Shown here: positions 1 through 64,000 of the stretch, one piece after another
Position numbering within the stretch: the stretch's first letter is position 1
How the letters are laid out: each line of letters starts with the position of its first letter
Source: a virus
Reading direction: 5' to 3' (one strand)
Virus record (IMG/VR): IMGVR_UViG_3300037245_003526
Location: 88,297-152,296 of that record
DNA: 64,000 bases
Position numbers and translations under genes: made by a program
The notes under the pieces: generated by a model
The model's input: the letters and a program-made list of their open reading frames with translations, nothing else
The model's database searches: none
What the model was told of the DNA's origin: nothing

Positions 1-576
1 TTTGTTATTCCTACTGAAATATTATGATGTGATAATGTTCCATGTACAATTTTTGCATCAATAAAATCCAAAACTTCTGGATGTGTTACTTCTACACAAG
101 CTAATGCTGCTGCTCTTCTACTTCCTCCTGACTCTATTTGTTTAGCATCAAAATCTGCTGATTCTAAAAATGAAACTAGTCCTGAGGAATGTCCACCTTT
201 TCCTAATATTGGATCATTCTTTGGTCTTAGAGCAGACCAATTGCAACCAACACCTCCTCCCATACTCCATAAAATTAGTGCTTCTTTTTTGAATTGTCCG
301 ATTTCTTCAATTGAATCTCCTATTGGTAAAACATAGCAATTAAATAAAGAACCTTTTGCTCTCCCGCTATTACGCATTATCCTACCACCTGCTATGAAAT
401 CCATATTATAAAGAATCTCGTGAAACTTTTCTGCATATTTTATTTTCATAACTTCAGGTTCGGCAATTGTTTTTGCAACTCTATGTGTACAAGTTTCCCA
501 ATCCTCCCCTTCCATAAAATACCTTGATTCAGCAACCTCTAGTGCATTGTCAGATAATTCTATTTTTTTAACCATT
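1..576 (-). CDS. Ribonucleotide reductase catalytic subunit, N-terminal fragment. The gene continues past the window start.
   Basis: My own minus-strand translation from ATG at 576: MVKKIELSDNALEVAESRYF ... PIGDSIEEI ... GGGVGCNWSALRP ... GKGGHSSGLVSF ... RRAAALA. These are typical class I/II RNR alpha motifs. RBS AAAGGAGAC lies upstream. The ORF is absent from the track because it is open at the window edge. Confidence 0.6.
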
Positions 577-643
577 CATGTCTCCTTTAACATTAAACCT
601 TATATAAATATGTTCCTTGTATATAAAATTTTTTCCATTAATT

Positions 644-1177
644 CTAAATTCTTACATTTTTAAATCTTTTAAAAACTGTCCTATATTTGTTCAATTCCGA
701 ATCAGTTAATCTAAGTGCTCGATACGATTTAACCTTAGATTTAAATAAAAGATATTGACGTTGTTTAAATTTACTTCTTTTTACATTACCAAGAGAAACT
801 AAATGATATAATCCTTTTAATTTATTTCCTTGAAATGTTATAATTATATGGGCAGAAGTAAACTTATCAAGTTTACAAATACCTTCATCAAAAATTATTA
901 ATGTTCCTCCACCATAATCTCCTGGTGGAATATCTCCAGTAAATAAAGCTTCTTGTTCTGTATGATCATGGGTCCTTATCGCTAAAACTTTTTGACCTGG
1001 TTTCATAGGTATTCCTTTAGGAACTGCAAATGATGCCCAGTTTTTTGATCCGGGTAACTGGAATCTCAAATCTTGGTGATATCCTGCTCTATCAGCTTTA
1101 TGATCATGAACTGCAAATCTCACAATATTAGAACTAGATTCATTCAATAATCTAGTTTGATGTAATTTATTTTCCAT
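644..1177 (-). CDS. LigD-type 3'-phosphoesterase (PE) domain protein
   Basis: VHDHKADRAGYHQDLRF ... AVPKG ... DYGGG matches the LigD PE domain pattern (H-x-H ... HYDLRLE ... VPKGP ... DYGG). Confidence 0.5.
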   Translation of the reverse strand: MENKLHQTRLLNESSSNIVRFAVHDHKADRAGYHQDLRFQLPGSKNWASFAVPKGIPMKPGQKVLAIRTHDHTEQEALFTGDIPPGDYGGGTLIIFDEGICKLDKFTSAHIIITFQGNKLKGLYHLVSLGNVKRSKFKQRQYLLFKSKVKSYRALRLTDSELNKYRTVFKRFKNVRI

Positions 1178-1664
1178 TTCCTTCCCTCGCTAATTGAGCT
1201 AGACAAAAAGCGTCGCATATATTATCATCATTAAACTCAATTCCCCACCTACATTTTGCCACTGCCATCATCAACCATTTTTCAGCATGTCCATCAGTTG
1301 TTGTCCATTTTTTTAAAGATGTTGGTGGGATTTCTTTATATTTTATATCTTTTTTGAATAAAAGAGTTTTTATTAAAAATAGTAATCCTATTCGTTCATG
1401 AAGAGTTGTACTAAGTGAAGAATAAGCAAGTCCTTCTATATATACAGATTTTAATCTAGGAACATTAGTAATAAATTTTACCTGTTCATAAACATCTAAA
1501 ATCCATTGTTCATTATTCATATAACATTCTTTATCTGTTTTATATACTAGTTGTTTTATTATACTTCCATTTTCATTAATTAAAACTATACCAGTTCCTT
1601 TTAAAGAAGGATCAATTCCTGCAAATACATATTCATACCTTTCAAACGTAATTTCATTGGTCAT
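1167..1664 (-). CDS. RuvC-like Holliday junction resolvase
   Basis: N-terminal AGIDPSLKGTGIV (RuvC GIDPG motif) and C-terminal acidic DAFCLAQLA. Size is 165 aa. Confidence 0.5.
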   Translation of the reverse strand: MTNEITFERYEYVFAGIDPSLKGTGIVLINENGSIIKQLVYKTDKECYMNNEQWILDVYEQVKFITNVPRLKSVYIEGLAYSSLSTTLHERIGLLFLIKTLLFKKDIKYKEIPPTSLKKWTTTDGHAEKWLMMAVAKCRWGIEFNDDNICDAFCLAQLAREGNGK

Positions 1665-1678
1665 AAAGTTCCTTTCAA

Positions 1679-2395
1679 TTATCCATGTTCTATAGTTACA
1701 TTTGGTAATGCAAGTCTTTCAAGTTTTTCAATTAATTCTCTTTTCTTCTCTTTTCCTTCGTCAAAAATTTCGGAACCTATCGGAATTTCACCAAATGGAG
1801 TTCTCATATTTCCATCCCCATATTTCTTACGAACCCTTCCTAAAGATACCATAATATCTGCCAAACAATACTCACAAAATAAAATTTGAAATTCATTTGG
1901 TATTCCTCGAAGATCCTCTGGTTGAATTCTTTCATATTCAACTATAACATTATTTTCTGTAGGAATTGGTGATATTCTAAGAACATTTGGATGTGTAAAT
2001 TCAAAAGTAGTATCGAATGAAGAAAATGATTTAAGTTGATTTGCCATTTCTGATGCTAATGCCCACTCTCGTATTTCAAAATGAGTCCAAGGACCAAAGA
2101 AAGGATGACCATGCATGTATAATTCATTACCTTTAAAATATAGTTCTACTACATTTAATATTTCAAGATTTTGTGGATCGGTTATATAAAATTCATTTTC
2201 TAGACCAGGAACTTTATTTGCTTCTAATGATAATGTTAAAGGTATTTTTTTAACTTCTGGAACATATTGTGAAAACGATCTTAACGAATAAGTGGTAAAA
2301 TATTCCACTATTTGTTCATCTTCAAACTCTAAATGTTGGAATGGAAAACCAAGGTTATGTTTAATAAAAGAAAGAACCCGAGTTTGGTTTAACAT
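1679..2395 (-). CDS. hypothetical protein
   Basis: 238-aa ORF that continues the minus-strand operon. No motif recognised. Confidence 0.4.
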   Translation of the reverse strand: MLNQTRVLSFIKHNLGFPFQHLEFEDEQIVEYFTTYSLRSFSQYVPEVKKIPLTLSLEANKVPGLENEFYITDPQNLEILNVVELYFKGNELYMHGHPFFGPWTHFEIREWALASEMANQLKSFSSFDTTFEFTHPNVLRISPIPTENNVIVEYERIQPEDLRGIPNEFQILFCEYCLADIMVSLGRVRKKYGDGNMRTPFGEIPIGSEIFDEGKEKKRELIEKLERLALPNVTIEHG

Positions 2396-2398
2396 AAA

Positions 2399-3538
2399 TT
2401 AACCTCCGTTAAAACCTTGATACAACATCCTTAAATCCTCGTCTAAAAAATCCACATTATGACTTTCTAAAACATTATTCATTTTTTCAAATGGGACTAT
2501 ATTATCTTCCTTAAGTGCCCTCATAAATTCTTTTTGTCTTTTCAACATTTCAGTTGTATCAGGATCTTCAAAATATCTACTTATTAATTCAAAAGAAACA
2601 AGTTTCAAATTCTTAGAAATCTGTTTATCTTGTTCCTCTGCTTTTAAAATCCTACTTATATATTTGTTCTTTGCAATTCCAGTTGAATCAAAGATTGGTT
2701 CGTCATTCATTACATTAATATATAGGTTATCCATATCACCTATCATTTTTCTTAACTCTGGAAGAATATTAAGAAATCTTTTTGGTCCTACACCATTTAT
2801 TCCTATAACATCATCCCCAGGATCTCCAATTATTGCAATAGCTAATGGTTGAAGTTGATCGGAGAAATTAGTTCTTGTTTTTAATTGAGAATGCATTCCA
2901 CTTCCTTCGCATACAAGTTTTTTACCGTATTGTGTTTTTGAAAATATATATGAATCTCTGTTTAAATTCTGACATAAATCATGGTCGTTACTATATGTTA
3001 TATGTCCAACATTAGATGATCTATCAACTAAATTTCTGGTTAAAAGAAAATAAGGAACAAAATCTGCCTCAAAATTAAGAAGTCTAAAAACCTTAGTATT
3101 AGGAATCCTATTAAATACATTATTAATTTGAAATAAATTCTTTCTTATTAAATCAAAAAATAAATCTCTATCTATTGCATCAAGTCCATATAGATCATCA
3201 ATACGTCTAGAAATCTTATATCTTTTACTTATGTTTGTATGATAATAACTTTCTCCACTTTCAAAAAACAAAAAGAATTTTATATTAATATTTCTTTTCA
3301 TAGCATATATTTTATGAAATGCTAAAAAAGACATAACAGAAACAAATATTGAAGTGTCAGTCCTACCTATCATTTTTGTATTTTCGATTAGATTTATTAT
3401 AGTATGTTTCATATATAATGATTGTAAAACATTTTTTAAATCTATATAAATATTCAAACTATCATAATTATTTTTTGACAATACTTCATCTAAAATTGAA
3501 TAGGTTGGATAATATGAACATATACTGCTTGGATGCAT
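2399..3538 (-). CDS. 5'-3' exonuclease / flap endonuclease (T4 RNase H-like)
   Basis: H3TH-like motif IIGDPGDDVIGINGVGPKRF resembles the FEN GDxSDNIPGVxGIGxKTA motif. 379 aa. Confidence 0.5.
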   Translation of the reverse strand: MHPSSICSYYPTYSILDEVLSKNNYDSLNIYIDLKNVLQSLYMKHTIINLIENTKMIGRTDTSIFVSVMSFLAFHKIYAMKRNINIKFFLFFESGESYYHTNISKRYKISRRIDDLYGLDAIDRDLFFDLIRKNLFQINNVFNRIPNTKVFRLLNFEADFVPYFLLTRNLVDRSSNVGHITYSNDHDLCQNLNRDSYIFSKTQYGKKLVCEGSGMHSQLKTRTNFSDQLQPLAIAIIGDPGDDVIGINGVGPKRFLNILPELRKMIGDMDNLYINVMNDEPIFDSTGIAKNKYISRILKAEEQDKQISKNLKLVSFELISRYFEDPDTTEMLKRQKEFMRALKEDNIVPFEKMNNVLESHNVDFLDEDLRMLYQGFNGG

Positions 3539-3550
3539 TAATTTTCTCCT

Positions 3551-3841
3551 TTAACCTGGTGAATCACAACATTCATCTGTTTGGCATTCTGGCTCTATTC
3601 TCGCTAATGTACCTCGATTTCCTCTTGGTGCTATAGTAACATCAGAAATTGGCACATTACTATCAGTTCCATTATATTCTTTTTCTAATTTCATAGGATC
3701 AGAAAGAAATTCATCAAGATCCTTTAAAAGAGATTCTTTATCAGAATAACAAAATGTAGCACATCCAACTTTAGCAATAAAACCCTTATTACTAGTGGGT
3801 GTTATTGTTATTATATAATTTATAGCTTTTCCAAATTCCAT
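3551..3841 (-). CDS. hypothetical protein
   Basis: 96-aa ORF within the operon. Confidence 0.35.
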   Translation of the reverse strand: MEFGKAINYIITITPTSNKGFIAKVGCATFCYSDKESLLKDLDEFLSDPMKLEKEYNGTDSNVPISDVTIAPRGNRGTLARIEPECQTDECCDSPG

Positions 3842-3895
3842 TTTTTCTCCTTTATATATGGGTCATCATTATATATATAATGATGACCCATAATT

Positions 3896-4639
3896 TTATT
3901 CTTCTTCGGTTAACTGACTTCTTGAATAGATATTAATATTAATATCAGAGATTGATGTACTACATAAATTACTACAAATTGCTTCACGATAGTTATACAT
4001 CTTGAAAACTATATCCCCTTCATGATCAATTATAAATGGAGTATTTATTAAACTACTTGTAGCTTGAAGTTGTCTTTCAGTAGTTATTTCACCCATAATT
4101 TTTGCAGATTGTTCCATACTCTGAGTCTGCATAGTTAAAGAAGAAAGTTCACCCTCAAATTTAACTTGCATTGAATTAACATTAAATCCCTGAGATATGA
4201 CTCTCATTCTATCTGAAATAACTTTTGAAATATCAGTAGACAATATTAAATCATCCTCATTAATAGGAAATATGCTTGCTAATTCTTCCTCGTCGATAAA
4301 CTTATTATCAATAAATTCAAGATCAGGACCTTCAAATTTTAAAGATGAGTATTGATCTGAAAATGAAAAACTTCCATCATCATTTACTGTAATCTCGACT
4401 TCTTGTTCTGTAAATATTTTCAATAGATCAAGTTTAGTTTTTATACTGATCAATGGAATATTTAAATCTTCAAGAATTGGAGTTAAATCAATTTCAAGAA
4501 CTGTAGCTGAATCATCAGTTTTTTGTCTTAATATTCCTTCTCTAATATCAGCATCGTTACATATATCTCTCAAAATTCCCAAACACCTCAACAACTCTTC
4601 ATACCTTTCACCATCTAAATTTACTTGCTGCATAACCAT
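3896..4639 (-). CDS. acidic hypothetical protein. Possibly a sliding-clamp-like replication accessory protein; tentative.
   Basis: Start moved to the internal ATG at 4639 (MVMQQVNL), which has RBS AGGAAAGGAG 5 nt upstream. The protein is acidic, ~247 aa, and sits inside the replication module. No direct motif match. Confidence 0.3.
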   Translation of the reverse strand: MVMQQVNLDGERYEELLRCLGILRDICNDADIREGILRQKTDDSATVLEIDLTPILEDLNIPLISIKTKLDLLKIFTEQEVEITVNDDGSFSFSDQYSSLKFEGPDLEFIDNKFIDEEELASIFPINEDDLILSTDISKVISDRMRVISQGFNVNSMQVKFEGELSSLTMQTQSMEQSAKIMGEITTERQLQATSSLINTPFIIDHEGDIVFKMYNYREAICSNLCSTSISDININIYSRSQLTEEE

Positions 4640-4812
4640 TTCTCCTTTCCTGTTATCCCTTGTGACCAAAGTCTTTTGGCCATTCTATAAATTGCAACTC
4701 CACCCATTTTTTCAAACTCTTTTTTTCCCACACGTTCTATTATACTTTTAAGAACTTCAGGGTGCTTATTTCTAACCAATTTAAAAATTTGCTTCGCTCT
4801 CTTACCTCTCAT
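4621..4812 (-). CDS. small basic hypothetical protein
   Basis: 63-aa Lys/Arg-rich ORF. Confidence 0.3.
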   Translation of the reverse strand: MRGKRAKQIFKLVRNKHPEVLKSIIERVGKKEFEKMGGVAIYRMAKRLWSQGITGKEKWLCSK

Positions 4813-5203
4813 TTTGATCTCCCCTATTCACTTTTTTAATAATACTTATATATACAAATTTATCATCCTTCATTTCATTAGAAGAAATAAAATCTAATGT
4901 TGTAAAACATTTTTCCATAGATCTAGTTATTTCCATAACTCTATCAGCTATATGTTTTGCACTTGCATCACTATTCAATGGAATAGAAAAAATTATTAAA
5001 ACCGAATCTTCATTTTCATAAATAAAATTAAACATGCATGTATTAACACCAAAAAATTTATATAACTTGTCAGATGCTGCGGACTTACAAAATAAACTAA
5101 AATAGTCTATATTAGTAATTGAACCATCATACTTCATTTCATTTGACTCAACTACATTTTCAAATAACTCTTTAAACTTCTGTAATACTATTTCATTACT
5201 CAT
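4802..5203 (-). CDS. hypothetical protein
   Basis: 133-aa ORF. Confidence 0.4.
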   Translation of the reverse strand: MSNEIVLQKFKELFENVVESNEMKYDGSITNIDYFSLFCKSAASDKLYKFFGVNTCMFNFIYENEDSVLIIFSIPLNSDASAKHIADRVMEITRSMEKCFTTLDFISSNEMKDDKFVYISIIKKVNRGDQNER

Positions 5204-5211
5204 GATTTCTC

Positions 5212-6201
5212 CTAAATTATATGTTTCACTATATTAAGAGGCGTATCGTTAAAATCCTTACCTGACCTGTTATAATACACCGTTAACTTATTTATAATAT
5301 GTTTATTAAAATATTTTAATTTTTCATAAAAATTTAAATCTATTCCATTGTCAGATAAAATATGTATGTCCGGTCTAAATATCTGCTCATGAAATACCAA
5401 ACTCTTTATTAAAGAAGCATATGATGTAGCTGATAAAGCAGCTGCATATAAGCTACATTTTCTTTTTATACCTAATGAATCATATATATGTTCCGTATAT
5501 ATGTCAAAAATTCCCTCAGCTAGTACCACCTCCCTTGAATATTTTTTACCTCCAATTAGTTTATAATAATCTAAAAGTTGTGACGGTTGTAGTTTTAATT
5601 TATAATATCTAAAATTAGACATTCGATCTATATTTCTAAATGTAATACTTGATTGATGTTCTGATACAAAACCAACAAAATTACTATGTAAATAATCTTT
5701 AAATCTTTCAACTTTTTCATCAAGTTGAACATCATTCATTTCAATAAACATATTAATATCATAAACCAAACCTTTAATTGATCCAGTATTAATATTTGAG
5801 AATTTTAATCTTTGCCTTACATATAAATCTTTAGTTGCCCATAATGATTTATTTAACTTTGGTAATAAAATATCTTTTGGTTTAAATACATTTCTTTTAA
5901 ATGTAAGTCTTTTCTTAGATAATTCTTTTATCTTAGCTCGATCAACATACTGTGAAGAAGTATCCTTACCAGAAATCTTTTGAATTAATTTATTTATTAT
6001 ACCGCTCTTAGCAGTACAATCAGTATGAAAACAATGAAATATTGGTGACTCTGTTGAAATCCATAAATGATAATGTTTCTTTTCAACTCCAAATTCACAC
6101 CAAGGACATCTGGTGATTATATTCTTTGGTGTTACTTTAATTGGTTCCCCTAAATTCTCCTTTAAATAATCTAAAAAAGAATCTTGATATATTCCTATCA
6201 T
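5212..6201 (-). CDS. DNA primase (zinc-binding domain plus TOPRIM)
   Basis: CHC2-type zinc finger CPWCEF ... HCFHTDC and TOPRIM-like LAEGIFD. Confidence 0.6.
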   Translation of the reverse strand: MIGIYQDSFLDYLKENLGEPIKVTPKNIITRCPWCEFGVEKKHYHLWISTESPIFHCFHTDCTAKSGIINKLIQKISGKDTSSQYVDRAKIKELSKKRLTFKRNVFKPKDILLPKLNKSLWATKDLYVRQRLKFSNINTGSIKGLVYDINMFIEMNDVQLDEKVERFKDYLHSNFVGFVSEHQSSITFRNIDRMSNFRYYKLKLQPSQLLDYYKLIGGKKYSREVVLAEGIFDIYTEHIYDSLGIKRKCSLYAAALSATSYASLIKSLVFHEQIFRPDIHILSDNGIDLNFYEKLKYFNKHIINKLTVYYNRSGKDFNDTPLNIVKHII

Positions 6202-6563
6202 TAATGTCCACTCCTATCTATATCTTTAAATTTATATTGTTCTTCTTTTGCCCTAGTGCTTATTTCTCTTTGTACTATAAGACCTCTATCTAAAATATAA
6301 TCATTTGTTGTAAAAAAATGTCCACATGAATAACACCTTTGATATCTCATATTACAGTGATCTTTTCCATCTTCACTTTGTAATATATCTCCACCACAAT
6401 CAGGACAACAATAATACTTATTTATAAAACTCTTAAGTTCTAATCCATTTCTAACTTTATCACACAACATTGTACAACATGGTAAAACTATACAACCTTT
6501 ACATGTAAAAATAGGAGTATATAATTTTACTTCTTTAAATATTTTTTTTAAAAAATCAATCAT
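6201..6563 (-). CDS. Cys-rich double zinc-ribbon protein, member of a paralogous family
   Basis: Motif CKGCIVLPCCTMLCDKV, then CPDCGG ... CYSCGH. Confidence 0.5.
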   Translation of the reverse strand: MIDFLKKIFKEVKLYTPIFTCKGCIVLPCCTMLCDKVRNGLELKSFINKYYCCPDCGGDILQSEDGKDHCNMRYQRCYSCGHFFTTNDYILDRGLIVQREISTRAKEEQYKFKDIDRSGH

Positions 6564-7171
6564 TAAAACCTTTTCCTGTAAGTTATTATAAATCCTCCAG
6601 CTTTAGCAGGATTAATAAAAATATCTGATGTTACATTTTTAGTTTTTTTAGTAACCCATGACTGTGTTTTATAAAAACGATAAGCTTGATAACATGTAAT
6701 TGCTAATACAGAACCCGCAAAATAATCTGCTGTTTTTCTATCAAAATGATGTTCAATACCTTGAATATCCCCTGAATATCCATCATCACTTCTTTCTCTA
6801 TTTAAACTATGTATGAACCAATAATCAATAGAATACCTTAAAGGTATTATTATGTTTATTAACATCATACCTCTTACAAAATCATCATTATTATTTATCT
6901 TATCTGTTTGAAGAATAACTTCTGATGATATAAGTTGTGATAAAAGTCCTGCTGATAAAATAAAACCTACATCACTTTTATTATTTGATTCGAATTCTAT
7001 TGTACCTGAATTCCATTTAGTATTATTATCTGTAGCTCTAGCAGCTATTACATGACCCGATTCGTGTAATATATAAGAAGATAATGATCCTCCCCAAAGT
7101 TTTATAACTCCAGCATATGAATAACTACTGAATGTAAATATAAATAAAACTATGTAAAATAACTTTTTCAT
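6563..7171 (-). CDS. membrane protein with an HExxH zinc-metalloprotease motif
   Basis: N-terminal signal peptide or TM segment, then ILHESGHVIAA, with 3-4 hydrophobic segments. Confidence 0.4.
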   Translation of the reverse strand: MKKLFYIVLFIFTFSSYSYAGVIKLWGGSLSSYILHESGHVIAARATDNNTKWNSGTIEFESNNKSDVGFILSAGLLSQLISSEVILQTDKINNNDDFVRGMMLINIIIPLRYSIDYWFIHSLNRERSDDGYSGDIQGIEHHFDRKTADYFAGSVLAITCYQAYRFYKTQSWVTKKTKNVTSDIFINPAKAGGFIITYRKRF

Positions 7172-7419
7172 ATTAAATCCATCCTCTCGTACCTATCATA
7201 ATCAAATTGTTCCTCAAAATGATGTTTACAAATTTCACATTCAAATTGATATCCATTATTTACTATAATCTTGCTTATAGCTTTTAAATGGCCATTACAA
7301 TCAGGACATAATTGAGAAATCATACTGTTTTTAATTTCGTCTTTATCATATGTTATCTTATCACATAGTTCTGAACAACATGCTAGAACTATACAATCTC
7401 TACATGGGTATTCAGACAT
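7168..7419 (-). CDS. Cys-rich double zinc-ribbon protein (family member)
   Basis: CRDCIVLACCSELCDKI ... CPDCNG ... CEICKH. Confidence 0.5.
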   Translation of the reverse strand: MSEYPCRDCIVLACCSELCDKITYDKDEIKNSMISQLCPDCNGHLKAISKIIVNNGYQFECEICKHHFEEQFDYDRYERMDLI

Positions 7420-7421
7420 AA

Positions 7422-7952
7422 TTAGACCTCAAATATTCTAAAACATAAATTACTGTTTCTTAATAAAAATTCTGAAGATTTATCATAAAATTCAAATTTA
7501 GTTACTACTATTTCTTTTACTCCAGCATTTATTATTTCAACCATACATGGTGTACATGGTATTCCACAATCCATATACATAGTTGTGTTTCTTGTACATA
7601 CACCAGTACGAGCAGCATTAATAAGACAATTTCTTTCAGCATGTCCAGCTACACACCACTCAAGACCTTCACCACTTTTAAATTTCATAAGTTGTCTGGG
7701 ACATTTTTCAAGATATCTTTCTGCCTCATAATTACATAAACCTGATCGTTTTATTAATTCCTTACAAAATTCATGATCTATTTGAGCTCTTGTATTACAA
7801 TGTGGGATACCTCGTGGAGGTCCATTATATCCTGTGGCAACTATAGAATTATCAATAACCAAAATAGCACCAATTTGTCTTGACATACATTTAGTATTCT
7901 TTCCAACTTCTTTACATATACCTAAAAAATACTTATCCCATCTAGTACTCAT
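7422..7952 (-). CDS. dCMP deaminase
   Basis: WDKYFL ... GAILV ... GYNG ... HAE ... PCTPC zinc-binding motifs of the cytidine/dCMP deaminase fold. Confidence 0.7.
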   Translation of the reverse strand: MSTRWDKYFLGICKEVGKNTKCMSRQIGAILVIDNSIVATGYNGPPRGIPHCNTRAQIDHEFCKELIKRSGLCNYEAERYLEKCPRQLMKFKSGEGLEWCVAGHAERNCLINAARTGVCTRNTTMYMDCGIPCTPCMVEIINAGVKEIVVTKFEFYDKSSEFLLRNSNLCFRIFEV

Positions 7953-7967
7953 TTTTTATTCTCCTTT

Positions 7968-8204
7968 TTAATAATATCTTCCGCCATAAGAATTGAATCT
8001 ATGATTACATCCTTCGCACATAAAAATTGAACCATAACTTGTAGTATCAATATACATTCTCCATTTAGTTCCTCCGCAATCAGGACATATACTTTTATCA
8101 ATTGATTTTTTAATTGCTTCAGTTTTCTTTTTAGATACTTTACCACAAAAGGTTGTACAGCATGGTAAAACTACACAACCATCACATGGATAAGAACCTG
8201 CCAT
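7968..8204 (-). CDS. Cys-rich double zinc-ribbon protein (family member)
   Basis: Start set at the internal ATG (MAGSYPCDGCVVLPCCTTFCGKV), which lies 1 nt after the upstream TAA. CPDCGG ... CEGCNH. Confidence 0.5.
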   Translation of the reverse strand: MAGSYPCDGCVVLPCCTTFCGKVSKKKTEAIKKSIDKSICPDCGGTKWRMYIDTTSYGSIFMCEGCNHRFNSYGGRYY

Positions 8205-8205
8205 T

Positions 8206-8607
8206 TTAAGCCACCATATTTTTAGTAGAAATTGAATGATGATTTGATACTGGAAGATGAACCTGATAATTAGTAACACATGTACTATCATTTACACTAC
8301 AACTATAATTACTTGGCATACCTTCAAATTCAAGTGGTATATCTCTATAATAAGCATTATTGAACTTCTTAAAATCATGATTACATATTTTACAAGACCA
8401 ATTTTCATTTTTAAGTAATATCTTTTTTAAAATTTTTTTATTTCTATTTTTACCCCTAATATTACTACCACAATCTGGACATTCTCTTCTTTTTAAAGCT
8501 CTTTTTATATCAATAGATCTCATATTAGATACTTCATCACACATCTCTGTACAACGTGGTAAAACTATACATCCTTTACATGGGTGTGAATGGTTTACCT
8601 TTTTCAT
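8206..8607 (-). CDS. Cys-rich double zinc-ribbon protein (family member, extended C-terminus)
   Basis: PCKGCIVLPRCTEMCDEV ... CPDCGS ... CKICNH. Confidence 0.5.
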   Translation of the reverse strand: MKKVNHSHPCKGCIVLPRCTEMCDEVSNMRSIDIKRALKRRECPDCGSNIRGKNRNKKILKKILLKNENWSCKICNHDFKKFNNAYYRDIPLEFEGMPSNYSCSVNDSTCVTNYQVHLPVSNHHSISTKNMVA

Positions 8608-8840
8608 GTTCTATATCTCCTTTTACACTTATAACATCTATATTCATTACGACCTTCAATAGGTCTATGTGCAAGTGTCATATCTCTTACTTCCCATTTA
8701 TAAAGTTTATCTTTACAAAATGGACATTTTTCAGTATCAATTATTTGTCTTTTAATATCATTACATATTTTTGTACAACATGCTGATACTATACAATTAT
8801 TACATGTTAATTTATTTGTCATCATAAATCTCGTTTGCAC
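8604..8840 (-). CDS. Cys-rich double zinc-ribbon protein (family member)
   Basis: CNNCIVSACCTKICNDI ... CPFCKD ... CYKCKR. The start could instead be the internal ATG at 8825. Confidence 0.45.
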   Translation of the reverse strand: MQTRFMMTNKLTCNNCIVSACCTKICNDIKRQIIDTEKCPFCKDKLYKWEVRDMTLAHRPIEGRNEYRCYKCKRRYRT

Positions 8841-9039
8841 AATTTGGGCACCTTAAAACATTATATTTAGTTGTTCCTTCACTATTAAACATTACTAAAT
8901 AACGCATAAAATAATTTTCTCCATCACAGAAAGGACATATTGGCGATCCAATTGTGCTTCGTATTCTTTTTCTAAGTTCTTCACATACTTTAGTACAACA
9001 CATTTCTACTATACAACCTTTACATATTTCTGAGTTCAT
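8812..9039 (-). CDS. Cys-rich double zinc-ribbon protein (family member)
   Basis: CKGCIVEMCCTKVCEEL ... CPFCDG ... CPNCAN. Confidence 0.5.
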   Translation of the reverse strand: MNSEICKGCIVEMCCTKVCEELRKRIRSTIGSPICPFCDGENYFMRYLVMFNSEGTTKYNVLRCPNCANEIYDDK

Positions 9040-9374
9040 TATTTATTCAATGGTAATTTAACTACTTGTTTAGAATATCTAATTTTTTCATCATGATTAG
9101 TAGCTCTACTCCATTCACTAAATGGACCAGACTTACAACATGAGTTTTCTTCATTAGGCCACTTAATCGGACAATATTTACTACAATCTTTTAATGAACC
9201 ATATGTATCTACTACCCAATCACATAAAGGACATTGATTAGTACACATTATAATATCACCAAAATTAATATTCCATCTATGCCATTCAGCTTTTTCTTTA
9301 TCAGGATTTTCAGATAACCATTCCCATAATTCTCTAAACAATTTTATACGTTGAGTCTTACTAATTTTTTTCAT
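9039..9374 (-). CDS. Cys-rich hypothetical protein (distinct pattern)
   Basis: CPLCDW ... CSKYCPIKW ... CCK. It lies immediately downstream of the clamp loader gene. Confidence 0.4.
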   Translation of the reverse strand: MKKISKTQRIKLFRELWEWLSENPDKEKAEWHRWNINFGDIIMCTNQCPLCDWVVDTYGSLKDCSKYCPIKWPNEENSCCKSGPFSEWSRATNHDEKIRYSKQVVKLPLNK

Positions 9375-10363
9375 TATTTTCCCCCGTTAATATTTTCAAA
9401 ATATAAACCAACAGTCTGAATGATTTCCATTACCATAGAAGTGAAATGCATCTGAGGAACTAAACAACTTTGAAATGTATTAGAATATTTATTAACTACT
9501 ATTTTAGCAGGTACTGGTATTTGAGGGCTCTTAAATAAATCATAAAAAATCTTTCTATATTCCAAATCATGTTTATCTAATGTATTATTTATTACAGAAA
9601 TTTCTTTATTTATTTTATGTCTTTGTTTATTCTTTATATGATTTGTTATTTCTATAACTGCTGCTATTAATGTTTTTTCAGATGTTAATGCTATATCCCT
9701 ATTTACTTTAACAGTTCCACTACCTGAGCTTCTTTGTAATGTACTTACTATTTTTCTTACATCAGGATATAATTGATCTATAATAAATTGTAAATCTTTT
9801 TCTTTATACTTAATTTTTTCTGATTTAAGAATATTATTACAATAGTTAATTATAAATGCTACAGGTATTCTCTTAAATTCATACTCATTGAATCTTGATC
9901 TAACTGCTTCAGGAATCTTTGAAATATAATTACATGTTATAATAAATCGTCCATATTTAATTTGATATTTTTCAATAACTCCTCTTAAAGATGAAAATGC
10001 TGCTTCAGTTAAATGATCACCCTCATCTATAAAAACTATTTTATATTTATCACCTCCTGCTGGGGGAATTTTCAGAAAAGGTTCAATAACATTCTGAACA
10101 AAATTAATACCCCTTGCCTCTTGAGCTGAACCATTTAATTTTAATAAATTTGCATTAGGAATTTGTAACACTCCTGACGTTGAACATATTATTCTTGCAA
10201 GAGTAGTTTTACCTCCGCCTGGATCTCCATTAAGAAGTATATTAGGTATTTCTTTTGTCTTAAAGAATTTATTAATTTCTTCCTGATATACTTCCGGTAA
10301 AACTATATCCTTTATATCTGCTGGTCTAAATTTTTCAATCCATAGTGTTTGCTCTATATTCAC
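9374..10363 (-). CDS. clamp loader ATPase (RFC small subunit / T4 gp44-like)
   Basis: WIEKFRP N-terminal box, Walker A GDPGGGKTT, Walker B IVFIDEGD, and SRF sensor. Confidence 0.65.
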   Translation of the reverse strand: MNIEQTLWIEKFRPADIKDIVLPEVYQEEINKFFKTKEIPNILLNGDPGGGKTTLARIICSTSGVLQIPNANLLKLNGSAQEARGINFVQNVIEPFLKIPPAGGDKYKIVFIDEGDHLTEAAFSSLRGVIEKYQIKYGRFIITCNYISKIPEAVRSRFNEYEFKRIPVAFIINYCNNILKSEKIKYKEKDLQFIIDQLYPDVRKIVSTLQRSSGSGTVKVNRDIALTSEKTLIAAVIEITNHIKNKQRHKINKEISVINNTLDKHDLEYRKIFYDLFKSPQIPVPAKIVVNKYSNTFQSCLVPQMHFTSMVMEIIQTVGLYFENINGGK

Positions 10364-10375
10364 TTTTATAATCTC

Positions 10376-10828
10376 CTATTCAAAACTACCATATGTTCGA
10401 TAACTAATTCGTAGCTCCATTAATATTTTTCCTAACATATTTCTACCTGTCATTAAACATTCATCTCTACCACATAAACAGTTTCCAAAAATATTATCAT
10501 GATGCTTATTACCCTCAATTAAAAATTCTGGATGTGTTTCAAGTAATTTATTTCTCATTGGTGAATAAGAAAATTTTTCTTTTAAAATTTCTTTCATAAT
10601 ATAAAATTTCACTCCTTCCCAATCATCTCTAAGAGTAACTTTTTGTCCTAAATTTTTAGCATCTCTTGGAGAAACAGCTTCAGAAATCTGTATTTTTTCA
10701 TTAATATCTCTACATTTTTCTGCTTGATAAGCATGTTCAGAAGTAGGATATGTAAAATAATTATAAGTAACAGGTGATCTATAAAAATTACTTAAGAAAA
10801 AATATTTTCCTCTGAAATTAGATATCAT
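10376..10828 (-). CDS. NADAR (YbiA-like) domain protein
   Basis: FLSNFY ... EHAYQAEK ... KNLG ... W ... GRNMLGKILMELR. This is the characteristic NADAR signature. Confidence 0.5.
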   Translation of the reverse strand: MISNFRGKYFFLSNFYRSPVTYNYFTYPTSEHAYQAEKCRDINEKIQISEAVSPRDAKNLGQKVTLRDDWEGVKFYIMKEILKEKFSYSPMRNKLLETHPEFLIEGNKHHDNIFGNCLCGRDECLMTGRNMLGKILMELRISYRTYGSFE

Positions 10829-11154
10829 TACTCCTCCTTATAGTCATCTATTATATTAACCAATTTAATAATTATAAATTGAAATAGCTTTTTTGTATCT
10901 TTAATTTCTTTATTTTCTACTTGAGAAATAATTATATCTCTCAAAGGTTTGAATAAAGATTCAAAATCTATTCCACCTTCTTTAGTATTATACATAGGTG
11001 CTATATTTGATTGAGGTTGTATTGGTGTTTGTATTTTGGGACCATTATGAACTTGATCTTCTGGAAGAGGTTCTTTTATAGGACATCTCCCATCTGCTAA
11101 TATTGGATGATAAAAACTACATTTATCACATTTCGGACTACTTATTTCTGACAT
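10828..11154 (-). CDS. hypothetical protein
   Basis: 108-aa ORF; ATGA overlap with the upstream gene. Confidence 0.4.
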   Translation of the reverse strand: MSEISSPKCDKCSFYHPILADGRCPIKEPLPEDQVHNGPKIQTPIQPQSNIAPMYNTKEGGIDFESLFKPLRDIIISQVENKEIKDTKKLFQFIIIKLVNIIDDYKEE

Positions 11155-11212
11155 TTAAATCTCCTTTTTATTATATATTTGTTATGTTTAAATGAAAAAA
11201 TGACTTGTTGTT

Positions 11213-12514
11213 TTAAAAGAAATCATACACTACAAATAATTTTTCTTTTGCTCTAGTAGCAGCAGTATATAACCATCTTTTATAATCATCATCATTTTGA
11301 TAACTATTTCTCTGTACAAATAGAATAACCCTATTCCATTCACTACCCTGCGATTTATGAACAGTTGTACAATATCCATAATCAAAAAAGTCCACCTGTG
11401 AACATTTACTACGTTTAATAGCAGATTTATATTCATCATGAGTATGATCAAATATATCATTATAACTTTCTTGTCCGAAACAATCTGTATTTACTAAACA
11501 GTCATAATAATTTTCTTCGTCGTCATCCATTTGAACTGTCATTGTTGATAATTCTTTTTCGAAAGGTAATGACCATACAACATTACCTAATTGACCATTC
11601 ATAACTCCCATTTCATGGTTGTTTCGTAGGCATATAACCCTTTCACCAGGATATATATCTTCGACCTCAAAACCAATGTTTTTACGAATATGTGTATTTA
11701 ATTTTACCCTACTTTTATTAAAACCACATAAACAAATTACATCTTTGTCAAATGTAATACTATTAAATACATCACGACATTGTTGATTTTGCCAGTTCAT
11801 TCCAAAGACTTCTTTATTATCTAAAGTAGGCAACGGAACGTGAATTTCTCCATATTTTCTTATGTCTTGAGATAGTTGAATAATTGGATTTGATTCTGCT
11901 TGTCTGTGAATTTTTTTAAGGGTTAGTATTGGTTTTTCCATCAGGTTGAATTTAGATCCAATGGGTGGGAGTTGACCATGATCACCTACTGCTATAATAG
12001 GTACATCATAAGAAAGTAAATCTCTCCATATGTCATGGTTTACCATAGATGCTTCATCAATTATTATTAAATCAACATACTGAAGATCATCTACTTTTTC
12101 CCAATGACTTATTACTTTCTTTCCTTGACTATTCATCCTAGTTACAGGTCTATACATTAAACTATGAATAGTACCTATTAAATTACTTTCAGGTTGTGCT
12201 CTAACTACTCCTTTTTTTGATTTACTATATGTATATTTTACTGATTCAGTTTCTATAACTCCTTTAAGTTTTTTCTTAAGCACTGAAGCAGCTTTTCCTG
12301 TGTAAGCGCAAAATGCTACTTTAAATTTATTATTTTTATTCTTTGGTTTATATCCTCTTTTCTTTTCAATGTAATCAGCTAAAAAAGAAATGAGAGTTGT
12401 TTTCCCAGTACCTGCATAACCACCAATAGTAATATAAGGATCATAACCATTATTATACCATTTTACTACTTTATCACATACACTTTTCTGTTCTTCACTT
12501 AATTCAATAGTCAT
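11213..12514 (-). CDS. SF1 DNA helicase (Dda/RecD-like)
   Basis: Walker A GYAGTGKTT, Walker B IIIDEASMV, and C-terminal TVHKSQGSEW motif. Confidence 0.65.
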   Translation of the reverse strand: MTIELSEEQKSVCDKVVKWYNNGYDPYITIGGYAGTGKTTLISFLADYIEKKRGYKPKNKNNKFKVAFCAYTGKAASVLKKKLKGVIETESVKYTYSKSKKGVVRAQPESNLIGTIHSLMYRPVTRMNSQGKKVISHWEKVDDLQYVDLIIIDEASMVNHDIWRDLLSYDVPIIAVGDHGQLPPIGSKFNLMEKPILTLKKIHRQAESNPIIQLSQDIRKYGEIHVPLPTLDNKEVFGMNWQNQQCRDVFNSITFDKDVICLCGFNKSRVKLNTHIRKNIGFEVEDIYPGERVICLRNNHEMGVMNGQLGNVVWSLPFEKELSTMTVQMDDDEENYYDCLVNTDCFGQESYNDIFDHTHDEYKSAIKRSKCSQVDFFDYGYCTTVHKSQGSEWNRVILFVQRNSYQNDDDYKRWLYTAATRAKEKLFVVYDFF

Positions 12515-12538
12515 CTATTCACCTTTCTTTTTTTTTGT

Positions 12539-12700
12539 TTAAATTATCCACATAATCATTTTACCTATTCCTATTGTCCATGGAACTAAACCAAATAAAA
12601 CTACACATAAAATAAATACAACTATACCAGTTCTTATTACCCAATCAGGTATATTATCATCAGAAAAATTATCATCCTCTAAAACTTTTTCACTACTCAT
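12539..12700 (-). CDS. small membrane protein (53 aa)
   Basis: Not in the ORF track. Manual translation: MSSEKVLEDDNFSDDNIPDWVIRTGIVVFILCVVLFGLVPWTIGIGKMIMWII. RBS GAGGAGG lies 5 nt upstream. Confidence 0.35.
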   Translation of the reverse strand: MSSEKVLEDDNFSDDNIPDWVIRTGIVVFILCVVLFGLVPWTIGIGKMIMWII

Positions 12701-12826
12701 TACAAACCTCCTCATTTTTAATTTGTTCCCATAATCAATTTTATATACTCATTTAAAATAAGTTATTTTTTTGAAATTTAGTAACATATTAATGAGAAAA
12801 TAGAGTAAATTTTTGAAAGGAGACTA

Positions 12827-13744
12827 ATGAATATAATTACAGAAAAAAGTATAAATAAAAATGTGTTTCCAGTAAAGAAAACTGGACCAAGAGAAAAATT
12901 TAAAAAGGGTGAATGTGTTTTCAGAGCTGAAGAAGGTTCTGAATGGGATCATAATTGTTATAAACTTATAGATTTTTTATCTACAAAATTAATGGAAGAA
13001 ATATTATGTGAACACGGAATATGGGAAATTGAAGATAGTTTTATTCAAGATGATTTCTTTCTATTAGATTGTGATGTGTATAATACTGATACTATGGAAA
13101 GAATTCGTAATAGTGATGTGTATAATAAAGTTATAACAGTTCATGGTTATGAATTATTAGATAGTCCACAGTTTAAAAATTGGGAAAGTAAAAGAATAAA
13201 ATCTATAATCGAAAAAGCTTCAAAATGTAAATTTAAAGGTAAACACAATTGCTTATCAAAAACAGAATCAAAAAAATATACTCTTAAAAAATCCCAAATT
13301 AATACTTTGAATTTTAATGCACCTTCTTGGAATTTATTTGATTATGAAGTTGATAATGGAACTAAAGGTAAGGATGGTAAATTTTATAATCTAAAATATA
13401 AATTTAAATTTGGTCCACAGTTTGATGGACAAATTCATAGTGTATTTTTTCTACATAATATTTATACAAAAGCATATGATGTACTTCCTGAAAATTTTTA
13501 TTCATTAACTCCGATTACTAGTAATTTTTATAGATTATATCTACTTGGTCTATATAGTAAAAATAAGAAAAAAGATATCAATGTACATATAGATTTTATT
13601 GAAGTTGCTAGATTATTAGGTTTAACAACTAAAAGTGTATCTCCTCTTAAACAAACTATAAAAAGAATCTTGAATGAACTTAAAAGTAAAGAATTTATTA
13701 AAGGATTTAAAAATAAAAAATCAGTATTCATAATATCAAAATAA
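12827..13744 (+). CDS. putative DNA-binding / replication-initiator-like protein
   Basis: First plus-strand gene after the strand switch. The C-terminus (IDFIEVARLLGLTTKSVSPLKQTIKRIL) looks like a winged helix. It is immediately followed by iterons. Confidence 0.3.
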   Translation: MNIITEKSINKNVFPVKKTGPREKFKKGECVFRAEEGSEWDHNCYKLIDFLSTKLMEEILCEHGIWEIEDSFIQDDFFLLDCDVYNTDTMERIRNSDVYNKVITVHGYELLDSPQFKNWESKRIKSIIEKASKCKFKGKHNCLSKTESKKYTLKKSQINTLNFNAPSWNLFDYEVDNGTKGKDGKFYNLKYKFKFGPQFDGQIHSVFFLHNIYTKAYDVLPENFYSLTPITSNFYRLYLLGLYSKNKKKDINVHIDFIEVARLLGLTTKSVSPLKQTIKRILNELKSKEFIKGFKNKKSVFIISK

Positions 13745-14250
13745 AAGGTGAGACTGAGGGTATATAAAGGTACACATGAGGGTATGAAAAGGTACACATG
13801 AGGGTATATAAAGGTACACATGAGGGTATATAAAGGTACACATTAAGGTGATTTTTTCCTGTTATTTAATAATAATATTAACCTGTTGAAGCTCCTAAAG
13901 CTTTTTTAAACTAAAAAAGCTTATAAAGAGTTCTAAAACTTATTTTAAATAATTAAATATATATTTTTATGTTATATTGAATTAGTATTTTAAATGGGTA
14001 TAATATAGAGATTATAATTAGGATTTTTGGGATTACTTTAATTAAAACCTTAAGTATATAAAAGAGATTCAAATGATATTATCTAGGTAATGCATAAATT
14101 CAAAATATCTAGATTATAAAATTTGATTTTGAGGTAGTATACACTAACCCCTTCCTCCACGTCTGGAACGTGTCAGGGGGTAAGAACTTATTGAATTGAA
14201 TAGGAACAAATAATAAATATATGAATAGAGTATTGACGAAAGGAGCAACT
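13745..14250. promoter_or_regulatory. candidate replication origin and divergent promoter region (iterons plus AT-rich tract)
   Basis: About 500 bp non-coding. It has the iterons, a weak hairpin AAAGCTTTTTT/AAAAAAGCTT at 13897-13922, and a >300-bp tract of very high AT content. It sits at the strand switch. Confidence 0.35.
13756..13843. repeat. 4 tandem 22-bp direct repeats (iterons); unit GAGGGTATATAAAGGTACACAT
   Basis: Read directly. Copies at 13756, 13778 (2 mismatches), 13800 and 13822. Flanked by AAGGTGA at both ends. Confidence 0.8.
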
Positions 14251-14251
14251 A

Positions 14252-16252
14252 ATGAGTTTCAACAATGAAGATGTAATGTGGGTTAACCAGGGATTAATGT
14301 CATACAAAGATAAACGATATCATTCTGATGGTTATTTTGAAATGAATGTAACTTCAACTACTAAAGATTATATTAACTTCAGTCAACCGAGATTAAGTTT
14401 AGTAATAGATAATGAAGGAAAGAGAAGAATAGCAAGTTTAAGTCTTACAAATGTTTTAGAATTATTAAACTCTTTCAACGAGGTTTCAAAAAATATTAAA
14501 GAAGTATATCAAAATCCTAATCAAGGTGACATAACCAAAAGATTCAACAAGAATAAAGATCTTATATTCGAGTATAGAGTTGAACAAAATACAAAAGAAC
14601 CTTTAGTAGTAATAAAGATTTCATTTGGATATTCAGATGAAGGTAAAGTGATAGTTCCATATAGTTTAGAATATATGGTAATTGGAAAATTACTAAGATC
14701 ATTTTATGAAAATTATAGTAATTGGTGTGTGAATTTACCTATGAGATATCTTACAGGTCAACAGCTATTAGAATCAAAATTACAAACAACTTTAATAAAG
14801 ACATTACCCTCGCAAATAATCCCGGTAGAAACAACACTTGAAGTACGACCAGATTATTCCGCTACTGGATTGCGCGAGATCCCACCACCTGAGAATGCTG
14901 CACCAGAAAAAACTACTGAAGTCCAACTCGAAGTATCAATGGACGAATTTGATTCATTTGTAAAAACTGAAGAACCAAAAGTAGTAATTCCTGAATTGGA
15001 ATCTACAAAAGTTGATACTGATGAAAAACCTAAAACCCAAGAATTTAAAAGTAATTTTATTAACAAAATTTTGAAAGGTGATATTAAAGAATATGAAACT
15101 TTAATGTCAGCATCTATATCAACAGACAATCCACTTGAAGCAATACTTAAAACAATTGATCCAGATTTTAGTTCAAACAATAAAATGATTCTTTTACCTT
15201 CATTACCAGATAATGATCTTAAGTCAGCATTATATATTTCGAACGTATTTTTCAAAACACATTTTCATAGTTTAGTTAATAATGGTGATTGTCTTCCTAT
15301 AAGTGTTCCATTTGTTAAATATAAACCTGTTCAATTTTTTGATGAAAATAAAGAATTAGCATATGACATATGTATGATAAATTGTTATCTTAAATCATAT
15401 AGGAGTAGACGAGAAAATACAAATCCTGATAATTATACAAATGGAGCACTAACTTATTTTATTTCTCGTTGTTATCTTGATATTGTAACTTATAGTTTTT
15501 TGGAAGGTAATAAAGATATAATTAAAAACTGTATAGTATCAAGATTTAATTATTTTAAAGAAAAAGGATTTTTTAATTATTTTGATGAATTATTAAAAGA
15601 TAATAATTGTACTGAAATATCAGGTTATGAAATTGAGGAAATGTTAGAATTTATTTTAAGTGCAATACCTAACGAACCTAACATTTCAGAAGTACATATA
15701 ACTACTTATGAAAATGGTTCATTTAAAGCTCCACCAAAAAATAAGTTTACTATAGAACAAATATTAAATGATGTCGTTAATACTGAAGTTAAATTTAAGT
15801 ACGGAAAGAAGATTGAAGATCTTACTGAAAATCCAGATATAGTTGAATTATTTAAAAAATCAAAAAAGAAGAAATCAAAACCTAAAGAAGAAAAAACAAT
15901 GTCTTTAGATAAAGAAAAAGTTAATCAAGAAACAAATCTTTTACGATGGATTAAATTTAAAATTAATGAAGTTCCAGAAAAAACCCAAAAGAAATTTTCT
16001 AAATACATCGAAAAATTAGAAGATAATGAATATGATTTCTCAAATAATTTATTTCAAGAAGATGAATTTGGAGATAATATAGTTAAGGGTTTATATATAT
16101 GGAATTCAAGTCCTGAAAAGAAAATGAAATATACAGATTTTGCAGTTCAAATTGAAGAGTGTATTTCTAAAGATTTGATTCTTTCAAAGTTAAAAGAAAC
16201 TGAAAATTTAAAAGATACTACAGGAAGCGAATATGGAAATTGGGTAGAATAG
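14252..16252 (+). CDS. hypothetical protein (666 aa)
   Basis: RBS AAAGGAG. Contains an internal Pro/Glu-rich linker. No motif recognised. Confidence 0.45.
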   Translation: MSFNNEDVMWVNQGLMSYKDKRYHSDGYFEMNVTSTTKDYINFSQPRLSLVIDNEGKRRIASLSLTNVLELLNSFNEVSKNIKEVYQNPNQGDITKRFNKNKDLIFEYRVEQNTKEPLVVIKISFGYSDEGKVIVPYSLEYMVIGKLLRSFYENYSNWCVNLPMRYLTGQQLLESKLQTTLIKTLPSQIIPVETTLEVRPDYSATGLREIPPPENAAPEKTTEVQLEVSMDEFDSFVKTEEPKVVIPELESTKVDTDEKPKTQEFKSNFINKILKGDIKEYETLMSASISTDNPLEAILKTIDPDFSSNNKMILLPSLPDNDLKSALYISNVFFKTHFHSLVNNGDCLPISVPFVKYKPVQFFDENKELAYDICMINCYLKSYRSRRENTNPDNYTNGALTYFISRCYLDIVTYSFLEGNKDIIKNCIVSRFNYFKEKGFFNYFDELLKDNNCTEISGYEIEEMLEFILSAIPNEPNISEVHITTYENGSFKAPPKNKFTIEQILNDVVNTEVKFKYGKKIEDLTENPDIVELFKKSKKKKSKPKEEKTMSLDKEKVNQETNLLRWIKFKINEVPEKTQKKFSKYIEKLEDNEYDFSNNLFQEDEFGDNIVKGLYIWNSSPEKKMKYTDFAVQIEECISKDLILSKLKETENLKDTTGSEYGNWVE

Positions 16253-16274
16253 AATAAGAGAGAAAGGAGATTTA

Positions 16275-16895
16275 ATGGCACTTACACTAGGAAAAACATT
16301 TGATTGTAATTATTCAAGAAGAATTCCCTTTTTAGATGGATACTATAATATCGGTACTTTTTTTAATAAAAAATCACCGTTCTTGTTGTTCAGAGTAGAT
16401 CCTCAGTTTGAAGGAAAAAATATCTCAAGCTATGGTATTAAGATAAATATGTTTAAAAATCTGGAATCTTCAAAGTTTACTGAGACGTTTATAAACTTAC
16501 ATAATTTTAGAAAGTCTACTTTAGATATCATTAATCAATATGATTCTATTAAGTCAGATAATTATAATGATATAAGCTCATTTCTTAATGAGACAATAAA
16601 CTTATCTAAAGTAGATTTAGATGATAGAGTTTTATTTGATACATTAACACTTTATGGTTTTACTCTTACAGCTTTTAATAATGAATTTATATTTATAATA
16701 GCTGAAAGACAAAATATCATAAGAAAGTTAGGAAAAAAAGTTGTAAGATCTACAGGTATACAAATAGGAACATCAAGAGCATTAAATTTATTAAATGAAT
16801 TTCATAAAGAAAGTAATGTTTATGGAAAAAAAGGACTAGAACCAAAAACTATAATCCCATCTAATGAAAAGGAGGTAATCAATATTGATGATTAA
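16275..16895 (+). CDS. hypothetical protein
   Basis: 206-aa ORF with RBS AAAGGAG. Confidence 0.45.
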   Translation: MALTLGKTFDCNYSRRIPFLDGYYNIGTFFNKKSPFLLFRVDPQFEGKNISSYGIKINMFKNLESSKFTETFINLHNFRKSTLDIINQYDSIKSDNYNDISSFLNETINLSKVDLDDRVLFDTLTLYGFTLTAFNNEFIFIIAERQNIIRKLGKKVVRSTGIQIGTSRALNLLNEFHKESNVYGKKGLEPKTIIPSNEKEVINIDD

Positions 16896-16908
16896 GATTT
16901 AGTAGGAG

Positions 16909-17148
16909 GTGAAAATGTGTGCAATTAAAGCCGATAATTTTTGTGACGTTTGTAAAAAAGAATATGTAAACGGTTTATTAAATTGGGAGTATGAATTAGA
17001 AAGAAGTAGTCTTTACTGTAATAAATGTTATAAATTATACTTAGAAAAAATTATAAGAGCACACGATTCAGATGATTTTAAAAAAGAAAAAGCAGAAGTA
17101 AAATTAGATAATTTAAATAAATGGATGGAAGAAATAGATAAATATTAA
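16909..17148 (+). CDS. small zinc-ribbon protein
   Basis: CDVCKK ... CNKCYK. RBS AGGAGGTG. Confidence 0.45.
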   Translation: MKMCAIKADNFCDVCKKEYVNGLLNWEYELERSSLYCNKCYKLYLEKIIRAHDSDDFKKEKAEVKLDNLNKWMEEIDKY

Positions 17149-17161
17149 AGGAGGTGTTAAA

Positions 17162-17626
17162 ATGACACAAAAAATTAATAAAACATTCGTATCAATATTA
17201 TTATCAATAGCATTATTATTTTCAGGATGTGCTATGTTTGAAGCAATGACACCTGAAGAAGAAGCAACATTTGATATGACCTTAAAAGTTGCATCAAAAC
17301 ATATTGCTTATGAAATAGCACAGAAAAACCCAGAGGATGCACAAAAATTTAATATGTTCGTAGATCAAACTTTAACAGCTTTAAATGGTCAGGGACAACC
17401 TATTGATATAGCTGTTAATGCACTAGTAACATATTTAGTAAATTCATGTGATGATGAAATAATTGCATCTGATCTTGGAGATCTATTAAAAATGGTATTA
17501 GGTGCTGATGGAATTGTATTAAATCTTGAAAATAAAGATCTAGATAAAATATTAGAAAAAGTTAAAATTATGCTTCAAGGTATGAAAGCAGGTCTGGCAT
17601 TATCAAGAGATATTATAAGAACATAA
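17162..17626 (+). CDS. lipoprotein
   Basis: Signal peptide with lipobox LLFSGC. RBS AGGAGGTG. Confidence 0.5.
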   Translation: MTQKINKTFVSILLSIALLFSGCAMFEAMTPEEEATFDMTLKVASKHIAYEIAQKNPEDAQKFNMFVDQTLTALNGQGQPIDIAVNALVTYLVNSCDDEIIASDLGDLLKMVLGADGIVLNLENKDLDKILEKVKIMLQGMKAGLALSRDIIRT

Positions 17627-17638
17627 TAATTAGTTTTT

Positions 17639-17690
17639 GAGTCGGAGTAACATTATTATTTAAAGTTACTCCGACTCTGTTCCGTTGTCT
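17639..17690 (+). terminator. rho-independent terminator
   Basis: Perfect 13-bp stem GAGTCGGAGTAAC / GTTACTCCGACTC, followed by a T-rich tail. Confidence 0.55.
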
Positions 17691-17749
17691 TTTATCCAAG
17701 TTAATATAGAACAAAATATAAAATATACCTATTATGGAGGACTAACGTA

Positions 17750-17926
17750 ATGACCTATCAAGAATACTTTAAAAATAAATTGAAACAACGTGGTGTTTCT
17801 TCACCAATGCAACTAGATAAAGATGAACGAAAAAAATTCTTTGATGATATTAAAGCTGGTTGGGCAAAACAAAAAGGAACTGTAAATGTAGCAGAAAATT
17901 ATTTAAAACATCTTTTTACAAATTAG
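17750..17926 (+). CDS. small hypothetical protein (58 aa)
   Basis: Not in the track. MTYQEYFKNKLKQRGVSSPMQLDKDERKKFFDDIKAGWAKQKGTVNVAENYLKHLFTN. RBS GGAGGA. Confidence 0.4.
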   Translation: MTYQEYFKNKLKQRGVSSPMQLDKDERKKFFDDIKAGWAKQKGTVNVAENYLKHLFTN

Positions 17927-17937
17927 GAGAGTTAAAA

Positions 17938-18243
17938 ATGGATATTATAGAAGAATATCTTGCTTACCTAAATGAAGCTGGTTTTGAGAAGATGCCTAAA
18001 GGTTGGACTAAAAAAAGTGTTAAAAAAGCAGGAGTAACTATCGCTAAAGATGTAGGAGAAAAAGATCCAAAAGAAAAAGGTTTTTTCAAAAAATGCGTTA
18101 AGAAAATGAGAGGTAATATTGATAATCCTGAAGGGTATTGTGCCGCTTTGAAAGATGAAAGTTTTGGCTCTACATATTGGCGTGGGAAAGGAAAGACTAA
18201 AAAACAAACAACAAAAATTGTAGCAAGACATAGGAATGTATAG
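17938..18243 (+). CDS. Lys-rich hypothetical protein
   Basis: Start set at the ATG (MDIIEEYL) behind RBS AGGAGAG. The track's upstream extension lacks an RBS. Confidence 0.4.
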   Translation: MDIIEEYLAYLNEAGFEKMPKGWTKKSVKKAGVTIAKDVGEKDPKEKGFFKKCVKKMRGNIDNPEGYCAALKDESFGSTYWRGKGKTKKQTTKIVARHRNV

Positions 18244-18253
18244 GAGAAGCATA

Positions 18254-18652
18254 ATGTTGAATAAATATTTACATATGCTATATGAACAATCTTCTGAAGA
18301 TCTAATAACTCAAAAAATAATAGATTTTTTTATAAAAAATCCATATCCAAAAGATGATATAGTACATGACCTTGCTGAAGAATTAGGTATAGATCCTGAT
18401 GATTTTGAGTCTAAAATATATGCAATTCTTAGTTCTTTTTTATCATTTGGAAGATTTAATGAAGAAGGAATGAAAGAAAGTGATTTTGATTCTGAACAAA
18501 TACGAATGGGAATAGAAGTGGAATATGAACATACAAAAAGTCCTATTATTTCAAAAAGAATTGCATTAGATCATCTTACAGAGTTCTCTGATTATTACAC
18601 CCGTTTGAAAAAAATGGAAGATGAAGCTGAAGAGGAACTTGGAGGAGATTAA
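18254..18652 (+). CDS. acidic hypothetical protein
   Basis: Start at the ATG with RBS AGGAG 8 nt upstream. Its stop overlaps the giant gene's start (TAATG). Confidence 0.4.
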   Translation: MLNKYLHMLYEQSSEDLITQKIIDFFIKNPYPKDDIVHDLAEELGIDPDDFESKIYAILSSFLSFGRFNEEGMKESDFDSEQIRMGIEVEYEHTKSPIISKRIALDHLTEFSDYYTRLKKMEDEAEEELGGD

Positions 18653-21600
18653 TGGCAAGAGAAACCGAGGGTTTTCATTATACATTTATACATACTGTGT
18701 TTGGATCATTTATAAATGATACGTTGGAATTTTTTGCTGACTATTTATATCCTAGATTTGAGCATCAAGTAGTAGGAACCTATGATAAAGCAGTTGAATA
18801 TATAACAAAAAAAGATCAATATACAAGAGAAGAAGATAAACCAAATCTTCCCGCTATAATTTTAAATCCTGATGGTGAATTTAATTTAGATGAAGCAAAT
18901 ACTGGTGCTAGAAGTATATATCGTTTTCCAAATCTTATGTCTAGATTTTCTAGTATGATATATGATCCTATCTATCAAGATAATAATAATAAAGTAACTG
19001 TTGGTTTCACAAGATTAAAGGGAACTATAGAACTTTTATTATTACTCAATTCCTTTTACGAATATTTTGATGTAAAGATTTTCTTGATACAAATGTTTGG
19101 AGGTGAAGGAAAATACATCCATCCAGTTGAATTTGATTCTTTTATAATAATTCCTAATGATTTATATACATTCACATATGCAAATGATGTAACTGGTCTT
19201 ACATATAATTTAGATTGGACAGGTGCTGGAATTGAAAGTAAATTAGTAAGAACCACAAATAGAACCGAAATAGTTGTTCCAGGTAAAATTCGACCAACTT
19301 ATGCAATAAGGGGTATGAGTGATGCATCTACTAGACATGGTGGGATAGACTCTTTATCAGACTATAGATTAACAGTTCAAGTTGAATATGAAATTGAACT
19401 TCCTTCTTATATGATATTAGAAACTGATTATATTGTAGAACATGTTAACTTAGATTTACGATACGGTTCAAGTTATTCAGAATATTCAGATTATAATAAT
19501 GAACTCCCACAAGGAAGATATTTAACAAGAACAAGTTGGGATTCAGGATTAAGTGAAACAGAACATTCTGAATTTGACTCTGATGACTTACCTGATGAAG
19601 CAGAAATAGTACAAAAAATAGAATTAGAATCACGTACAAGATATTTTTATGAACTAACTAATGCAGATATTGATTCTACCTCTGATATATTTATAATTAT
19701 ATTTGAAGAAATTCTACAAGAAGAAAGATATTATCTTATTGTTAATAGTAAATATGGAGCAATGACATATGATCTCCACTACGATATACATAATAGTCAA
19801 ACAAGAATTCAGATAAAACGAGAAACAACCTCTGCATTAGAAGCTGGTGATATTATTGAATTATATGTTTATAAATTAATCCAATATCTTGCTGAGCTTG
19901 GAGCTACAGCTATTATAGGAACTGATCTGACTGCTAATGTAGAAATAACTATTCTACTTACTTCTACATCTATCATTCAATCTGATATCTATTCTGATTT
20001 AACTATTGGAGTTGTTGAAATTTCTTCAGGTACAAGTTCAATAGTTTCAGATGTTTCTATATCAGTTTTAACTATTGGAGTTATTGAAGTTTTATCAAGT
20101 ACAAGTTTAATAGAAACCTCTTGTAATGGATTATTACAATTTGGTCTTCCTGAATCTCTTTCAGGTACAGCAAATATAACATCATATGTTGATAATACAG
20201 CTATAATTTATTACAAATATTTAGATTCTTCACCTGCCATTCAATCTAATACAACATCTTCTTTACAACTAGGTCACGTAGAATCATTATCAAGCTCAGT
20301 AAATATAACAACCTCTGTTGATCATACAGGTTTAATTTATATAATAGTATCTTTGAGTGCTTCACCTATCATTCAATCTAATACAACATCTTCTTTACTA
20401 CTTGGACATGAAGAATCATTATCAGGTACATCAAATATAACATCCAATACAACATCTTCTTTACTACTTGGTCATGAAGAATCATTATCAGGTACATCAA
20501 ATATAACATCATATGTTGATAATACAGCTATAATTTATTTCAAATATTTAGATGCTTCATGTGTTATAGAAACCTCTTGTGATGGTTTATTAATTAACTA
20601 TATTGAACGACAAACAGATAAGGGATTTAATAATGTTACTGTAGAATCTGCTAGTTATATAACTCAGATAAGCAACACAGATCCAGCAGTTGCAACATTT
20701 GTTGGTGGTGCCGATATTGTAGTAGATGGAGATATGGAATCTGATGATGCTGCTTGGTTTAGTCAAGGAACGCCTACTGTGCAAGAACGATCAAGTGAGC
20801 AAGCGCATGCTGGAACTTATTCGAGAAAGTTCACTGTAGATGCTGTGAGTGAGGGTTTGAGGCAAAACTTTACAGGAATAAGTTGGAATGGCGTTCCACA
20901 AATGGCAACTTTCTGGATTTATGGAGATGGTGTAAATGAGTTGAATATAATTGTTGCTGGCTCATCTGCATTAGGTCAAGTAGACTCAACAGTTTATCCT
21001 GCATCATGGACAAAGGTATTTTTATATTTTGACGGTGATTCAGATACAACACCATATTTATTAATCAGATCCTCGGGGTCTTCTGGAACTTGGTATATTG
21101 ACGACGTTTCTATACAAGAAGTTGCAGATGTTGACGAAGGAGATTTTATTGTTTTAGATGAATTTGGTGATCACTTGACTCCGACTCTTTGGGATGCAGA
21201 TGCCTCAGTATTCACGAGCGGTGTTTATGCATGGCAAGGTTACAATGGTAACACAGTTGCGAATGTCGGAAACGAGCTTGAAGTTACTTATGTTGACGAT
21301 CAAAGAGGCGCATATTCTTCATTTAGAGATTCTTATGATTTATCGAGAAATCTTGTAGTAGGTGAGTGGTACATATTCCAAATAGATGCTTATTATATAG
21401 GTGGTGCCAGTGGAGTGAAAGTTAGGTTGCAGAATTCAGGCAGTTTTGATTCTGATCCATTGACAGGTTCCAAAACTACTTATACATGGGTTTTTAAAGC
21501 TTTAACTATTTTTGGATGTGCCACTACACAAATTTCAATGTCAGCGGGTAATAAAGTATATATTGATAATCTTTCTTTAGAACCTATTATGGCATTGGAT

Positions 21601-24600
21601 AATAATGTCTACGAGATATATGATATTGTTGACAACACTGCAAAACTTAGAAATCATGTTGGAGATCTTGATCTATCTGATTCAACTTCTGCTACTGGTG
21701 CAGGAACATGTAAAGTTATCACTATAGATGATTGGGTAGTAGGTGACGGCGTTGGTTCATATATTGATATTGATAGAGATAGTCCTGAATTAGTTATAGA
21801 CGGAGATATGACATCTGCTATTAATTGGCAAGTAGGTGCAGGTTGGTCGATAGGTGGAGGTGTTGCGACAAGTGATGGATCACCCGGATATTTAAACCAA
21901 AATAGTATAATAACAACAGGTAAAGTTTATAAGGTTGAGTTTGAGGTTACAGCTTATACATCAGGTACTATAATTGGATATATAAATTCCCCGTGGGATT
22001 GGATTGAAACAGCTACAGGAACATATTCATACATTTTAGAGGCTACTAGTGAAAGTCTACGCTTTTATTCTGCTGCTTTTATTGGTTCAATTGATAATGT
22101 CTCAATTAAAGAAGTTTCAGATATATCAGTACAGGTTACAGGTTCTCAAAGTGCAGAAACTAGTATAATACAAAATGTAAATGAGATTGTTGATGAAGAA
22201 TTAAGAACTTCATTCTCAGTAATTGATAGAACAGCTGGAGGTGTAACTCCTACAGCAGGTGGTACTGACGGAACCGAGGTAATAACAAATGGTGATCATT
22301 CTGAAAATTTAATAACAGTAGGAACTGATGATTCAGGATTAAAAATAAGTACAGGATTTATGGGTAGAGTTGATGATCTAACAATTGAAGAAGTAGAAAG
22401 AGGTTCTAAATTATTAGGTACATCAAATATTACAACTATTGATTCTTCTGCATTTATGACTAATTTCATATATTTAGATGCTTCATGTGTTATAGAAACC
22501 TCTTGTGATGGTTTATTTATTAATTATGTTGAACGTCAAATAAATGGTGATTTTTCAGAAATATCTTTAGGATCTAATATTGATATATCTCAAATTACTA
22601 ACGCTGATCCTGCAGTTGCAACATTTACTCTTGGTACAGATTTATGGGACGCCGATGCCGCAGTATTTACAAGCGGGACTTATAGTTGGCTTCCGTATAC
22701 AAATACAATTGCTAATGTTGGAAATGAATTAGAAATTACTTTTGTAGATCATTCCAGAGGTGCTTATTGTTATTTAAGAGATGCACATGATTTAATTTCT
22801 GATTTAACTGTCGGTCAATGGTATAAGTTATCAGTTGATGCATATTATACAGGTGGTGCAAGCGGGGTGCAATTGCGTCTTGCGGTAGAGACACCCATAC
22901 TCTCAGATTTGTTGACCGGAATTAAAACAACTTATACTTTTTATTTTGTGGCTACGTCAGTAAATGGACATGATCTTAGCTTTTTAAATATGGGTGCCTC
23001 TAATGTAGTTTATATAGATAATTTAAAAATTGAACCTTTTGCTGGAATAGTAGAGGAAGGAGATTTTATAAATCTTGGTGGTTTCGGGGATGTTCTTAGT
23101 CCAGATCTTGCATCTGGTTGGGATTTTACAAGTGGATGGTCTACATCAGTAGAGTGCACTATTGATGATTCTGATTCTTTTACTACGACAGGTTCAAGTC
23201 GATCTGTATATATTACGACTATAATGGAAGTTGGAAAATGGTATAAAGTAACAATTGTTGGGTCAACTTCAAGTAGCGATATTCGTTGTATAGCAGGGTC
23301 TTCAATTCCAGGAAGTAACGAACCTGGATTTGGAGTACATTATTTAAAATGTACTGGGATTGCCAGATTTTATATACAAAATACTACTGCCGGAATCACA
23401 GATATAACAACTCTTGAAATTGAAGAAGTAAAGTCAATAGATGATTATATCTACGAGGTTGGAGCATTTACGGATAATACTGCTCCTTTAAGGAATCATG
23501 TAGGTGATTTAGATTTATCAGATCTTGCTGGAGTTACAGGAGCGGGATACGGTCAAGTAGCCACGATAGATGATTGGACAGTAGATGATGGAGTTGGTCC
23601 TCATTTTAGTTATACCTCTATTATTTACAACGAAGTTGTAAATGGAGATATGGAACTTGATACAAGTTGGGTGAGTGTTTTGACACCTACTGTTCAAGAA
23701 AGAAGCAGCGAACAGGCACATAGTTTAACCTATAGTAGAAAAATCACCGTTGATGCAGAGTATGAAGGAGTTCAACAAACAATACCTGGTTCTGCTGATT
23801 ATGGGTTATATAAAATTACTGCATGGATATATGGGGATGCCACAAATAAACTTGCGGCTTATCTTGATACAGAAAGTGTTCTCGTATATTATTCGGATGT
23901 AGAGGGAGATGTCTATCCAGCTTCTTGGACAAAAATAACTTGGTATTCTATACTTGATGAAGGAACAAATCCAATTGTAGCATTCGTGTCAGGTCAGGGA
24001 GATACAACAGGAACTTGGTATATAGATGATGTCAGTATATTGAAAGTTTATTCCTCAGTACAGGTTACAGGTTCCCAAAGTGCAGAAACCAGTTTATTAC
24101 AAGATGTAAATGAGATTATTGATGCAGATTTTAGAATTTTATGGACAGTAGAAGACCGTACAGCAGGAGGTACAACTCCTACAGCAGGTGGTACTGATGG
24201 AACTACCGAGATAATAATAAACGGTGATCATTCTTCTGAAATTTTAACTGCAGTAGGAACCGACGATTCAGGATTAAAAATAAGTACAGGATTTATGGGT
24301 AGAATTGATGATATAACAATTGAAGAACTAAAACAATATACTGAATTTTCAGGTACATCAAATATAACAACTTCTGATTCTACAGCAGTTATATTTGGAT
24401 TCACTGCAGTTCCACGTCAAACAAATGAAGGATTTGGAGAGATAACACTTGGTAGTGATATAAATATATCACAAATTACTAATACTAATCCAGCATTAGT
24501 GACTTTTGCTGATATTGGTGCAGACGATGTAACAAATGGAGATAATGAAGCTGCACTATTTACCTATAATAATTCAGCAAGAGGGGGAACGACTCAATCG

Positions 24601-26292
24601 TCTGAACAAGCGCATAGTGGAACTTATTCAGCTAAATACGTAGCAACTGATGCTATTGGGCAGCATTATGTGTCTTGGTTAGCAAATCAATATAATGAAG
24701 GAGATTTAATTTATTTAGAAGCATGGGTTTATTTACCGAGTGGTCAGGATATAACGACATTAAATTTACAAGTATATGCGGATACTATTGATACTATAAC
24801 TACAACGGACACATGGGTTAAAATGTCTGGATATTTTGATGTTTTGAGTAGTCATTATTTTGATGTCAATGTAGAGCCTTGGTCCGGTATTGATTTAGAA
24901 AATCAGTATTTCTATATGGATGATATTGTAACCAAAAAAGTATCTGCTCCAGCACCGGGAGATTTTGTTTATCTTGATGGATTTGGTGAACATCTTGCTC
25001 CTACCATTTGGGATGAAGATGCTGCGGTATTTACGAGTGGAACTTATAGTTGGGAAGTTCAAGGAACAAATACAATTGCAAATGTTAGCAATGAACTTGA
25101 GATTACACATGTTGATAGTAACTTAGGAGCACAAAGCCGTTTCAGAGATGCATGGGATTTATCGGAAAATACTGTAATCGGGCAATGGTATAAATTTCAG
25201 GTTGATGCGTATTATACAGGTGGTTCGTCGGGTGTTTATTTAAGATTGTATGATGGAACTGCATATCATGATAGTGACAGCCTTACAGGAAGTAAAATAA
25301 CTTATACTCTTTATTTCAAAGCCTATAGTGAGACTGGATGTTATGTAAGATTGAATAATATGACTTCTGATAATTTAGTTTATATTGATAACCTTTCTTT
25401 ACAAAAAATAATGCCATTAGATAAATATATATATGAAATATACGATTTTGATGTTAATGGTAATGCTAAACTTAAAAACCATGTTGGAGATCTTGATTTA
25501 TCTGATTCAACAGCAGTAATAGATACAACAGGAACGATGCAAATTGCTACTATAGATGATTGGGTAGTAGGTGATGGAGTTGGACCTTATCAGGAAGTTG
25601 ATCGTACTCAAATTCTTAATAATAATGACTTTTCTGGTACTTGGGGAGCTAATGATTTACCTGAAGGTTGGGGTCAATTAGGAACACCTGATGCTAATAA
25701 TTATTTTGAAAAAGACGATACTAATAACAGAATAAGAATTGTTACTAATAGTAATACTATAGGCATTGCTCAATCTGGCCTGTTGTTTGTAGAGACACTG
25801 TATTATTATGAATGCGATGTATATTCTGCAACTGGAGGAATAATATTACGTACTGGGCATTCTGACCTTCATATAACTCTTGATTCAGCAGGGATATATA
25901 GTGGATTTTTTATCGTTCCTACTGGTAAATCAGCAATTTTTTATCTTAGAGATGGAGCTATTTCAGGAGATGTAGTAATTAACTATGTAAAAATATATGA
26001 AGTATCCAGATCGGTACAAGTTACAGGTTCTCAAACAGCAGAATCTTCAATACTTCAAGATGCAAGTGAAGATACAACTGCAGAATTTAGAATTTCATGG
26101 ACATTAGCAGACCGTACAGCAGGAGGTACAACTCCTACAGCAGGTGGTACTGATGGAACTGAAGTAATTACAAATGATGATCATACTGAAACTTTAATAA
26201 CAGAAGATACAAGTGATTCAGGATTAAAAATAAGTACAGGATGTATTGGAACAGTTGATGATTTAACAATTGAAGAATTAATTTATTGGTAA
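18652..26292 (+). CDS. giant modular virion-associated protein (2546 aa). Repeated carbohydrate-binding-like jelly-roll modules suggest a fibre or adhesin.
   Basis: Uninterrupted 7.6-kb ORF. It has three copies of a ~650-aa supermodule. The recurring blocks are ERSSEQAH.GTYS ... WYIDDVSI, WDADA.VFTSG.Y.W ... VYIDNLSLEP, NHVGDLDLSD ... IDDWVVGDGVG, and SVQVTGSQSAETS ... DRTAGGTTPTAGGTDGT ... GLKISTGFMGR.DD.TIEE. Aromatic/Gly-rich blocks are typical of CBM or lectin folds. Confidence 0.5.
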   Translation: MARETEGFHYTFIHTVFGSFINDTLEFFADYLYPRFEHQVVGTYDKAVEYITKKDQYTREEDKPNLPAIILNPDGEFNLDEANTGARSIYRFPNLMSRFSSMIYDPIYQDNNNKVTVGFTRLKGTIELLLLLNSFYEYFDVKIFLIQMFGGEGKYIHPVEFDSFIIIPNDLYTFTYANDVTGLTYNLDWTGAGIESKLVRTTNRTEIVVPGKIRPTYAIRGMSDASTRHGGIDSLSDYRLTVQVEYEIELPSYMILETDYIVEHVNLDLRYGSSYSEYSDYNNELPQGRYLTRTSWDSGLSETEHSEFDSDDLPDEAEIVQKIELESRTRYFYELTNADIDSTSDIFIIIFEEILQEERYYLIVNSKYGAMTYDLHYDIHNSQTRIQIKRETTSALEAGDIIELYVYKLIQYLAELGATAIIGTDLTANVEITILLTSTSIIQSDIYSDLTIGVVEISSGTSSIVSDVSISVLTIGVIEVLSSTSLIETSCNGLLQFGLPESLSGTANITSYVDNTAIIYYKYLDSSPAIQSNTTSSLQLGHVESLSSSVNITTSVDHTGLIYIIVSLSASPIIQSNTTSSLLLGHEESLSGTSNITSNTTSSLLLGHEESLSGTSNITSYVDNTAIIYFKYLDASCVIETSCDGLLINYIERQTDKGFNNVTVESASYITQISNTDPAVATFVGGADIVVDGDMESDDAAWFSQGTPTVQERSSEQAHAGTYSRKFTVDAVSEGLRQNFTGISWNGVPQMATFWIYGDGVNELNIIVAGSSALGQVDSTVYPASWTKVFLYFDGDSDTTPYLLIRSSGSSGTWYIDDVSIQEVADVDEGDFIVLDEFGDHLTPTLWDADASVFTSGVYAWQGYNGNTVANVGNELEVTYVDDQRGAYSSFRDSYDLSRNLVVGEWYIFQIDAYYIGGASGVKVRLQNSGSFDSDPLTGSKTTYTWVFKALTIFGCATTQISMSAGNKVYIDNLSLEPIMALDNNVYEIYDIVDNTAKLRNHVGDLDLSDSTSATGAGTCKVITIDDWVVGDGVGSYIDIDRDSPELVIDGDMTSAINWQVGAGWSIGGGVATSDGSPGYLNQNSIITTGKVYKVEFEVTAYTSGTIIGYINSPWDWIETATGTYSYILEATSESLRFYSAAFIGSIDNVSIKEVSDISVQVTGSQSAETSIIQNVNEIVDEELRTSFSVIDRTAGGVTPTAGGTDGTEVITNGDHSENLITVGTDDSGLKISTGFMGRVDDLTIEEVERGSKLLGTSNITTIDSSAFMTNFIYLDASCVIETSCDGLFINYVERQINGDFSEISLGSNIDISQITNADPAVATFTLGTDLWDADAAVFTSGTYSWLPYTNTIANVGNELEITFVDHSRGAYCYLRDAHDLISDLTVGQWYKLSVDAYYTGGASGVQLRLAVETPILSDLLTGIKTTYTFYFVATSVNGHDLSFLNMGASNVVYIDNLKIEPFAGIVEEGDFINLGGFGDVLSPDLASGWDFTSGWSTSVECTIDDSDSFTTTGSSRSVYITTIMEVGKWYKVTIVGSTSSSDIRCIAGSSIPGSNEPGFGVHYLKCTGIARFYIQNTTAGITDITTLEIEEVKSIDDYIYEVGAFTDNTAPLRNHVGDLDLSDLAGVTGAGYGQVATIDDWTVDDGVGPHFSYTSIIYNEVVNGDMELDTSWVSVLTPTVQERSSEQAHSLTYSRKITVDAEYEGVQQTIPGSADYGLYKITAWIYGDATNKLAAYLDTESVLVYYSDVEGDVYPASWTKITWYSILDEGTNPIVAFVSGQGDTTGTWYIDDVSILKVYSSVQVTGSQSAETSLLQDVNEIIDADFRILWTVEDRTAGGTTPTAGGTDGTTEIIINGDHSSEILTAVGTDDSGLKISTGFMGRIDDITIEELKQYTEFSGTSNITTSDSTAVIFGFTAVPRQTNEGFGEITLGSDINISQITNTNPALVTFADIGADDVTNGDNEAALFTYNNSARGGTTQSSEQAHSGTYSAKYVATDAIGQHYVSWLANQYNEGDLIYLEAWVYLPSGQDITTLNLQVYADTIDTITTTDTWVKMSGYFDVLSSHYFDVNVEPWSGIDLENQYFYMDDIVTKKVSAPAPGDFVYLDGFGEHLAPTIWDEDAAVFTSGTYSWEVQGTNTIANVSNELEITHVDSNLGAQSRFRDAWDLSENTVIGQWYKFQVDAYYTGGSSGVYLRLYDGTAYHDSDSLTGSKITYTLYFKAYSETGCYVRLNNMTSDNLVYIDNLSLQKIMPLDKYIYEIYDFDVNGNAKLKNHVGDLDLSDSTAVIDTTGTMQIATIDDWVVGDGVGPYQEVDRTQILNNNDFSGTWGANDLPEGWGQLGTPDANNYFEKDDTNNRIRIVTNSNTIGIAQSGLLFVETLYYYECDVYSATGGIILRTGHSDLHITLDSAGIYSGFFIVPTGKSAIFYLRDGAISGDVVINYVKIYEVSRSVQVTGSQTAESSILQDASEDTTAEFRISWTLADRTAGGTTPTAGGTDGTEVITNDDHTETLITEDTSDSGLKISTGCIGTVDDLTIEELIYW

Positions 26293-26314
26293 CTTTAAAA
26301 GAAGGAGATTTAAA

Positions 26315-26569
26315 ATGACAATTGCAACAGACAAACAACAAGTAGATGATATGCATGTAACTACAAACGCAGTTCTTTCTATAATTGCTGAACTTGAAGG
26401 TTTCGCATCAGATCTTGCAAAAAGAAAAAGTAGGGTTGATAATTATCTAGCACAGGTTCAATCTGATTCTCTAAGTGTAGTTGGGGATGATTTGAAAACT
26501 GAAGTTTTATCCCGTATTAATATTCTTGATGCAGCTACAAGTGCAATGAATGCTCTTTCTGATATTTAA
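26315..26569 (+). CDS. hypothetical protein
   Basis: 84 aa with RBS AAGGAG. Confidence 0.4.
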   Translation: MTIATDKQQVDDMHVTTNAVLSIIAELEGFASDLAKRKSRVDNYLAQVQSDSLSVVGDDLKTEVLSRINILDAATSAMNALSDI

Positions 26570-26643
26570 GTAGTGCATGCTGAGTTGGTAAAAAGTTTAT
26601 ATTATAAGAACAAAATATAAATGATCCAATCGGAGGATTAATA

Positions 26644-27294
26644 ATGGGACTTACAATACAACAAGCTAGAGTAACACATGCTAAAAAAATTATTCAAAGC
26701 AGAAGAAAAAAACTAGTTACAAAAAAAGTTACAACTCCAGCTGGTCAACCCCATAAAATAACACAATCCGCTTGGTCTAATTTTTATAAAAAAGAAGGAG
26801 ATAATATTATGACTACAGATCAAGAATTATTTGATGAAATGTGTAAAGATCATAAGAAAAAAATGGCAGGTAAAAGAGTTAAAGAAATAAATATGGAGAA
26901 AGAAATTAATGAAGCTATGCCTCCTGGTTATTGGATTCAAACAGCCACACAAATAGGTATGGACTATTTAAGACAAATGAATGTTAAGAAAAAAGCTGCT
27001 ATGCAAACAGCAAAGGAAGATGAAGAGAATCAACAAGAGAGTGCAGAGGATCTTTATGAAGATATAAAATCATGGCTTAAAGGAAAAGCTATTCCTAAAG
27101 GTACTAGTGCAGCAGCTGCAAGAACTAGTAAACATACTTATAAGAAAATGTTAGATGCTGCAAGTGCTGGTAGAAAAAAGAAAGCAAAACCAGCTCCTAA
27201 ACCAAAAGAAAAATTATATGTATCTACTGATGCTAAAAGAAAAGCATTTTTAGCTAGACAGCTTAAACGATTAAAAGCTGCTGGTAAAATGTAA
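26644..27294 (+). CDS. Lys/Ala-rich basic protein (histone H1-like tail)
   Basis: C-terminal AAAARTSK ... GRKKKAKPAPKPKEK ... KRLKAAGK. Confidence 0.4.
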   Translation: MGLTIQQARVTHAKKIIQSRRKKLVTKKVTTPAGQPHKITQSAWSNFYKKEGDNIMTTDQELFDEMCKDHKKKMAGKRVKEINMEKEINEAMPPGYWIQTATQIGMDYLRQMNVKKKAAMQTAKEDEENQQESAEDLYEDIKSWLKGKAIPKGTSAAAARTSKHTYKKMLDAASAGRKKKAKPAPKPKEKLYVSTDAKRKAFLARQLKRLKAAGKM

Positions 27295-27329
27295 AAATAT
27301 TTTAAAATAAGAAAGGAAAAAATGAAATT

Positions 27330-28583
27330 GTGAAGAATTATAGCGAAAAATTCAATCAACGAGATATAAAAGAAGTTTCTTCTGTGGAAATAAAAAAACT
27401 AGGATTATCAACAGATGGTCTTAAACATGTTGAAAAGATAGAAGAACTTAGAAAATCACCATTAAATTTAGTTATAGCAGAATGTATCCAAACATGTGAA
27501 TTTACGCAAAATAAATTTAAAAAACAAAAATTAAAGAGAAGAAAAAAATATGTAATGGGTCTGGGTATTTATAAACAGTTATGGTATGATACTGCAAGTT
27601 GTAGAAAAATACTCAGACCTTCGACCGTAAAATTTAAAAATATTTATAAACCATATCAAGGTCAAGATTTAACTGATAAGAAAATATTGATAACTAGAAC
27701 TGGTGGAATAGGAGACTTATTATTCATCCTTCCAAATTTAATATATCTTAAAGAAGAATATCCAACTTGTAAAATCTATTTTGCGTGTGGTCCGCAATAT
27801 CAAGATATGGTTAATAATTGGGATTGTATTGATGAGATTTTAGATCAACCATTTCCATTTGCATTTTTAACAACTGCTCATTATCATGCAGCTTTCGAGG
27901 GTGTTATAGAAAGAGCAGAAGAAGCTAAATATACCAATGCCTATCGTCTATTTACAAATTGGTTGGGTCTTGAATTACCAGATGAAAAATTAATTCCTGT
28001 ACAAGAACCAAAACCTCTTTTAGTTGATATATGTAATAATTTTTTAACTGAAAGAGAAAAAGATGAAGGATTTATAACAATACAACTTAGAGCATCATCT
28101 CCAATTAGAACCCCACGACCTACCTTCTGGAAAAATATAATTGATGGTTTAGTAAAGAAAAATTATAATGTAATTATTACTGATACTCCTCATATGGAAA
28201 AATCAATAGATCAGTTTATAGAAACTTTAAATCCTCTTACTCAGGAAAGAACTAGAAATTTTTCTAAACAATCAGTATCACTTGATTATTCAATTGCACT
28301 TGTCTCACTTTCAAAATGTGCAATATCTCCTGATAGTTCTTTGATTCATATTGCTGCTAGTATGAAAATACCAGCTTTTGGTATATATGGTGCATTTCCT
28401 GGTAATATAAGATTATCTACTTATAAAAATGTTGACTGGATTGAACCAGTTGGAGTAAGGTGTTGTCCATGTTTTATTCATGGTCCAAACCCATGCAGAA
28501 ATTCAGTAGATGGGCACCCAACATGTTATGATAAAATTAATGTAACTGAATCATTAGAAAAAGTTGAAAGGTTAATAAAATGA
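27330..28583 (+). CDS. glycosyltransferase family 9 (heptosyltransferase-like)
   Basis: KKILITRTGGIGDLLFILPNLIYLKEEYP (GT9 N-terminal motif). GTG start per the ORF track. Confidence 0.5.
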   Translation: MKNYSEKFNQRDIKEVSSVEIKKLGLSTDGLKHVEKIEELRKSPLNLVIAECIQTCEFTQNKFKKQKLKRRKKYVMGLGIYKQLWYDTASCRKILRPSTVKFKNIYKPYQGQDLTDKKILITRTGGIGDLLFILPNLIYLKEEYPTCKIYFACGPQYQDMVNNWDCIDEILDQPFPFAFLTTAHYHAAFEGVIERAEEAKYTNAYRLFTNWLGLELPDEKLIPVQEPKPLLVDICNNFLTEREKDEGFITIQLRASSPIRTPRPTFWKNIIDGLVKKNYNVIITDTPHMEKSIDQFIETLNPLTQERTRNFSKQSVSLDYSIALVSLSKCAISPDSSLIHIAASMKIPAFGIYGAFPGNIRLSTYKNVDWIEPVGVRCCPCFIHGPNPCRNSVDGHPTCYDKINVTESLEKVERLIK

Positions 28584-29416
28584 TAAAAATCGCCATAACT
28601 GTGCGGAATCGTTTGGCAGTAACTAAAAAATGTATAGAAGCTATAAAACGGCATTCAAAACTTCCTCACCAAATATATGTTTATGATAATTTAACAAATT
28701 ATAAAGTTCAAGAACATTTTGATTATTTTAGAGATCTATGGATTGCTGGCGAAATTAAACAAGTAACGTTTAATACTAAAGAATCAACTTTTAATGCATT
28801 TTCTAAAGCATCTTCTTTAAATAGTTTTGGAAAAAATCATGAACAAGATCCTAATATTAAATCATATGATTTTATTTTATTTCTTGATAATGACGCTTTA
28901 GTTATGCCTGATTGGGATTTAAAATTATCTAAAGCTTGGGGAGTTGTTAAAAAAAGAAAAAAGGATAATATTTTAGTTATAGGTCAAGCAAGGGGTAGTG
29001 GTATTAAATATCCTGTTAAAAATAATACTGACAAATTAGGAGGTATGGCATATAGTCTTGGAAAATTAGGAGGAAGTTATTTCTGGTCTGTAAGACCAAC
29101 TTTCTTTAAAGATGTTGGTTATTTAGATTTATCTAAACTAGTTGGTAAGAATAAAAAACATGACCAAAATTATTGGACTCTTATGGATAGAAAGAATAAT
29201 GGACAACCATATATAGCTGGTTTAAAAGAAAAACTAGTTTTAGACTGTGGAGGTTTCGTTGGATCTATTTGTAACATATTAGCACAAGGAGAGAATAAAG
29301 AAAAATTAGAAAAAGCAAAACGTAAAGAGTCAGAGAAAAAAGTTGATGATTTATCATTTGAAGATTTTTATAAAAAGATGTTAAAAAAGAATGGTGTCTT
29401 AGAAAATATAACTTGA
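28580..29416 (+). CDS. glycosyltransferase (GT-A / GT2-like)
   Basis: IKIAITVRNRLAVTKKCIEAI N-terminus and an FLDNDAL DxD-like motif. Confidence 0.4.
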   Translation: MIKIAITVRNRLAVTKKCIEAIKRHSKLPHQIYVYDNLTNYKVQEHFDYFRDLWIAGEIKQVTFNTKESTFNAFSKASSLNSFGKNHEQDPNIKSYDFILFLDNDALVMPDWDLKLSKAWGVVKKRKKDNILVIGQARGSGIKYPVKNNTDKLGGMAYSLGKLGGSYFWSVRPTFFKDVGYLDLSKLVGKNKKHDQNYWTLMDRKNNGQPYIAGLKEKLVLDCGGFVGSICNILAQGENKEKLEKAKRKESEKKVDDLSFEDFYKKMLKKNGVLENIT

Positions 29417-29503
29417 GATAAAGAAACTAAAAATGTTTCTGTAGGAAACAAAAAAATCAAAAATAAAAAAGAAAGAGCTATTATTTGTACTCATGTAGGT
29501 GAA

Positions 29504-30367
29504 ATGGGTTGGGAAATTCTACGTTTTGCACCCCATGTTCTATGGAATAAAATTAATAAATATGGTGGTAATGTAAAATTAATAGTACAAACAAGACCTG
29601 ATAGGTTTGATCTATATGGACAACAAGCAGATATTTTAATACCTCTTAATATAAAGGGAGATTATTCAACTTTTAATTCTGATTGTTTTAGACTTACAGG
29701 ATTTCCAGAAAAAAAATATATGGGATTAATTGATAGAGTAAAAAGAGAATATGAAAGTAAATATAAAATAGTTGAAAATATTTATCCAATAGTAAAAGGA
29801 AGAAAATTTACTGAGAAAAATCAGTTTAGAAAAGATCAAATGCTTTTTGATTTTCTACCCAGGCATGAAAATCGAAAACTTATTTATGATACAATACCAA
29901 ATGATAAACCTTTAATAGTAATGGCGCCAAGATTTAGAAAATTTGGAAGAAAGAGAAATTGGCCACATTGGCAGAAATTTTATGATGAAATAGAACAAAA
30001 ATTAAATGATAAATATTATTTTATAATATGTGGAAAAAAACCAGAATACGTTCCTGATAAAAAAGATAGATTTTTTGATATCAATAAAATGATAGATCCA
30101 GAAATAACAGATTTATCTCTTATAGGTCTTACTATTGAAGCTTTAAAAAGATCTATTGTTTGTGTTGGAAGTCAAAGTGGAATACCAAATCTTTCAAATT
30201 TAGTTTGTATTCCAACAATTCAATGGGGTAATCAAAATAAAGCTCATTCTAAAACATATAATGTAAAAAATACAAAAACAATTTTTATTGATGATCCAGA
30301 ATTCAAAATAGAATCAAAGAAAATATTAACCGAACTAACAAACTTTTTAAATAAAAGGGGAAAATAA
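29504..30367 (+). CDS. glycosyltransferase family 9-like. The start is uncertain; see findings.
   Basis: GEMGWEILRFAPHVLWNKINKYGG parallels the motif of the 27330 gene. The paralogous motif extends in-frame upstream of the ATG. Confidence 0.4.
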   Translation: MGWEILRFAPHVLWNKINKYGGNVKLIVQTRPDRFDLYGQQADILIPLNIKGDYSTFNSDCFRLTGFPEKKYMGLIDRVKREYESKYKIVENIYPIVKGRKFTEKNQFRKDQMLFDFLPRHENRKLIYDTIPNDKPLIVMAPRFRKFGRKRNWPHWQKFYDEIEQKLNDKYYFIICGKKPEYVPDKKDRFFDINKMIDPEITDLSLIGLTIEALKRSIVCVGSQSGIPNLSNLVCIPTIQWGNQNKAHSKTYNVKNTKTIFIDDPEFKIESKKILTELTNFLNKRGK

Positions 30368-30368
30368 A

Positions 30369-30626
30369 ATGACTGAAAACGGATGGATTCAATCGTATAG
30401 ACTAAGACTTGAAAATCTAAATCGAACTCTTCAAGAATGTGTAATGAAACATACTTCTGATGGCTTTCTTGACCTTAATGAAACAATATTCCTTCTAAGA
30501 GGTTCTATACAAGAAATAGAAAAATTACATAAACAAAATGAAGTTCTTAAAAATGAAAACATAGATTTAAAAAATACCATAACTAAAGAAATGGAACAAT
30601 TAGTGGAAGCAGTTAGCGGAAGCTAA
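30369..30626 (+). CDS. coiled-coil hypothetical protein
   Basis: 85 aa. Confidence 0.35.
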   Translation: MTENGWIQSYRLRLENLNRTLQECVMKHTSDGFLDLNETIFLLRGSIQEIEKLHKQNEVLKNENIDLKNTITKEMEQLVEAVSGS

Positions 30627-30638
30627 AGGTGGTTAATT

Positions 30639-31637
30639 ATGTCTAATGAAGATGTCTTAAGAGGAATTGTTGATGGCGCTGATGCAGAAGCAGAAGCGGC
30701 ACAAGACGCTATAGATGCACTACAAGATCAAATTGATATACTTCAAGAAAAACAGGATGCTCTAAAATATGTTTTAGATAATACTAAATCTGACTTAGAA
30801 GAAGAAATTGATGCTACTTCTGTAATAAGTGTTTTTCATACTTATGATGATTACTATACAGGTACTCTAAGTAGTATTAATGATAATATTGTTGAATGGC
30901 AACTTTTTAAAAAAATATCAACTGAAGTAACACGTCATGATGATGATGAATTTATAATACAAGGTGATTATAATATAGCTGAATTTACTGGTAGTGGTCT
31001 TAGTACCATGACATATAACCCAGCTGGTGTTACTGCTAGTAGAATAGTTCATTACCGAGTTGAAATTGATGCAACCGATTCTTTTAAATGGTCAGAAAGA
31101 GGTGGTTTAAATTGGGAAGAAACGGGTGTTACTATTACAGGCGGTGCTCAAACTTTAAGTGATGGAGCTACTGTGACATTTGGATCTACTACTGGATATA
31201 CAATTGGAGATTATTGGGATTTCTGGTGGGTTCCTATTGGTTCAAGTGTTTATTTTGATACTACAGACTCAACAGCATTTATAGAAAGTACTGTTATTTC
31301 AGTAACTTTTGATACTACTAGTCAATCATATGTTGAAATAAATATGCCTGGTACTGATAAAATTCCAACACCTTTAACAGGTTTACTAGAATATATTTCA
31401 GAACCAAATGGAACAGGTTGGGATTATGATTCAACAACAAATACCCTTATTGATTTTATAGATGAGTTTGAATTTGCTAATCAATATATTCATACTCCAT
31501 TAGGAATAGATGGAACATATGGAACTAAAGATTTGATAGCAAGTTTAGGAACCGGTAAAATTATTCAACAAAATAATAAAAGTAATGCTATAGAATCAGA
31601 AACAAAATTAGTTACTTATGCATCACCACCATCGTAG
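30639..31637 (+). CDS. hypothetical protein (N-terminal coiled coil, beta-rich C-terminus; possible structural protein)
   Basis: 332 aa. Ala/Asp/Gln-rich heptads, then Thr/Gly/Ser-rich segments. Confidence 0.4.
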   Translation: MSNEDVLRGIVDGADAEAEAAQDAIDALQDQIDILQEKQDALKYVLDNTKSDLEEEIDATSVISVFHTYDDYYTGTLSSINDNIVEWQLFKKISTEVTRHDDDEFIIQGDYNIAEFTGSGLSTMTYNPAGVTASRIVHYRVEIDATDSFKWSERGGLNWEETGVTITGGAQTLSDGATVTFGSTTGYTIGDYWDFWWVPIGSSVYFDTTDSTAFIESTVISVTFDTTSQSYVEINMPGTDKIPTPLTGLLEYISEPNGTGWDYDSTTNTLIDFIDEFEFANQYIHTPLGIDGTYGTKDLIASLGTGKIIQQNNKSNAIESETKLVTYASPPS

Positions 31638-31646
31638 GAGGATAAT

Positions 31647-31994
31647 ATGCCAGGAATGGTTAGGTTAGGAGATAATTGGACTGGAACATGTGCTTTAGGT
31701 CATCCACCAGGACCTTATGGTCCATCATTACCTGGAGTTCCTGTACCTGTTACGGGAACAGTAATTGGTACAGCATCAACTTGTTTGGCAGATGGAATAA
31801 TGAAAGCTAAAGTTGGAATAGATATAGTTTTATCAAAATGTGGACATGTCGCTGTAATTGTAACCGGTGCGTTAAAATCACAAAGTGAAGGAGCTTTTCA
31901 AGCAGTAGTTGGTTCAATAGCTACTGCTGGAGTAGCACCTATAATTATAACGGGGGTGATAATTGATGGGTCAACAAAATGTCAAGCGAATTAA
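31647..31994 (+). CDS. PAAR-like spike-tip protein
   Basis: About 115 aa, Gly/Val/Ala-rich, with Cys and His in the pattern MVRLGD ... C ... H ... G.VI.TAS ... C.H. This is typical of PAAR repeats. Confidence 0.45.
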   Translation: MPGMVRLGDNWTGTCALGHPPGPYGPSLPGVPVPVTGTVIGTASTCLADGIMKAKVGIDIVLSKCGHVAVIVTGALKSQSEGAFQAVVGSIATAGVAPIIITGVIIDGSTKCQAN

Positions 31995-32150
31995 AAAAAG
32001 AAAGAGGCTAAAGGGTCTTGATATCAAAACTTTAGATCTAAGAGCCATGGAAATTAGTATGGAAAAGTTTTTAGGTATTAGAAGACCTATAAAACAAAAA
32101 AGAATTTTTCGTAAAGAGAGTGCTTATATCTCAAGATAGAAAGGATAACT

Positions 32151-33146
32151 ATGAGAATAATTTTTAATTTAATGAACTGTGGACTTGGGTCAAATGGGGG
32201 TTCACAAACAATAATCCTTTCAGCTAATACACTTAGTCAACTTGGTCATGAAGTATATATAATTGATTCAGGAAGACATAAATATAAGTGGGATGAAATT
32301 GAAGTTCCACATATAATTGTTAGAAAAAATAGAAATGTTCCTGATGCTGATGTTATTATTGCTACTGGATATAAAACAATAAGAGCTACTGTTAATTTAC
32401 CACCAAGATGTGGAAAAAAATTTACATGGTTAAGAGCTTGGGAAACATGGATGATGCCTGAAAAACAAATTATTGAAAAAGTTTTAAAAGCTCCTATAAC
32501 TCATCTAGTTAATTCAATATGCCTACAAAATAAATTAAAATCCTATGGATTTGAATCAGATATAGTAAGACCTGGAAATAGTTTTGAATTATTTAATCCT
32601 CCAAAACAGAATAGAGAGTCATATGATATTGTTATTGGTGGTCTATATCATACAAAACAGAATCATAGAAAGAGAAGTAATTGGATTATCGAAGTAGTTA
32701 AAGAATTACGTAAAGATAATAAAGCTGTAAAATTACAATTAATGGGAGCAGAAAATTTTCCTGGTGTAGCTAATGTCCCTCAAAGATATTCAAAATCTCC
32801 TAATAAAAAAGACAAAGAAATATTATTTCAAAAATGCAATATATGGTTAGCACCAACAGAAAGTGAGGGTCTACATATAGTACCTCAAGAAGCAATGTTA
32901 ACTGAATGTCCTGTTATAGGTACATCTGCTCCATTAAGTGGAATGCAAGATTATTTGATTCATAAAGAAACAGGATTAATGTCAGGTAATAATTTAAAAT
33001 CTTTTATTAATCAAGTTAAAATATTATCCAAAGATAAAAAGTTACGAAAAAAATTAGGAAAAGCTGGACGAAAGAAGATAATTAAATTAGGTAATAGAAA
33101 AGATAATATGATAAAACTAATTGAGTTATTGGAGGCTAAAATATGA
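32151..33146 (+). CDS. glycosyltransferase family 1 (GT4-like, GT-B fold)
   Basis: C-terminal ESEGLHIVPQEAMLTECPVIGT ... GL (E-x7-E-like motif). Confidence 0.5.
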   Translation: MRIIFNLMNCGLGSNGGSQTIILSANTLSQLGHEVYIIDSGRHKYKWDEIEVPHIIVRKNRNVPDADVIIATGYKTIRATVNLPPRCGKKFTWLRAWETWMMPEKQIIEKVLKAPITHLVNSICLQNKLKSYGFESDIVRPGNSFELFNPPKQNRESYDIVIGGLYHTKQNHRKRSNWIIEVVKELRKDNKAVKLQLMGAENFPGVANVPQRYSKSPNKKDKEILFQKCNIWLAPTESEGLHIVPQEAMLTECPVIGTSAPLSGMQDYLIHKETGLMSGNNLKSFINQVKILSKDKKLRKKLGKAGRKKIIKLGNRKDNMIKLIELLEAKI

Positions 33147-33724
33147 CATTTTATTTTGCTGAAACAATAGTATGTCCTGATGATCCTACAGCAACACCAA
33201 AACGAATACAAGAATATAGAGAATATTATAAAGTTAAATATGATATATGTAAAAAACAAAACCCAAAAGTTATTGCTGAAATAGGAGTGCGAGCAGGATA
33301 CTCAGCATGGTCTTTCCTTCAAGCTTGCCCTGATGCTGGTTATATAGGATTCGATGCTAATAATGGAACTCATGGAGGACAAGGTGGACAGAATGGAAAA
33401 TACTTTGAATGGGCAAAAAATATATTGAGAATATATAATCATAGATTAATAGAACTAGATACCCAAACAGTTGATTCATTAAATATACGAGAGGTTGATT
33501 TATTTCATGTTGATGGAGATCATACTTCAAAAGGTGTTCAACATGATTTAGATTTAGCATATAAAGTAATAAGTGATACGGGTTTAATACTTATAGATGA
33601 TATTACATATATAAAAACTGTTAGTGATGGTGTTAATAAATGGGTTGAAAAGATGGGAAATAAAATAACTTATGAATTTGTTAAATCATTACGAGGAGAA
33701 ATGCTTATTAGGAGGGATATATGA
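33143..33724 (+). CDS. SAM-dependent O-methyltransferase (TylF/CmcI-like)
   Basis: IAEIGVRAGYSAW ... VDGDH ... ILIDD. Confidence 0.45.
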   Translation: MTFYFAETIVCPDDPTATPKRIQEYREYYKVKYDICKKQNPKVIAEIGVRAGYSAWSFLQACPDAGYIGFDANNGTHGGQGGQNGKYFEWAKNILRIYNHRLIELDTQTVDSLNIREVDLFHVDGDHTSKGVQHDLDLAYKVISDTGLILIDDITYIKTVSDGVNKWVEKMGNKITYEFVKSLRGEMLIRRDI

Positions 33725-34326
33725 AAATTTTAGTTATAGGATTTCAAAGAAGTGGAACAACTTTATTACGAAGGTTAATAAATTTACATCCTGATGTACA
33801 AAGAATGATTCATGAAAAGAAAATTTTAAGATCAAAACAAATAGACAAAATAAAAAATGATAAACCTTTTACTTTTAGATCATGTACTATAGATACTAAG
33901 AAACACTGGGGTGAAAAAGTAGCATACTTTAGTAAAAATGGTTCAGATGTTTTAAGATATGTCAGATTATGGTTAAATACATTTAATAATAATTTTAGAA
34001 TAATACATATAATAAGAAATACAGAAGATGTTATAGACTCTAATTTCAGGAAATTTGGATTTAAAGAAGGTAAAGTAAGAAATCAACATACAACTTCTAT
34101 CAAAAATGTTAGTAAAAAATTACAAGAAAATTCTAGATATATGGAGATTACTTTTGAGGATTTAGTATTACATCCAGAAGAAATTTTAACTAATATATTT
34201 AAATTTTGTAAATTAAATCATTCTAAAGAAGTAGTACAAAAAATAAGTACTACTAAAAAAGGATTACGATATTTTGATAGTATTAACCCAGACAGAGCAT
34301 ATGCATATAAGAAAGGTAAAAAATGA
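33721..34326 (+). CDS. sulfotransferase
   Basis: 5'-PSB-like motif GFQRSGTTLL close to the N-terminus. About 200 aa. Confidence 0.45.
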   Translation: MKILVIGFQRSGTTLLRRLINLHPDVQRMIHEKKILRSKQIDKIKNDKPFTFRSCTIDTKKHWGEKVAYFSKNGSDVLRYVRLWLNTFNNNFRIIHIIRNTEDVIDSNFRKFGFKEGKVRNQHTTSIKNVSKKLQENSRYMEITFEDLVLHPEEILTNIFKFCKLNHSKEVVQKISTTKKGLRYFDSINPDRAYAYKKGKK

Positions 34327-35024
34327 TTATTACAATATCAACACACGATGAATTTTATTTAAATCAACTAATAGCTTTTTTAACATCTATAGACTGTAAT
34401 TCACCAGAGCATGTCGTAAATGTATTTCTTGCTAACTATCCAGACTCTATGAAAAATAAATTAACTAAAGCTTTCAAGAGACATAATTTTGAAAGTAGAA
34501 AAGTTAAATTAATTGACAAGAGAGGTATTTCTTTTATTCTATTCAGAATAGAATTAGTAAAAGAATGTTTTGAAAAACATCAAGAAAATGCTGTATGGAT
34601 TGATACTGATGTATTGGTTCGAAGTGATCTGACCCAATTTCTTGAAATAAAACCAAAACAATTAAAAATATTATTCAGAGGAAATCATGTAATAGAAGAA
34701 GGTAGATTCAATGCAGGTATTTTTAATATGGGTTATTCTGATGAAACTCATAAGCTTACAAATGATTGGTATACTCAACTACAAAAAAATGCTATATGGG
34801 GTATGGGTCAATTAGAATTATGGAAAGCATATAAGAAAAATCCAAATGTAGAATTAATCGAAATGCCTGAATCATATAATGATCTTGGAGATTCAACCAA
34901 TAATGATTCTTTTGCTAAAGATTCATTAATGTGGCACTGTAAAAGGAATCATTTTAATAATAAAAAATTTCAAAAAGAGTTTCAATACTATTTAAAAATG
35001 GGAAAAAAGAATACAGGATTATAG
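34323..35024 (+). CDS. hypothetical protein (possible nucleotide-sugar transferase)
   Basis: WIDTDVLV DxD-like motif. Confidence 0.3.
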   Translation: MIITISTHDEFYLNQLIAFLTSIDCNSPEHVVNVFLANYPDSMKNKLTKAFKRHNFESRKVKLIDKRGISFILFRIELVKECFEKHQENAVWIDTDVLVRSDLTQFLEIKPKQLKILFRGNHVIEEGRFNAGIFNMGYSDETHKLTNDWYTQLQKNAIWGMGQLELWKAYKKNPNVELIEMPESYNDLGDSTNNDSFAKDSLMWHCKRNHFNNKKFQKEFQYYLKMGKKNTGL

Positions 35025-35033
35025 GGAGATATA

Positions 35034-35810
35034 ATGAGAAGTGCAATTTGTTTATATGGAATTGTAGGAGGTATTGATGGTAAAGGAGGTTTAGGAAGTA
35101 ATATTCCTTTTAAAGAATGTTATGAAACATATAAGAAACATATCATTGATATTAATAATACTGATGTATTTATACATTCGTGGTCAGTAGATGCAGAGAA
35201 ACCTTTAGTTGAATTATATAAACCTAAAAAACATAAATTTCAAAAACAGATAAAGTTTGTATATGAACCATTTATTAGAAAAAAATATACAGATAAAAAT
35301 AGAGATCATGGATATAGAGCACTTAGTAAATGGTTTAGTGTTAAGGAATCCATAAAGCTAAAAAAAGAGTACGAAATAGAACACAACTTTAAATATGATT
35401 GGATTATGCTTACTAGATTTGATACTTTATTTTTTACTGATTTAGACTTTTCTAAATGTGATCCACAGTCACTTTATGTCCCTAATTTTAATACACCCAA
35501 CGGTTGGGGTGAAGATACATCTGTTAAACCAGACAAAATTAATAGGTCTGAGAATATTCATAGTTTATCAGATATGTGGTATTTTGGAAATTCAAATATT
35601 ATAAATAACTTCTTAAAAATATATAATGGTGTTAAAAATAATAAATATAGAGTTTCACAACATAAAGCAGCATGGGATTGTTTTCTAGATCTTGGTTATA
35701 AAAGAAAAATAATTAAATATATTCTTTATAGACATTATGATTTTGAATTATATAGATGGCGTTTAGGAAATTTATACTCAAAAGGTGATAAGGATGCAAG
35801 TAAGAAATAA
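35034..35810 (+). CDS. hypothetical protein
   Basis: 258 aa. Confidence 0.35.
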   Translation: MRSAICLYGIVGGIDGKGGLGSNIPFKECYETYKKHIIDINNTDVFIHSWSVDAEKPLVELYKPKKHKFQKQIKFVYEPFIRKKYTDKNRDHGYRALSKWFSVKESIKLKKEYEIEHNFKYDWIMLTRFDTLFFTDLDFSKCDPQSLYVPNFNTPNGWGEDTSVKPDKINRSENIHSLSDMWYFGNSNIINNFLKIYNGVKNNKYRVSQHKAAWDCFLDLGYKRKIIKYILYRHYDFELYRWRLGNLYSKGDKDASKK

Positions 35811-36909
35811 TTGTATTATATGTAACTCCGAATTAGAGGTTCTTTATACATTTAAATCCTTTCCTGTATTTATGGGAATATCAGATAAAAAAGAACCCAG
35901 TGATGATATTTATTCTGATATGATCTGGGTGATATGTAAATCTTGTGGTTGTGTTCAATTAAAAAATTTAATTGATTTATCAATTCTATATCATAGAGGA
36001 CATAACAGTGCTTATGGTAAAACATGGAAGAAACATCATAGTGATTTTTCTGAATTTGTAAAAAAATATTGTGGAAAAAGTGTATTAGAAATAGGTGGTG
36101 GTAACTTAAAATTAGCAGAGCTTGTAACTAATGATGATTTAAAATTTACAGTATATGATACCAATTGTGGAAAATCTGATAATCAAAATATAATAACAAA
36201 AAAAGAATTTTTTGACTATAATAATTATGATGTAGACTATGACATAGATACAATTATACATTCACATGTATTAGAGCATCTATACGATCCAAAAGAATAT
36301 ATGAAGATATTTTCAGGTATGTTAAAAGAAGGACAAAGATTAATTATGTCTGTTCCTCTTTTAGATGAAATGGTAAAAAATAAGTTTACTAATAGTATTA
36401 ATTTTGAACATACATATATGATTAGTAAACAATTATTATATTTTTTAATAAATAAAACTGGTTTTAAAGTTTTAGATGTTAAAAAATTTAACTCATATAA
36501 TATATTTATAGCATGTGAAAAAGTAAATGATACCCATGAAATAAATCTAAAAAATGAATATGAAAGAAATTTAAATATTTTCAATGAGTTTATTGGATTT
36601 CATGAATCGTTTGTTGAAAAGATTAATGATATGGATGGTTCTGATTTCTATATATTTGGAGGACATATTTTTACTCAATATTTATTCGAATTTGGATTAG
36701 ATCATAAAAAATTTATTTGCGTTTTAGATAATGATCCAAATAAGATTGGTAGGAGATTATATGGTACAAATCTTACAGTTCATTCTCCTAAAATATTATC
36801 TGATGTAAAAAAACCCAAAGTTGTTTTAAGAGCAGCACAATTTTCTGAAGAGATAAAGAGCGATATTTTAATAAATATTAATAATAAAACTTATTTCATA
36901 GAAAGGTAA
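35794..36909 (+). CDS. sugar C-methyltransferase-like (N-terminal Zn-ribbon plus class I SAM MTase)
   Basis: CIICNSEL ... CKSCGCVQL, then VLEIGGGN and VLEHLYDP. Start moved to the ATG at 35794 with RBS AGGTGA. Confidence 0.45.
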   Translation: MQVRNNCIICNSELEVLYTFKSFPVFMGISDKKEPSDDIYSDMIWVICKSCGCVQLKNLIDLSILYHRGHNSAYGKTWKKHHSDFSEFVKKYCGKSVLEIGGGNLKLAELVTNDDLKFTVYDTNCGKSDNQNIITKKEFFDYNNYDVDYDIDTIIHSHVLEHLYDPKEYMKIFSGMLKEGQRLIMSVPLLDEMVKNKFTNSINFEHTYMISKQLLYFLINKTGFKVLDVKKFNSYNIFIACEKVNDTHEINLKNEYERNLNIFNEFIGFHESFVEKINDMDGSDFYIFGGHIFTQYLFEFGLDHKKFICVLDNDPNKIGRRLYGTNLTVHSPKILSDVKKPKVVLRAAQFSEEIKSDILININNKTYFIER

Positions 36910-36915
36910 AAAAAT

Positions 36916-37629
36916 ATGATAACAAGACCAAAAACTATTATTTGTGATATTGATGGAGTTATATTCAAACATAAAGGGGATATTACTAAATTATATAATG
37001 ATAAACCAAAAATTTTACCAGGAGTACTAGAGAAGTTAAAAAAATGGGATCTTGAAAATTGTAATATAATACTAATGACAGGTAGAAGAGAAAGTACAAG
37101 AAAAGAAACAGAAAAACAATTAAGTAATTCTGGTATATTTTATGATAAATTAATTATGGGTGTTGGTGGTGGGATTAGAGTTTTAATAAATGATAGAAAA
37201 CCAAATGGTGATTTCACAACAAAGACATACTGTCTTGAAAGAAATAAAGGATTGGGATCCATTGATAAGTCAGTTGATGAGGGAAAAGATAATTTTATTC
37301 CAAAACCTTGGGGAAGTGAAACGATAATTGAAACCAATAAGTCATATACTGTTAAGAAGTTATTTATGCGTACAGGTCATAAATGTAGCTTACAATATCA
37401 TAAGAAAAAACATGAGACAATCTATATTTTAGACGGGATTATGAACTTATGGGTTGGTATAGATGAGAACTCAATAGAGCATAAAATATTAAATATTGGT
37501 GATACATATGTTATTAAACCAGGGATAGTTCATAGAATGGAGTCTCTTGATGACTGTTATTATTTAGAGAGTTCAACATCTGAACTAGATGATGTAGTTA
37601 GATTACAAGATGAGTATGGGAGAACATAG
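36916..37629 (+). CDS. HAD-like phosphatase fused to a cupin domain
   Basis: ICDIDGVI motif I, then PKPWGSE ... HKCSLQYHKKKHETIYILDG (cupin). Confidence 0.45.
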   Translation: MITRPKTIICDIDGVIFKHKGDITKLYNDKPKILPGVLEKLKKWDLENCNIILMTGRRESTRKETEKQLSNSGIFYDKLIMGVGGGIRVLINDRKPNGDFTTKTYCLERNKGLGSIDKSVDEGKDNFIPKPWGSETIIETNKSYTVKKLFMRTGHKCSLQYHKKKHETIYILDGIMNLWVGIDENSIEHKILNIGDTYVIKPGIVHRMESLDDCYYLESSTSELDDVVRLQDEYGRT

Positions 37630-39197
37630 TGAAATATAAAGTCTTATTATTGACTAGCGGTGTTGGAAGTAGATTGGGTAACTGTACTAATTATACTAAT
37701 AAAGCTCTAATTAGAGTTGGTAATAAACCTACAATAAGTCATATCATTGATGCGTATCCTGACAATACTGAATTCGTAGTTACGTTGGGTTACTTTGGTA
37801 ATCAAATTAAAGAGTTTTTAGAAATGGTATATCCGAATAAAAAGTTTGATTTTGCCATTGTTGATAACTTCAATGGGAAGGGAAGTAGTCCATTATACTC
37901 TTTACTACAAGCAAAAGACTATATAGATTGTCCTTTCATTTTTCATGCGTGTGATACCATAATTAGGGATAACCAAATACCAGAACCAGTAATAAATTGG
38001 TTAGGTGGTTATAAAGGAGAAAGTAGTACACAGTATGCTACATTAGGTTTAATGGGTGATTATGTATCTTCTATTTATGCTAAAGGTCAAATTGATTTTG
38101 ATTCTCTATATATTGGTCTTGCTGGTATATTTAATTATGAAGAATATTTTAAATATGCCCAAGAAGTATATGACAAACACTGGGACAATACACAATTAAC
38201 TGACATTGATGTTACTCCAATGTTAATAAAAGATGGACTTAAATTCAAACATTTTAATTTCCCTACCTGGTTAGATATAGGAAATATAGATAAACTTAAA
38301 GAAGCAAGAACACATTTTGAATCTGTAGATGTTTTAGATAAAGATTCAGAATCAATATACATTATAAATGGCAAAGTAGTTAAGTTCTTTTATGACGAAG
38401 ATATGGTTTCTAAGAGAACTGAAAGAGCAGAGATTTTAAAAGATTTAACCCCAAGAATTTTAAACTCTGGTAATAATTTTTATATGTATGAATATGTAGA
38501 TGGTGAATTACTTTCACAAGCTTTAAATACAAATCTTACAATGAGGTTTCTTAATTGGAGTAATGATAATTTGTGGAAGAGTTCTGGTGATAAAAATGAC
38601 TCTTTTTATGAAGTATGTAGAAAGTTTTATATTGATAAAACTAATGAGAGGTTACATAACTTTTTCGTTAATCATACCATTAGTGATAGAGAAGAAGTTA
38701 TAAATGGAATTATAGTCCCAAAAGTTTTTGATATGTTAAAATCAATTCCTGAAAAATTATTATGTAATGTTGAACCATATAATTATCACGGGGATTTTAT
38801 ATCTGATAATATAATAGTAACAAAAGATAGTTTCGTTTTATTAGATTGGAGACAAGACTTTGGCGGAGATTTAATAAAAGGTGATATATACTACGATTTA
38901 GGAAAGTTCAATCATAATTTAATTTTTAATCATAAAATTATCAACAATGGTAATTATTATGTAGTAGAAAAAGAGACTGAAATAACAGTTGATTTATTAA
39001 TGAGTAATAATTTATATAATTGTCAAAAGGTCTTATTTAAATTTGTAGTAGAGAATGGATTTTCAATTAATAGGGTTAATTTAATGTCTTCTATAATATG
39101 GTTAAACATGGCACCTTTACATAATCATCCATTAGATATTTTCTTATATTATTTTGGAAAACTAAATTTATTTAGAGCTCTTGAAGGAGAGTTATAG
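37629..39197 (+). CDS. bifunctional sugar-phosphate nucleotidyltransferase / APH-ChoK-like kinase
   Basis: N-terminal LLTSGVGSRLG (NTP-transferase G-x-G-T-R-L) and C-terminal HGDFISDNIIV ... LLDW (phosphotransferase Brenner motif). Confidence 0.45.
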   Translation: MKYKVLLLTSGVGSRLGNCTNYTNKALIRVGNKPTISHIIDAYPDNTEFVVTLGYFGNQIKEFLEMVYPNKKFDFAIVDNFNGKGSSPLYSLLQAKDYIDCPFIFHACDTIIRDNQIPEPVINWLGGYKGESSTQYATLGLMGDYVSSIYAKGQIDFDSLYIGLAGIFNYEEYFKYAQEVYDKHWDNTQLTDIDVTPMLIKDGLKFKHFNFPTWLDIGNIDKLKEARTHFESVDVLDKDSESIYIINGKVVKFFYDEDMVSKRTERAEILKDLTPRILNSGNNFYMYEYVDGELLSQALNTNLTMRFLNWSNDNLWKSSGDKNDSFYEVCRKFYIDKTNERLHNFFVNHTISDREEVINGIIVPKVFDMLKSIPEKLLCNVEPYNYHGDFISDNIIVTKDSFVLLDWRQDFGGDLIKGDIYYDLGKFNHNLIFNHKIINNGNYYVVEKETEITVDLLMSNNLYNCQKVLFKFVVENGFSINRVNLMSSIIWLNMAPLHNHPLDIFLYYFGKLNLFRALEGEL

Positions 39198-39778
39198 TGG
39201 GAAAACAAACGTATATAGAATATGCAGCTAGACATTTAATACCAAAACATTTAGATCATGTATTAGAGTTCGGTGTATTCAAAGGTAAAACTATGAGGAT
39301 TATAAAAACCGAACTTAGTAAAAAGGATAAAAAATATGAAGTGTTTGGATTTGATTCTTTTATTGGATTTGATGAAGATTGGATAACTCCAGATGGAGAT
39401 GTTCTATTAAGTAAGGGTGCTCTTTCTACTGATGGTAAGGTACCAGATATACCTGGTGTTACTTGGTTTACTGGTTGGTTTAAAGATACCATACCTGAGT
39501 ATTTAAAAATAGCGAAACCTATAGCTTTACTACATCTTGATTGTGATTTATATAAACCAGCAAAAGAAATATTTTATAATATAAATAATTTTATTGTTAA
39601 TGGTACAGTAATTGCTGTTGATGATTGGTATTATGAAAGAAATATAGATTATAATGATACAACTCAAAAAGCATTTTATGAATGGATAAATAATTTTAAT
39701 AGAAGGTTTAAGTTTCTTAATTATCCTGGAGTAAAAGATCCAAGGTATGGACAAGTGGTAGTGGAGGTATTGATATGA
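39197..39778 (+). CDS. TylF/MycF-family O-methyltransferase
   Basis: LLHLDCDLYKPAKE ... VIAVDDW. Confidence 0.45.
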   Translation: MGKQTYIEYAARHLIPKHLDHVLEFGVFKGKTMRIIKTELSKKDKKYEVFGFDSFIGFDEDWITPDGDVLLSKGALSTDGKVPDIPGVTWFTGWFKDTIPEYLKIAKPIALLHLDCDLYKPAKEIFYNINNFIVNGTVIAVDDWYYERNIDYNDTTQKAFYEWINNFNRRFKFLNYPGVKDPRYGQVVVEVLI

Positions 39779-40323
39779 AGTTAATAGATGTTTATAAGGA
39801 AGCTTTAGCGACTATTACTAGTTATTGTGAAACACACAAAAATATATCTTTTTTGGATATTGGTGCTGATGAACCACAACCATTTATTTTGGAGTGCGTT
39901 AGTAGTTACGATATTGATTATAAAGTTATGGAATATGATAATAACATAAATGGAACTTATGTAATGAACGGAGACATATGTTATTGTTCACATATACCTG
40001 ACGAGAGTTATGATATAGTTTATTCACATAATGTGTTTGAGCATATAACTACACCGTGGTTGGCTGCAGAACAGTGTGTTAGGATAAATAAGATAGGGGG
40101 ACTAAACATACATATAGCACCTTTTGCATATGATTACCATAAATGTCCAGGTGATTATTTTAGATATACCCCGTCTGGTTTTAAATCAATGTTTGAGTTT
40201 TCCTGTAATATGAATGAGTTAATGTCAGGGTTTAATACTGGTAAAGTTGCTTGTAACGCCAATCAGAAAGTAGGTCGTTGGTTAGTTATGTATATTGGAA
40301 TGAAGAGGGACGTATCAAAATGA
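39775..40323 (+). CDS. SAM-dependent methyltransferase
   Basis: VYSHNVFEHITTPW ... INKIGG. Confidence 0.4.
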   Translation: MKLIDVYKEALATITSYCETHKNISFLDIGADEPQPFILECVSSYDIDYKVMEYDNNINGTYVMNGDICYCSHIPDESYDIVYSHNVFEHITTPWLAAEQCVRINKIGGLNIHIAPFAYDYHKCPGDYFRYTPSGFKSMFEFSCNMNELMSGFNTGKVACNANQKVGRWLVMYIGMKRDVSK

Positions 40324-41300
40324 AATCAAAACTATATTTGGGACCAATGAGTAAGAACATTGTAGATGCAGCGATAGAACTTAGTAATGAATCTGATATG
40401 TGTGTTGGTTTTTGCGCATCTAGACGCCAAATAGAATTTAATGGCGGGTATGTAAATGGTTGGATCACAAAATCTTTTACAAACTACGTTAGAGGTAAAG
40501 CTAACAACAGTATACTTGTTAGAGATCATGGTGGTCCAGGGCAAGGACAAGAGAATGATGATGGTATAGAATCATTTAAATATGATGCTTTATATTTTGA
40601 TATTATTCATATTGACCCATGGAAAAAATTTAAATCTATTGAAGAAGAAGTAGTTAAGACATCTGAGTATATAGATCTTTGTAATTCTATAAATCCTTAC
40701 TGTAAGTTTGAAGTAGGCACAGAGCAATCTATATGTGAATTATCTTCAGAAGAATTGTTTAGTTTTTTAAATGGATTGAAACGTAGGTTAGGACAAACTT
40801 TATTTAATAAAATAATATATGTGGTTATTCAATCAGGAACATCATTAGAAGAAGATACTAACACTGGTAAATATGATTCTGTTAAATTGAAAAGAATGAT
40901 TGATGTATGTAAAGGTTTTTCAGTACTTTCAAAAGAACACAACGGAGACTATTTATCATCTGATCTTATTAAAGAAAAGTTTTCTTTAGGTTTAGATTCA
41001 ATAAACATAGCACCAGAGTTTGGTGTTATAGAAACTCTATGTGTATTAGATAGAATAGATAATGAAGATTTACTTATAAAGTTACACTCTATGTGTATAG
41101 AATCGGGTAAATGGAAAAAATGGGTAAATGATGATTTTGATCCTAACAAAAATAAAAGAAGATTGATAAAAATATGTGGTCACTATATATTCTCAGAACC
41201 ACGATTTAAATCTTTAATTAAGAACAAAATATTTGATGGGATAGATGACGAAATTAAATCTAAAGTAAAAACTCGTATAAAAAATATATTAGGAGATTAA
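40320..41300 (+). CDS. hypothetical protein (weak GatZ/KbaZ-like sugar-bisphosphate aldolase subunit similarity)
   Basis: LGPMSKNIVDAAIE ... GGYVNGW ... VRDHGGPG. Start at 40320 (ATGA overlap). Confidence 0.25.
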   Translation: MKSKLYLGPMSKNIVDAAIELSNESDMCVGFCASRRQIEFNGGYVNGWITKSFTNYVRGKANNSILVRDHGGPGQGQENDDGIESFKYDALYFDIIHIDPWKKFKSIEEEVVKTSEYIDLCNSINPYCKFEVGTEQSICELSSEELFSFLNGLKRRLGQTLFNKIIYVVIQSGTSLEEDTNTGKYDSVKLKRMIDVCKGFSVLSKEHNGDYLSSDLIKEKFSLGLDSINIAPEFGVIETLCVLDRIDNEDLLIKLHSMCIESGKWKKWVNDDFDPNKNKRRLIKICGHYIFSEPRFKSLIKNKIFDGIDDEIKSKVKTRIKNILGD

Positions 41301-41304
41301 TTTT

Positions 41305-41910
41305 ATGGGTAATAAAAGGTATAAACCTACTAGATATTATATGTATAATCGAATAGAAAATTTTTTTAAAAAATACCAACATAAACCTGGTAAATGTTTA
41401 TTAGTTGGGGATTCTTTACGAGGTGTTGGAAATGGTAAAATAGAAATAAAGAACACAGCTATAATAGATATGCTTCCAAAGGGTTGTGATATTACAGCAC
41501 CATCATATCCAGACGTAGATATGATGTATATGCCGTATGATAAAAATACTTTTGATTATATAATATCAGATCAAGTTTTAGAACATGTTAGAAAACCATG
41601 GTTAGCTGCAGCAGAAATAGAACGTGTATTAAAACCTGATGGATGGGCAATTATTACCACATGTTTAATGAACTATATTCATGGAGTACCAGAAGATTAT
41701 TTTAGATTTACTCCAGATGGTTTAAAAGTATTATTTGAAAACCTTTCTTATATAGAACAAGTAGAAGGTTTTGGTAATCTAAACTTTATAACAAAAGCAT
41801 TAACTGGTAAATTCAAAGTACCCGTTAAACCAGGAACTCCTTTAGAAAAAGAAGTTATGATTAACGATAATAAAAACTTATATTTAACATGGATCATAGG
41901 AAGAAAATAA
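41305..41910 (+). CDS. SAM-dependent methyltransferase
   Basis: ISDQVLEHVRKPW ... LKPDG. Confidence 0.4.
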   Translation: MGNKRYKPTRYYMYNRIENFFKKYQHKPGKCLLVGDSLRGVGNGKIEIKNTAIIDMLPKGCDITAPSYPDVDMMYMPYDKNTFDYIISDQVLEHVRKPWLAAAEIERVLKPDGWAIITTCLMNYIHGVPEDYFRFTPDGLKVLFENLSYIEQVEGFGNLNFITKALTGKFKVPVKPGTPLEKEVMINDNKNLYLTWIIGRK

Positions 41911-41920
41911 AGGAGAATTA

Positions 41921-42505
41921 ATGGACTACATCGAAACCAACATTGAAAATACTAAGAAGTTAATGAAAAATATTAACGAAAAAAGATATAGACAGCTTAA
42001 AAAAAATAGATATATTCCTATAATTGAATTAATGGAAAAATATGTTGATAAATCAGGTCCTTTGCTTGATATAGGAATTAGAGAAGGTGCATTTCTTAAA
42101 GTATTAAGAGATGAAGGATTTACTGATTTATATGGTGTTGATATATACGAAGAAGGAGTTCAACAAGCTATTAAAAATGGATTTGATTGTCAAGTTTCAG
42201 ATGCTATGGATCTACAAATTAGAATGAAATTTAATATAGTTACTATATCTCATGTAATAGAACATTGTCCAGATATAAATAAAGTAGTAGATAATATATA
42301 CGATCTATTAAATCCAAAAGGTGTTTTATATGTGGAAGTACCTAAACAGAAGAAACAAAAAATACCTACAAAAGATGGTCACTACTTTTGCTTTTCGACT
42401 CTAAAAGAACTCCATTCATTTTTTCCGGAGGATAAATGGGAATTGTTAGAATTGACAAAAAATAAAGAAAGTGGACGTCTTAAAATATTAGTAAGGAAAA
42501 TATAA
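41921..42505 (+). CDS. SAM-dependent methyltransferase
   Basis: LDIGIREGAF ... VDIY ... ISHVIEHCPD. Confidence 0.4.
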   Translation: MDYIETNIENTKKLMKNINEKRYRQLKKNRYIPIIELMEKYVDKSGPLLDIGIREGAFLKVLRDEGFTDLYGVDIYEEGVQQAIKNGFDCQVSDAMDLQIRMKFNIVTISHVIEHCPDINKVVDNIYDLLNPKGVLYVEVPKQKKQKIPTKDGHYFCFSTLKELHSFFPEDKWELLELTKNKESGRLKILVRKI

Positions 42506-43185
42506 TGAATAATGGTATTGTATATATAGTATTTAAAAAACATAAGGGTGTAGATCATATAAAAGAAGTTATACAATCTGCAAGAGCAGTTAAAAATATT
42601 CATAAAAAACTTAATATAACATTATTTACAGATTCTAAAAATATTAATGAAAATTGTTTTGATAATATAAAAATTATTCCAATTAATAATACCAGAGAAA
42701 AACAAAATTACTTATATGATTCTCCATATGATTATACATTATATTTAGATAGTGATACTAAAGTAGTAAATCCTATTGAAGATATTTTTAAAATTTTAGA
42801 TAGATTTGATATAGCTGCTTGTTTTGATCATGCTAGAAAAGATCCTAAAAAATCTAAAGTTTGGGAAGACTATGCAAAAATACCAAGCTCATTTTCCGAA
42901 TTTGCTGGAGGTGTTATTTTATTTAAAAAATCTCCTGTAGTTGAAAGCTTCTTTAAAGTATGGAGAGTTAACTATGGACTATGGAAAAAAGCATCTGGTA
43001 AATTAAATGATCAACCATCATTTAGAGTTTCATTATGGCAATGTTCAGATTTGAAAGTTTATACTCTTCCCCCTGAATACAATTTAAGGACACAAGAAAA
43101 AAGAGATAAATTTATTATTAATCCTGTAATTCTTCATTGGCATAAAATGTATATGAATGTTAAAGGAACCCCACAAAAATTTTAG
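42505..43185 (+). CDS. hypothetical protein (possible GT-A glycosyltransferase)
   Basis: YLDSDTKVV DxD motif. Confidence 0.3.
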   Translation: MNNGIVYIVFKKHKGVDHIKEVIQSARAVKNIHKKLNITLFTDSKNINENCFDNIKIIPINNTREKQNYLYDSPYDYTLYLDSDTKVVNPIEDIFKILDRFDIAACFDHARKDPKKSKVWEDYAKIPSSFSEFAGGVILFKKSPVVESFFKVWRVNYGLWKKASGKLNDQPSFRVSLWQCSDLKVYTLPPEYNLRTQEKRDKFIINPVILHWHKMYMNVKGTPQKF

Positions 43186-43194
43186 GGAGAATAA

Positions 43195-43854
43195 ATGATT
43201 ATAGATGTGTTAGTTAATAGTTGTGCTAGAGTTGATCTTCTTGAAAAATCAATATCTACATTTAGGAAACATATTAAGACTGATGAACATGAGTTTAGAT
43301 GGGTCATAGTCGAAGATAAAGTTAATGATCCTAAACGTCAAAAAATTGGTGAAAGATGGATATTTGGTAATGGAAATTTATTTGATAAAATTACTTTTTT
43401 GGGAAAAAAAGCAGGACCAGGTTATTGGTGGGCAGAAATAATTAAACATTGTGAATCAGATTTTCATATTCATTTAGAAGATGATTGTAAATTTATCAAT
43501 GATATTTATATAGATCCAATAATTGAAATAATGGAGGTTCAAAGTAATATTGTTGAAATTATATTTAGAAGAGATACAGCAAAAAAGAATAATAATAAAT
43601 TAAAAATATTTGATCTTAAATTAACTGAAATGGATTTATTATCAGTTGCTTCAGGTATTTTTAATACAAAAAATGTAATAAAAATTATTGATAAAATAGG
43701 TTGGAAAAAACAATTACATGAAGCAAAAAACTTAACTCATACATCTAAAAAAATGGGATTAAGAAAATTCATATTAGATCATAATAAAGTACATTATATT
43801 CATGTAGGACAAAAGAAATGTTATAGAAAAGGAAAATGGATTGAAACTAAATAA
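43195..43854 (+). CDS. glycosyltransferase family 2-like
   Basis: MIIDVLVNSCARVDLLEKSI N-terminus and an HLEDD motif. Confidence 0.35.
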   Translation: MIIDVLVNSCARVDLLEKSISTFRKHIKTDEHEFRWVIVEDKVNDPKRQKIGERWIFGNGNLFDKITFLGKKAGPGYWWAEIIKHCESDFHIHLEDDCKFINDIYIDPIIEIMEVQSNIVEIIFRRDTAKKNNNKLKIFDLKLTEMDLLSVASGIFNTKNVIKIIDKIGWKKQLHEAKNLTHTSKKMGLRKFILDHNKVHYIHVGQKKCYRKGKWIETK

Positions 43855-44125
43855 TTGTGAAATTTGTAAAAGATCATTTCCTTCTTTAGATACACATCAT
43901 ATACATAGTCTTAGTTTAGATGGTGTAAATAAAGAATGGAATAAATGTTATATTTGTCCATCGTGTCATAGGTTAGTTCACATAGGTGAAATAATACTTG
44001 AAGGAAGATTTAGAACAACTAAAGGTAATACATTAATTTTTAGAAATAAAGAAGAAGAATCAATAACACAATTTGAGGATCCTCGTGTGTGGTTAATTGG
44101 TAAGGAGAAAAAAGATGAAAAGTAA
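43841..44125 (+). CDS. HNH endonuclease
   Basis: CEIC ... THHIHS ... CPSCHRLVH. Apparent TTG start that overlaps the upstream gene. Confidence 0.5.
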   Translation: MKLNNCEICKRSFPSLDTHHIHSLSLDGVNKEWNKCYICPSCHRLVHIGEIILEGRFRTTKGNTLIFRNKEEESITQFEDPRVWLIGKEKKDEK

Positions 44126-45326
44126 AAATATCATAATATTTGGTGGAGATGGTTTTTGTGGATGGCCAACAGCTCTTTATTTATCAAAAGCAGGTTATAA
44201 TATTACTATTGTAGATAACTTATCTAGACGAAAAATAGATGTTGAATTAGAATGTCAATCTCTTACTCCCATTGCTTCTATTACAAATCGTAGAGCTATG
44301 TGGCAATCAAGGTCAGGTAATGTTATTCATTATGCTAATATAGATGTCCATGATAATTTTCATAGACTTCTTACTATGATTAATGAAATTAAACCTTTAG
44401 CGGTCATTCATTTTGCTGAACAGAGGGCAGCACCCTATTCAATGAAGAGTCCTTGGCATAAGAGATATACGGTTAATAATAATTTAAATGCTACTAATAA
44501 TATATTGGATGCGATTGTTGAATCAGGTTTAGATATTCATGTTGTTCATTTAGGAACAGCTGGTTATTATGGTTATTCTTCAGTAGGAATGAAAATTCCT
44601 GAAGGGTATCTTAAAGTCAAAGTTGATGTTGATGGAGAAGAAAAAGATCTTGAAATAATGTATCCTCCAAATCCAGGATCTATATATCATTTAACTAAAT
44701 GTCAAGATGCTTTGTTTTTTCATTATTATAATAAGAATGATGCTTTAAGAATAACTGATTTACATCAAGGTATTGTTTATGGATGTCAAACTGATGAAAC
44801 AATAATACATGAAGATTTAATTAATCGTTTTGACTATGATGGTGATTATGGAACTGTATTAAATAGGTTTGCTATACAAGCTGCTATAGGTCATCCATTA
44901 ACTATATATGGTACAGGTGGACAAACAAGAGCATTTATTCATATTTCAGATACAGTTAAATGTATTAAATTAGCTATTGAAAATCCTCCAGCAGAAGGTG
45001 ATCGTGTTAGAGTTTTAAATCAAGCTGCTGAATGTTTAAATGTACATGATTTAGCAGACACAATAAAAAGACTTACTGGAGCAGAAATTAGATATTATAA
45101 AAATCCTAGAAATGAAGATCCTAAAAATGAGTTAAAATTTGCTAATGAAGGTTTTAAAAGTTTAGGATGGGAACCTAAATTATTAGAATATGCATTAATA
45201 GAAGATGTTATGAAAATTGCTCATAAATGGAAAGATAGAGTTGATATTGATAAAGTAATACCTACTTCATTATGGGATAAAAATAAAGAGGTTGATAAAA
45301 TAGGAGCATTTATACCAGAAAAATAG
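44115..45326 (+). CDS. UDP-sulfoquinovose synthase (SQD1)-like SDR
   Basis: IIIFGGDGFCGWPTALYLSKAGYNITIVDNLSRR closely parallels the SQD1/Agl3 N-terminus (GGDGYCGW). Start at 44115 behind RBS AAGGAG. Confidence 0.5.
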   Translation: MKSKNIIIFGGDGFCGWPTALYLSKAGYNITIVDNLSRRKIDVELECQSLTPIASITNRRAMWQSRSGNVIHYANIDVHDNFHRLLTMINEIKPLAVIHFAEQRAAPYSMKSPWHKRYTVNNNLNATNNILDAIVESGLDIHVVHLGTAGYYGYSSVGMKIPEGYLKVKVDVDGEEKDLEIMYPPNPGSIYHLTKCQDALFFHYYNKNDALRITDLHQGIVYGCQTDETIIHEDLINRFDYDGDYGTVLNRFAIQAAIGHPLTIYGTGGQTRAFIHISDTVKCIKLAIENPPAEGDRVRVLNQAAECLNVHDLADTIKRLTGAEIRYYKNPRNEDPKNELKFANEGFKSLGWEPKLLEYALIEDVMKIAHKWKDRVDIDKVIPTSLWDKNKEVDKIGAFIPEK

Positions 45327-45337
45327 GAGACTAAAAA

Positions 45338-46318
45338 ATGGCGAATTGGTTAATAACAGGTGGGTGTGGTTTTATAGGATTGAATTTAGTTAAGGAGTTA
45401 GCAGATGAAGGAGGACATGAAATAAGAGTAGTTGATAATATGTCATTCGGTAAAGCTGATGACCTTAAATATGTTTGTGAATATAAACATACACATCCAA
45501 ATAATTTTAAAGAACCTGTAGTAGAATTAGTAGAAGTTGATATTAAAGATAAATTTTATATGAATCAAGTAATGGAAGATATTGATTATGTAGTTCATTT
45601 AGCAGCTATAAGCGGAGTTAGACTTTCAGTTGATGATCCCACAACCAGCTTTACAACAAATGTTGATGGTACTTTTAATTTACTTGAAGCAGCTAGAAAA
45701 AATAATATTAAAAAGTTTATATTTGCTTCAAGTGGCGCTGGAGTTGGAGATCATAAACCACCAATTCATGAAGATTTACCAGCAAGACCAGTATCTCCAT
45801 ATGGGGCAACTAAATTAGCTGGTGAAGGTTTATGTACTTCTTATTATCATTCATTCGGACTTGAAACTACTTCATTAAGATTTAGTAATGTTTATGGTCC
45901 TTTTTCTCATCGTAAAGAAAGTCTTGTAGCAAAATTAGTAAAACGAGTATTAGATAATAAAACTTTTAATATATATGGTGATGGTAATCAAACAAGAGAT
46001 TTTGTATATGTAGATGATTTAGTTAATGCAATAAAACTTTGTGTTTCTACAGAAGATATTGGAGGAGAAATATATCAATTATGTACAGGTAATGAATCTT
46101 CAATAAATTTCATTATTGGTGAAATAATACATATACTTAAAAAGAGAGCGTTTGATGATTTTAAACTTGAAATAGTAGAAGAAAAAATTGGAGATTTAAA
46201 AACAAATTGGGCAGATAATACAAAAATATATAATCACTTAGGATGGTCTCCGCAAGTTAAATTAGATGAAGGTCTTGAAAATACTATAGGTTGGTTAATC
46301 GAAAATTATAAAAAGTAG
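45338..46318 (+). CDS. NAD-dependent nucleotide-sugar epimerase/dehydratase
   Basis: WLITGGCGFIGLNLV Rossmann motif and YGATK catalytic motif. Confidence 0.55.
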   Translation: MANWLITGGCGFIGLNLVKELADEGGHEIRVVDNMSFGKADDLKYVCEYKHTHPNNFKEPVVELVEVDIKDKFYMNQVMEDIDYVVHLAAISGVRLSVDDPTTSFTTNVDGTFNLLEAARKNNIKKFIFASSGAGVGDHKPPIHEDLPARPVSPYGATKLAGEGLCTSYYHSFGLETTSLRFSNVYGPFSHRKESLVAKLVKRVLDNKTFNIYGDGNQTRDFVYVDDLVNAIKLCVSTEDIGGEIYQLCTGNESSINFIIGEIIHILKKRAFDDFKLEIVEEKIGDLKTNWADNTKIYNHLGWSPQVKLDEGLENTIGWLIENYKK

Positions 46319-46320
46319 AC

Positions 46321-46368
46321 AAAAAAAAACGGGGTAGTATTGCATTTGCTTCTACCCCCCCGTTTTTT
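46321..46368. terminator. bidirectional intrinsic terminator
   Basis: A9-CGGGGTAG ... CTACCCCCCG-T6 hairpin, flanked by an A-run and a T-run, between convergent genes. Confidence 0.6.
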
Positions 46369-46386
46369 GATATCATAAGATACACC

Positions 46387-47232
46387 CTATAAAAGTGTAG
46401 ATATGAAACAAGTTGCATCCTTTGCAGAATCAATAAGTTCTGCACCAGCGTCACTAATATCTAATGGTTCAGATCTAGCTCCAACAAGAGGTTCTATTTC
46501 AGGATTAACTACTGGCTCGTCCACAGGTTCATCATCCACAGGTTCATCATCCATAGGTTCATCATCCACAGGTTCATCATCCACAGGTTCATCATCCATA
46601 GGTTCATCATCCACAGGTTCATCATGTGTCCAACCGGCCATTGCATGATCATAAATAGCAGCACGATCAAGGGAACCTACAACACGATCATATACTCGGA
46701 TTTCATCAACCCTTCCCTGAATACCATCCCAATCAAATGTTACACCTACATCAATAGCACCCTCAAAATAAAATACGGGAGCTTCTACATTATTGATGTA
46801 GAATCTGAAACCAACCGAATCATCATCATCAATTTGGGTTTTAGTCACTATTATATGATAATACCCGTACTGAGGAATAATAACATTCAGATTTGCACCA
46901 CCAAGTGACATAACAAATATTGAATATGAAATTGTATACTCTGCTAATTCTGAAAGATCGGGTACTGTTATTTCTGCCCCAAATTGTGGATCCAACATAC
47001 AACTATAATTTCTTGAACCATCTGGAGTTACTATTTCCCTATCCCATGTAAAGTTGTATCCAAGATCCACTTCATCAACACTCGGGTCAATCCAATAAGG
47101 GAAATCCCGTTCCGGATTTTCTATTTGCGGTTCCATTGGTTGATAAGCAACAAGTCCATCATTAATATCTGCACTTACAATCCCTACCATCAAAAACACA
47201 ATCATTATAGTAATGTTAAAAATCTTTTTCAT
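46387..47232 (-). CDS. secreted LamG/concanavalin-like lectin-domain protein with a C-terminal acidic (DEPV/MDDEP)n repeat
   Basis: Signal peptide MKKIFNITIMIVFLMVGIVSA. GRVDEIRVYDRVVGSLD (LamG_3-like). Repeats DEPVDDEPMDDEPVDDEP. Higher GC than its neighbours. Confidence 0.45.
   Translation of the reverse strand: MKKIFNITIMIVFLMVGIVSADINDGLVAYQPMEPQIENPERDFPYWIDPSVDEVDLGYNFTWDREIVTPDGSRNYSCMLDPQFGAEITVPDLSELAEYTISYSIFVMSLGGANLNVIIPQYGYYHIIVTKTQIDDDDSVGFRFYINNVEAPVFYFEGAIDVGVTFDWDGIQGRVDEIRVYDRVVGSLDRAAIYDHAMAGWTHDEPVDDEPMDDEPVDDEPVDDEPMDDEPVDDEPVDEPVVNPEIEPLVGARSEPLDISDAGAELIDSAKDATCFISTLL
46516..46625. repeat. about seven tandem 15-bp repeats (CAGGTTCATCATCCA/T) encoding the acidic repeat
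   Basis: Read directly from the sequence. Confidence 0.7.
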
Positions 47233-47579
47233 TTTTCTAGTCCCCTTTTCTTGTTTTTACCAAGTTTAACCTCACCCAGGTTTCGGAGGTACTACTCATT
47301 AAATAAATTATACTACTTCTCGCTTACCCCAATGGTTACGAGAATTGTATTACTACCTTTAAGCTATATAGGTCCATAATTGTACCATAACAAACCCTTT
47401 ATAACCAACTAATAATATATATAGTCTTTTGGTTTATAATGGATTGGTTTTTTTCGTGTAAAATTGGAACAAAAATAAAATGGAAATAAAAATAAAATTT
47501 TTCACAAAAAAATGCAGATAGATTTCACTCCATCCAATAATTAATATATATAGCAAATAGTTTTTTAACTGAGAGGAAA

Positions 47580-48269
47580 ATGATGCCAGTCCCAAAAAAT
47601 CCAAAGACAATTATTGTAAAAAATAAATACTATCCTGTAGGACTTAAGGAAGAAGACGTATGGAACTACTATCAAAAAAATAAAAGTTTAATTTTAAGAG
47701 AAGTAGGATCTAGACAACTTATGTTTGCTATAATGGTTGATGTTAATAAACCAGTATTAAGAAAGAATTGGGAGAAGGGAAAACCTATTACATTATCAAA
47801 CTCTACATATGATAATAGAATCACAGGAAGAACTATTGCTATTTACTCATTAATGAGAGGGTATGAGGATCAAGCTATTGTTGATATTGATTCAGATAAT
47901 TTTAAAAAAGCAAAAGAATGTACAATGGATACATATGATGAGCTTGAAAAATTTGATCTTATTGAAAATGTTAGAATAAGATTTACTGGTAAAACTTCAT
48001 TTCATATATTATGTACCTTTTATAGAAAAAATCCAATTGATAGAATAAGAAGTTCCCTTCAAGAATATCTAAAAAGTACCAACTTAGAGGATAAATATAC
48101 CATTGAATTTAAGAGAAAAAAGAATATCCCAAACATTGATTTATCACCTAATAAATTCAATGGGGCGTATATAACACCCCATTCCCTTTCTATATTAGGT
48201 TTAAAATGTGTACGAATATCATATGATACGTTGAGGTATTTTCACCCTAATAACGCTAAAATTAGGTAA
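47580..48269 (+). CDS. hypothetical protein (weak AEP primase-like motifs)
   Basis: VDIDSD and TGKTSFHI resemble AEP motifs I and II. Motif III is not evident. Confidence 0.25.
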   Translation: MMPVPKNPKTIIVKNKYYPVGLKEEDVWNYYQKNKSLILREVGSRQLMFAIMVDVNKPVLRKNWEKGKPITLSNSTYDNRITGRTIAIYSLMRGYEDQAIVDIDSDNFKKAKECTMDTYDELEKFDLIENVRIRFTGKTSFHILCTFYRKNPIDRIRSSLQEYLKSTNLEDKYTIEFKRKKNIPNIDLSPNKFNGAYITPHSLSILGLKCVRISYDTLRYFHPNNAKIR

Positions 48270-48308
48270 GGTTTATAATTTTATCCTTACCTAATTTTAG
48301 TTTATATC

Positions 48309-48692
48309 TTATCTTCCAGCACGACTATTGATGCATGCTCTTAATACATTCATTGCATCTAATAGAGACTCCTCATCTCTAATAGAAAGAAAACAGTATT
48401 GATTCCAACCCTCTACAATCTTTTCGTTTGAAAGTTTTTCATAAAACCGATCTCTCATACTGAGATAACCAAGTTTATTCTGTGGACTGAATTTAAAACT
48501 TTTTGCATGAGTATAATCTAAATTAACCTGCAGCTGTTCCCCAGTTGACTTAACATTATAACCGAGTTCTTTTGCTAATTTTCTAATGCTACTAATCCAT
48601 ACTTTTATTTTCCTCCTGTTCCTTTCCAAAGGTGTTAAGGCTTTAAATTTTTTAATTTTAACCATTGTGCTAGTATCATCGTTTTTTAACAT
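48309..48692 (-). CDS. hypothetical protein
   Basis: 127 aa, minus strand. Confidence 0.4.
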   Translation of the reverse strand: MLKNDDTSTMVKIKKFKALTPLERNRRKIKVWISSIRKLAKELGYNVKSTGEQLQVNLDYTHAKSFKFSPQNKLGYLSMRDRFYEKLSNEKIVEGWNQYCFLSIRDEESLLDAMNVLRACINSRAGR

Positions 48693-48795
48693 AAATATTA
48701 CCTCCCTTTAAAATTATTAAAAACAAACTTTTTATCACTAATTTATATATATAATAATAACTTTAATACTGGAACAAAAAAGAAAAGGAGTATTA

Positions 48796-49818
48796 ATGAA
48801 ATCGTTTTGGCTCTTTCGTAGTAATTTAAGACAGTTTGAATCGTACCATAAATATAGAACATTAAAAGAATTTGAAGAAAATTGTTGGGATTTTTATTTG
48901 ATTCAAGGTTTATGGTTTTTAAGAAATAATTATTTTGATGAAGTTATAATATGGAGATTAAAACCAAAAGGTAAAGAACCTTTTACAATAACTTTTGATG
49001 TAAATGGAAAGAAATTTAAACAAATGTTTGTAGAAGACTTTTCTGAATGTATGAAACTTCCTAAACCTTATGTTACATTTTGGAGAGGAGGATTTCAAGA
49101 ATATGATAATTTAACTAAAACATATTATAATTTCTTTAAACCAAGAAGTCTATATTGTGGAACAGGTAAAAGAATTACTCCACAATATGGTGGTAAATAT
49201 GATATGATTTTAATGGAAGATGAAAGAGACTTTAATAAAAAATTTAATTGTATTCCATTTTATAAAACTGCTTGTCCAACTATCTTCTATAAGTATGGAT
49301 CAAAACAATGGTATGATATTTGTTTTCCAGCAAACTTTATGCAGAAAACTTATAAAGGTCAAGAATTTTTTATAAGAGAAATATCCAAATCTAATTTTTT
49401 GAAAAGTTTAAATATAATCAATATAGGTAATAAACCTAAAGTTGGTGAAAATATTTGTAAAAAATATGGAGTTAAAAATATTGAATTCGGTGGTCTTAAA
49501 ACTAGATCTGAAGTAAATCAAATTTTTAATGAATCAAAATTCGGTATAGTTTGCTCTAATAGAACAGATGGTTGTCCAAGAGTAATATCAGAAATAATGT
49601 CAACTGGTACTCCTATTATAATAAGAGATATGACCAGAGTATTAAAGTATTATAAAGGATCTGGAACTATTCCATTTAAAGATAATGAAATAGTAACAAA
49701 AATAAAAGGAGCATTTAAAAATTATGATGTATTTAAAACTTTAGCAATTAATAATTTAGATAGAATTTCAATGAATTCTATATGTAATAAAAATTATTAT
49801 TTATGGACAAAAAAATAA
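48796..49818 (+). CDS. hypothetical protein (possible GT-B glycosyltransferase C-domain)
   Basis: KFGIVCSNRTDGCPRVISEIMSTGTPIII resembles a GT1 C-terminal motif. Confidence 0.3.
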   Translation: MKSFWLFRSNLRQFESYHKYRTLKEFEENCWDFYLIQGLWFLRNNYFDEVIIWRLKPKGKEPFTITFDVNGKKFKQMFVEDFSECMKLPKPYVTFWRGGFQEYDNLTKTYYNFFKPRSLYCGTGKRITPQYGGKYDMILMEDERDFNKKFNCIPFYKTACPTIFYKYGSKQWYDICFPANFMQKTYKGQEFFIREISKSNFLKSLNIINIGNKPKVGENICKKYGVKNIEFGGLKTRSEVNQIFNESKFGIVCSNRTDGCPRVISEIMSTGTPIIIRDMTRVLKYYKGSGTIPFKDNEIVTKIKGAFKNYDVFKTLAINNLDRISMNSICNKNYYLWTKK

Positions 49819-49820
49819 AT

Positions 49821-49895
49821 GGGACCGAACCCCACACATCGCTATGAAGTATGTAGGGTTCGGCCTGGCGGCAGCCTGTAGATACAGGCTACTTT
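49821..49895. terminator. GC-rich double hairpin, possibly a bidirectional terminator. Alternatively a remnant tRNA T-arm.
   Basis: GACCGAACCC ... GGGTTCGGCC inverted repeat, then AGCCTGTA-GA-TACAGGCT and a TTTTCGG tail. GGTTCGG resembles a tRNA T-loop. Confidence 0.35.
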
Positions 49896-50410
49896 TCGGT
49901 TATAAGATCAAAGTTCAAATCCACACTTATATGCAGATTAGCGACTTCACTTTCCTTGTTATTTGGAAGCTGAATCCATCCGTTTATACCGCCGCCGTCA
50001 AAATATATCTTTGATCCAGGTTCCAGGGTTGTGAGATCAAAGGAAGTTTTACCGGCATGTGTTAACTCAAGTTCTTTCTGAGTCAAGGTATAGGTAAAAG
50101 TCTTATCTGTCGGACAAAGAGTACCTTTAAGTTTGTCACCTGAAAATCTGACTATCTGGTCTGTCCATGGCATATACCATTTATTGCAGAGAACCACATT
50201 CAAGTCCTCAATAATGTAATTGTCCGGAATAACAGTAGCTTCCTGCAGAGAAGCGTTCAGAGAATCGTTACTCACAGTTAGCGTATTAACCGTCCATAAA
50301 AGGAAAACCACGATTCCGGTGATAACCAGCACCGGGATTGATTTTGCTTTTTTGGTTTTGTAAAATTTTACCTTGCCATCATTATCCATAGTTGTAGTTG
50401 TCATGATCAT
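49889..50410 (-). CDS. membrane-anchored extracytoplasmic protein (compositionally foreign moron)
   Basis: N-terminal TM segment IPVLVITGIVVFLLWTV. GC content is markedly higher (about 40%+) than the ~30% window average. Confidence 0.45.
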   Translation of the reverse strand: MIMTTTTMDNDGKVKFYKTKKAKSIPVLVITGIVVFLLWTVNTLTVSNDSLNASLQEATVIPDNYIIEDLNVVLCNKWYMPWTDQIVRFSGDKLKGTLCPTDKTFTYTLTQKELELTHAGKTSFDLTTLEPGSKIYFDGGGINGWIQLPNNKESEVANLHISVDLNFDLITEK

Positions 50411-50701
50411 TCTCCTTTTTCTTGTTTTATTTTACTTCGTTGATTAAAAAACTTTTTAATACCTATACCTACCGCCGCCATTTATTCTTTATTTCAGAGT
50501 ACTATAATACTTCGTGGGGTTTTTGAAAGTTATGATATTATGGTGGGATTTTTACGACAATTGACTTAACTTCTCATACCATAATATATATAGTATTATC
50601 GTTTATATTGGATTGATAAAAAATGGTCATTTTTTATAAAATAGGGAACATAAAATAAATGGGAAATATGAATTATTATTTAATCGAAAAGGAGAAATTA
50701 A

Positions 50702-51253
50702 ATGGAGAAAATTCTTATCCTTTATAGTGGTGGTGCTGATTCCAGACTTATGTTAGAGCTAGCACATAAGATTGGATTATCAATCAATTGCCTTCTTATC
50801 AATTATGATCAGTTACATTCAGAAGAATTATCAATAGCAAAAAAACAACTAGAAGAATTAGAGATACCATACCAAACAGTCGATTTAAAAAATCTAAATA
50901 TTAATAGCGGTCTTACCGGAGATGGTATTAAAGATGATTCAGGTGATGTCCATGAAATGTATGTACCAGGAAGAAATACAGTATTTTTAAGTATAGCTCT
51001 TAGTATAGCTGAAAGTAAAGATATTAAAACAATATGGTTAGGATGTGATTGGTCAGATCGTTTAAATCTTTTTCCTGATTGTTATCAGGAATATATAGTA
51101 CAAATAAATGAGTTATTTAAAATTGCAGGTCCAAAATCAATAAAGGTTGAAGCTCCATTAATGGGATTAAGTAAAAAAAATATATTTGGATTACTTAAAT
51201 CATTTGGAGTAGATGAAGGAGATATTTTTTCTGGTTATGGGGATTTATCATGA
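50702..51253 (+). CDS. queC: QueC-like 7-cyano-7-deazaguanine synthase (PP-loop ATPase), C-terminally short
   Basis: ILYSGGADSRL PP-loop, YDQLH, VPGRNTVFLSIALSIAE, and DCYQEY. It lacks the C-terminal Cys4 zinc site of canonical QueC. Confidence 0.5.
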   Translation: MEKILILYSGGADSRLMLELAHKIGLSINCLLINYDQLHSEELSIAKKQLEELEIPYQTVDLKNLNINSGLTGDGIKDDSGDVHEMYVPGRNTVFLSIALSIAESKDIKTIWLGCDWSDRLNLFPDCYQEYIVQINELFKIAGPKSIKVEAPLMGLSKKNIFGLLKSFGVDEGDIFSGYGDLS

Positions 51254-51612
51254 AAAAAGAAAAGTTAAAAGAGGGAATTAAATATGACTTTGGAAAAAGT
51301 CGATATGATCTGATAGACCCATATGCATTAGAACAAGTTATACAAATATACACATTTGGTTGTAATAAATATGAAGATCATAATTGGCGAAAAGGAATGA
51401 AATGGAGTAGAGTATTCGGTGCACTAATGAGACATTGTTGGGCATTCTGGAGAGGAGAAGAAATAGATCCAGAAAGTAAATTACCTCATATGGCACATGC
51501 TGCATGGAATTGTCTTACCTTAATTAATTATTCAAAGTATAGAACAAAATTTGATGACAGATGGATAGAAACAGAAGAGAAAATAATCGAAAACGTAAGG
51601 AGAGGAAAATGA
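51250..51612 (+). CDS. phage NTP pyrophosphohydrolase-like protein (dATP/dGTP diphosphohydrolase N-domain family, from memory)
   Basis: GKSRYDLIDPYAL ... KYEDHNWRKGMKWSRVFGALMRHCWAFWRGEEID ... HMAHAAWNCLTL. This matches the pattern GKxRYDLxPxxAL ... KYGDxNWxKG ... SRxxDSALRH ... DHLAAAAWN that I recall for that family. Confidence 0.4.
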   Translation: MKKEKLKEGIKYDFGKSRYDLIDPYALEQVIQIYTFGCNKYEDHNWRKGMKWSRVFGALMRHCWAFWRGEEIDPESKLPHMAHAAWNCLTLINYSKYRTKFDDRWIETEEKIIENVRRGK

Positions 51613-52019
51613 TTAAAGTATACTTGGCAGGTTATGCAGGAGAAAAGGAATATAGAGAATATGTTTCTAAAAGATATGGAAGACATTTAGATATATTTGA
51701 TCCAATGAAAGAAGTTGACTCTAAAATTTTAGAAAAATATAGTGGAGGAACTTTATCAGAAAAAGATGTTGCTCTTATTGTAGAAGGAGATAAAGCAGCA
51801 ATTGAATCATGTGATATAGTTATTGTATATATAAGGAGAGCTTCTTTTGGAACAGCAATGGAAACGCTTCATGCATTCAAAAATAAAATTCCTGTTTATT
51901 TAATTGATTCAGATAATAAATGGAGAGAAGATGTTTGGGTACGATACCATACAACTAAGACATTCGATGATATAGATTCATGCTTCAGTTATATTTTAGA
52001 AAGCATAAAAGGATTGTAG
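51609..52019 (+). CDS. nucleoside 2-deoxyribosyltransferase-like / dNMP N-hydrolase-like protein
   Basis: MIKVYLAGYAG N-terminus and FGTAMETLHAFKNKIPVYLI (G-T-x-x-E catalytic motif). Start at 51609 (ATGA overlap, RBS AAGGAGAGG). Confidence 0.4.
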   Translation: MIKVYLAGYAGEKEYREYVSKRYGRHLDIFDPMKEVDSKILEKYSGGTLSEKDVALIVEGDKAAIESCDIVIVYIRRASFGTAMETLHAFKNKIPVYLIDSDNKWREDVWVRYHTTKTFDDIDSCFSYILESIKGL

Positions 52020-52065
52020 GTTTTTATTTTAAAATTGTGTAACAAAATAATGAAAGGGTATTAAA

Positions 52066-52593
52066 ATGGACTACTTTAGTTCCGATTGGCATTTTGGCCA
52101 TAGTAATATTATGAGGTATTGTAAAAGGAAATTTAAGCATATAGATCATCACGATAAAGCACTAATACGAAATTGTAATGATGTAGTTGGAGAAAATGAT
52201 AGGTTAATTTTCGTGGGTGATCTAAGTCTTAAAGCAGCAAATAATAAAGGTTATTATCAAAGACTCATTTCTAAAATCAAATGTAAAAACAAAATTATCA
52301 TTCCTGGAAATCACGATAGAAATAATTTCAGATTTTATGCCGGAGATGGCGGAGTAGGATTCAAACAACTTATTTGGCCGTATATGGAATATGAAGAGTT
52401 TATAGTATGTCATGATCCCTCCTTATCTCAAGTTGATAGAAACCGATTTTTTATATGTGGACATGTTCACGATCATTATCATATATTAGGTAATGTTTTT
52501 AATTGTGGTGTTGATGTGAATGATTTTAAACCAGTATCAATAGAAAGTATAAGACAACAATTAATAGATGAAAGGAATAAAAATGTCAAGTAA
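52066..52593 (+). CDS. calcineurin-like metallophosphoesterase
   Basis: DWHFGH, GDL, GNHD and GHVH motifs in order. Confidence 0.6.
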   Translation: MDYFSSDWHFGHSNIMRYCKRKFKHIDHHDKALIRNCNDVVGENDRLIFVGDLSLKAANNKGYYQRLISKIKCKNKIIIPGNHDRNNFRFYAGDGGVGFKQLIWPYMEYEEFIVCHDPSLSQVDRNRFFICGHVHDHYHILGNVFNCGVDVNDFKPVSIESIRQQLIDERNKNVK

Positions 52594-53269
52594 TAAAATA
52601 GATATTAATATGACAGAAGTAATATCTTTATTAAATGAAAAATATAATAAAAAGAAAGGAATAGATTCTGAAATATTAGAAATAATATCTTTATTAAATG
52701 AAAAATATAATAAAAGGAAAGGAATAGAAAAAATGACGACGGTAGAAAATTGTGAAGGTAGTTGTGAAAATAATTGTCCAGGAACATGTACATGTGCAAA
52801 TAATCCTTATGACATAGCAAAAAAATTAATTACTGATAGACAATTATCTGGAAATCGAATGGGAATAAATGATGATATATGTAATACAAATTTAATATCA
52901 AAAAATTATAGTCCCATGTTTGTAAGAAAATTTAATGCATCAGAACTTTATAATTGGCCACTATATGTTTCTATGATTTGTGACGAAGATGTTAGTGATA
53001 TTGATGCAGTAGTTAATGGTGCATTAAAAGCATTTGATGAAGCAGGTCTAATTAGTAATAATCTTCAAAGTATGAGAAATTTAACAGGTATAATATCTGA
53101 AACTGTATCAAAACATTATAACAATAAAAAACATAATTGTGTGGAAGGAATCGCAATAACTTTATACATTGATAAAGCTTATATACAAAGTTTTACTGGT
53201 GATTATATGAATCATGCCCAATGTAGATCAGAATACACATCAGCACTTCAAATGATGACCCAGATTTAA
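52583..53269 (+). CDS. hypothetical protein with an internal duplicated segment and a Cys-rich stretch
   Basis: ISLLNEKYNKKKGI x2, encoded by a ~48-bp direct repeat at 52621-52730. CEGSCENNCPGTCTC. Confidence 0.35.
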   Translation: MSSNKIDINMTEVISLLNEKYNKKKGIDSEILEIISLLNEKYNKRKGIEKMTTVENCEGSCENNCPGTCTCANNPYDIAKKLITDRQLSGNRMGINDDICNTNLISKNYSPMFVRKFNASELYNWPLYVSMICDEDVSDIDAVVNGALKAFDEAGLISNNLQSMRNLTGIISETVSKHYNNKKHNCVEGIAITLYIDKAYIQSFTGDYMNHAQCRSEYTSALQMMTQI

Positions 53270-53289
53270 AACCACACAGAGGAAGCAAT

Positions 53290-53571
53290 ATGAACAATTT
53301 TAATAGAAATTTTAAACCCAGTATAGCTATGACACACCATAATACTAATAAAAAACAGTTCAATAAATTCAATGACTTCAAACATGACCTATGTAATTTA
53401 CCTGAAGTTGCTACTAACATAATTATAAATTCAGATAAATTTACTGATCGTAAATCTGAAAAAGCATCTGAATATTTAGATCTACTTTTTGATTATGCAA
53501 TTTATGAACTTAAAAAATCTAAAGGAAAGAATGATGGAGGATCCGAGACTAACCAAAACTATAGACGATAA
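53290..53571 (+). CDS. hypothetical protein
   Basis: 93 aa. Confidence 0.3.
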   Translation: MNNFNRNFKPSIAMTHHNTNKKQFNKFNDFKHDLCNLPEVATNIIINSDKFTDRKSEKASEYLDLLFDYAIYELKKSKGKNDGGSETNQNYRR

Positions 53572-53926
53572 CCCCACCCTTTGTGATATAGGTTTCTACC
53601 ATAAATATGATGATCCAGAACATTTTGAAGCAGCTCGCACCAGAATGTATAAACGAAATAAAGCATTTGACTCATGTATAAAATGGTTAAGAGCTTGTAA
53701 ATATAGAGAAAAAGCTAGAACCTTTGAATACTGTAAACATTCAAGTTATGCTCTTAAAAGAATGATAGAAAATAAAACTGGATTACTTATAACAAATGGA
53801 ATATTTATAGCAGCAGTTATATACCTAAGAATACCATATCGCTCTAATAATGATAATCCAAATATAATTTTTTTACCACTATCAAAAACGTCTAAACCAT
53901 TAATCGAAGGAAAAATGACTTACTAG
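53531..53926 (+). CDS. hypothetical protein. Start uncertain; overlaps the upstream ORF.
   Basis: ATG at 53531 behind AAAGGAAAGA. C-terminal hydrophobic segment. Confidence 0.3.
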   Translation: MMEDPRLTKTIDDNPTLCDIGFYHKYDDPEHFEAARTRMYKRNKAFDSCIKWLRACKYREKARTFEYCKHSSYALKRMIENKTGLLITNGIFIAAVIYLRIPYRSNNDNPNIIFLPLSKTSKPLIEGKMTY

Positions 53927-53947
53927 AAAAAATGAAAGGAAATTAAA

Positions 53948-54493
53948 ATGTATATATACGATGTTTTAGAAGATAAACGATATAGAGAAAAAGTAAAAAA
54001 TAGGTTATTGAATAGGTCTACTGTAAATAAAGAAACAGGTTGTAGAATTTGGGATGGTTATAAAATACATGGATATGGAAATATTCATATAAAAAATAAA
54101 AATGTTGCTACTCATAGAGTTTCATATGAAGTTTTTATTGGACCTATTCCAAAAGATAAAATTTTGATGCATAGTTGTGATAATCCAGCCTGTATAGAAC
54201 CAACACATTTAGTTATAGGTACTATACAAGAAAATAACGAAGATAGATCAAGAAAAAATAGAACAGCAAGACAATTTGGTTCTTCTAATGGAATGGCAAA
54301 ATTAAACGAAGAGAATGTTAAATTTATTAAAGAATATTTACTTCCATATGATATAAGATGTCGTGAATATAAAACAATGAAGGAATGTGTTGCATTTGAA
54401 TACAATGTTAAACCATTAACAATTCATAATATCATGATCGAAAAAACATGGAAAAATATTAAAATATCTAGCGAAATTTTAGAAAGGATATAA
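53948..54493 (+). CDS. HNH homing endonuclease
   Basis: GCRIWDGYKIHGYGNI ... THRVSYE ... HSCDNPACIEPTHLVIGT ... N..D. Confidence 0.55.
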   Translation: MYIYDVLEDKRYREKVKNRLLNRSTVNKETGCRIWDGYKIHGYGNIHIKNKNVATHRVSYEVFIGPIPKDKILMHSCDNPACIEPTHLVIGTIQENNEDRSRKNRTARQFGSSNGMAKLNEENVKFIKEYLLPYDIRCREYKTMKECVAFEYNVKPLTIHNIMIEKTWKNIKISSEILERI

Positions 54494-54494
54494 A

Positions 54495-54824
54495 ATGGGA
54501 GTAATACCACCTTGGGAAGAAGACGTTCCATTAGTAGGACCATCACCTGTACATACAGGACCAGCACATGGACTTAAAATTGGACCAACTAAGGAATCTG
54601 AATATAATTGTCCTATACATGGAAACGTAAAAAATATAACATTAACAATATCTGCAGAAGCTGGAACGGGTTTTATACCATCATTTGCACATACATTTTG
54701 TATGTATTGTATAGATGATTTACTTATGGAGCATATTGGAGAAATAAAACTTGCAACTCCAACCGATTGGATGACTAATGTTATTAAGGAGGATGAGAAA
54801 AATGCCTTACATAAAAAGAGCTAA
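54495..54824 (+). CDS. hypothetical protein
   Basis: 109 aa. Contains a CPIHGN motif that was considered for QueD and rejected. Confidence 0.35.
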   Translation: MGVIPPWEEDVPLVGPSPVHTGPAHGLKIGPTKESEYNCPIHGNVKNITLTISAEAGTGFIPSFAHTFCMYCIDDLLMEHIGEIKLATPTDWMTNVIKEDEKNALHKKS

Positions 54825-55059
54825 ACGATTTAAGTTTATTAATTCTTTAAATTACTTAGGTAATACTATAGATACAGGTGGAGAACTAAATTATTGTTTC
54901 ACTAAACTTTGTCATTTATTTATGGAAGAACATGGTGAATCATATGATAATTATGCTGAATGTATTTCTGCTCTTGAATGTGCTAAGTTAGAATTATATA
55001 GAAGAAAGATAGCTGCTTATGAAACTACAAAGATAACTGAGAATGGAGATATAGAATAA
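54802..55059 (+). CDS. hypothetical protein
   Basis: Start at the ATG with AGGAGGA 9 nt upstream. Confidence 0.35.
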   Translation: MPYIKRAKRFKFINSLNYLGNTIDTGGELNYCFTKLCHLFMEEHGESYDNYAECISALECAKLELYRRKIAAYETTKITENGDIE

Positions 55060-55388
55060 TGGAAAAATATGTATCTAAAACTTGGGGTTATGAAGAATGG
55101 TTTGAGAATAATGACTTATATTGTGGTAAAAGATTAACAGTCTTTAAAGGTCAATGGTCTTCAAAAGGAAAATTTCATTACCATAAAATAAAGGATGAAA
55201 CTTTCTTTGTAATAAAAGGAACTCTTATAATTGAATTAGATATTGGAGCTCCTATAATACTTAATGAGGGAGATTCATATAGAATAAAACCAAATAAATA
55301 TCATAGGTTCACTTCAGAGACAGATGAATGTAAATTTATTGAAGTATCTACTACTCATTCAGATGTTGATTCATATCGCGTCAATTAA
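55059..55388 (+). CDS. cupin-domain protein
   Basis: WGYEEWF ... HYHKIKDETFFVIKGTL. Confidence 0.4.
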   Translation: MEKYVSKTWGYEEWFENNDLYCGKRLTVFKGQWSSKGKFHYHKIKDETFFVIKGTLIIELDIGAPIILNEGDSYRIKPNKYHRFTSETDECKFIEVSTTHSDVDSYRVN

Positions 55389-55412
55389 TAAAAATAAAGG
55401 AACAAATATAAA

Positions 55413-55652
55413 ATGCTATTACTTAGAGTGTATGTTAATCTTGATGAAATTGATACCATTGGAATAATAAATACAGGTCACGTAGACCCTGAAACAGAAG
55501 AACATTTATATAGAGTTCATTGGCCAGAAGATTATAAAGCTAAATATAACCATTTAGAAATCTATCATTTACGTACAGACCCTTGGACAGTGTTAGTCGA
55601 AAAAGTAATGAATGCAATGAATGTAAATTCTAAAATAAAGGAACCTGAATGA
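55413..55652 (+). CDS. hypothetical protein
   Basis: 79 aa. Confidence 0.35.
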   Translation: MLLLRVYVNLDEIDTIGIINTGHVDPETEEHLYRVHWPEDYKAKYNHLEIYHLRTDPWTVLVEKVMNAMNVNSKIKEPE

Positions 55653-56185
55653 ATTGTTTAAAATGTGGTGTTGAAACTACAAATACTAAATTTTGTGGAA
55701 GAGCATGTTCTGCTTCATATAACACAAAAGGTAGAAAACATTCTATTGAAACCAAAAGAAAAATAAGTAATACATTAGGTGGAGTAGGTAAAGCAGAAGA
55801 AGAACATTTTTGTAAATTATGTGGACATAATATTTCAAGTGTTAGAAAAACTAAATTATGTGATACATGTAAAATTGGTGAATTTTTATGTGATGTATGT
55901 GGAAAAATTTGTAAAACAGAATTAGGATTAAAAAGTCATAAAGAACAAGGTTGTATTAACAGAAAAATAGGTATAGATTCACAAGGTTATGAATATTTTA
56001 CTGATAATGAAAATAAATTTAAATATGTTCATAGATCTAAAATTGAAGAATTGTTAGGAAGAAAACTAAAAACTAATGAAGTTGTTCATCATAAAGATGA
56101 AATTAAAAAAAATAATGATATAGAAAATCTAGAACTAATGACTATATCTAAACATTCAAAACTTCATGCTGATATGCGCCGATAG
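55649..56185 (+). CDS. HNH endonuclease with N-terminal zinc ribbon and a C2H2-like finger
   Basis: CLKCG ... CGRAC, CDVCGKICKTELGLKSHKEQ, and C-terminal VHHKDEIKKNNDIENLELMTISKHSKLH. Its 3' end overlaps tRNA-Trp. Confidence 0.5.
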   Translation: MNCLKCGVETTNTKFCGRACSASYNTKGRKHSIETKRKISNTLGGVGKAEEEHFCKLCGHNISSVRKTKLCDTCKIGEFLCDVCGKICKTELGLKSHKEQGCINRKIGIDSQGYEYFTDNENKFKYVHRSKIEELLGRKLKTNEVVHHKDEIKKNNDIENLELMTISKHSKLHADMRR

Positions 56186-56251
56186 CTCAAGCGGGTAGAG
56201 TACTGGTCTCCAAAACCAGTGGTGGGGATTCGAGGTCCTCTCGGCGTGCCA
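56176..56251 (+). tRNA. tRNA-Trp (anticodon CCA)
   Basis: Manual cloverleaf. Acceptor GCGCCGA / TCGGCGT, anticodon arm CTGGT-CTCCAAA-ACCAG, T-loop TTCGAGG, 3' GCCA. Confidence 0.55.
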
Positions 56252-56273
56252 TAAAAACGAAAGGAAAATAAGA

Positions 56274-56558
56274 GTGGATGATATAAAAAGATATAAATCA
56301 CAAAACGAAATAAATATACCTATAGTTAGAAACTACAAAGATTTATATATTCTACTTCAAAGACCAATGAATTTTGAAGATGGTTCTGAAGCATATATTC
56401 ATTCTGAAGGAATTATAAGAGAAGATTGGCCGAATGCTCATTTATGTTTTTTAAAATATACAGCAGATAATAAAATAAGGGATTGGCTTTGGTTATTGAG
56501 TCCAGACGAAAAAAAAGGTATGTGTATTTTTGACTTTAAACCAGAGTATACAGTTTAA
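56274..56558 (+). CDS. hypothetical protein. Paralog A of a tandem duplicated pair.
   Basis: MDDIKRYKSQNEI ... C.FDFKPEY. Confidence 0.4.
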   Translation: MDDIKRYKSQNEINIPIVRNYKDLYILLQRPMNFEDGSEAYIHSEGIIREDWPNAHLCFLKYTADNKIRDWLWLLSPDEKKGMCIFDFKPEYTV

Positions 56559-56575
56559 ACGAAAGGTAGTTCTTA

Positions 56576-56860
56576 ATGAATGAATTAAAAAGATATAAAT
56601 CAGCAGAAGAATTGAATAACCCATATTTTGTTAAAGATCATAAGGACTTGAATAAATTAGATAAAAAGTTTGATTTAAAAGAGGGTGATGAAGCAGTTTG
56701 GATTATTGATAGAACTGGCTGTCCAGAATGGTGGAATGGCGAACGTAATTATTATAGAAATATTAATGATTCTAAAAATCCACAATATATATGGTGCCCA
56801 ATTAAGGGTGAAGATGGTGGTTTATGTTTTATTGACTTTGAACCAGAATACTCAATTTAA
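56576..56860 (+). CDS. hypothetical protein (paralog B)
   Basis: MNELKRYKSAEEL ... CFIDFEPEY. Same length as paralog A (94 aa). Confidence 0.4.
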   Translation: MNELKRYKSAEELNNPYFVKDHKDLNKLDKKFDLKEGDEAVWIIDRTGCPEWWNGERNYYRNINDSKNPQYIWCPIKGEDGGLCFIDFEPEYSI

Positions 56861-56877
56861 ACGAAAGGAAATTAACA

Positions 56878-57261
56878 TTGAAGATAGCATTTGATTTTCA
56901 CGGAGTATTACAAACGTATCCAGAAATTTTAAAACCTATTTTAATATCATTAAATAAAGAACATAATTTAATAATATTATCTGGACCACCATGGAAAGAA
57001 ATTTTTGTAGAACTTACTGACGCAGGTTATACTTTAGGTACCCACTATGATGAAATAATTTCTGTAGTTGATTGGATTAAAGAACAAGGTATTCCAATGC
57101 ACCAAAATGAAAATGAATCATGGTATTGTGATGATGAAAGTTGGTGGTCAAGTAAAGCTAAAATTTGTAAACAAAATCATATAAGTGTTTTAGTAGATGA
57201 TAAGATACAATATAAAGAACATATTGAAAATAATTTTCCATTATTTTTTCATGTGAAATAA
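56878..57261 (+). CDS. small HAD-like hydrolase (5'(3')-deoxyribonucleotidase-like). TTG start.
   Basis: IAFDFHGVL (motif I) and VLVDD (motif IV). Confidence 0.35.
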   Translation: MKIAFDFHGVLQTYPEILKPILISLNKEHNLIILSGPPWKEIFVELTDAGYTLGTHYDEIISVVDWIKEQGIPMHQNENESWYCDDESWWSSKAKICKQNHISVLVDDKIQYKEHIENNFPLFFHVK

Positions 57262-57262
57262 A

Positions 57263-57338
57263 CCTCCCATAGCTCAACAGGTAGAGCATTCGCCTTATAA
57301 GCGAAAGACGATAGGTTCGATTCCTACTGGGAGGACCA
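57263..57338 (+). tRNA. tRNA-Ile (anticodon UAU, reads AUA)
   Basis: Manual fold. Acceptor CCTCCCA / TGGGAGG, D-stem GCTC/GAGC, anticodon arm TTCGC-CTTATAA-GCGAA, T-loop TTCGATT, ACCA. Confidence 0.5.
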
Positions 57339-57343
57339 TATAT

Positions 57344-57418
57344 TCCTTAGTGGTGAAATTGGCATCACGTATGGCTGTTAACCATAAATTACAGGTTCGA
57401 CCCCTGTCTGAGGAGCCA
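57344..57418 (+). tRNA. tRNA-Asn (GUU)
   Basis: Manual fold. Acceptor TCCTTAG / CTGAGGA, D-stem GTGA/TCAC, anticodon arm TATGG-CTGTTAA-CCATA, T-arm ACAGG-TTCGACC-CCTGT, GCCA. Confidence 0.5.
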
Positions 57419-57424
57419 AATTAT

Positions 57425-57498
57425 TCTCAGGATGTATACGGAGCATTATTAATTGACGCGCGCTTTAGTAGGAAGTTCGACCCTTCCCCTGAGAGCCA
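57425..57498 (+). tRNA. tRNA-like element or pseudo-tRNA (no canonical anticodon arm)
   Basis: Acceptor TCTCAGG / CCTGAGA plus GCCA, and a good T-arm GGAAG-TTCGACC-CTTCC. The central 39 nt, including GACGCGCGC, does not fold into a D-arm and anticodon arm. Confidence 0.3.
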
Positions 57499-57504
57499 TT
57501 TAAT

Positions 57505-57580
57505 GGGTGAGTAGCTAAACTGGCTTAGCGTCGAGCTGTTAACTCGAAGTATGAGAGTTCAAGTCTCTCCTTGCCCTCCA
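57505..57580 (+). tRNA. tRNA-Asn (GUU), second copy
   Basis: Manual fold. Acceptor GGGTGAG / CTTGCCC (2 G-U pairs), D-stem GCTA/TAGC, anticodon arm TCGAG-CTGTTAA-CTCGA, T-arm GAGAG-TTCAAGT-CTCTC, TCCA. Confidence 0.45.
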
Positions 57581-57601
57581 TTAAAAACGAAAGGATACTT
57601 T

Positions 57602-57826
57602 ATGATAAGTCCATGTAAAAAATGTATTAATCATTCAAGAATATTTCCAGTATGTTTTGATAAATGCAAATCAATAGAACAATTTCAACATTCATTATTT
57701 CATACTTCTATTATTGAAGAAGCAGAAGATTATGAATATATAACTCAAGATTGTCTATGGAAATATGAAGGTATATATAGACTAGCTAATACGAAAACAC
57801 CTCAAATAGAAGCTCAACTATATTAA
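57602..57826 (+). CDS. Cys-rich zinc-ribbon family member (short)
   Basis: MISPCKKCINHSRIFPVCFDKCKS. Start behind AAACGAAAGGA. The track's longer ORF overlaps the tRNA. Confidence 0.4.
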   Translation: MISPCKKCINHSRIFPVCFDKCKSIEQFQHSLFHTSIIEEAEDYEYITQDCLWKYEGIYRLANTKTPQIEAQLY

Positions 57827-57829
57827 TAA

Positions 57830-57904
57830 TGGGGGATCGTCTAATGGTCAGGACCCAAGATTTTGAATCTTGTAATCGGAGTTCGAATCTCTGTCCCTCA
57901 GCCA
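57830..57904 (+). tRNA. tRNA-Gln (UUG)
   Basis: Manual fold. Acceptor TGGGGGA / TCCCTCA, D-stem GTCT/GGAC, anticodon arm CAAGA-TTTTGAA-TCTTG, T-arm CGGAG-TTCGAAT-CTCTG, GCCA. Confidence 0.5.
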
Positions 57905-57908
57905 AATA

Positions 57909-58172
57909 ATGCCGAGTAGTATATTGATTATTACAACCGAACTTAAAGGGAGAATGAGGTTTAATTCCTCACTCGGCAACCACTTAAAAATTATGAAAGA
58001 AAATCTATATTGGTTAAACACGACTTGGGGTTGTGGTGGAATACTAACAAATGATAAGAATATAATTACAAATTCATGTCCATTATATGGTTGGATGAAA
58101 GGAAATAAAATAAGTTATATTCTAAAGTATCTTGATAAAAAAAGAGTATTAAGAAAATGTAAAAAAATATAG
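57909..58172 (+). CDS. hypothetical protein
   Basis: 87 aa. A 7-bp inverted repeat (GCCGAGT / ACTCGGC) spans its 5' end. Confidence 0.3.
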   Translation: MPSSILIITTELKGRMRFNSSLGNHLKIMKENLYWLNTTWGCGGILTNDKNIITNSCPLYGWMKGNKISYILKYLDKKRVLRKCKKI

Positions 58173-58187
58173 AAAGGAAGGTATATT

Positions 58188-58748
58188 ATGAACAAGGTGA
58201 TTGTTTTAAATAGCGATTACAGTTTTCTAAATTTAGTACATTGGAAAACAGCAATGCGCCTGGTTTGTAAGAATAAAGTTGAGGTTTTAAAAGAGACTAC
58301 TAGGATTTTAACTGACGAATTAAAAACTTGGAAAATTGCTATACCATTAGTAATAAGACTTGTTAAAATAGTTCGTACTATTTATAAGACTAGAGTACCT
58401 TTTAGTAAAAAGAATGTATTTGTTCGTGACAATTTTACATGTCAATATTGTGGAGAAGAGTTTAATAGTAAAACTAAAAAGAGAGTTTTGAATGCCTCTG
58501 GACATCATGAAAGCATACTATTAAATATAGATCATTTAAATCCTACCTCAAAAGGTGGGAAATCAACATTTGAAAATTGTGTTGCTTCATGTAAAACTTG
58601 TAATAATAAGAAAGGTGATAGGAGTCTAAGAGAACTAAATATGGTTTTAGCAAGGAGTCCATTTCAACCAACTATTATGGAGTTCATGATTCTTAAAATG
58701 AAATCTTTAGGAATAGATGAGATTCTTAAAGACTTAGGAGTATATTAG
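58188..58748 (+). CDS. HNH endonuclease
   Basis: CQYCGEEF ... HHESILLNIDHLNPTSKGG ... NCVASCKTCNNKKGD. Confidence 0.55.
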   Translation: MNKVIVLNSDYSFLNLVHWKTAMRLVCKNKVEVLKETTRILTDELKTWKIAIPLVIRLVKIVRTIYKTRVPFSKKNVFVRDNFTCQYCGEEFNSKTKKRVLNASGHHESILLNIDHLNPTSKGGKSTFENCVASCKTCNNKKGDRSLRELNMVLARSPFQPTIMEFMILKMKSLGIDEILKDLGVY

Positions 58749-58755
58749 ATTAATG

Positions 58756-58842
58756 GCGGGTACCGTCCACGGGGACAAGCGGCCTTGAAAGCCGTTGGCG
58801 TGTGTAAAAGCATGGGCGTTCGACTCGTCTACTCGCCGCCAT
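58756..58842 (+). tRNA. tRNA-Ser (UGA), class II with long variable arm
   Basis: GC-rich island. Acceptor GGCGGGT / ACTCGCC plus GCCA, 3-bp D-stem, anticodon arm GCGGC-CTTGAAA-GCCGT, ~18-nt variable arm, T-arm GGGCG-TTCGACT-CGTCT. Confidence 0.5.
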
Positions 58843-58858
58843 TTGAAAAGAGGAAATA

Positions 58859-59155
58859 ATGAATACAATATTTACAGTAACTTCTATTAAAGCAGGTGCA
58901 TATATATCAGGTGGTTGTCGAACTGTTGGATGGTTTAAAACTGAAGAAGAAGCTAAAGAAATAGTTGAAAATAATTGCGGTGATATTTACGAATGTGGAT
59001 ATTATCAATATGCAGTAGTTGAAGAATATGAATCCGGTTTATATATTATGTCATATGAAAAACAATGGTATAGGTGGAACAAAGAACAAGAGAAATATGA
59101 ACCTATAAGAAAACCTTCCAAATTTAATAGGATATGTAATTACGCAATAGGATAA
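58859..59155 (+). CDS. hypothetical protein
   Basis: 98 aa. RBS AAGAGGAAA. Confidence 0.4.
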   Translation: MNTIFTVTSIKAGAYISGGCRTVGWFKTEEEAKEIVENNCGDIYECGYYQYAVVEEYESGLYIMSYEKQWYRWNKEQEKYEPIRKPSKFNRICNYAIG

Positions 59156-59156
59156 A

Positions 59157-59354
59157 ATGGAACGATTCAGAAATAAACAGACTGAATGTAAATATTCAGA
59201 TATAAATAATAAAGGTTTTTGTAATTATAACAACTGGCACAATGGTCTGTGCTTTTGTACTAAAAAAGAATGGGAAGGAAAAAAGTTAAAAGCATATTTA
59301 TGTTGTCCATATCTTTTTTTAAATGATACAGAAGAATACGGAAAGGAAAGGTGA
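59157..59354 (+). CDS. small Cys-rich hypothetical protein
   Basis: 65 aa. CKYS ... FCNYNNWHNGLCFC ... CCPY. Confidence 0.35.
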   Translation: MERFRNKQTECKYSDINNKGFCNYNNWHNGLCFCTKKEWEGKKLKAYLCCPYLFLNDTEEYGKER

Positions 59355-60475
59355 GAAAAGTGAAGACTGATAAATTAGCATCATTAATCCCAATCCACGA
59401 ACTAGAACAATCCGCACAACAACAAGTCTATAATAATCTAGCGTTTGACTTTTTATTAAAGTTAGCTATCATGCCAGATTGTCATACAGGATATTTATTA
59501 CCAATAGGTGGAGTTGCATTATTAGATAATGTTGTATCTCCTGAATACGTTGGATATGATGAAGGTTGTGGTATGTGTTGTATAGTAACAGATATACCTT
59601 ACTATGATATACTTAAAAATGATAAAAAGAATCAAAGATTATTTGATAAAATATATAAACATATTCCTGTTGGATTTAATATGAGAGAAAATTCTCTTCA
59701 TTGTTTTGATGAATTCAAATCAGCATCTGGTGATAAAGCTTTAAATAAAAAAGTAAATGAAAAATTATGGAAACAGCTAGGTACACTGGGAGGGGGTAAT
59801 CATTTTATTGAATTGGGTAAAGATAAAAATGATATGTTTTGTATCACTATACATTCTGGTTCACGTAATCCTGGTCATTCTGTTGCTGGTTTTTATATGA
59901 AGAAAACAAAACTCATTGATAAAGATTTACCTAAAGGATTCTTCCATCTACATTCAGAATGGGGTCAGATGTTTATACAAGACTTAGAATTTATGCTTGA
60001 ATATGCTCTTGCTAATAGAACAGAGATGATGAAAAATATTTTAGATATAGTTGGTTTATCTCATAACTTTTTATTTAAGATGATTAATGAAAATCATAAT
60101 CATGCTATTGTTCAGAATAATAATACAGTACTTCATAGAAAAGGTGCTACTCCATCATTAAAAAATCAACTTGGAGTTATACCTGGTAATATGAGAGATG
60201 GTGTTTATGTTGTTAAAGGTCTTGGTAATAAAAAATATCTTAATTCATCTTCTCATGGAGCTGGAAGAAAGGGTTCTAGAAGATGGGCAAAAGAGTCTAT
60301 TACAATGGAAAGATTTGAACAGTCAATGGATGGAATAATAGCTAAAGTTGATAAGTCTACATTAGATGAAGCACCTGATGCTTATAAAAATGTTGACAAG
60401 GTAATTCAAGCACAGGCAGGAATTGTAGTAGATGTTATTAATCATATCCAACCTATTATAAATGTGAAAGGATAA
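59351..60475 (+). CDS. rtcB: RtcB-family RNA ligase (3'-phosphate/5'-OH)
   Basis: MPDCHTGY ... PIGGVA, GGGNHFIELG, HSGSRNPGH and SSHGAGR. These are the canonical RtcB metal-binding and GMP-His motifs. Confidence 0.65.
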   Translation: MRKVKTDKLASLIPIHELEQSAQQQVYNNLAFDFLLKLAIMPDCHTGYLLPIGGVALLDNVVSPEYVGYDEGCGMCCIVTDIPYYDILKNDKKNQRLFDKIYKHIPVGFNMRENSLHCFDEFKSASGDKALNKKVNEKLWKQLGTLGGGNHFIELGKDKNDMFCITIHSGSRNPGHSVAGFYMKKTKLIDKDLPKGFFHLHSEWGQMFIQDLEFMLEYALANRTEMMKNILDIVGLSHNFLFKMINENHNHAIVQNNNTVLHRKGATPSLKNQLGVIPGNMRDGVYVVKGLGNKKYLNSSSHGAGRKGSRRWAKESITMERFEQSMDGIIAKVDKSTLDEAPDAYKNVDKVIQAQAGIVVDVINHIQPIINVKG

Positions 60476-60480
60476 ATATT

Positions 60481-60639
60481 ATGTGGGAAATAATAGCTAT
60501 TGTTGCTATAGTTATTGCAGTTATTCTTTTACTTATTGTAATATCTTTAATTGGTGTTTTAAATCAAATAGGAAAAGCTGGTGAAGCTCTACTTGGTGGG
60601 TTTCTTGGAATGACTCTTGGAAGGTATAAGAAAAAATGA
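60481..60639 (+). CDS. small membrane peptide (52 aa)
   Basis: Not in the track. MWEIIAIVAIVIAVILLLIVISLIGVLNQIGKAGEALLGGFLGMTLGRYKKK. RBS AAAGGA. ATGA overlap with the next gene. Confidence 0.4.
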   Translation: MWEIIAIVAIVIAVILLLIVISLIGVLNQIGKAGEALLGGFLGMTLGRYKKK

Positions 60640-60827
60640 TGTTTAATCCTTTTTGTAAAAATCCTTGTAAAAAATGTATTATTTCAATGGTGTGTACAGA
60701 GGAATGTCCAGATAAAATGAATTATTGGACTACGGTAGTAAAAATTTCAGATAGTTTACCTATAGTATCTTTTGGATTTATATTTCTAACATATATTGGA
60801 GGTTATATTATTAAAAATTTTTTATAA
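60636..60827 (+). CDS. Cys-rich family N-terminal motif fused to a C-terminal TM helix
   Basis: CKKCIISMVCTEECPDK, then IVSFGFIFLTYIGGYII. Confidence 0.4.
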   Translation: MMFNPFCKNPCKKCIISMVCTEECPDKMNYWTTVVKISDSLPIVSFGFIFLTYIGGYIIKNFL

Positions 60828-60839
60828 AGGAGTAATTCA

Positions 60840-61001
60840 ATGATAACACTTAACGAAATGTGGTTTTTTACAAGTGGCGCTATTGTTGGTTTAATAAGTA
60901 TGTTTTTATATATAAAATATTTTATAATTCCTGAATTATTAAAAGATTATGAACGAAAGATAATTAAAAAATTTAAAGCAAGCATTAGGAAGTGTGACTA
61001 A
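60840..61001 (+). CDS. small membrane peptide (53 aa)
   Basis: Not in the track. MITLNEMWFFTSGAIVGLISMFLYIKYFIIPELLKDYERKIIKKFKASIRKCD. RBS AAAGGAG. Confidence 0.4.
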   Translation: MITLNEMWFFTSGAIVGLISMFLYIKYFIIPELLKDYERKIIKKFKASIRKCD

Positions 61002-61002
61002 A

Positions 61003-61269
61003 ATGAAACGAAGTGATCCAATGTATAGTTATCTTCATACAAAACAACGTATGAAGGAGAGATATAATTACGAAGGTTTAACTGAATTTGAATATGAAAT
61101 GATTTGTAAATATTGTACTGAAAGTATAAAAATAAATACAGAGGTTACTAAAAAAGGAAATCAAGAAACGTACAGAATGACTTTTAATGGTATAGAAATC
61201 ATTGCTGTATACCAAACATGGAAAGAGCAAGTTAGTACGGTATTACCTTATTGGAAGAAAGGAAATTAA
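61003..61269 (+). CDS. hypothetical protein
   Basis: Start at the ATG at 61003 (MKRSDPMYSY). The track used an upstream GTG. Confidence 0.4.
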   Translation: MKRSDPMYSYLHTKQRMKERYNYEGLTEFEYEMICKYCTESIKINTEVTKKGNQETYRMTFNGIEIIAVYQTWKEQVSTVLPYWKKGN

Positions 61270-61270
61270 T

Positions 61271-61657
61271 ATGAATAAAAATGTTTATGTACATAGAGCT
61301 ACTGGTAGAAGATTTATTAAATTAGATGAAGTTACAGATTGTAGTTATGCAGGTAGACAACAAAAAATGGTCCTTTATAAAGAAGAAGGGGAAGAAGGTG
61401 AAAATCTAATTGTTAAAGACGGAATGGAATTTGCAAGAGAATTTATAGCTGAAGATTTATGGAATGAAACACATTCAAAATTCATAAGGTTATGTGAAGC
61501 ATGTTCTGATGTTTTATATGGCGGAGAAGGTGGATGGCAGAATGTAAAATTTGAAAAATTTATTGATGATTGTAGAAAATCTATAGCATATGCAAATAGA
61601 GCTAAAAATGCTGCGAAAGAATGTACTGATAGAATAAATATTAAGAAAGGAAATTAA
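61271..61657 (+). CDS. hypothetical protein
   Basis: Start at ATG 61271 (MNKNVYVHRATG) behind AGAAAGGAAA. The track's upstream extension overlaps the previous gene. Confidence 0.4.
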   Translation: MNKNVYVHRATGRRFIKLDEVTDCSYAGRQQKMVLYKEEGEEGENLIVKDGMEFAREFIAEDLWNETHSKFIRLCEACSDVLYGGEGGWQNVKFEKFIDDCRKSIAYANRAKNAAKECTDRINIKKGN

Positions 61658-61978
61658 ATGATTGTAGAAAAAGTAAAACAATTTTTTTCAAGTGAGAATA
61701 AGGAAATATTTAAATTTATAAAAAAAGAAAAGTACCCTTGTAAAGAATGTCTTGTAGTACAAGTATGTTCAGAACTTTGTGATAAAGTTGAAATTGATGA
61801 ATATAAAATTTTTAATAAAATGATTACTAATAGTTGTTGTCCTGATTGTGGTGGAACAAAACTTTATGAAGGTTCAAGTGGAGGATGTTGTCAAAATATT
61901 TTTTGTACAAATTGTAACCATGGATTTAATGTAACAGCTCCTTTTGAAAAAATTGAAAGAATAGGAAAAATGAGATAG
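61658..61978 (+). CDS. Cys-rich double zinc-ribbon protein (family member)
   Basis: PCKECLVVQVCSELCDKV ... CPDCGG ... CTNCNH. Confidence 0.5.
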   Translation: MIVEKVKQFFSSENKEIFKFIKKEKYPCKECLVVQVCSELCDKVEIDEYKIFNKMITNSCCPDCGGTKLYEGSSGGCCQNIFCTNCNHGFNVTAPFEKIERIGKMR

Positions 61979-62028
61979 TATAGTATTACTATATATATTA
62001 ATTAAATGAATATCTTGAAAATTTTAAT

Positions 62029-62403
62029 GGGCGTGAAATGGCTTCGACAGGGATGATGAAGAGAATATTGCGATTGGTAATGATCAATACCTTAAAAGAT
62101 CAACTAAACATAAATGCAGACAATTTAGCATTTGCAGCTGCTGACGATTATGCCACAGCTGCACTTGCTGCCTAAAGAGGCGGCACGTCAAACCTTTGAT
62201 GCTATCTAAAAGGATCTTGGCGTCGACTAGATAGATAGGTTAACTTTAGTTTGTGAATACTAAGGTAAAACCGAAATCCGAATTCACAAACTTCTGAGGG
62301 TTTATGTCCTTTTATAAACTCAGAAGTATTTAAAAGGACTATAATCGTAGATATATGATTGGATGGTTTCTGGACCTCGGTTCGACTCCGAGCACGTCCA
62401 CCA
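62029..62403 (+). ncRNA. ssrA: tmRNA (ssrA). Tag peptide (A)DNLAFAAADDYATAALAA.
   Basis: 5' GGGCGTGAAATGGCTTCGACAGGG (tmRNA hallmark TTCGAC-GGG). Tag ORF GCA GAC AAT ... CTT GCT GCC TAA at 62116-62175, ending ALAA-stop. 3' tRNA-like end GGACCTCGG-TTCGACT-CCGAG plus CACGTCC-A-CCA pairing with the 5' GGGCGTG. Confidence 0.7.
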
Positions 62404-62500
62404 TAACTTAAACAGGAAGGAAGGAGGGAAAATAAGAAACAATTACTATTGACTAGATTAGTACCATAATGTGAATTAAATTTAAATTGGAGATATTAAA

Positions 62501-62944
62501 ATGAATAAAATATTAATAGTTTTAGCTACTTTTGCATTTCTTTTCATCGCAGCATGTGCTCCTACTGTTTGTCCTGATCCTCCACCTTGTCCACCTTGTC
62601 CATCTTGTCCATGTCCCTGTACTACGGACTTGGAAATAGTACCGTCAGAATGGGCATCGAATTGTGAGATTAATGTCGATGGTATCTTGGTAGTTAATAT
62701 TAAGAATAAAGGAACCAGTGATTGTCCAGCAACATCGACTACTATAGATTTCTTTGATCATGGTTTATTTGTAATTCCAACGCCGCCAATAGCTGCAGGA
62801 GCTACAATATCATTACCTACAGTTCCCCTTCCTAGTGGATGTCATACCCCAGATTGTATTTTCGGTATTATTATTGACTCTGCTAACGATGTAAATGAAG
62901 GTAATGAATCTAACAATACTGCTCCTGGAACGTGTATTGGATAG
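62501..62944 (+). CDS. Pro/Cys-rich lipoprotein
   Basis: Signal peptide with lipobox FIAAC, then CPDPPPCPPCPSCPCPC. Confidence 0.45.
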   Translation: MNKILIVLATFAFLFIAACAPTVCPDPPPCPPCPSCPCPCTTDLEIVPSEWASNCEINVDGILVVNIKNKGTSDCPATSTTIDFFDHGLFVIPTPPIAAGATISLPTVPLPSGCHTPDCIFGIIIDSANDVNEGNESNNTAPGTCIG

Positions 62945-62950
62945 AAGTTA

Positions 62951-62998
62951 AAATGAGATGAGATGTTATTATATTATAATAGCATCTCATTTTTTTTG
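62951..62998 (+). terminator. rho-independent terminator
   Basis: AAATGAGATG ... CATCTCATTT stem, followed by T8. Confidence 0.6.
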
Positions 62999-63047
62999 TC
63001 ATTTTTTTTGTAATAAGGAACATATTATAAATATTTAACCCTAAATT

Positions 63048-63971
63048 ATGGAGGTGACAATGGAGCAGAATAACGCAGATGTTGGTATTATTGTTGGACG
63101 ATTCCAAGTTGATGAGTTACATGAAGCGCATCTAGATCTTATTCAGACTGTAAAAGATCGACATGCGAAGGTTATCATCTTTCTCGGTTTAAGTCCAGTT
63201 CAATGTACCACAAATAACCCGTTAGATTTTGAAGCAAGAAAACAGATGATACAAGTTATATATTCTGATATAAATATCTTGTACATCAAAGATATGAGCT
63301 CTGATAACGAATGGTCCAAAAAACTAGATGAACAAATTAAAGATCTAGTTGGTCCAAATCAATCGGTTGCTTTATATGGAGGAAGAGAGTCATTCATTGA
63401 TCATTATAATGGTAAACACAGTTGTATTGAGTTGAAGCATAAACAAACTAGTTTTGTTAGCGGTTCTGTAATAAGGAAGAGTATATCAAGAACAGTTAAA
63501 TCTTCTCCTGACTTCAGAGCTGGTGTAATATGGACTACTGCAAATCAATACACTAATGCTATGCCTACTGTTGATGTTGCAATTCTAAATGAGGATAAAA
63601 CGAGTATATTACTCGCTCGAAAAAAATACGAAACTATGTATAGATTTGTAGGTGGTTTTGTAGATGCGGGTGAAACTTTTGAAGCAGCAGCACGTAGAGA
63701 AGTTATGGAAGAAACAACACTATCTATACATGACCCAAAATATATAGAAAGTTTTGTTATTGATGATTGGCGTTATAAAAATGAAAAGGCAAAAATTACA
63801 ACATTATTTTTCACAGCTAAATATATTTCTGGTAAACCTGAAGCAAGAGATGATATTGAAGAATTGCGATGGTTTGAAATGAATAAAAAATTAAAAGATG
63901 TTGTAATCCCAATTCATTTACCTATGCTTGAAAAACTAAGTTTTTTAAGCTTCTTTGATGATAAAATTTAA
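63048..63971 (+). CDS. bifunctional NMN adenylyltransferase (NadM-type) / Nudix hydrolase (NatV-like)
   Basis: N-terminal GIIVGRFQVDELHEAH (archaeal-type NMNAT H-x-G-H-like box) and C-terminal Nudix box GGFVDAGETFEAAARREVMEETT. Confidence 0.55.
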   Translation: MEVTMEQNNADVGIIVGRFQVDELHEAHLDLIQTVKDRHAKVIIFLGLSPVQCTTNNPLDFEARKQMIQVIYSDINILYIKDMSSDNEWSKKLDEQIKDLVGPNQSVALYGGRESFIDHYNGKHSCIELKHKQTSFVSGSVIRKSISRTVKSSPDFRAGVIWTTANQYTNAMPTVDVAILNEDKTSILLARKKYETMYRFVGGFVDAGETFEAAARREVMEETTLSIHDPKYIESFVIDDWRYKNEKAKITTLFFTAKYISGKPEARDDIEELRWFEMNKKLKDVVIPIHLPMLEKLSFLSFFDDKI

Positions 63972-64000
63972 TCCTAAGTTAATTGTTAAAAAGGAGAGAA

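What the first reader, a model, noticed from the sequence alone, without database searches (positions are those of the whole stretch)
6201..9039. Tandem array of six paralogous small Cys-rich double zinc-ribbon proteins inside the replication module
Six adjacent minus-strand genes of 75-133 aa share an N-terminal signature C-x2-C-[IV]-V-x2-CC-[TS]-x2-C-x-[DK]. Each also has a second knuckle CP[DF]C ... C-x2-C. Additional members occur on the plus strand at 57602, 60636 (fused to a TM helix) and 61658. That makes at least nine copies in 64 kb. The array is interleaved with a membrane HExxH protein and dCMP deaminase. I do not recognise this signature as a named family. Multi-copy diversifying small proteins in phages are often anti-defence or host-takeover factors. 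The CC-T-x2-C core differs from common rubredoxin-type or treble-clef ribbons.
Basis: seen in the sequence. Interest (0 to 1): 0.8.

Follow-up and report, generated by a model that had tools for sequence, protein, structure and literature searches.

The report
Expanded phage family of small zinc-binding proteins
The six adjacent genes are real copies of an unnamed family of tiny cysteine-rich, probably zinc-binding proteins found only in uncultivated phages, where they multiply into tandem arrays of up to 28 genes; what they do is still unknown.

Summary
Six minus-strand genes (6201-9039) and the gene at 61658 share eight invariant cysteines: C-x2-C-x5-C-x3-C near the N-terminus, then a CPxCG...CxxCxHxF zinc ribbon. 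The gene at 60636 has only the N-terminal motif plus a membrane helix. The gene at 57602 is doubtful. The "CC" is not the conserved core (29% of members).

Pfam, PHROGs, NCBIfam, PADLOC, PDB and 50,697 GenBank phage records contain no matching family. An exhaustive profile search found about 40 further small full-length relatives, all from metagenomes.

The N-terminal Cys4 knuckle is an independent module. It is fused to a ribbon, to a membrane helix, or to short variable tails. Tandem arrays occur in unrelated phages: 8, 15 and 28 copies.

In the window's T4-like clade, one copy sits directly upstream of the primase gene in 8 of 10 phages. Those copies are only 26-47% identical where the primases are 44-79% identical. 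The slot holds 0-2 copies in the other nine phages, so the six-gene array is a lineage-specific expansion.

Best reading: early-expressed, metal-scaffolded mini-binders with a variable recognition hairpin, forming an accessory host- or defence-directed repertoire. A primase or DNA-binding helper role and Fe-S binding remain open. Interest is moderate.

The parts
6201..6563 (-). P1, 120 aa. N-terminal Cys4 knuckle (CKGCIVLPCCTMLC) plus a C4 zinc ribbon (CPDCGG...CYSCGH) and a conserved C-terminal ...DIDRSGH. Its stop overlaps the start of the primase-like gene.
   Evidence: The same subtype lies next to the primase in L006 and L025.
7168..7419 (-). P2, 83 aa family member (CRDCIVLACCSELC ... 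CPDCNG ... CEICKH).
   Evidence: Orthologues P0007, P0009 and P0010 are 74-81% identical.
7968..8204 (-). P3, 78 aa family member. It starts at MAGSYPC.
   Evidence: Orthologue P0042 is 78 aa and the L003 orthologue is 79 aa.
8206..8607 (-). P4, 133 aa family member. It lacks the 'CC' (CKGCIVLPRCTEMC) and has a Ser/Cys/Tyr-rich C-terminal extension.
   Evidence: Orthologues are P0004-P0006.
8604..8822 (-). P5, 72 aa family member (CPFC-type first ribbon knuckle).
   Evidence: P0013 is the identical 72-aa product.
8812..9039 (-). P6, 75 aa family member (CPFC-type first ribbon knuckle).
   Evidence: P0011 is the identical product and P0016 the orthologue.
61658..61978 (+). Seventh full member, 106 aa. 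It belongs to the 'EGPSGG...QNI.C..C.H.FN...ERIG' subtype, which is the most widely conserved subtype.
   Evidence: Relatives are P0003, P0066, P0075, P0085, P0093, P0106, P0120, P0139, P0142, P0153 and copies in L005, L008, L021, L022, L026.
60636..60827 (+). 63-aa protein with the N-terminal Cys4 knuckle (CKKCIISMVCTEEC) followed by one C-terminal hydrophobic helix. It has no ribbon.
   Evidence: Orthologue in L005. Four tandem analogues in L001 at 5993-7248.
57602..57826 (+). Possible divergent member (C-x2-C-x9-C-x3-C, no ribbon). Doubtful.
   Evidence: HMM E=0.024 in a local search.
5212..6201 (-). Context: 329-aa putative DnaG-type primase, with an N-terminal Cys/His zinc finger and EGxxD / DxGxD Toprim-like motifs. 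It is translationally coupled to P1.
   Evidence: No direct profile hit. 594 homologues were found, and one carries PF01807 zf-CHC2. The motifs were read from the sequence.
9374..10363 (-). Context: gp44-type clamp-loader ATPase. It forms the upstream boundary of the slot that holds the array.
   Evidence: PF00004 and Gp44_lid. tblastn hits T4-like clamp loaders.
6563..7171 (-). Interleaved non-member: 202-aa protein with a hydrophobic N-terminus and an HESGH motif.
   Evidence: No Pfam, PHROG or NCBIfam hit. Conserved in L003.
7422..7952 (-). Interleaved non-member: dCMP deaminase.
   Evidence: PF00383, E=4e-16.

Best explanation
These are genuine genes for a phage-specific, so far unnamed family of small (about 45-130 aa) metal-binding proteins. 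Each is built from an autonomous N-terminal Cys4 knuckle: [YF]-P-C-[KR]-[ED]-C-[LIV]-[VIL]-x3/4-C-[ST]-x2-C, running into a short helix. In most members a C-terminal Cys4 zinc ribbon follows: C-P-x-C-G, then a hairpin of 9-27 residues, then C-x2-C-x-H-x-F.

Shown:
- The eight cysteines are invariant.
- The knuckle also occurs fused to a membrane helix or to short unrelated tails.
- The genes form tandem arrays in several unrelated phages.
- In this window they form one tightly packed block, with many overlapping start and stop codons, running from the clamp-loader gene to the primase gene. They are therefore probably transcribed with the replication genes.
- The array is a lineage-specific expansion of a slot that holds 0-2 copies in the nine related phages sampled.

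Inferred:
- Each protein folds around two Zn(Cys)4 sites into a rigid mini-scaffold.
- The fast-evolving linker and ribbon hairpin form the recognition surface.
- The paralogues act as stoichiometric binders (inhibitors or adaptors) of different host, rival-phage or nucleic-acid targets. Together they would form an expandable accessory repertoire for host takeover or counter-defence, rather than fixed replisome subunits.
For: Family reality:
- 8 motif hits against 0.05 expected by chance.
- Eight invariant Cys in 51 and in 101 sequences.
- Orthologues of each paralogue lie in the same order in L003.

Ribbon:
- The profile matches the RPA12, RPB9 and Elf1 ribbons in the PDB only over the C-terminal half.
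- AF2 gives beta-strands at pLDDT about 75 there.

Modularity:
- Knuckle plus membrane helix (window 60636; L001 x4; L005).
- Knuckle plus varied tails (L007 x8; L016 x7).

Accessory behaviour:
- Arrays of 28 (L016, a P2-like phage with gpR and gpS), 15 (L015), 8 (L007) and 6 (window).
- Copies in the clamp-loader-to-primase slot are 6, 2, 2, 2, 1, 1, 1, 1, 0, 0 in ten phages of the clade.
- Primase-adjacent copies are 26-47% identical where the primases are 44-79% identical.

Scaffold versus surface: pooled dN/dS is 0.26 in the ribbon knuckles, 0.83 in the linker and 0.95 in the hairpin.

No enzymatic domain was found in Pfam, PHROGs, NCBIfam or PADLOC.
Against: - No target, partner or phenotype is known, and no cultured phage carries the family.
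- The dN/dS values come from a single pair of genomes, with the simple Nei-Gojobori method, in AT-rich DNA. They show relaxed constraint, not proven positive selection.
- The metal is not identified. AF2 is unsure about the knuckle (pLDDT below 50 to about 52).
- Fold searches gave nothing significant.
- A family member directly upstream of the primase gene in 8 of 10 related phages could instead mean a replication role.
Confidence: 0.4

Rival explanations
1. Replication accessory. The ancestral copy is a stand-alone zinc-ribbon partner of the DnaG-type primase, for example in template recognition or in coupling primase to helicase or clamp loader. The extra copies are sub-functionalised DNA- or RNA-binding paralogues or specific transcription factors.
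For: - A family member lies immediately upstream of the primase gene, mostly with overlapping stop and start, in 8 of 10 phages of the clade.
- Iyer et al. 2021 (PMC7824862) report that DnaG-like primases of T4-like jumbo phages tend to be accompanied by a stand-alone primase-type Zn ribbon. They also suggest that the roughly 35-copy ZnR expansion of Bacillus phage G may be transcription factors or DNA-binding proteins.
- The ribbon resembles the nucleic-acid-contacting ribbons of RPA12, RPB9 and Elf1.
Against: - No match to the primase zinc-ribbon profiles PF01807 or PF08273 at E<=1.
- The putative primase has its own zinc finger.
- Adjacent copies belong to different subtypes. They are 26-47% identical where the primases are 44-79% identical.
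- Two of 10 phages have an unrelated 76-aa gene in that position.
- Arrays also occur beside tail genes in a P2-like phage.
- From general knowledge of T4 (not tested here): the stretch upstream of T4 gene 61 is itself a hotspot for small accessory genes such as dmd and sp, so adjacency alone is weak evidence.
Confidence: 0.27
2. Iron-sulfur proteins. The C-x2-C-x5-C(-x3-C) knuckle binds a [4Fe-4S] or [2Fe-2S] cluster, as the same spacing does in SPASM domains, and as C-x2-C-x5-C does (from memory) in WhiB-like proteins, AddB/Cas4 and EndoIII. The proteins would then act as redox-sensitive regulators or electron carriers.
For: - The spacing is identical to the SPASM CX2CX5CX3C motif. This is the only context in which the literature search finds that motif.
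- The 60636 protein weakly matches the SPASM part of TIGR04463 (E=0.035).
- One L007 member reads CxxCxxCxxCxxxCP and scores 19.2 bits against Fer4_15, whose cut-off is 22.4.
Against: - All these matches are below threshold and rest on the motif alone.
- The SPASM architecture (radical-SAM core, upstream cysteines) is absent.
- No Whib or Fer4 family hit for the window proteins.
- The P-C-x2-C knuckle and CPxCG ribbons are typical of structural zinc sites (general knowledge).
- Knuckle-only members have just four Cys in 14 residues.
Confidence: 0.12
3. Precursor peptides of a ribosomally made, post-translationally modified product. The conserved N-terminal part would act as a leader, the variable C-terminal part as a core, and the genes would be arrayed in tandem like other RiPP precursor families.
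For: The conserved N-terminus, variable C-terminus and tandem multi-copy layout match superficially. The cysteine spacing recalls radical-SAM/SPASM systems.
Against: - No ORF of 200 aa or more with a CxxxCxxC radical-SAM motif occurs in the window or in L001, L007, L015 or L016.
- No maturase-like Pfam hit was found in the flanks that were examined.
- Most members carry a folded 40-50-residue zinc ribbon, and some a membrane helix.
- The conserved part is a metal-site-like Cys4 cluster rather than a leader helix.
Confidence: 0.02

Closest known systems
Lineage-specific expansion of about 35 zinc-ribbon proteins in Bacillus phage G (Iyer et al. 2021, PMC7824862)
   Same: Both are large tandem expansions of small, otherwise uncharacterised zinc-ribbon proteins in a large phage. 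Foldseek places phage G gp448 and gp460 among the weak top viral hits (E about 0.14).
   Different: The phage G proteins are about 200 aa. They have a central CP[IV]C...C-x3-C ribbon and a conserved C-terminal YWKENDRYL motif, with no N-terminal Cys4 knuckle. The family HMM touches only their ribbon, at local E-values of about 1e-3 or weaker. They are a different family.
Classical C4 zinc ribbons (TFIIS/RPB9/RPA12 C-terminal ribbon, Elf1, ribosomal L37ae)
   Same: The C-terminal half has two CxxC knuckles separated by a beta-hairpin. Profile hits to RPA12, RPB9 and Elf1 have E between 9e-5 and 1e-2. AF2 predicts strands there.
   Different: The similarity is generic to the fold. Fold searches were not significant. 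Those proteins have no equivalent of the N-terminal knuckle.
Small prophage zinc-binding proteins: Lar restriction-alleviation family, ECs_2282, YnfU (NCBIfam, Pfam PF14354)
   Same: Similar size, phage origin and CPxCG...CxxC ribbon. There are weak matches: ECs_2282 at 23 bits, E=5.7e-5, and Lar at E=0.08-0.9.
   Different: All scores are below the curated cut-offs (23 against 37 bits; 13 against 39.6 bits). These families have no N-terminal knuckle, and tandem expansion is not described for them.
SPASM/twitch domain CX2CX5CX3C motif of radical-SAM maturases
   Same: The cysteine spacing of the N-terminal knuckle is identical.
   Different: In SPASM the motif is embedded in a seven- or eight-Cys domain behind a radical-SAM core, and its cysteines are shared between two Fe-S clusters (the cluster sharing is general knowledge, not tested). 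Here it stands alone at the N-terminus of a 45-130-aa protein. The best score is 12.8 bits against a cut-off of 525.
Stand-alone primase-type zinc ribbon accompanying DnaG primases in T4-like jumbo phages (Iyer et al. 2021)
   Same: A small zinc-ribbon gene lies next to the DnaG-type primase gene in a T4-like large phage, in 8 of 10 phages sampled here.
   Different: No sequence match to the primase zinc-ribbon profiles. The putative primase here keeps its own finger. The adjacent copies evolve much faster than the primase.

Membership tests
C4 zinc ribbon fold (generic) | Two Cys-x2-Cys knuckles separated by a beta-hairpin | tested here: met
   C-x2-C-x9-27-C-x2-C is present in 101 of 101 ribbon-type members. 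AF2 predicts strands 44-51, 56-61 and 67-71 at pLDDT about 75. The profile matches RPA12, RPB9 and Elf1 ribbons.
C4 zinc ribbon fold (generic) | Significant structural match to a solved ribbon | tested here: inconclusive
Lar / ECs_2282 / YnfU small prophage zinc proteins | Score at or above the curated family cut-off | tested here: not met
   ECs_2282 scored 23 bits against 37. Lar TIGR03655 scored 13.2 against 39.6. YnfU scored 15 against 36. PF14354 scored 10.2 against 28.6.
Primase-type zinc ribbon (PF01807 zf-CHC2, PF08273) | Profile match to the primase zinc-binding domain | tested here: not met
   No hit at E<=1 for any of the nine proteins.
Primase-type zinc ribbon (PF01807 zf-CHC2, PF08273) | Encoded next to a DnaG-type primase | tested here: met
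   A member lies directly upstream of the primase homologue in 8 of 10 phages. The identification as primase rests on one homologue with PF01807 and on motifs read from the sequence.
SPASM domain | CX2CX5CX3C motif | tested here: met
   The spacing is present in 94 of 101 members; the other 7 have x6.
SPASM domain | Location C-terminal to a radical-SAM core, with additional upstream cysteines | tested here: not met
   The motif starts a median of 6 residues from the N-terminus of proteins of 45-130 aa. TIGR04463 scored 12.8 bits against a cut-off of 525. No CxxxCxxC ORF was found nearby.
Bacillus phage G ZnR expansion | About 200-aa architecture with a central ribbon and a C-terminal YWKENDRYL motif | tested here: not met
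   Translations of gp32 and gp448-474 were compared. The window family lacks that motif and the phage G proteins lack the N-terminal knuckle. HMM E-values were 8e-4 or weaker, over the ribbon only.
WhiB-like / ferredoxin Fe-S proteins | Profile match (PF02467 Whib, Fer4 families) | tested here: not met
   No Whib or Fer4 hit for the window proteins. One L007 protein scored 19.2 bits against Fer4_15, whose cut-off is 22.4.
WhiB-like / ferredoxin Fe-S proteins | Bound iron-sulfur cluster | not testable with these tools
   This needs metal analysis and spectroscopy of purified protein.
Known anti-phage defence components (PADLOC) | Profile match | tested here: not met
   No hit except DrmB at E=0.078 (9.3 bits) for one protein.

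The most novel reading that the evidence does not exclude
The N-terminal 14-residue Cys4 knuckle is a new autonomous metal-binding mini-domain. It would serve as the common 'handle' of a modular, rapidly expandable phage repertoire: fused to zinc ribbons, membrane anchors or short tails, and amplified to as many as 28 tandem genes. The variable parts would each neutralise a different host defence or housekeeping target. That would make it a previously unrecognised, widespread class of phage counter-defence or host-takeover proteins.
Probability: 0.3. Interest if true: 0.8.

Novelty: new variant of a known kind. Interest (0 to 1): 0.55.

Why it matters
Small zinc-ribbon genes are common clutter in phage genomes and are usually ignored. 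This family has three features that make it worth attention:
- It has a sharply defined, uncatalogued N-terminal module.
- That module is combined with three kinds of C-terminal part.
- The genes amplify strongly (6, 8, 15 and 28 tandem copies) in unrelated uncultivated phages.

These are the features expected of a binder scaffold used in phage-host conflict. If so, the family would add a large set of candidate anti-defence or host-takeover proteins and a compact natural metal-stabilised scaffold.

If the primase-adjacent copy instead assists priming, it would reveal an unrecognised accessory factor in a large clade of T4-like phages. The primase of this clade has at least 594 homologues in public data.

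Either way, a profile for this family would annotate many currently anonymous phage genes.

Tried and rejected
1. Pfam, PHROGs, NCBIfam and PADLOC scans of all nine proteins and of knuckle-only relatives gave only sub-threshold, generic ribbon hits.

2. tblastn of four different family members against 50,697 GenBank phage records gave no credible hit.

4. The exhaustive profile search was contaminated by long multi-repeat proteins matching only the ribbon half of the profile. A PDB profile search showed that C2H2 zinc-finger arrays match that half (the CPxCG...CxxC pattern bridges two adjacent fingers). Only the small full-length hits were counted.

5. Word-indexed protein searches found only close orthologues.

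6. A genome-contig scan with [KIT][YF]PCKEC[ILV][VI] found no relative in GTDB species genomes. Scans of viral contigs with single L015 and L016 proteins and with a degenerate L016 DNA pattern found nothing.

7. The promoter and terminator scan was not above chance.

8. Recent DNA-level duplication was rejected. Only the knuckle-coding 57 nt is 67-82% identical between copies, as expected from conserved residues and AT-biased codons.

9. The RiPP-precursor idea was rejected for lack of any radical-SAM-type ORF.

10. Identity with the Bacillus phage G ZnR expansion was rejected after reading those genes.

11. Literature searches for the motif found only SPASM papers and one unrelated zinc-finger preprint. 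Searches for tandem cysteine-rich phage families found nothing matching.

Full report
**1. What is in the sequence**

The window is AT-rich (GC 25-35%). It comes from a large T4-like phage.
- The same proteins occur on a 244,552-bp JGI contig.
- A Logan contig is 100% identical to window 3863-13784.
- The region 1-12.5 kb on the minus strand carries several replication genes:
  - a RuvC-like resolvase and a 5'-3' exonuclease;
  - a gp44-type clamp-loader ATPase whose best GenBank matches are T4-like phages;
  - a NADAR protein;
  - a Dda/RecD-like helicase.

Between the clamp-loader gene (9374-10363) and a 329-aa gene (5212-6201) lie ten small genes with no real intergenic space. Junctions range from an 11-nt overlap to a 15-nt gap. 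In order they are:
- a 111-aa Cys-rich protein;
- P6, P5, P4, P3;
- dCMP deaminase (PF00383, E=4e-16);
- P2;
- a 202-aa protein with an HESGH motif;
- P1.

**2.

- All six proteins and the product of 61658-61978 share eight invariant cysteines.
- The motif C-x2-C-x5/6-C-x3-C occurs 8 times in the six-frame translation. The mean in 200 dinucleotide-preserving shuffles is 0.05.
- The eighth hit, 60636-60827, has the N-terminal motif followed by a hydrophobic helix and no ribbon.
- The 57602 ORF has a longer loop (x9). It scores only E=0.024 against the family HMM, so I treat it as doubtful.
The first C is R, V, N or S in several members and is present in 29% of 94 aligned N-modules.
- The true start of P3 gives 78 aa, not 107.
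- A 112-aa protein on the source contig (P0015) is P4 without its N-terminal knuckle, which looks like a mis-called start.

**3. The family**

*Known libraries.* No profile library contains this family.
- Pfam, PHROGs, NCBIfam and PADLOC give only sub-threshold hits, and those touch only the C-terminal half.
- A profile search of PDB sequences matches only profile positions of about 25-85. The hits are C2H2 finger pairs (the CPxCG...CxxC pattern bridges two adjacent fingers) and true ribbons: RPA12, RPB9/C11, Elf1 and L37ae.
- AF2 models the ribbon at pLDDT about 75 and leaves the N-terminal knuckle at about 50 or lower.
- tblastn with four different members finds nothing credible in 50,697 GenBank phage records.

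*Relatives in metagenomes.* An exhaustive HMM search of 1.84 billion representative proteins returned 150 listed hits.
- About 40 are small (72-201 aa) proteins that match the profile end to end.
- The remaining listed hits are long multi-repeat proteins that match only the ribbon half.
- The small proteins all carry the eight cysteines.

*Family pattern.* I combined these with members found in fetched loci. All 101 ribbon-type members fit C-x2-C-x5/6-C-x3-C-x12-32-C-x2-C-x9-27-C-x2-C.
- The N-module logo is [YF]-P-C-[KR]-[ED]-C-[LIV]-[VIL]-x3-C-[ST]-[EK]-x-C-[DF]-K-[VLI].
- It starts a median of six residues from the N-terminus.
- The ribbon knuckles read C-P-D-C-G and C-x2-C-x-H-x-F.

**4. 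The N-terminal knuckle is an independent module, and tandem amplification is a family trait**

| Locus | Description | Family genes found |
|---|---|---|
| L001 | Related T4-like phage | Four tandem knuckle + membrane-helix genes, plus two ribbon-type genes |
| L005 | Close relative of the window phage | Orthologues of the 60636 and 61658 genes near RtcB |
| L007 | 30-kb IMG/VR contig, GC 38% | Eight consecutive genes of 42-124 aa, each starting with the knuckle, followed by unrelated tails |
| L015 | 8.2-kb contig | 15 consecutive ribbon-type genes |
| L016 | 8.2-kb contig with P2-type tail-completion genes gpR and gpS | 28 consecutive family genes: 21 ribbon-type, 7 short |

- Only one pair in L016 is a recent DNA-level duplicate.
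- In the window, only the knuckle-coding 57 nt is recognisably similar between copies.
- The arrays are therefore old and diverged. The window paralogues are 25-41% identical.

**5. Evolution of the window array**

*Synteny.* L003 comes from a related phage with about 60-90% protein identity. It has the same gene order: 111-aa gene, P6, P5, P4, P3, dCMP deaminase, P2, HExxH. Each paralogue is therefore individually maintained.

*Selection.* Nei-Gojobori dN/dS between the window and L003:

| Gene or region | dN/dS |
|---|---|
| P2 | 0.35 |
| P4 | 0.42 |
| P6 | 0.77 |
| P3 | 0.79 |
| P5 | 1.24 |
| dCMP deaminase | 0.28 |
| Ribbon knuckles (pooled over five genes) | 0.26 |
| N-module (pooled) | 0.68 |
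| Linker (pooled) | 0.83 |
| Hairpin (pooled) | 0.95 |

This pattern fits a rigid scaffold with weakly constrained or diversifying surfaces. It rests on one genome pair and a simple method, so it does not prove positive selection.

*The neighbouring 329-aa gene.*
- It has no direct profile, PDB or GenBank-phage match.
- It has 594 metagenomic homologues, and one carries the primase zinc-finger PF01807.
- Its sequence shows a CxxC...HC.H..C finger and EGxxD / DxGxD Toprim-like motifs.
- I therefore treat it as a putative DnaG/gp61-type primase.

*Sampling the primase clade.* I examined ten phages from this clade: the window, L001, L006 and L020-L026.
- A family member lies directly upstream of the primase gene in eight of them. 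The exceptions are L023 and L024, which have an unrelated 76-aa gene there.
- Copy number in the clamp-loader-to-primase slot is 6 in the window, 2 in L001, L021 and L026, and 1 in L006, L020, L022 and L025.
- L020 has a primase 79% identical to the window's and carries only one copy. The six-gene array is therefore a lineage-specific expansion.
- The primase-adjacent copies belong to different subtypes. They are 26-47% identical where the primases are 44-79% identical.
- The same slot also holds other small Cys-rich proteins: the 111/117-aa ELWEWLS family and DnaJ-type CxxCxGxG proteins.

**6. Interpretation**

*Shown:*
- The family is real and phage-restricted, as far as the searched collections go.
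- It has eight invariant cysteines arranged as a knuckle plus a ribbon.
- The knuckle is modular.
- The genes amplify in tandem in several phage lineages.
- They behave as accessory genes in copy number and evolutionary rate.

*Inferred:*
- Two Zn(Cys)4 sites stabilise a mini-scaffold.
- The linker and hairpin are the binding surface.
- The paralogues bind different targets.

*Best guess (confidence 0.4).* The family is an accessory repertoire directed at host or competitor macromolecules (host takeover or counter-defence), made together with the replication genes.

*Main rival (0.27).* The family has a replication-linked nucleic-acid-binding role.
- For: the conserved position next to the primase, and the report by Iyer et al. 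2021 that T4-like jumbo phages pair DnaG primases with a stand-alone zinc ribbon.
- Against: no match to primase-ribbon profiles, fast divergence, absence in 2 of 10 phages, and arrays beside tail genes in a P2-like phage.
- From general knowledge, the region upstream of T4 gene 61 is also a hotspot for small accessory genes. Adjacency is therefore weak evidence.

*Fe-S binding (0.12).* This cannot be excluded.
- The spacing equals the SPASM CX2CX5CX3C motif.
- One relative nearly reaches the Fer4_15 threshold.

*RiPP-precursor reading.* This is unlikely. No radical-SAM-type ORF is present in any of the loci checked.

**7. Comparison with what is known**

- The nearest precedent in kind is the roughly 35-copy zinc-ribbon expansion of Bacillus phage G (PMC7824862). 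I read those genes (gp32, gp448-474). They form a different family: about 200 aa, a C-terminal YWKENDRYL motif and no N-terminal knuckle.
- Lar, ECs_2282 and YnfU-type prophage zinc proteins are the nearest named sequence families. All scores are below their cut-offs.
- I classify the finding as a new variant of a known kind: small phage zinc-ribbon proteins that are prone to lineage-specific expansion. What sets it apart is an uncatalogued, modular N-terminal Cys4 knuckle and very large arrays.

**8. Verdict**

Interest is 0.55. A specialist would find the modular knuckle and the 28-gene arrays noteworthy, but the function remains inferred and no cultured phage is available for experiments.

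Noticed in passing
window 62029-62403 (+): A phage-encoded tmRNA (Rfam RF00023, 132.6 bits; ARAGORN tag peptide ADNLAFAAADDYATAALAA). It lies immediately downstream of the family member at 61658-61978.
   Followed up: partly
window 56176-58841 (+): A cluster of six tRNA genes (Trp, Ile-TAT, Asn x2, Gln, Ser), interspersed with small ORFs. The doubtful family member at 57602 is among them.
   Followed up: partly
window 58188-58748 and 59351-60475 (+): The sequence shows an HNH-like endonuclease and an RtcB-like RNA ligase. The same neighbourhood occurs in L005 (RtcB by Pfam). In L008 the RtcB homologue is 748 aa, more than twice the window's 374 aa, which suggests an intein.
   Followed up: no
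window 9039-9374 (-): A 111-aa Cys-rich protein (ELWEWLS...CPLC...YCPIKW) lies directly after the clamp-loader gene. It is conserved in L003 and L020. In related phages the same slot holds DnaJ-type CxxCxGxG zinc-finger proteins instead (L006, L021-L026). The clamp-loader-to-primase slot seems to collect small zinc proteins of several unrelated families.
   Followed up: partly
window 6563-7171 (-): A 202-aa protein with a hydrophobic N-terminus and an HESGH motif sits inside the array. It has no hit in Pfam, PHROGs or NCBIfam. It is conserved (92% over 100 aa) in L003, and in this short comparison shows almost no synonymous change (dS 0.016).
   Followed up: partly
window 8206-8330 (-), C-terminal tail of P4; also P0084: P4 and its orthologues carry a Ser/Cys/Tyr-rich low-complexity C-terminal extension (...NYSCSVNDSTCVTNYQVH...). 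An unrelated family member, P0084, has a similar Cys/Ser/Tyr-rich tail.
   Followed up: no
window 56274-56558 and 56576-56860 (+): Two adjacent 94-aa ORFs are clearly paralogous to each other (...KRYKS..E.N...F.PEY..). They form a second small tandem duplication unrelated to the zinc family.
   Followed up: no
window 18652-26292 (+): A single 2,546-aa ORF, probably a giant structural or tail-fibre-like protein. It was not analysed.
   Followed up: no
window 62501-62944 (+): A 147-aa protein with a signal- or lipoprotein-like N-terminus, followed by a Cys/Pro-rich stretch (CAPTVCPDPPPCPPCPSCPCPC).
   Followed up: no
L016 69-6476; L015 2623-7395; L007 7617-9295: The largest arrays of the family found: 28, 15 and 8 consecutive genes on metagenomic or viral contigs. 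L016 continues into P2-type tail-completion genes gpR and gpS.
   Followed up: partly
L021 15242-15460 and L026 10841-11071: Related phages of the same primase clade encode a small protein with an Acb2/Tad1-hairpin Pfam hit. This is a known anti-defence sponge fold, lying a few kb downstream of the primase module.
   Followed up: no

Follow-up and report, generated by a model that had tools for sequence, protein, structure and literature searches.

The window, that is the whole 64-kb stretch of viral DNA analysed here (70.7% AT and part of a 244.5-kb metagenomic contig), changes its coding direction near its left end. The leftward genes span positions 644-12715 and, according to the ORF map and to Pfam and PHROG searches, T4-type replication functions are found among them. 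Besides a Dda-like helicase and a gp44-like clamp loader (Table 1), this leftward arm encodes a RuvC-like resolvase and a dCMP deaminase, in agreement with the preliminary description of the locus, which had placed the replication genes on this side of the switch. From position 12827 onward nearly all the genes are rightward in the ORF map, the first of them coding for a protein of 305 amino acids, and at 56-62 kb six tRNA genes and one tmRNA gene are present. The repeats that follow the gene of the 305-aa protein had been assigned to the exact point at which transcription diverges; this point is found upstream of the gene, in the intergenic region 12716-12826, and therefore the repeats lie about 0.9 kb inside the rightward arm.

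Table 1. Features at and around the initiator-like gene, with their positions in the window
Feature	Position	Strand	Basis or remarks
gp44-like clamp loader gene	9374-10363		leftward arm
Dda-like SF1B helicase gene	11213-12514	-	PHROG 325, E 1.6e-97; Pfam AAA_30 and UvrD_C_2
Divergent intergenic region, strand switch and presumed initiator-gene promoter	12716-12826	.	ORF map
Gene of the 305-aa initiator-like protein, predicted WH1-WH2 Rep fold	12827-13744	+	first rightward ORF
Degenerate partial repeat AAAAGGTGAGACT over the stop codon	13743-13755	+	in register, 22-bp spacing
Four tandem 22-bp direct repeats (candidate iterons), unit GAGGGTATATAAAGGTACACAT	13756-13843	+	TRF, pattern search; copies at 13756-13777, 13778-13799, 13800-13821, 13822-13843
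Degenerate partial copy TAAGGTGAT, 3' of the array	13844-13852		in register
Conserved spacer from repeats to palindrome (GATTTTTTCC; TTATTTAATAATAATATTAACC)	13844-13897	.	alignment A2
Perfect palindrome AAGCTTTTTTA-AAC-TAAAAAAGCTT	13898-13922	.	11-bp arms; ssDNA fold z -2.8
Stretch of lowest duplex stability in the window, candidate DNA unwinding element	13921-14121	.	nearest-neighbour scan
Sigma-70-like promoter match TTGAAT-16-TATAAT toward the 666-aa gene	13977-14004	+	10/12 matches
GC-rich patch with small hairpin CACGT-CTGGA-ACGTG (14158-14172)	14147-14181	+	60% GC
Conserved syntenic gene of a 666-aa protein	14252-16252	+	downstream of the origin-like region

The array begins 12 nt past the stop of the 305-aa ORF and lies wholly outside coding sequence in the window. 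Its first, third and fourth copies are perfect and the second, GAGGGTATGAAAAGGTACACAT, carries 2 mismatches, so that the four perfect or near-perfect 22-bp direct repeats reported earlier after this gene are indeed there. TRF describes the array with a period of 22, 4.0 copies and a score of 164, and a pattern search allowing at most 3 mismatches returned exactly 4 sites in the 64 kb against 0 in 100 shuffles. From a structural perspective, 22 bp correspond to two turns of the helix and the units are thus helically phased; moreover, each unit holds, as read from the sequence, two GGTAYAYA sub-sites with spacings of 10 and 12 bp. The TGAGGG of the window repeat also matches TGAGnG, which we take to be a motif of R6K-type iterons, and this match was not used as evidence.

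The 305-aa protein was assigned to no family in Pfam, PHROG and NCBIfam searches (the best match was HTH_Crp_2, E 0.057), and neither blastn nor tblastn found a match among 50,697 phage records. Sequence and profile searches of the PDB gave chance-level similarities only, such as a winged helix of Fur (E 0.034). Furthermore, the Rep family models of Pfam and NCBIfam, such as Pfam Rep_3, matched neither the protein nor any of 60 family members, the PHROGs likewise gave no match, and the family members carry no Pfam, NCBIfam or PHROG name. Close homologues are rare, being only five in a set of 5.8 billion proteins. A profile search over 1.84 billion cluster representatives retrieved 58 relatives of similar length and 18-32% identity, and the family as collected here consists of 58 clusters at 50% identity and of 69 further loci from metagenome and genome collections. 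Scanning of metagenomes with alignment A4, which represents one subfamily, contributed 62 more loci and an IMG/VR scan with alignment A5 a single one, here called L008; the IMG/VR scans with alignments A1 and A4 and the genome scan with A1 yielded none.

Only the deeper alignment gave a trustworthy predicted structure. AlphaFold reached a pLDDT of 36 with the five close homologues only, and a pLDDT of 92.4 with a pTM of 0.91 when it was given the 60-sequence alignment A3. Two tandem winged-helix domains are present in the predicted model, and the C-terminal one (H229-238, E252-256, H257-263, H271-287, E293-297, E300-304) agrees with the winged-helix-like segment previously noticed at the end of the first plus-strand gene. 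The best fold match is the R6K pi initiator bound to its iteron (score 11.9, with 201 of 252 residues aligned), and it is accompanied by RctB domains 2-3 (8.9), the WH1 domain of pPS10 RepA (8.3), RepE (8.1) and the WH1 domain of the MSBI1.176 Rep (7.1); the fold matches in BFVD are weak. Since these matches are to initiators, the 305-aa protein is predicted to have the WH1-WH2 architecture of iteron-binding initiators. Its assignment to the Rep class rests on the predicted structure: as to the relationship with Rep and initiator families envisaged in the preliminary description, the predicted fold speaks for it, and the sequence profiles do not include the protein.

All the relatives for which the downstream DNA was fetched have repeats of their own at the 3' end of the gene and on the same strand, as can be followed in the loci L001-L008. 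In L002, L003 and L004, whose proteins are 74-89% identical to that of the window, the repeats are variants of the window repeat. At 58% identity (L001, on a 167.8-kb contig) about six 21-bp units with the core GGCGAATAAAAC are found. At 20-31% identity (L005, L006 and L007) the 21-bp units number three to four and differ in sequence, with three in L006 as well as in L007, and at about 30% (L008, on a 127.9-kb IMG/VR contig) four perfect 21-bp units, CCTATAACCTAGTTAAACTAT, begin 2 nt past the stop. On a larger scale, 26 of 48 unique loci contain a 10-mer that occurs, with at most 1 mismatch, at least 3 times between -60 and +150 relative to the stop, and the recurring 10-mers of these 26 loci are mostly spaced by 20-23 bp. 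In the A4 subfamily the repeats start within the last 26-40 nt of the gene; here the core CT[GC]ATTTG reaches 9.27 per kb at the gene 3' end, as compared with 0.057 per kb-strand in the other regions. At the gene 3' end this core is without exception directly oriented, and it typically sits at -26, -4, +18 and +50. The gene and the repeats form one module, in which the divergence of the repeats parallels that of the protein. Position, orientation and phasing are kept while the repeat sequence changes with the protein, and this is the pattern to be expected of a DNA-binding protein with its cognate sites; the 305-aa protein is highly likely to bind the repeats of the window.

A hairpin or palindrome is conserved beyond the repeats, usually some 110-195 nt past the stop. 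When 56-nt folds were compared over the 600 nt downstream, the most stable one began 43-196 nt past the stop in 50 of 58 related loci, and the palindrome of the window begins 154 nt past it. The one in L008, TTAATCATTAT-TAT-ATAATGATTAA, lies 125 nt past the stop and has 11-bp arms and a 3-nt loop, its sequence being unrelated to that of the window. The hairpin of the A4 subfamily is long (fold z of -7.3 and -9.1), and its arms vary among lineages yet stay complementary, as in GAGAGAAATGGACAATGC/GCATGTCCATTCTCTC and GGAGAAAGATATGGGACTGCC/GGCTGTCCCATCTTTCC. These hairpins are followed by no T-run and hence do not look like intrinsic terminators. MAFFT and RNAalifold gave no consensus for them, as the alignment put the arms out of register, and the conservation of the hairpin therefore rests on the folds of the single sequences. 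Analogy with the ssi hairpins of RSF1010 oriV (PMC8567376) suggests that the hairpin may be a single-strand priming or loading signal.

The palindrome of the window is part of a non-coding stretch of 408 bp that extends from the array to the 666-aa gene. About 400 bp of very AT-rich non-coding DNA with a weak palindrome had been described here, and this picture is to be retouched: the length and the absence of coding sequence hold, the stretch is only moderately richer in AT than the window (81% in 13856-14140 against 70.7%, with the patch of 60% GC inside it at about 14141-14181), and the palindrome, far from weak, has perfect 11-bp arms. The spacer that precedes it has many invariant columns in alignment A2 even in comparison with L001, whose repeats differ. 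The DNA that follows it is the least stable of the whole 64 kb, both over 100 bp (13921-14020, 88% AT) and over 200 bp (13922-14121); this stretch starts 78 bp past the array and its lead is a small one, -0.969 vs -0.983 kcal/mol per step. In L001 only, the place matching this low-stability stretch is taken by AT-rich tandem repeats of 10-12 bp. Sigma-70-like matches are present in the region in a chance-level number, and the sequence of the one listed in Table 1 is conserved in L002 and L004. The GC-rich patch recurs in L001, L004 and L008, where its inner stem covaries, and it may be a part of the downstream gene; considered as a significant hairpin it was rejected, its fold z being only -1.06. 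A search for Rfam families in 12500-14400 found none.

Other signals of an origin were of no help or spoke against it. The cumulative GC skew has its minimum at 12-13 kb, an extreme of the kind that the preliminary description had proposed to look for at this place; it is not diagnostic, because skew in this DNA follows transcription, as the coding-strand skew is +0.19 for three minus-strand genes of the right arm and +0.21 for plus-strand genes. DnaA boxes with at most 1 mismatch amount to 30 in the window, where 28 are expected, and to 0 in 13745-14251; one perfect box is at 12544. With regard to a half-iteron operator in the promoter of the initiator-like gene, the words shared by array and promoter were no longer than those found in control regions (7 loci). 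The sequence GAGTATATAAAA at 12739-12750, on the minus strand, resembles the left half of the repeat, and such matches are no commoner than in controls.

The genomic contexts of the family are those of replication and of mobile elements. The helicase gene stands back to back with the initiator-like gene in the window and in L001, L003 and L008, which belong to a jumbo-phage clade, and the Dda-like neighbour in L008 is 47% identical to that of the window. Elsewhere in the family the neighbours include a D5 primase-helicase (L038), a UvrD helicase (L047), a tyrosine integrase (L034) and a terminase (L067), and some loci are in MAG contigs of Bacteroidales, Syntrophaceae and Firmicutes. The 666-aa protein, which matches nothing in Pfam, PHROG, NCBIfam or the PDB sequences, has homologues after the module in L001, L004 and L008 (30% identical in L008); the conservation of its gene is confined to the jumbo-phage clade, and across subfamilies the downstream gene is not conserved.

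Taken together, these data are best explained by an initiator-iteron origin of the R6K/pPS10/F class in a phage that has its own replisome, a reading to which we give a probability of about 0.7. We infer from the predicted fold, the architecture and the contexts that replication would start at the array. The 305-aa protein would be a WH1-WH2 Rep initiator like pi, RepE and RepA, and the four 22-bp repeats would be its iterons. Rep monomers would line up next to one another along the phased repeats, and the loaded Rep would distort the DNA and help to melt the adjacent AT-rich stretch 13921-14121, where the T4-type machinery of the phage could enter, the adjacent Dda-type helicase being a candidate entry factor. 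The palindrome, once single-stranded, might then act as the hairpin signal for priming or loading. The classical arrangement of initiator, iterons and DUE proposed in the preliminary description is in this respect supported, its closest counterparts being the R6K, pPS10, F and P1 class; the lambda origin, also named there, is not close, having its iterons inside the O gene.

Two further considerations weigh against an origin at this place, and both lead to a distinctly less probable explanation, in which the protein does bind the array and the latter serves control or maintenance, either as a copy-number or handcuffing locus or as part of the low-copy plasmid-prophage replicon of a phage whose lytic start is elsewhere. 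In P1 and F the arrays downstream of rep, incA and incC respectively, are copy-control loci and not the origin, and the array of the window is likewise downstream of its gene. In addition, the A4 subfamily sits in integrative elements, as indicated by the integrase of L034 and by an 81-kb Syntrophaceae MAG contig (L075). The second consideration is that T4-type phages rely largely on R-loops and on recombination to initiate replication, so that an initiator-driven origin is not required, and the phage has a complete T4-type replication set, which in T4 is able to initiate without a dedicated initiator (PMC3016281). However, no second array was found in the 64-kb window or in 17-21 kb of L001 and L008, and a control function would therefore imply that the origin itself has no array in the DNA at hand. 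Moreover, the array is followed by a conserved spacer, a palindrome and low-stability DNA, as at origins, and Pfam and PHROG searches showed no partition or lysogeny genes beside it.

It is improbable that the protein is a winged-helix transcription regulator and the repeats are operators for the 666-aa gene or serve to terminate or attenuate the transcript of the regulator itself. The array does lie between two co-directional genes, a sigma-70-like match and the conserved GC-rich patch are found upstream of the 666-aa gene, and the gene order with the latter is conserved in the jumbo-phage clade; dimers of the Rep class, besides, also repress (PMC4980987). The replicative and mobile contexts of the family, together with a downstream gene that is not conserved across subfamilies, nevertheless indicate a general initiator of phages and integrative elements and not the transcription factor of one gene. 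Still less credible is the view that a site-specific DNA-binding protein recognises the array for partition, as a kind of centromere, or for packaging, as a pac site. Tandem repeats of 11-22 bp to which small DNA-binding proteins bind are typical of parC, tubC and some terminase sites, but Pfam and PHROG reveal no ParA, ParM, TubZ or terminase domain in the neighbouring genes, the structural matches are initiators and not ParR, TubR, ParB or small terminase, and the family adjoins helicase and primase genes. Finally, the notion of a recent functionless tandem duplication, to which the identity of three of the four copies could point, is effectively refuted by the comparative data, as the same position, orientation and phasing of about 21-22 bp return with other sequences in lineages whose proteins are only 20-60% identical, a conserved layout that excludes a chance duplication.

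Going beyond an initiator-iteron origin in this one phage, it is conceivable, although we hold it rather doubtful, that the module is a self-contained origin cassette, independent of the host DnaA, of jumbo phages with a T4 replisome and of integrative elements. Its parts would be a Rep from a family absent from the libraries searched, phased iterons beginning at the stop codon or overlapping it, and a conserved hairpin. Origin melting would be the task of the Rep; the hairpin, as single strand, would be the signal at which the element's own helicase (Dda-type, D5 or UvrD) and primase load or prime. If this proved true, the cassette would provide a computationally defined candidate initiator-origin pair for these uncultivated jumbo phages and a model for the role of the unexplained iterons at T4 oriE. 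For large uncultivated phages in general, most origins and initiators lack annotation, and this family escapes sequence-based annotation altogether. A recognised Rep with its cognate iterons would offer a testable origin for the 244-kb phage and would help to annotate a family of mobile-element replicons that is widespread.

Among the known systems, the iteron plasmids are the nearest. Their origins contain 2-7 iterons, each 17-22 bp long (R6K and pPS10 have 22 bp), and a DUE next to them (PMC4980987), and the window, with 4 repeats of 22 bp next to the gene, is within this range and resembles R6K, pPS10 and F. It differs from them in several respects. The protein has no detectable sequence similarity to Rep_3 or to any Rep model, and the array is immediately 3' of the gene and not upstream of it. 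The window shows neither a cluster of DnaA boxes nor, unlike RepE, pi and RepA, a half-iteron operator in the promoter. Furthermore, there is a conserved palindrome or hairpin past the array, and the replicon is a 244-kb phage with replisome genes. The class of mechanism is well known and the family is invisible to sequence-based annotation; the layout is somewhat unusual, in that the iterons adjoin or overlap the stop codon and are followed by a conserved hairpin.

In SaPI rep-ori, in lambda O with ori-lambda and in PLE RepA, phage and satellite replicons whose origin is inside the initiator gene or directly 3' of it, this gene and the repeated sites of its product are physically coupled, as they appear to be here, with the difference that the array of the window is wholly outside coding sequence. 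The proteins differ, SaPI Rep being a helicase and lambda O yet another protein. PLE RepA, which is RepA_N/DnaD-like, works with iterons and needs a phage SF1B helicase (PMC7145576). A further parallel is the oriV of RSF1010 (IncQ), which consists of iterons for RepC, an AT-rich segment and the ssiA and ssiB hairpins, and which is served by the plasmid's own helicase RepA and primase RepB' (PMC8567376). The window similarly has candidate iterons followed by AT-rich DNA, a conserved inverted repeat nearby that may form a hairpin and a helicase gene of its own, and an element with its own helicase need not depend on the host DnaA, DnaB or DnaC. The likeness has its limits, as the window has one palindrome against the two 40-nt ssi sites on opposite strands, the hairpin sequences are unrelated to ssiA and ssiB, and the neighbour is an SF1B Dda-like helicase and not a hexameric RepA. 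No primase, including the RepB' type, was identified in the examined part of the window; in the family, the D5 primase-helicase of L038 is the one found.

The comparison with T4 oriE concerns the biology of the phage itself. T4 oriE has evenly spaced iterons of 12 nt, involves RepEA and RepEB and is near a divergence of transcription; among the T4 origins it is hit most by the loss of Dda, and it has no known initiator binding its repeats (PMC3016281). The window shares with it the T4-type genes (Dda, clamp loader), direct repeats near a strand switch and, as a conserved neighbour, a Dda-like gene. The repeats of the window are of 22 bp and not 12, and tblastn found no counterpart of its protein among the 50,697 phage records, a collection in which T4 should be present. 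Mechanistically, an initiator-iteron origin would be unsurprising unless the hairpin and the connection with Dda prove functional. The conserved hairpin past the iterons is a specific new element, and an initiator-driven origin linked to a Dda-type helicase would correspond to what T4 genetics hinted at for oriE and never resolved. It is the presence at one locus of a predicted initiator fold, of candidate iterons and of a Dda-type helicase gene, with its parallels to T4 oriE, that raises the interest of this module.

The gene of a 666-aa protein is conserved beside the module formed by the initiator gene and its downstream repeats, palindrome and AT-rich DNA, both in the window and in three related loci of jumbo-phage relatives (L001, L004 and L008). 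The protein shares 30% identity with its L008 homologue, and searches of Pfam, PHROG, NCBIfam and PDB returned no match for it. A GC-rich patch (60% GC versus 29% in the genome) lies 70 nt upstream of this gene, and the same three loci have the patch at the equivalent position. Its inner stem of 5-6 bp covaries between loci (CACGT/ACGTG, CTACGT/ACGTAG and GGCGC/GCGCC), although the fold z-scores are weak (-1.06, -3.0 and +0.4). The patch might be an element in the 5'-UTR of the 666-aa gene that follows it, or else a part of the proposed origin.

In the A4 subfamily of initiator-protein relatives, the left arm of the long conserved hairpin carries GGAGAAA(A)ATG, that is, a Shine-Dalgarno-like sequence followed by an ATG, as found in L016, L024, L037 and about 25 more A4 loci. 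This ATG starts mini-ORFs of approximately 12-18 codons; the motif may be a translation start that the hairpin sequesters, or it may merely follow from the sequence of the stem.

On the other side of the initiator gene, 280 bp upstream of it, the interval separating a 58-aa ORF from the Dda-like helicase gene holds a single copy of the perfect DnaA-box consensus. Chance alone predicts about one such box per window, and a perfect box of this kind was not seen in L001. The replication gene block also includes a gene encoding a NADAR-domain protein.

Coordinates of the features in the window and of the hairpins in three A4 loci
Feature	Position	Strand	Details
NADAR-domain gene	10376-10828	-	Pfam E 2e-24
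DnaA box	12544-12552	+	TTATCCACA
GC-rich patch	14147-14181		
666-aa protein gene	14252-16252	+	
2546-aa ORF	18652-26292	+	
Tandem repeats in 2546-aa ORF	20167-20510		132 bp and 66 bp
ORF with 15-bp repeats	46387-47232	-	
15-bp repeats	46520-46625		TCCACAGGTTCATCA; 7.1 copies, 95% identity
tRNA genes	56176-58841		six
tmRNA gene	62029-62403	+	Rfam RF00023, 132.6 bits
A4 hairpin, L016	7188-7235		
A4 hairpin, L024	7196-7249		
A4 hairpin, L037	2541-2588		

Repeats have also been found within two other ORFs of the window. In the 2546-aa ORF, for which family searches gave no informative match, the copies of the internal tandem repeats are 97% identical, while the 15-bp units sit within an ORF belonging to a small, oppositely oriented gene cluster of the rightward arm. 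Finally, this otherwise phage contig carries a full-length tmRNA gene, whose tag peptide is ADNLAFAAADDYATAALAA according to ARAGORN, together with the tRNA genes, two of which encode tRNA-Asn.

Follow-up and report, generated by a model that had tools for sequence, protein, structure and literature searches.

The question raised by this locus is what kind of protein is encoded by a giant open reading frame in the window (the whole 64,000-nt stretch of DNA analysed here, positions 88,297 to 152,296 of the IMG/VR record IMGVR_UViG_3300037245_003526), and where on a phage particle its product would be carried. The initial annotation had described the frame as open throughout its 7.6 kb, and a single 2546-aa frame with a GGAGG ribosome-binding site was indeed found on the + strand.

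18641 to 18645, + strand: Shine-Dalgarno sequence GGAGG, 6 nt before the ATG, read directly in the sequence
18652 to 26292, + strand: giant open reading frame of 2546 aa, the sole long frame of its region

The ATG shares bases with the stop codon of the upstream DUF5661 gene (TAATG). The GC content of the repeat region is raised (35% vs 28%) with GC3 equal to that of the neighbouring genes, so the difference is due to amino acid composition, and a foreign origin of the region was rejected. That the frame is an artefact of assembly (a chimera, or a repeat that was collapsed or expanded) or a decaying pseudogene that stays open by chance is hardly credible. The protein does occur on one JGI contig only (P0001, 1 member, 1 contig), and an assembler could miscount a 66-bp duplication within the gene; however, chance does not predict 7.6 kb without a stop codon at 28–35% GC, GC3 fits the flanking genes, the Shine-Dalgarno sequence is strong, the start is coupled to the upstream gene, and independent family HMMs match every module end to end. 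The internal repeats, already held not to be an assembly artefact, have diverged to 27–72% amino acid identity, which is far beyond assembly collapse.

The first ~410 residues of the protein are non-repetitive; they had been passed over in the initial annotation.

18652 to 19890, + strand: N-terminal anchor (aa 1–413), with a fold like that of the tail terminators T4 gp15 and phiKZ gp98

When this domain was searched against 1.84 billion representatives, 3233 matches were obtained, and it was found in at least 104 of the returned proteins (mostly the best 150 of the 3233), with a median length of ~402 aa. The family is large and consists mostly of stand-alone proteins of ~400 aa. An AF2 model, computed from an alignment of 28 family members (mean pLDDT 75, pTM 0.54), has the core fold of terminators, a fold common to other tail-tube-related proteins. 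On the basis of this one medium-confidence model, the N-terminal domain is a probable tail terminator, an assignment drawn from the 64-kb window of a ~244-kb contig. No sequence match to a named terminator family was found for the protein or the 28 family members in Pfam, PHROGs or the PDB sequences, and one family member gave a marginal ‘tail protein’ PHROG match (E 0.0036). A tblastn search of the N-terminal domain and modules A+B against 50,697 phage records gave no match, and the N-terminal domain, whose family alignment is very diverse, found nothing when IMG/VR was scanned with it. Because the anchor is predicted to have the terminator fold, the protein was placed at the head–tail junction. 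In phiKZ, gp98 is a hexameric terminator with a C-terminal extension that reaches the sheath (PMC13250141), and the phiTE terminator has its C-terminus on the sheath (PMC11972413). Other members of the family carry additions directly after residue ~400, namely CHB_HEX_C_1/Fn3_assoc in P0005 and He_PIG Ig domains in P0008; the C-terminus in this family therefore tolerates displayed domains.

The gene neighbourhood was compared with that of related contigs.

14252 to 16895, + strand: two genes upstream of the giant frame (666 aa and 206 aa), sheath-sized and tube-sized, always found before the terminator-family gene in related contigs
27330 to 28583, + strand: GT9 gene, first gene of the glycan island downstream of the giant frame

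Neither PDB sequence and profile searches nor hhalign against a Pfam-positive sheath identified the 666-aa and 206-aa genes as sheath and tube. The order helicase (on the – strand), ~650-aa gene, ~200-aa gene and family member is shared by L002, L003 and L005, and within a few kb downstream of the family member there are NUDIX and GT9 genes in L002 and L003 and NUDIX only in L005. The window keeps the order from helicase (–) to GT9, without a NUDIX gene at that position. In L005, a PAAR gene lies 1.5 kb downstream, which indicates a contractile system. As the initial annotation had stated, the giant frame lies directly upstream of a glycan island, which is opened by the GT9 gene 1 kb downstream and runs for ~20 kb on the same strand with glycosyltransferases, a sulfotransferase, methyltransferases and nucleotide-sugar enzymes. 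Related phages have the same neighbourhood without most of this island.

Between the anchor and the supermodules, a short repeat was found.

19912 to 20571, + strand: array of ~10 units of a 22-aa repeat (aa ~421–640; ..sSLxLGhxEsLSGTSNITS..), the presumed stalk
20380 to 20511, + strand: 66-bp tandem duplication, the youngest pair of 22-aa units

This duplication had been called perfect; its copies agree at 64 of 66 nt, and both encode an identical 22-aa unit. The same repeat fills nearly all of P0002, P0003 and P0004 (2100–2600 aa each), and P0002 and P0003 adjoin a sheath gene. With the full protein as query, a word-indexed protein search returned only giants built of 22-aa repeats. In the repeat zone, Ser makes up 20% and Thr 12% of the residues, and there are 7 N-x-S/T sites where 3.6 ± 1.5 would be expected. 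An enrichment of N-glycosylation sequons was considered and dismissed, the excess being ~2 s.d. and stemming from repeated units.

The remainder of the protein had been described as three supermodules of ~650 aa, and three colinear sets (647, 646 and 648 aa) were recovered by chunk-wise self-BLAST at E values of 1e-10 to 1e-34.

20572 to 22407, + strand: supermodule 1 (aa 641–1252, or from aa ~606), order L-A-k-B-C-D-E
22408 to 24345, + strand: supermodule 2 (aa 1253–1898), permuted order L-B-k-D-C-A-E
24346 to 26289, + strand: supermodule 3 (aa 1899–2546), order L-A-k-B-C-D-E, with module E3 ending the protein

The permuted order of supermodule 2 is common to P0032 and P0078. Identity between copies is 33–52% for A, 56–61% for B, 58–63% for linker C, 27–33% for D, 66–72% for E and 41–57% for L; the earlier figure of ~40–70% is roughly right, but D falls below it. 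Each supermodule was found to contain four beta-sandwich modules (A, B, D and E) in place of the two CBM/lectin-like blocks recognised before, and family HMMs built with the window protein left out located three A, three B, three D and three E modules.

20707 to 21123, + strand: module A1 (aa 686–824), CBM_4_9-related A type
23635 to 24048 and 24526 to 24942, + strand: modules A2 and A3, A type
21184 to 21588, + strand: module B1 (aa 845–979), the best-modelled beta-sandwich
22633 to 23037 and 25003 to 25410, + strand: modules B2 and B3, B type
21598 to 21789, + strand: linker C1 (aa 983–1046), conserved ..YEIYD..NTAKLRNHVGDLDLSD..ATIDDW..
23431 to 23625 and 25417 to 25611, + strand: the other C linkers, conserved
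21787 to 22116, + strand: module D1 (aa 1046–1155), of the abundant D-type repeat family
23128 to 23409 and 25738 to 25962, + strand: modules D2 and D3, diverged, D3 weak
22117 to 22395, + strand: module E1 (aa 1156–1248), SVQVTGSQSAETS..TAGGTDGT..GLKISTG..DDLTIEE
24052 to 24327 and 26026 to 26277, + strand: the other E modules, truncated D-type

The external HMMs matched the three A modules at E 6.5e-45, 1.3e-52 and 1.7e-9, the three B modules at 2e-53, 9e-57 and 9e-56, and D1, D2 and D3 at 3.7e-35, 4.3e-7 and 3e-3. The E modules matched positions ~23–110 of the D-family HMM (E 1e-6, 2.5e-5 and 4e-5); the C-terminal-like block of the initial annotation thus does recur, as module E, but is a truncated D-type module and not a separate kind of domain. 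D-type modules are abundant in proteins of ~700–1200 aa that resemble tail fibres. When supermodule 1 was used as the query in a word-indexed protein search, only single-module matches were obtained, and a profile of the E module added one further match, a 156-aa fragment; the complete cassette is therefore rare. Elsewhere, this ~650-aa four-CBM cassette was seen in a T7-like podovirus, beside its capsid gene. A split FCCH barrel (PF16190) was considered as the core of the supermodule. The spliced L + k + C sequence had no Pfam match to E1_FCCH, and hhalign of the linkers against the FCCH regions of P0146 and P0162 aligned the expected motifs with probabilities of only 16% and 4%; neither being significant, the barrel was kept as an idea only.

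Pfam and PHROGs scans of the whole protein and of each module gave no usable match, and the Pfam scans of the protein and its excised modules revealed no catalytic domain, coiled coil or fibritin-like region. CBM_4_9 (PF02018) did not match the window protein, whole or as excised modules, even at E ≤ 10, and LamG_3 (PF13385) was absent from it by Pfam and present in the relatives P0004, P0121 and P0146. The description of the blocks as CBM/lectin-like was supported by an A-type homologue: residues 340–481 of P0052 matched the A-module HMM (E 1e-28) and scored 32 bits against Pfam CBM_4_9 (cutoff 25.9), the sole Pfam family recurring among module fragments. The link of the B type to CBM_4_9 is weak (P0121, E 0.0083, under the cutoff). 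Structural comparison of the modules, proposed earlier as a check, gave a predicted beta-sandwich (jelly-roll) fold of ~130–150 residues and BFVD Foldseek matches to multi-CBM phage tail, minor-tail and neck-appendage proteins (E 1e-10 to 1e-21). The supermodule model was computed from a shallow alignment of 15 rows, including one in which supermodule 2 had been rearranged to match; MAFFT stacks fragments of A, B and D on a single module, which hindered a deep supermodule alignment. Confidence was poor for D (pLDDT 50–77) and E (~35), and the linkers were poorly modelled. In the model, at least one module has the CBM fold. A CBM fold by itself is no proof of sugar binding. Judged from sequence, a multivalent glycan-binding adhesin is the best functional reading, with binding predicted; of the fibre or adhesin first proposed, the adhesin is retained, but the terminator-fold anchor argues against a baseplate tail fibre.

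The explanation that we favour, with somewhat better than even confidence, is a tail terminator at the neck that carries three CBM-like supermodules for avid, reversible glycan binding. The 2546-aa protein would be a virion protein of a contractile-tailed jumbo phage of ~244 kb, and is probably a giant sticky neck appendage and not an ordinary tail fibre. Its first ~410 residues would form a hexameric ring capping the tube and sheath below the head, and the terminator C-terminus, which points outward at the neck in solved myophages, would run on into the stalk of 22-residue repeats. After the stalk, the three supermodules of ~647 residues would follow as a bead-like string, each with four CBM4/9/22-type beta-sandwiches (A, B, D and E as a truncated D) and conserved linkers, so that six copies, if assembled, would give six neck arms with up to 72 CBM-like modules. 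These modules would probably bind polysaccharide (host capsule, LPS or exopolymer) or particles weakly and reversibly but with high avidity, by which the virion would be kept near cells and the baseplate would be likelier to find its receptor. The neck passage structures of lactococcal phages and the neck fibres of cyanophages are proposed to act in this manner. We infer the neck hexamer, the exposure and copy number of the arms, and glycan binding together with its ligand. To our knowledge, no solved structure has a 230-kDa extension on every terminator subunit.

In comparison with known systems, sequence similarity to myophage terminators (phiKZ gp98, T4 gp15, P1 gp24, phiTE TT and the pyocin/diffocin collar) was undetectable, and known terminator extensions comprise tens to a few hundred sheath-binding residues, whereas 2137 residues of repeats and CBM-like modules follow the anchor here. 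The neck passage structure (NPS) of lactococcal 936/P335 siphophages, an accessory low-affinity CBM collar at the head–tail junction, resembles the proposed appendage. However, the NPS is a separate protein of 500–900 aa that starts with a ring domain of BppU type, continues as a trimeric coiled coil and has a single CBM at its end (6 × 3 per virion), while here the anchor is the terminator-like domain itself, a coiled coil was not seen and each chain has twelve modules. Binding of host cells by the CBMs of the NPS is weak and is considered to work via avidity (PMC6669499). The long bead-chain neck appendages of A-1(L) (gp82/gp81/gp80), T4 (fibritin) and phiKZ (gp34) are likewise similar to the proposed arms, but they consist of separate proteins, for the most part trimers, that attach to adaptor or neck proteins, and their beads are whole trimers of small subunits, whereas here the beads are tandem domains of one giant chain and a single frame joins the appendage to the terminator-like domain. 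In contrast to the CBM4/9/16/22 clan, the window's own modules score below every Pfam threshold and no glycoside hydrolase is attached. Multi-CBM phage tail proteins (such as the CBM-cenC proteins of Bacillus phage PBC2 and Arthrobacter phage minor tail proteins) also have tandem CBM-like beta-sandwiches within one structural protein; their identity is low (9–21%), they have other anchors and none is annotated as a terminator. Neck-borne CBM appendages are thus already known in kind, and the giant protein may be regarded as a variant of such appendages.

A neck-anchored array that binds no glycan, serving as a collar or ‘hair’ (such as a spacer, a coat against aggregation or a means of stabilising the head–tail joint) or binding protein ligands, appears rather unlikely. 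The A-1(L) neck fibre ends in a CBM that failed to bind the host of that phage (PMC10966104), a neck-stabilising role is described for the whiskers of phiKZ (PMC13250141), and other family members bear Ig-like domains in place of CBMs; however, twelve modules of three CBM-related families kept intact at such divergence fit avidity better than a spacer, and host-cell binding is known for the NPS CBMs. That the protein is an ordinary distal tail fibre or a receptor-binding protein at the baseplate, with the N-terminal domain as a baseplate or tube-initiator-type adaptor of tube-like fold, is unlikely. Arrays of several CBMs are typically found in tail fibres and minor tail proteins, as in the BFVD matches, D-type modules are frequent in proteins that look like tail fibres, and a sheath gene lies next to two of the giants built of the stalk repeat; these points are set against the predicted terminator fold of the anchor.

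It is improbable that the array is functionally tied to the glycan island, the arms recognising a sugar that the phage transferases would make or alter on the host surface or the virion (for example, against re-adsorption to infected cells), or the Ser/Thr/Asn-rich stalk itself being glycosylated. The island begins close downstream on the same strand, and the stalk is rich in Ser, Thr and sequons, but the sequon excess is small and arises from repetition. Moreover, related contigs with the family gene and a nearby GT9 gene have small arms or none and no large island in view; the adjacency in the window may therefore be incidental.

A broader form of the neck reading is offered tentatively, at somewhat less than even confidence: in this phage lineage, the terminator would have become a display platform and its C-terminus a hot spot for grafted adhesin cassettes, and six 230-kDa arms with 72 lectin-like modules would have arisen at the neck as a graft grown by triplication and internal shuffling of the rare ~650-aa four-CBM cassette. 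The protein would then be the first neck adhesin borne on a terminator, and it would show that adhesin cassettes move between the capsid-proximal and tail-proximal anchors of unrelated phage types.

The large unannotated family of ~400-aa proteins is probably one of tail terminators, which would annotate thousands of metagenomic proteins, and its C-terminus takes displayed domains that range from a single Ig domain to a CBM array of 2137 residues. Three new CBM-related families (A, B and D/E) and a 22-residue stalk repeat, all missed by Pfam and PHROGs, are described. Adhesins carried as accessories on the head, neck or tail are seldom recognised in metagenomic phages, although they are thought to make encounters more frequent where water is dilute or rich in particles and to adjust the host range. 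If the neck location is true, the known ways of mounting glycan-binding modules on phages would be extended, and the protein would be a natural scaffold for binder display on the myophage neck.

At 25-35% GC, the window is rich in AT and densely packed with genes, and it contains an ORF (18652-26292, plus strand) that encodes a protein of 2546 aa without interruption, as the initial annotation had stated. Its ATG lies 6 nt past a GGAGG and shares bases with the stop codon of the DUF5661 gene just before it; this arrangement suggests that the start is genuine and coupled in translation to that gene. The GC content of the repeat region (34-37%) was above that of its surroundings. Since its third-position GC (0.14-0.18) was close to that of the neighbouring genes (0.12-0.15), the excess was considered compositional and was not taken as a sign of recent import.

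When 80-aa chunks were compared with the whole protein by BLAST, three colinear internal repeat sets were found (E 1e-10 to 1e-34), in line with the three-copy supermodule described earlier; the supermodules measure 647, 646 and 648 aa. Based on global pairwise alignment of the supermodule parts, copy-to-copy identity was 66-72% for E, 58-63% for linker C, 56-61% for B, 41-57% for L, 33-52% for A and 27-33% for D. The previously estimated range of about 40-70% thus broadly holds, with D falling below it. Modules were mapped with HMMs built solely from the modules of other proteins, and twelve were counted:

Residues 1-~410: unique N-terminal part
Residues ~421-640: array of ~10 22-aa repeats, consensus ..sSLxLGhxEsLSGTSNITS..
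Residues 686-824, 1662-1799, 1959-2097: A modules (A HMM, E 6.5e-45, 1.3e-52, 1.7e-9)
Residues 845-979, 1328-1462, 2118-2253: B modules (B HMM, E about 1e-53 to 1e-56)
Residues 1046-1155, 1493-1586, 2363-2437: D modules (D HMM, E 3.7e-35, 4.3e-7, 3e-3)
Three E blocks: matched by the D-type HMM from position ~23 to its end (E 1e-6, 2.5e-5, 4e-5)

Each supermodule opens with one or two degenerate 22-aa units, followed by the conserved segment L (..ISQITNTDPAVATF..). The order is L-A-k-B-C-D-E in supermodules 1 and 3 and L-B-k-D-C-A-E in supermodule 2, where k is a short segment (..EGDFIxLxxFGD..) and C is the linker ..YEIYD..NTAKLRNHVGDLDLSD..ATIDDW... The extent of the HMM match indicates that the E block, formerly taken for a C-terminal-like block of its own kind, is a D-type module without its first strands. 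The A, B and D models cross-match weakly and the modules have the terminal motif (Y/V)IDN(V/L)S(I/L)xE in common, which indicates that they form one superfamily. The 66-bp duplication that had been called perfect is identical at 64 of 66 positions; its two halves specify one identical 22-residue unit and are the youngest pair of the array. By eye, L, k and C together resemble a small barrel of the E1_FCCH type with modules inserted in two loops, and an unsplit barrel of this type was detected in the relative P0146 (Pfam, 31.5 bits). The split barrel is kept as a tentative idea: Pfam gave no match on the spliced sequences, the hhalign probabilities were 16% and 4%, and the linkers were poorly modelled.

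Pfam and PHROG gave no match for the window protein or its excised modules. Among its homologues, the A-type module of P0052 (A HMM, E 1e-28) matched CBM_4_9 at 32 bits (cutoff 25.9), the B-type module of P0121 matched it weakly (E 0.0083), and CBM_4_9 was the sole recurring Pfam family among 42 module fragments. An AlphaFold2 model of residues 628-1252 was built from a shallow alignment of 15 rows, among them supermodule 2 recast in supermodule 1 order, as MAFFT was unable to place single-module fragments of all three families together. Its mean pLDDT was 62.5 (B 85-94, A 65-87, D 50-77, E ~35, linkers mostly <60). CBM61, CBM11 and CBM29 were listed as likenesses of this predicted structure; typical matches spanned 131-141 residues at 2.3-2.7 Å, which corresponds to one module, most likely B. 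Foldseek searches of viral models matched multi-CBM tail, minor-tail and 'neck appendage' proteins. The evidence supports A and B as CBM-like and makes the same plausible for D and E; a search for catalytic domains in the giant protein found none.

B-type and D-type modules were widespread in other structural-looking proteins, whose number contrasts with the full cassette: with L, C and E present, it turned up in just three proteins besides the window protein:

P0032: 951 aa, full cassette in supermodule-2 order
P0078: 522 aa, truncated, full cassette in supermodule-2 order
P0168: fragment, cassette

Besides the giant protein, P0032 is the one full-length protein in which all four modules of the cassette were seen, and it may be an adhesin associated with the head. 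Its gene (L004, 8001-10856) comes directly after that for the major capsid protein in a T7-like podovirus module, and the protein ends in a leucine-rich-repeat-like part. Because the cassette sits beside a T7-like capsid gene there and on the giant protein here, it appears to move between virion anchors and to have undergone triplication and partial reshuffling in this phage. A large family of 700-1200 aa (P0057-P0152) has the N-terminus MSNLLDKASILLTPTAY.., three to five D-type modules in tandem and, at the C-terminus, a conserved domain that closes with ..ALTDxELxxLTTI; in the two members scanned, P0059 and P0062, Pfam detected none of the D-type repeats. P0002, P0003 and P0004, of 2100-2600 aa, consist almost entirely of the 22-aa repeat. 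At locus L001 (3-15191) of a myophage contig, three adjacent genes encode products of 1746+, 2606 and 685 aa dominated by this unannotated repeat, with the consensus LTIGVxExLSSTSxIxSxVxxx. One of the giants adjoins a tail sheath gene, LamG_3 domains separate the repeat runs of P0004, and these proteins represent an undescribed fibre-repeat family.

An exhaustive HMMER search with residues 1-1200 against 1.84 billion representatives gave 3233 matches. The N-terminal domain was present in at least 104 proteins, mostly among the best 150 of these matches; their median length was ~402 aa, and most stop where the repeats of the window protein start. This family had no sequence match in Pfam, PHROG or PDB. 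Its predicted fold was likened to the terminators of Mu, Bas63, lambda (gpU) and T5 (p142), to pyocin and diffocin collars and to eCIS cap proteins. Previous studies have shown that phiKZ gp98 is a hexameric terminator that reaches the first sheath ring with its C-terminal extension (PMC13250141) and that the C-terminus of the phiTE terminator runs along the sheath (PMC11972413). With C-termini so placed, a C-terminal fusion on a terminator would, by analogy, emerge on the neck exterior. In at least five other family representatives, the complete domain is followed by a C-terminal tail of 106-434 aa. The add-ons of P0005 (CHB_HEX_C_1/Fn3_assoc) and P0008 (He_PIG Ig domains) are typical surface-display domains, and the window protein takes this trend to its extreme by adding 2137 residues.

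In three contigs with family members (L002, L003 and L005), a Dda-type helicase on the opposite strand, a ~650-aa gene and a ~170-210-aa gene precede the family member, which is followed by NUDIX and GT9 genes in L002 and L003 and by NUDIX alone, as far as seen, in L005. The same gene order was found in the window, where three small genes intervene before the giant gene and no NUDIX gene lies at the corresponding position:

11213-12514, minus strand: helicase
14252-16252, plus strand: 666-aa gene, no detectable similarity to known proteins
16275-16895, plus strand: 206-aa gene, no detectable similarity to known proteins
27330-28583, plus strand: GT9, downstream of the giant gene

A sheath or tube identity could not be shown for the 666-aa and 206-aa genes; the ~650-aa and ~200-aa upstream proteins of all four loci may be very diverged sheath and tube. 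In L005, a contractile tail would fit with the PAAR gene that lies 1.5 kb downstream. The source contig (244.5 kb) belongs to a diverged jumbo myophage: the window also holds a clamp loader, tRNAs and a tmRNA, and one of its virion proteins has isolate relatives only in two jumbo phages, Listeria LPJP1 and Bacillus BpSp, at 28-30% identity. The glycan island reported beside the giant gene was recovered, with GT9 followed by a large block. The remaining features were as follows:

27330-49818, plus strand: GT9, GT2, GT8-like and two GT1 transferases, a sulfotransferase, at least four methyltransferases (two TylF-like), NTP-transferase/kinase and HAD-cupin fusions and two nucleotide-sugar epimerases, pointing to a methylated or sulfated sugar product
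50702-52019, plus strand: QueC, a dATP/dGTP diphosphohydrolase N-terminal domain protein (MazZ-like) and a nucleoside 2-deoxyribosyltransferase-like protein in a row, which suggests a DNA base-modification pathway (7-deazaguanine or related)
53948-54493 and 55649-56185: HNH homing-endonuclease-like ORFs among the tRNAs
56176-58841, plus strand: six tRNA genes (Trp, Ile-TAT, two Asn, Gln, Ser)
59351-60475, plus strand: RtcB-type tRNA/RNA ligase, near the tRNA and tmRNA cluster
62029-62403, plus strand: tmRNA, tag peptide ADNLAFAAADDYATAALAA, just downstream of the tRNA cluster

The initial annotation had read the giant protein as a likely multivalent glycan-binding fibre or adhesin. Glycan binding is reasonable given the CBM-like A and B modules, whereas the implied tail-fibre location is probably wrong because the anchor fold is terminator-like; a baseplate fibre, against which the same fold argues, was accordingly judged unlikely. 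A neck collar that binds no glycan is a rather doubtful alternative, in favour of which the CBM of cyanophage A-1(L) did not bind its host (PMC10966104). Adjacency is all that speaks for a functional tie to the glycan island, and related contigs are without the large island, and such a tie appears improbable. As for an artefact, the repeats are real and old, beyond what any assembler could produce, as had been argued before, and this explanation is very improbable.

A terminator-anchored neck adhesin is the reading we favour, with modest confidence, on the basis of the observed anatomy, two folds, synteny and family add-on trend; we infer its oligomeric state, location, arm exposure and ligand. 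Neck structures that bear CBMs have been described before, as have terminators extended by a short stretch. In the surveyed literature, neck appendages are separate proteins and terminator extensions are short and sheath-binding; a terminator itself bearing a 2100-residue, twelve-module CBM array is not known. In the proposed neck adhesin, six N-terminal domains would form the terminator ring, and each C-terminus would leave the neck as a short 22-aa-repeat stalk followed by three four-module beads, giving up to 72 CBM-like modules per virion. In the lactococcal neck passage structure, CBMs show low-affinity binding to host cells and are believed to act through their multiplicity (PMC6669499), and the neck fibres of A-1(L) end in a CBM (PMC10966104). 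On these precedents, the arms would let this phage attach to polysaccharide weakly and reversibly, yet with high avidity.
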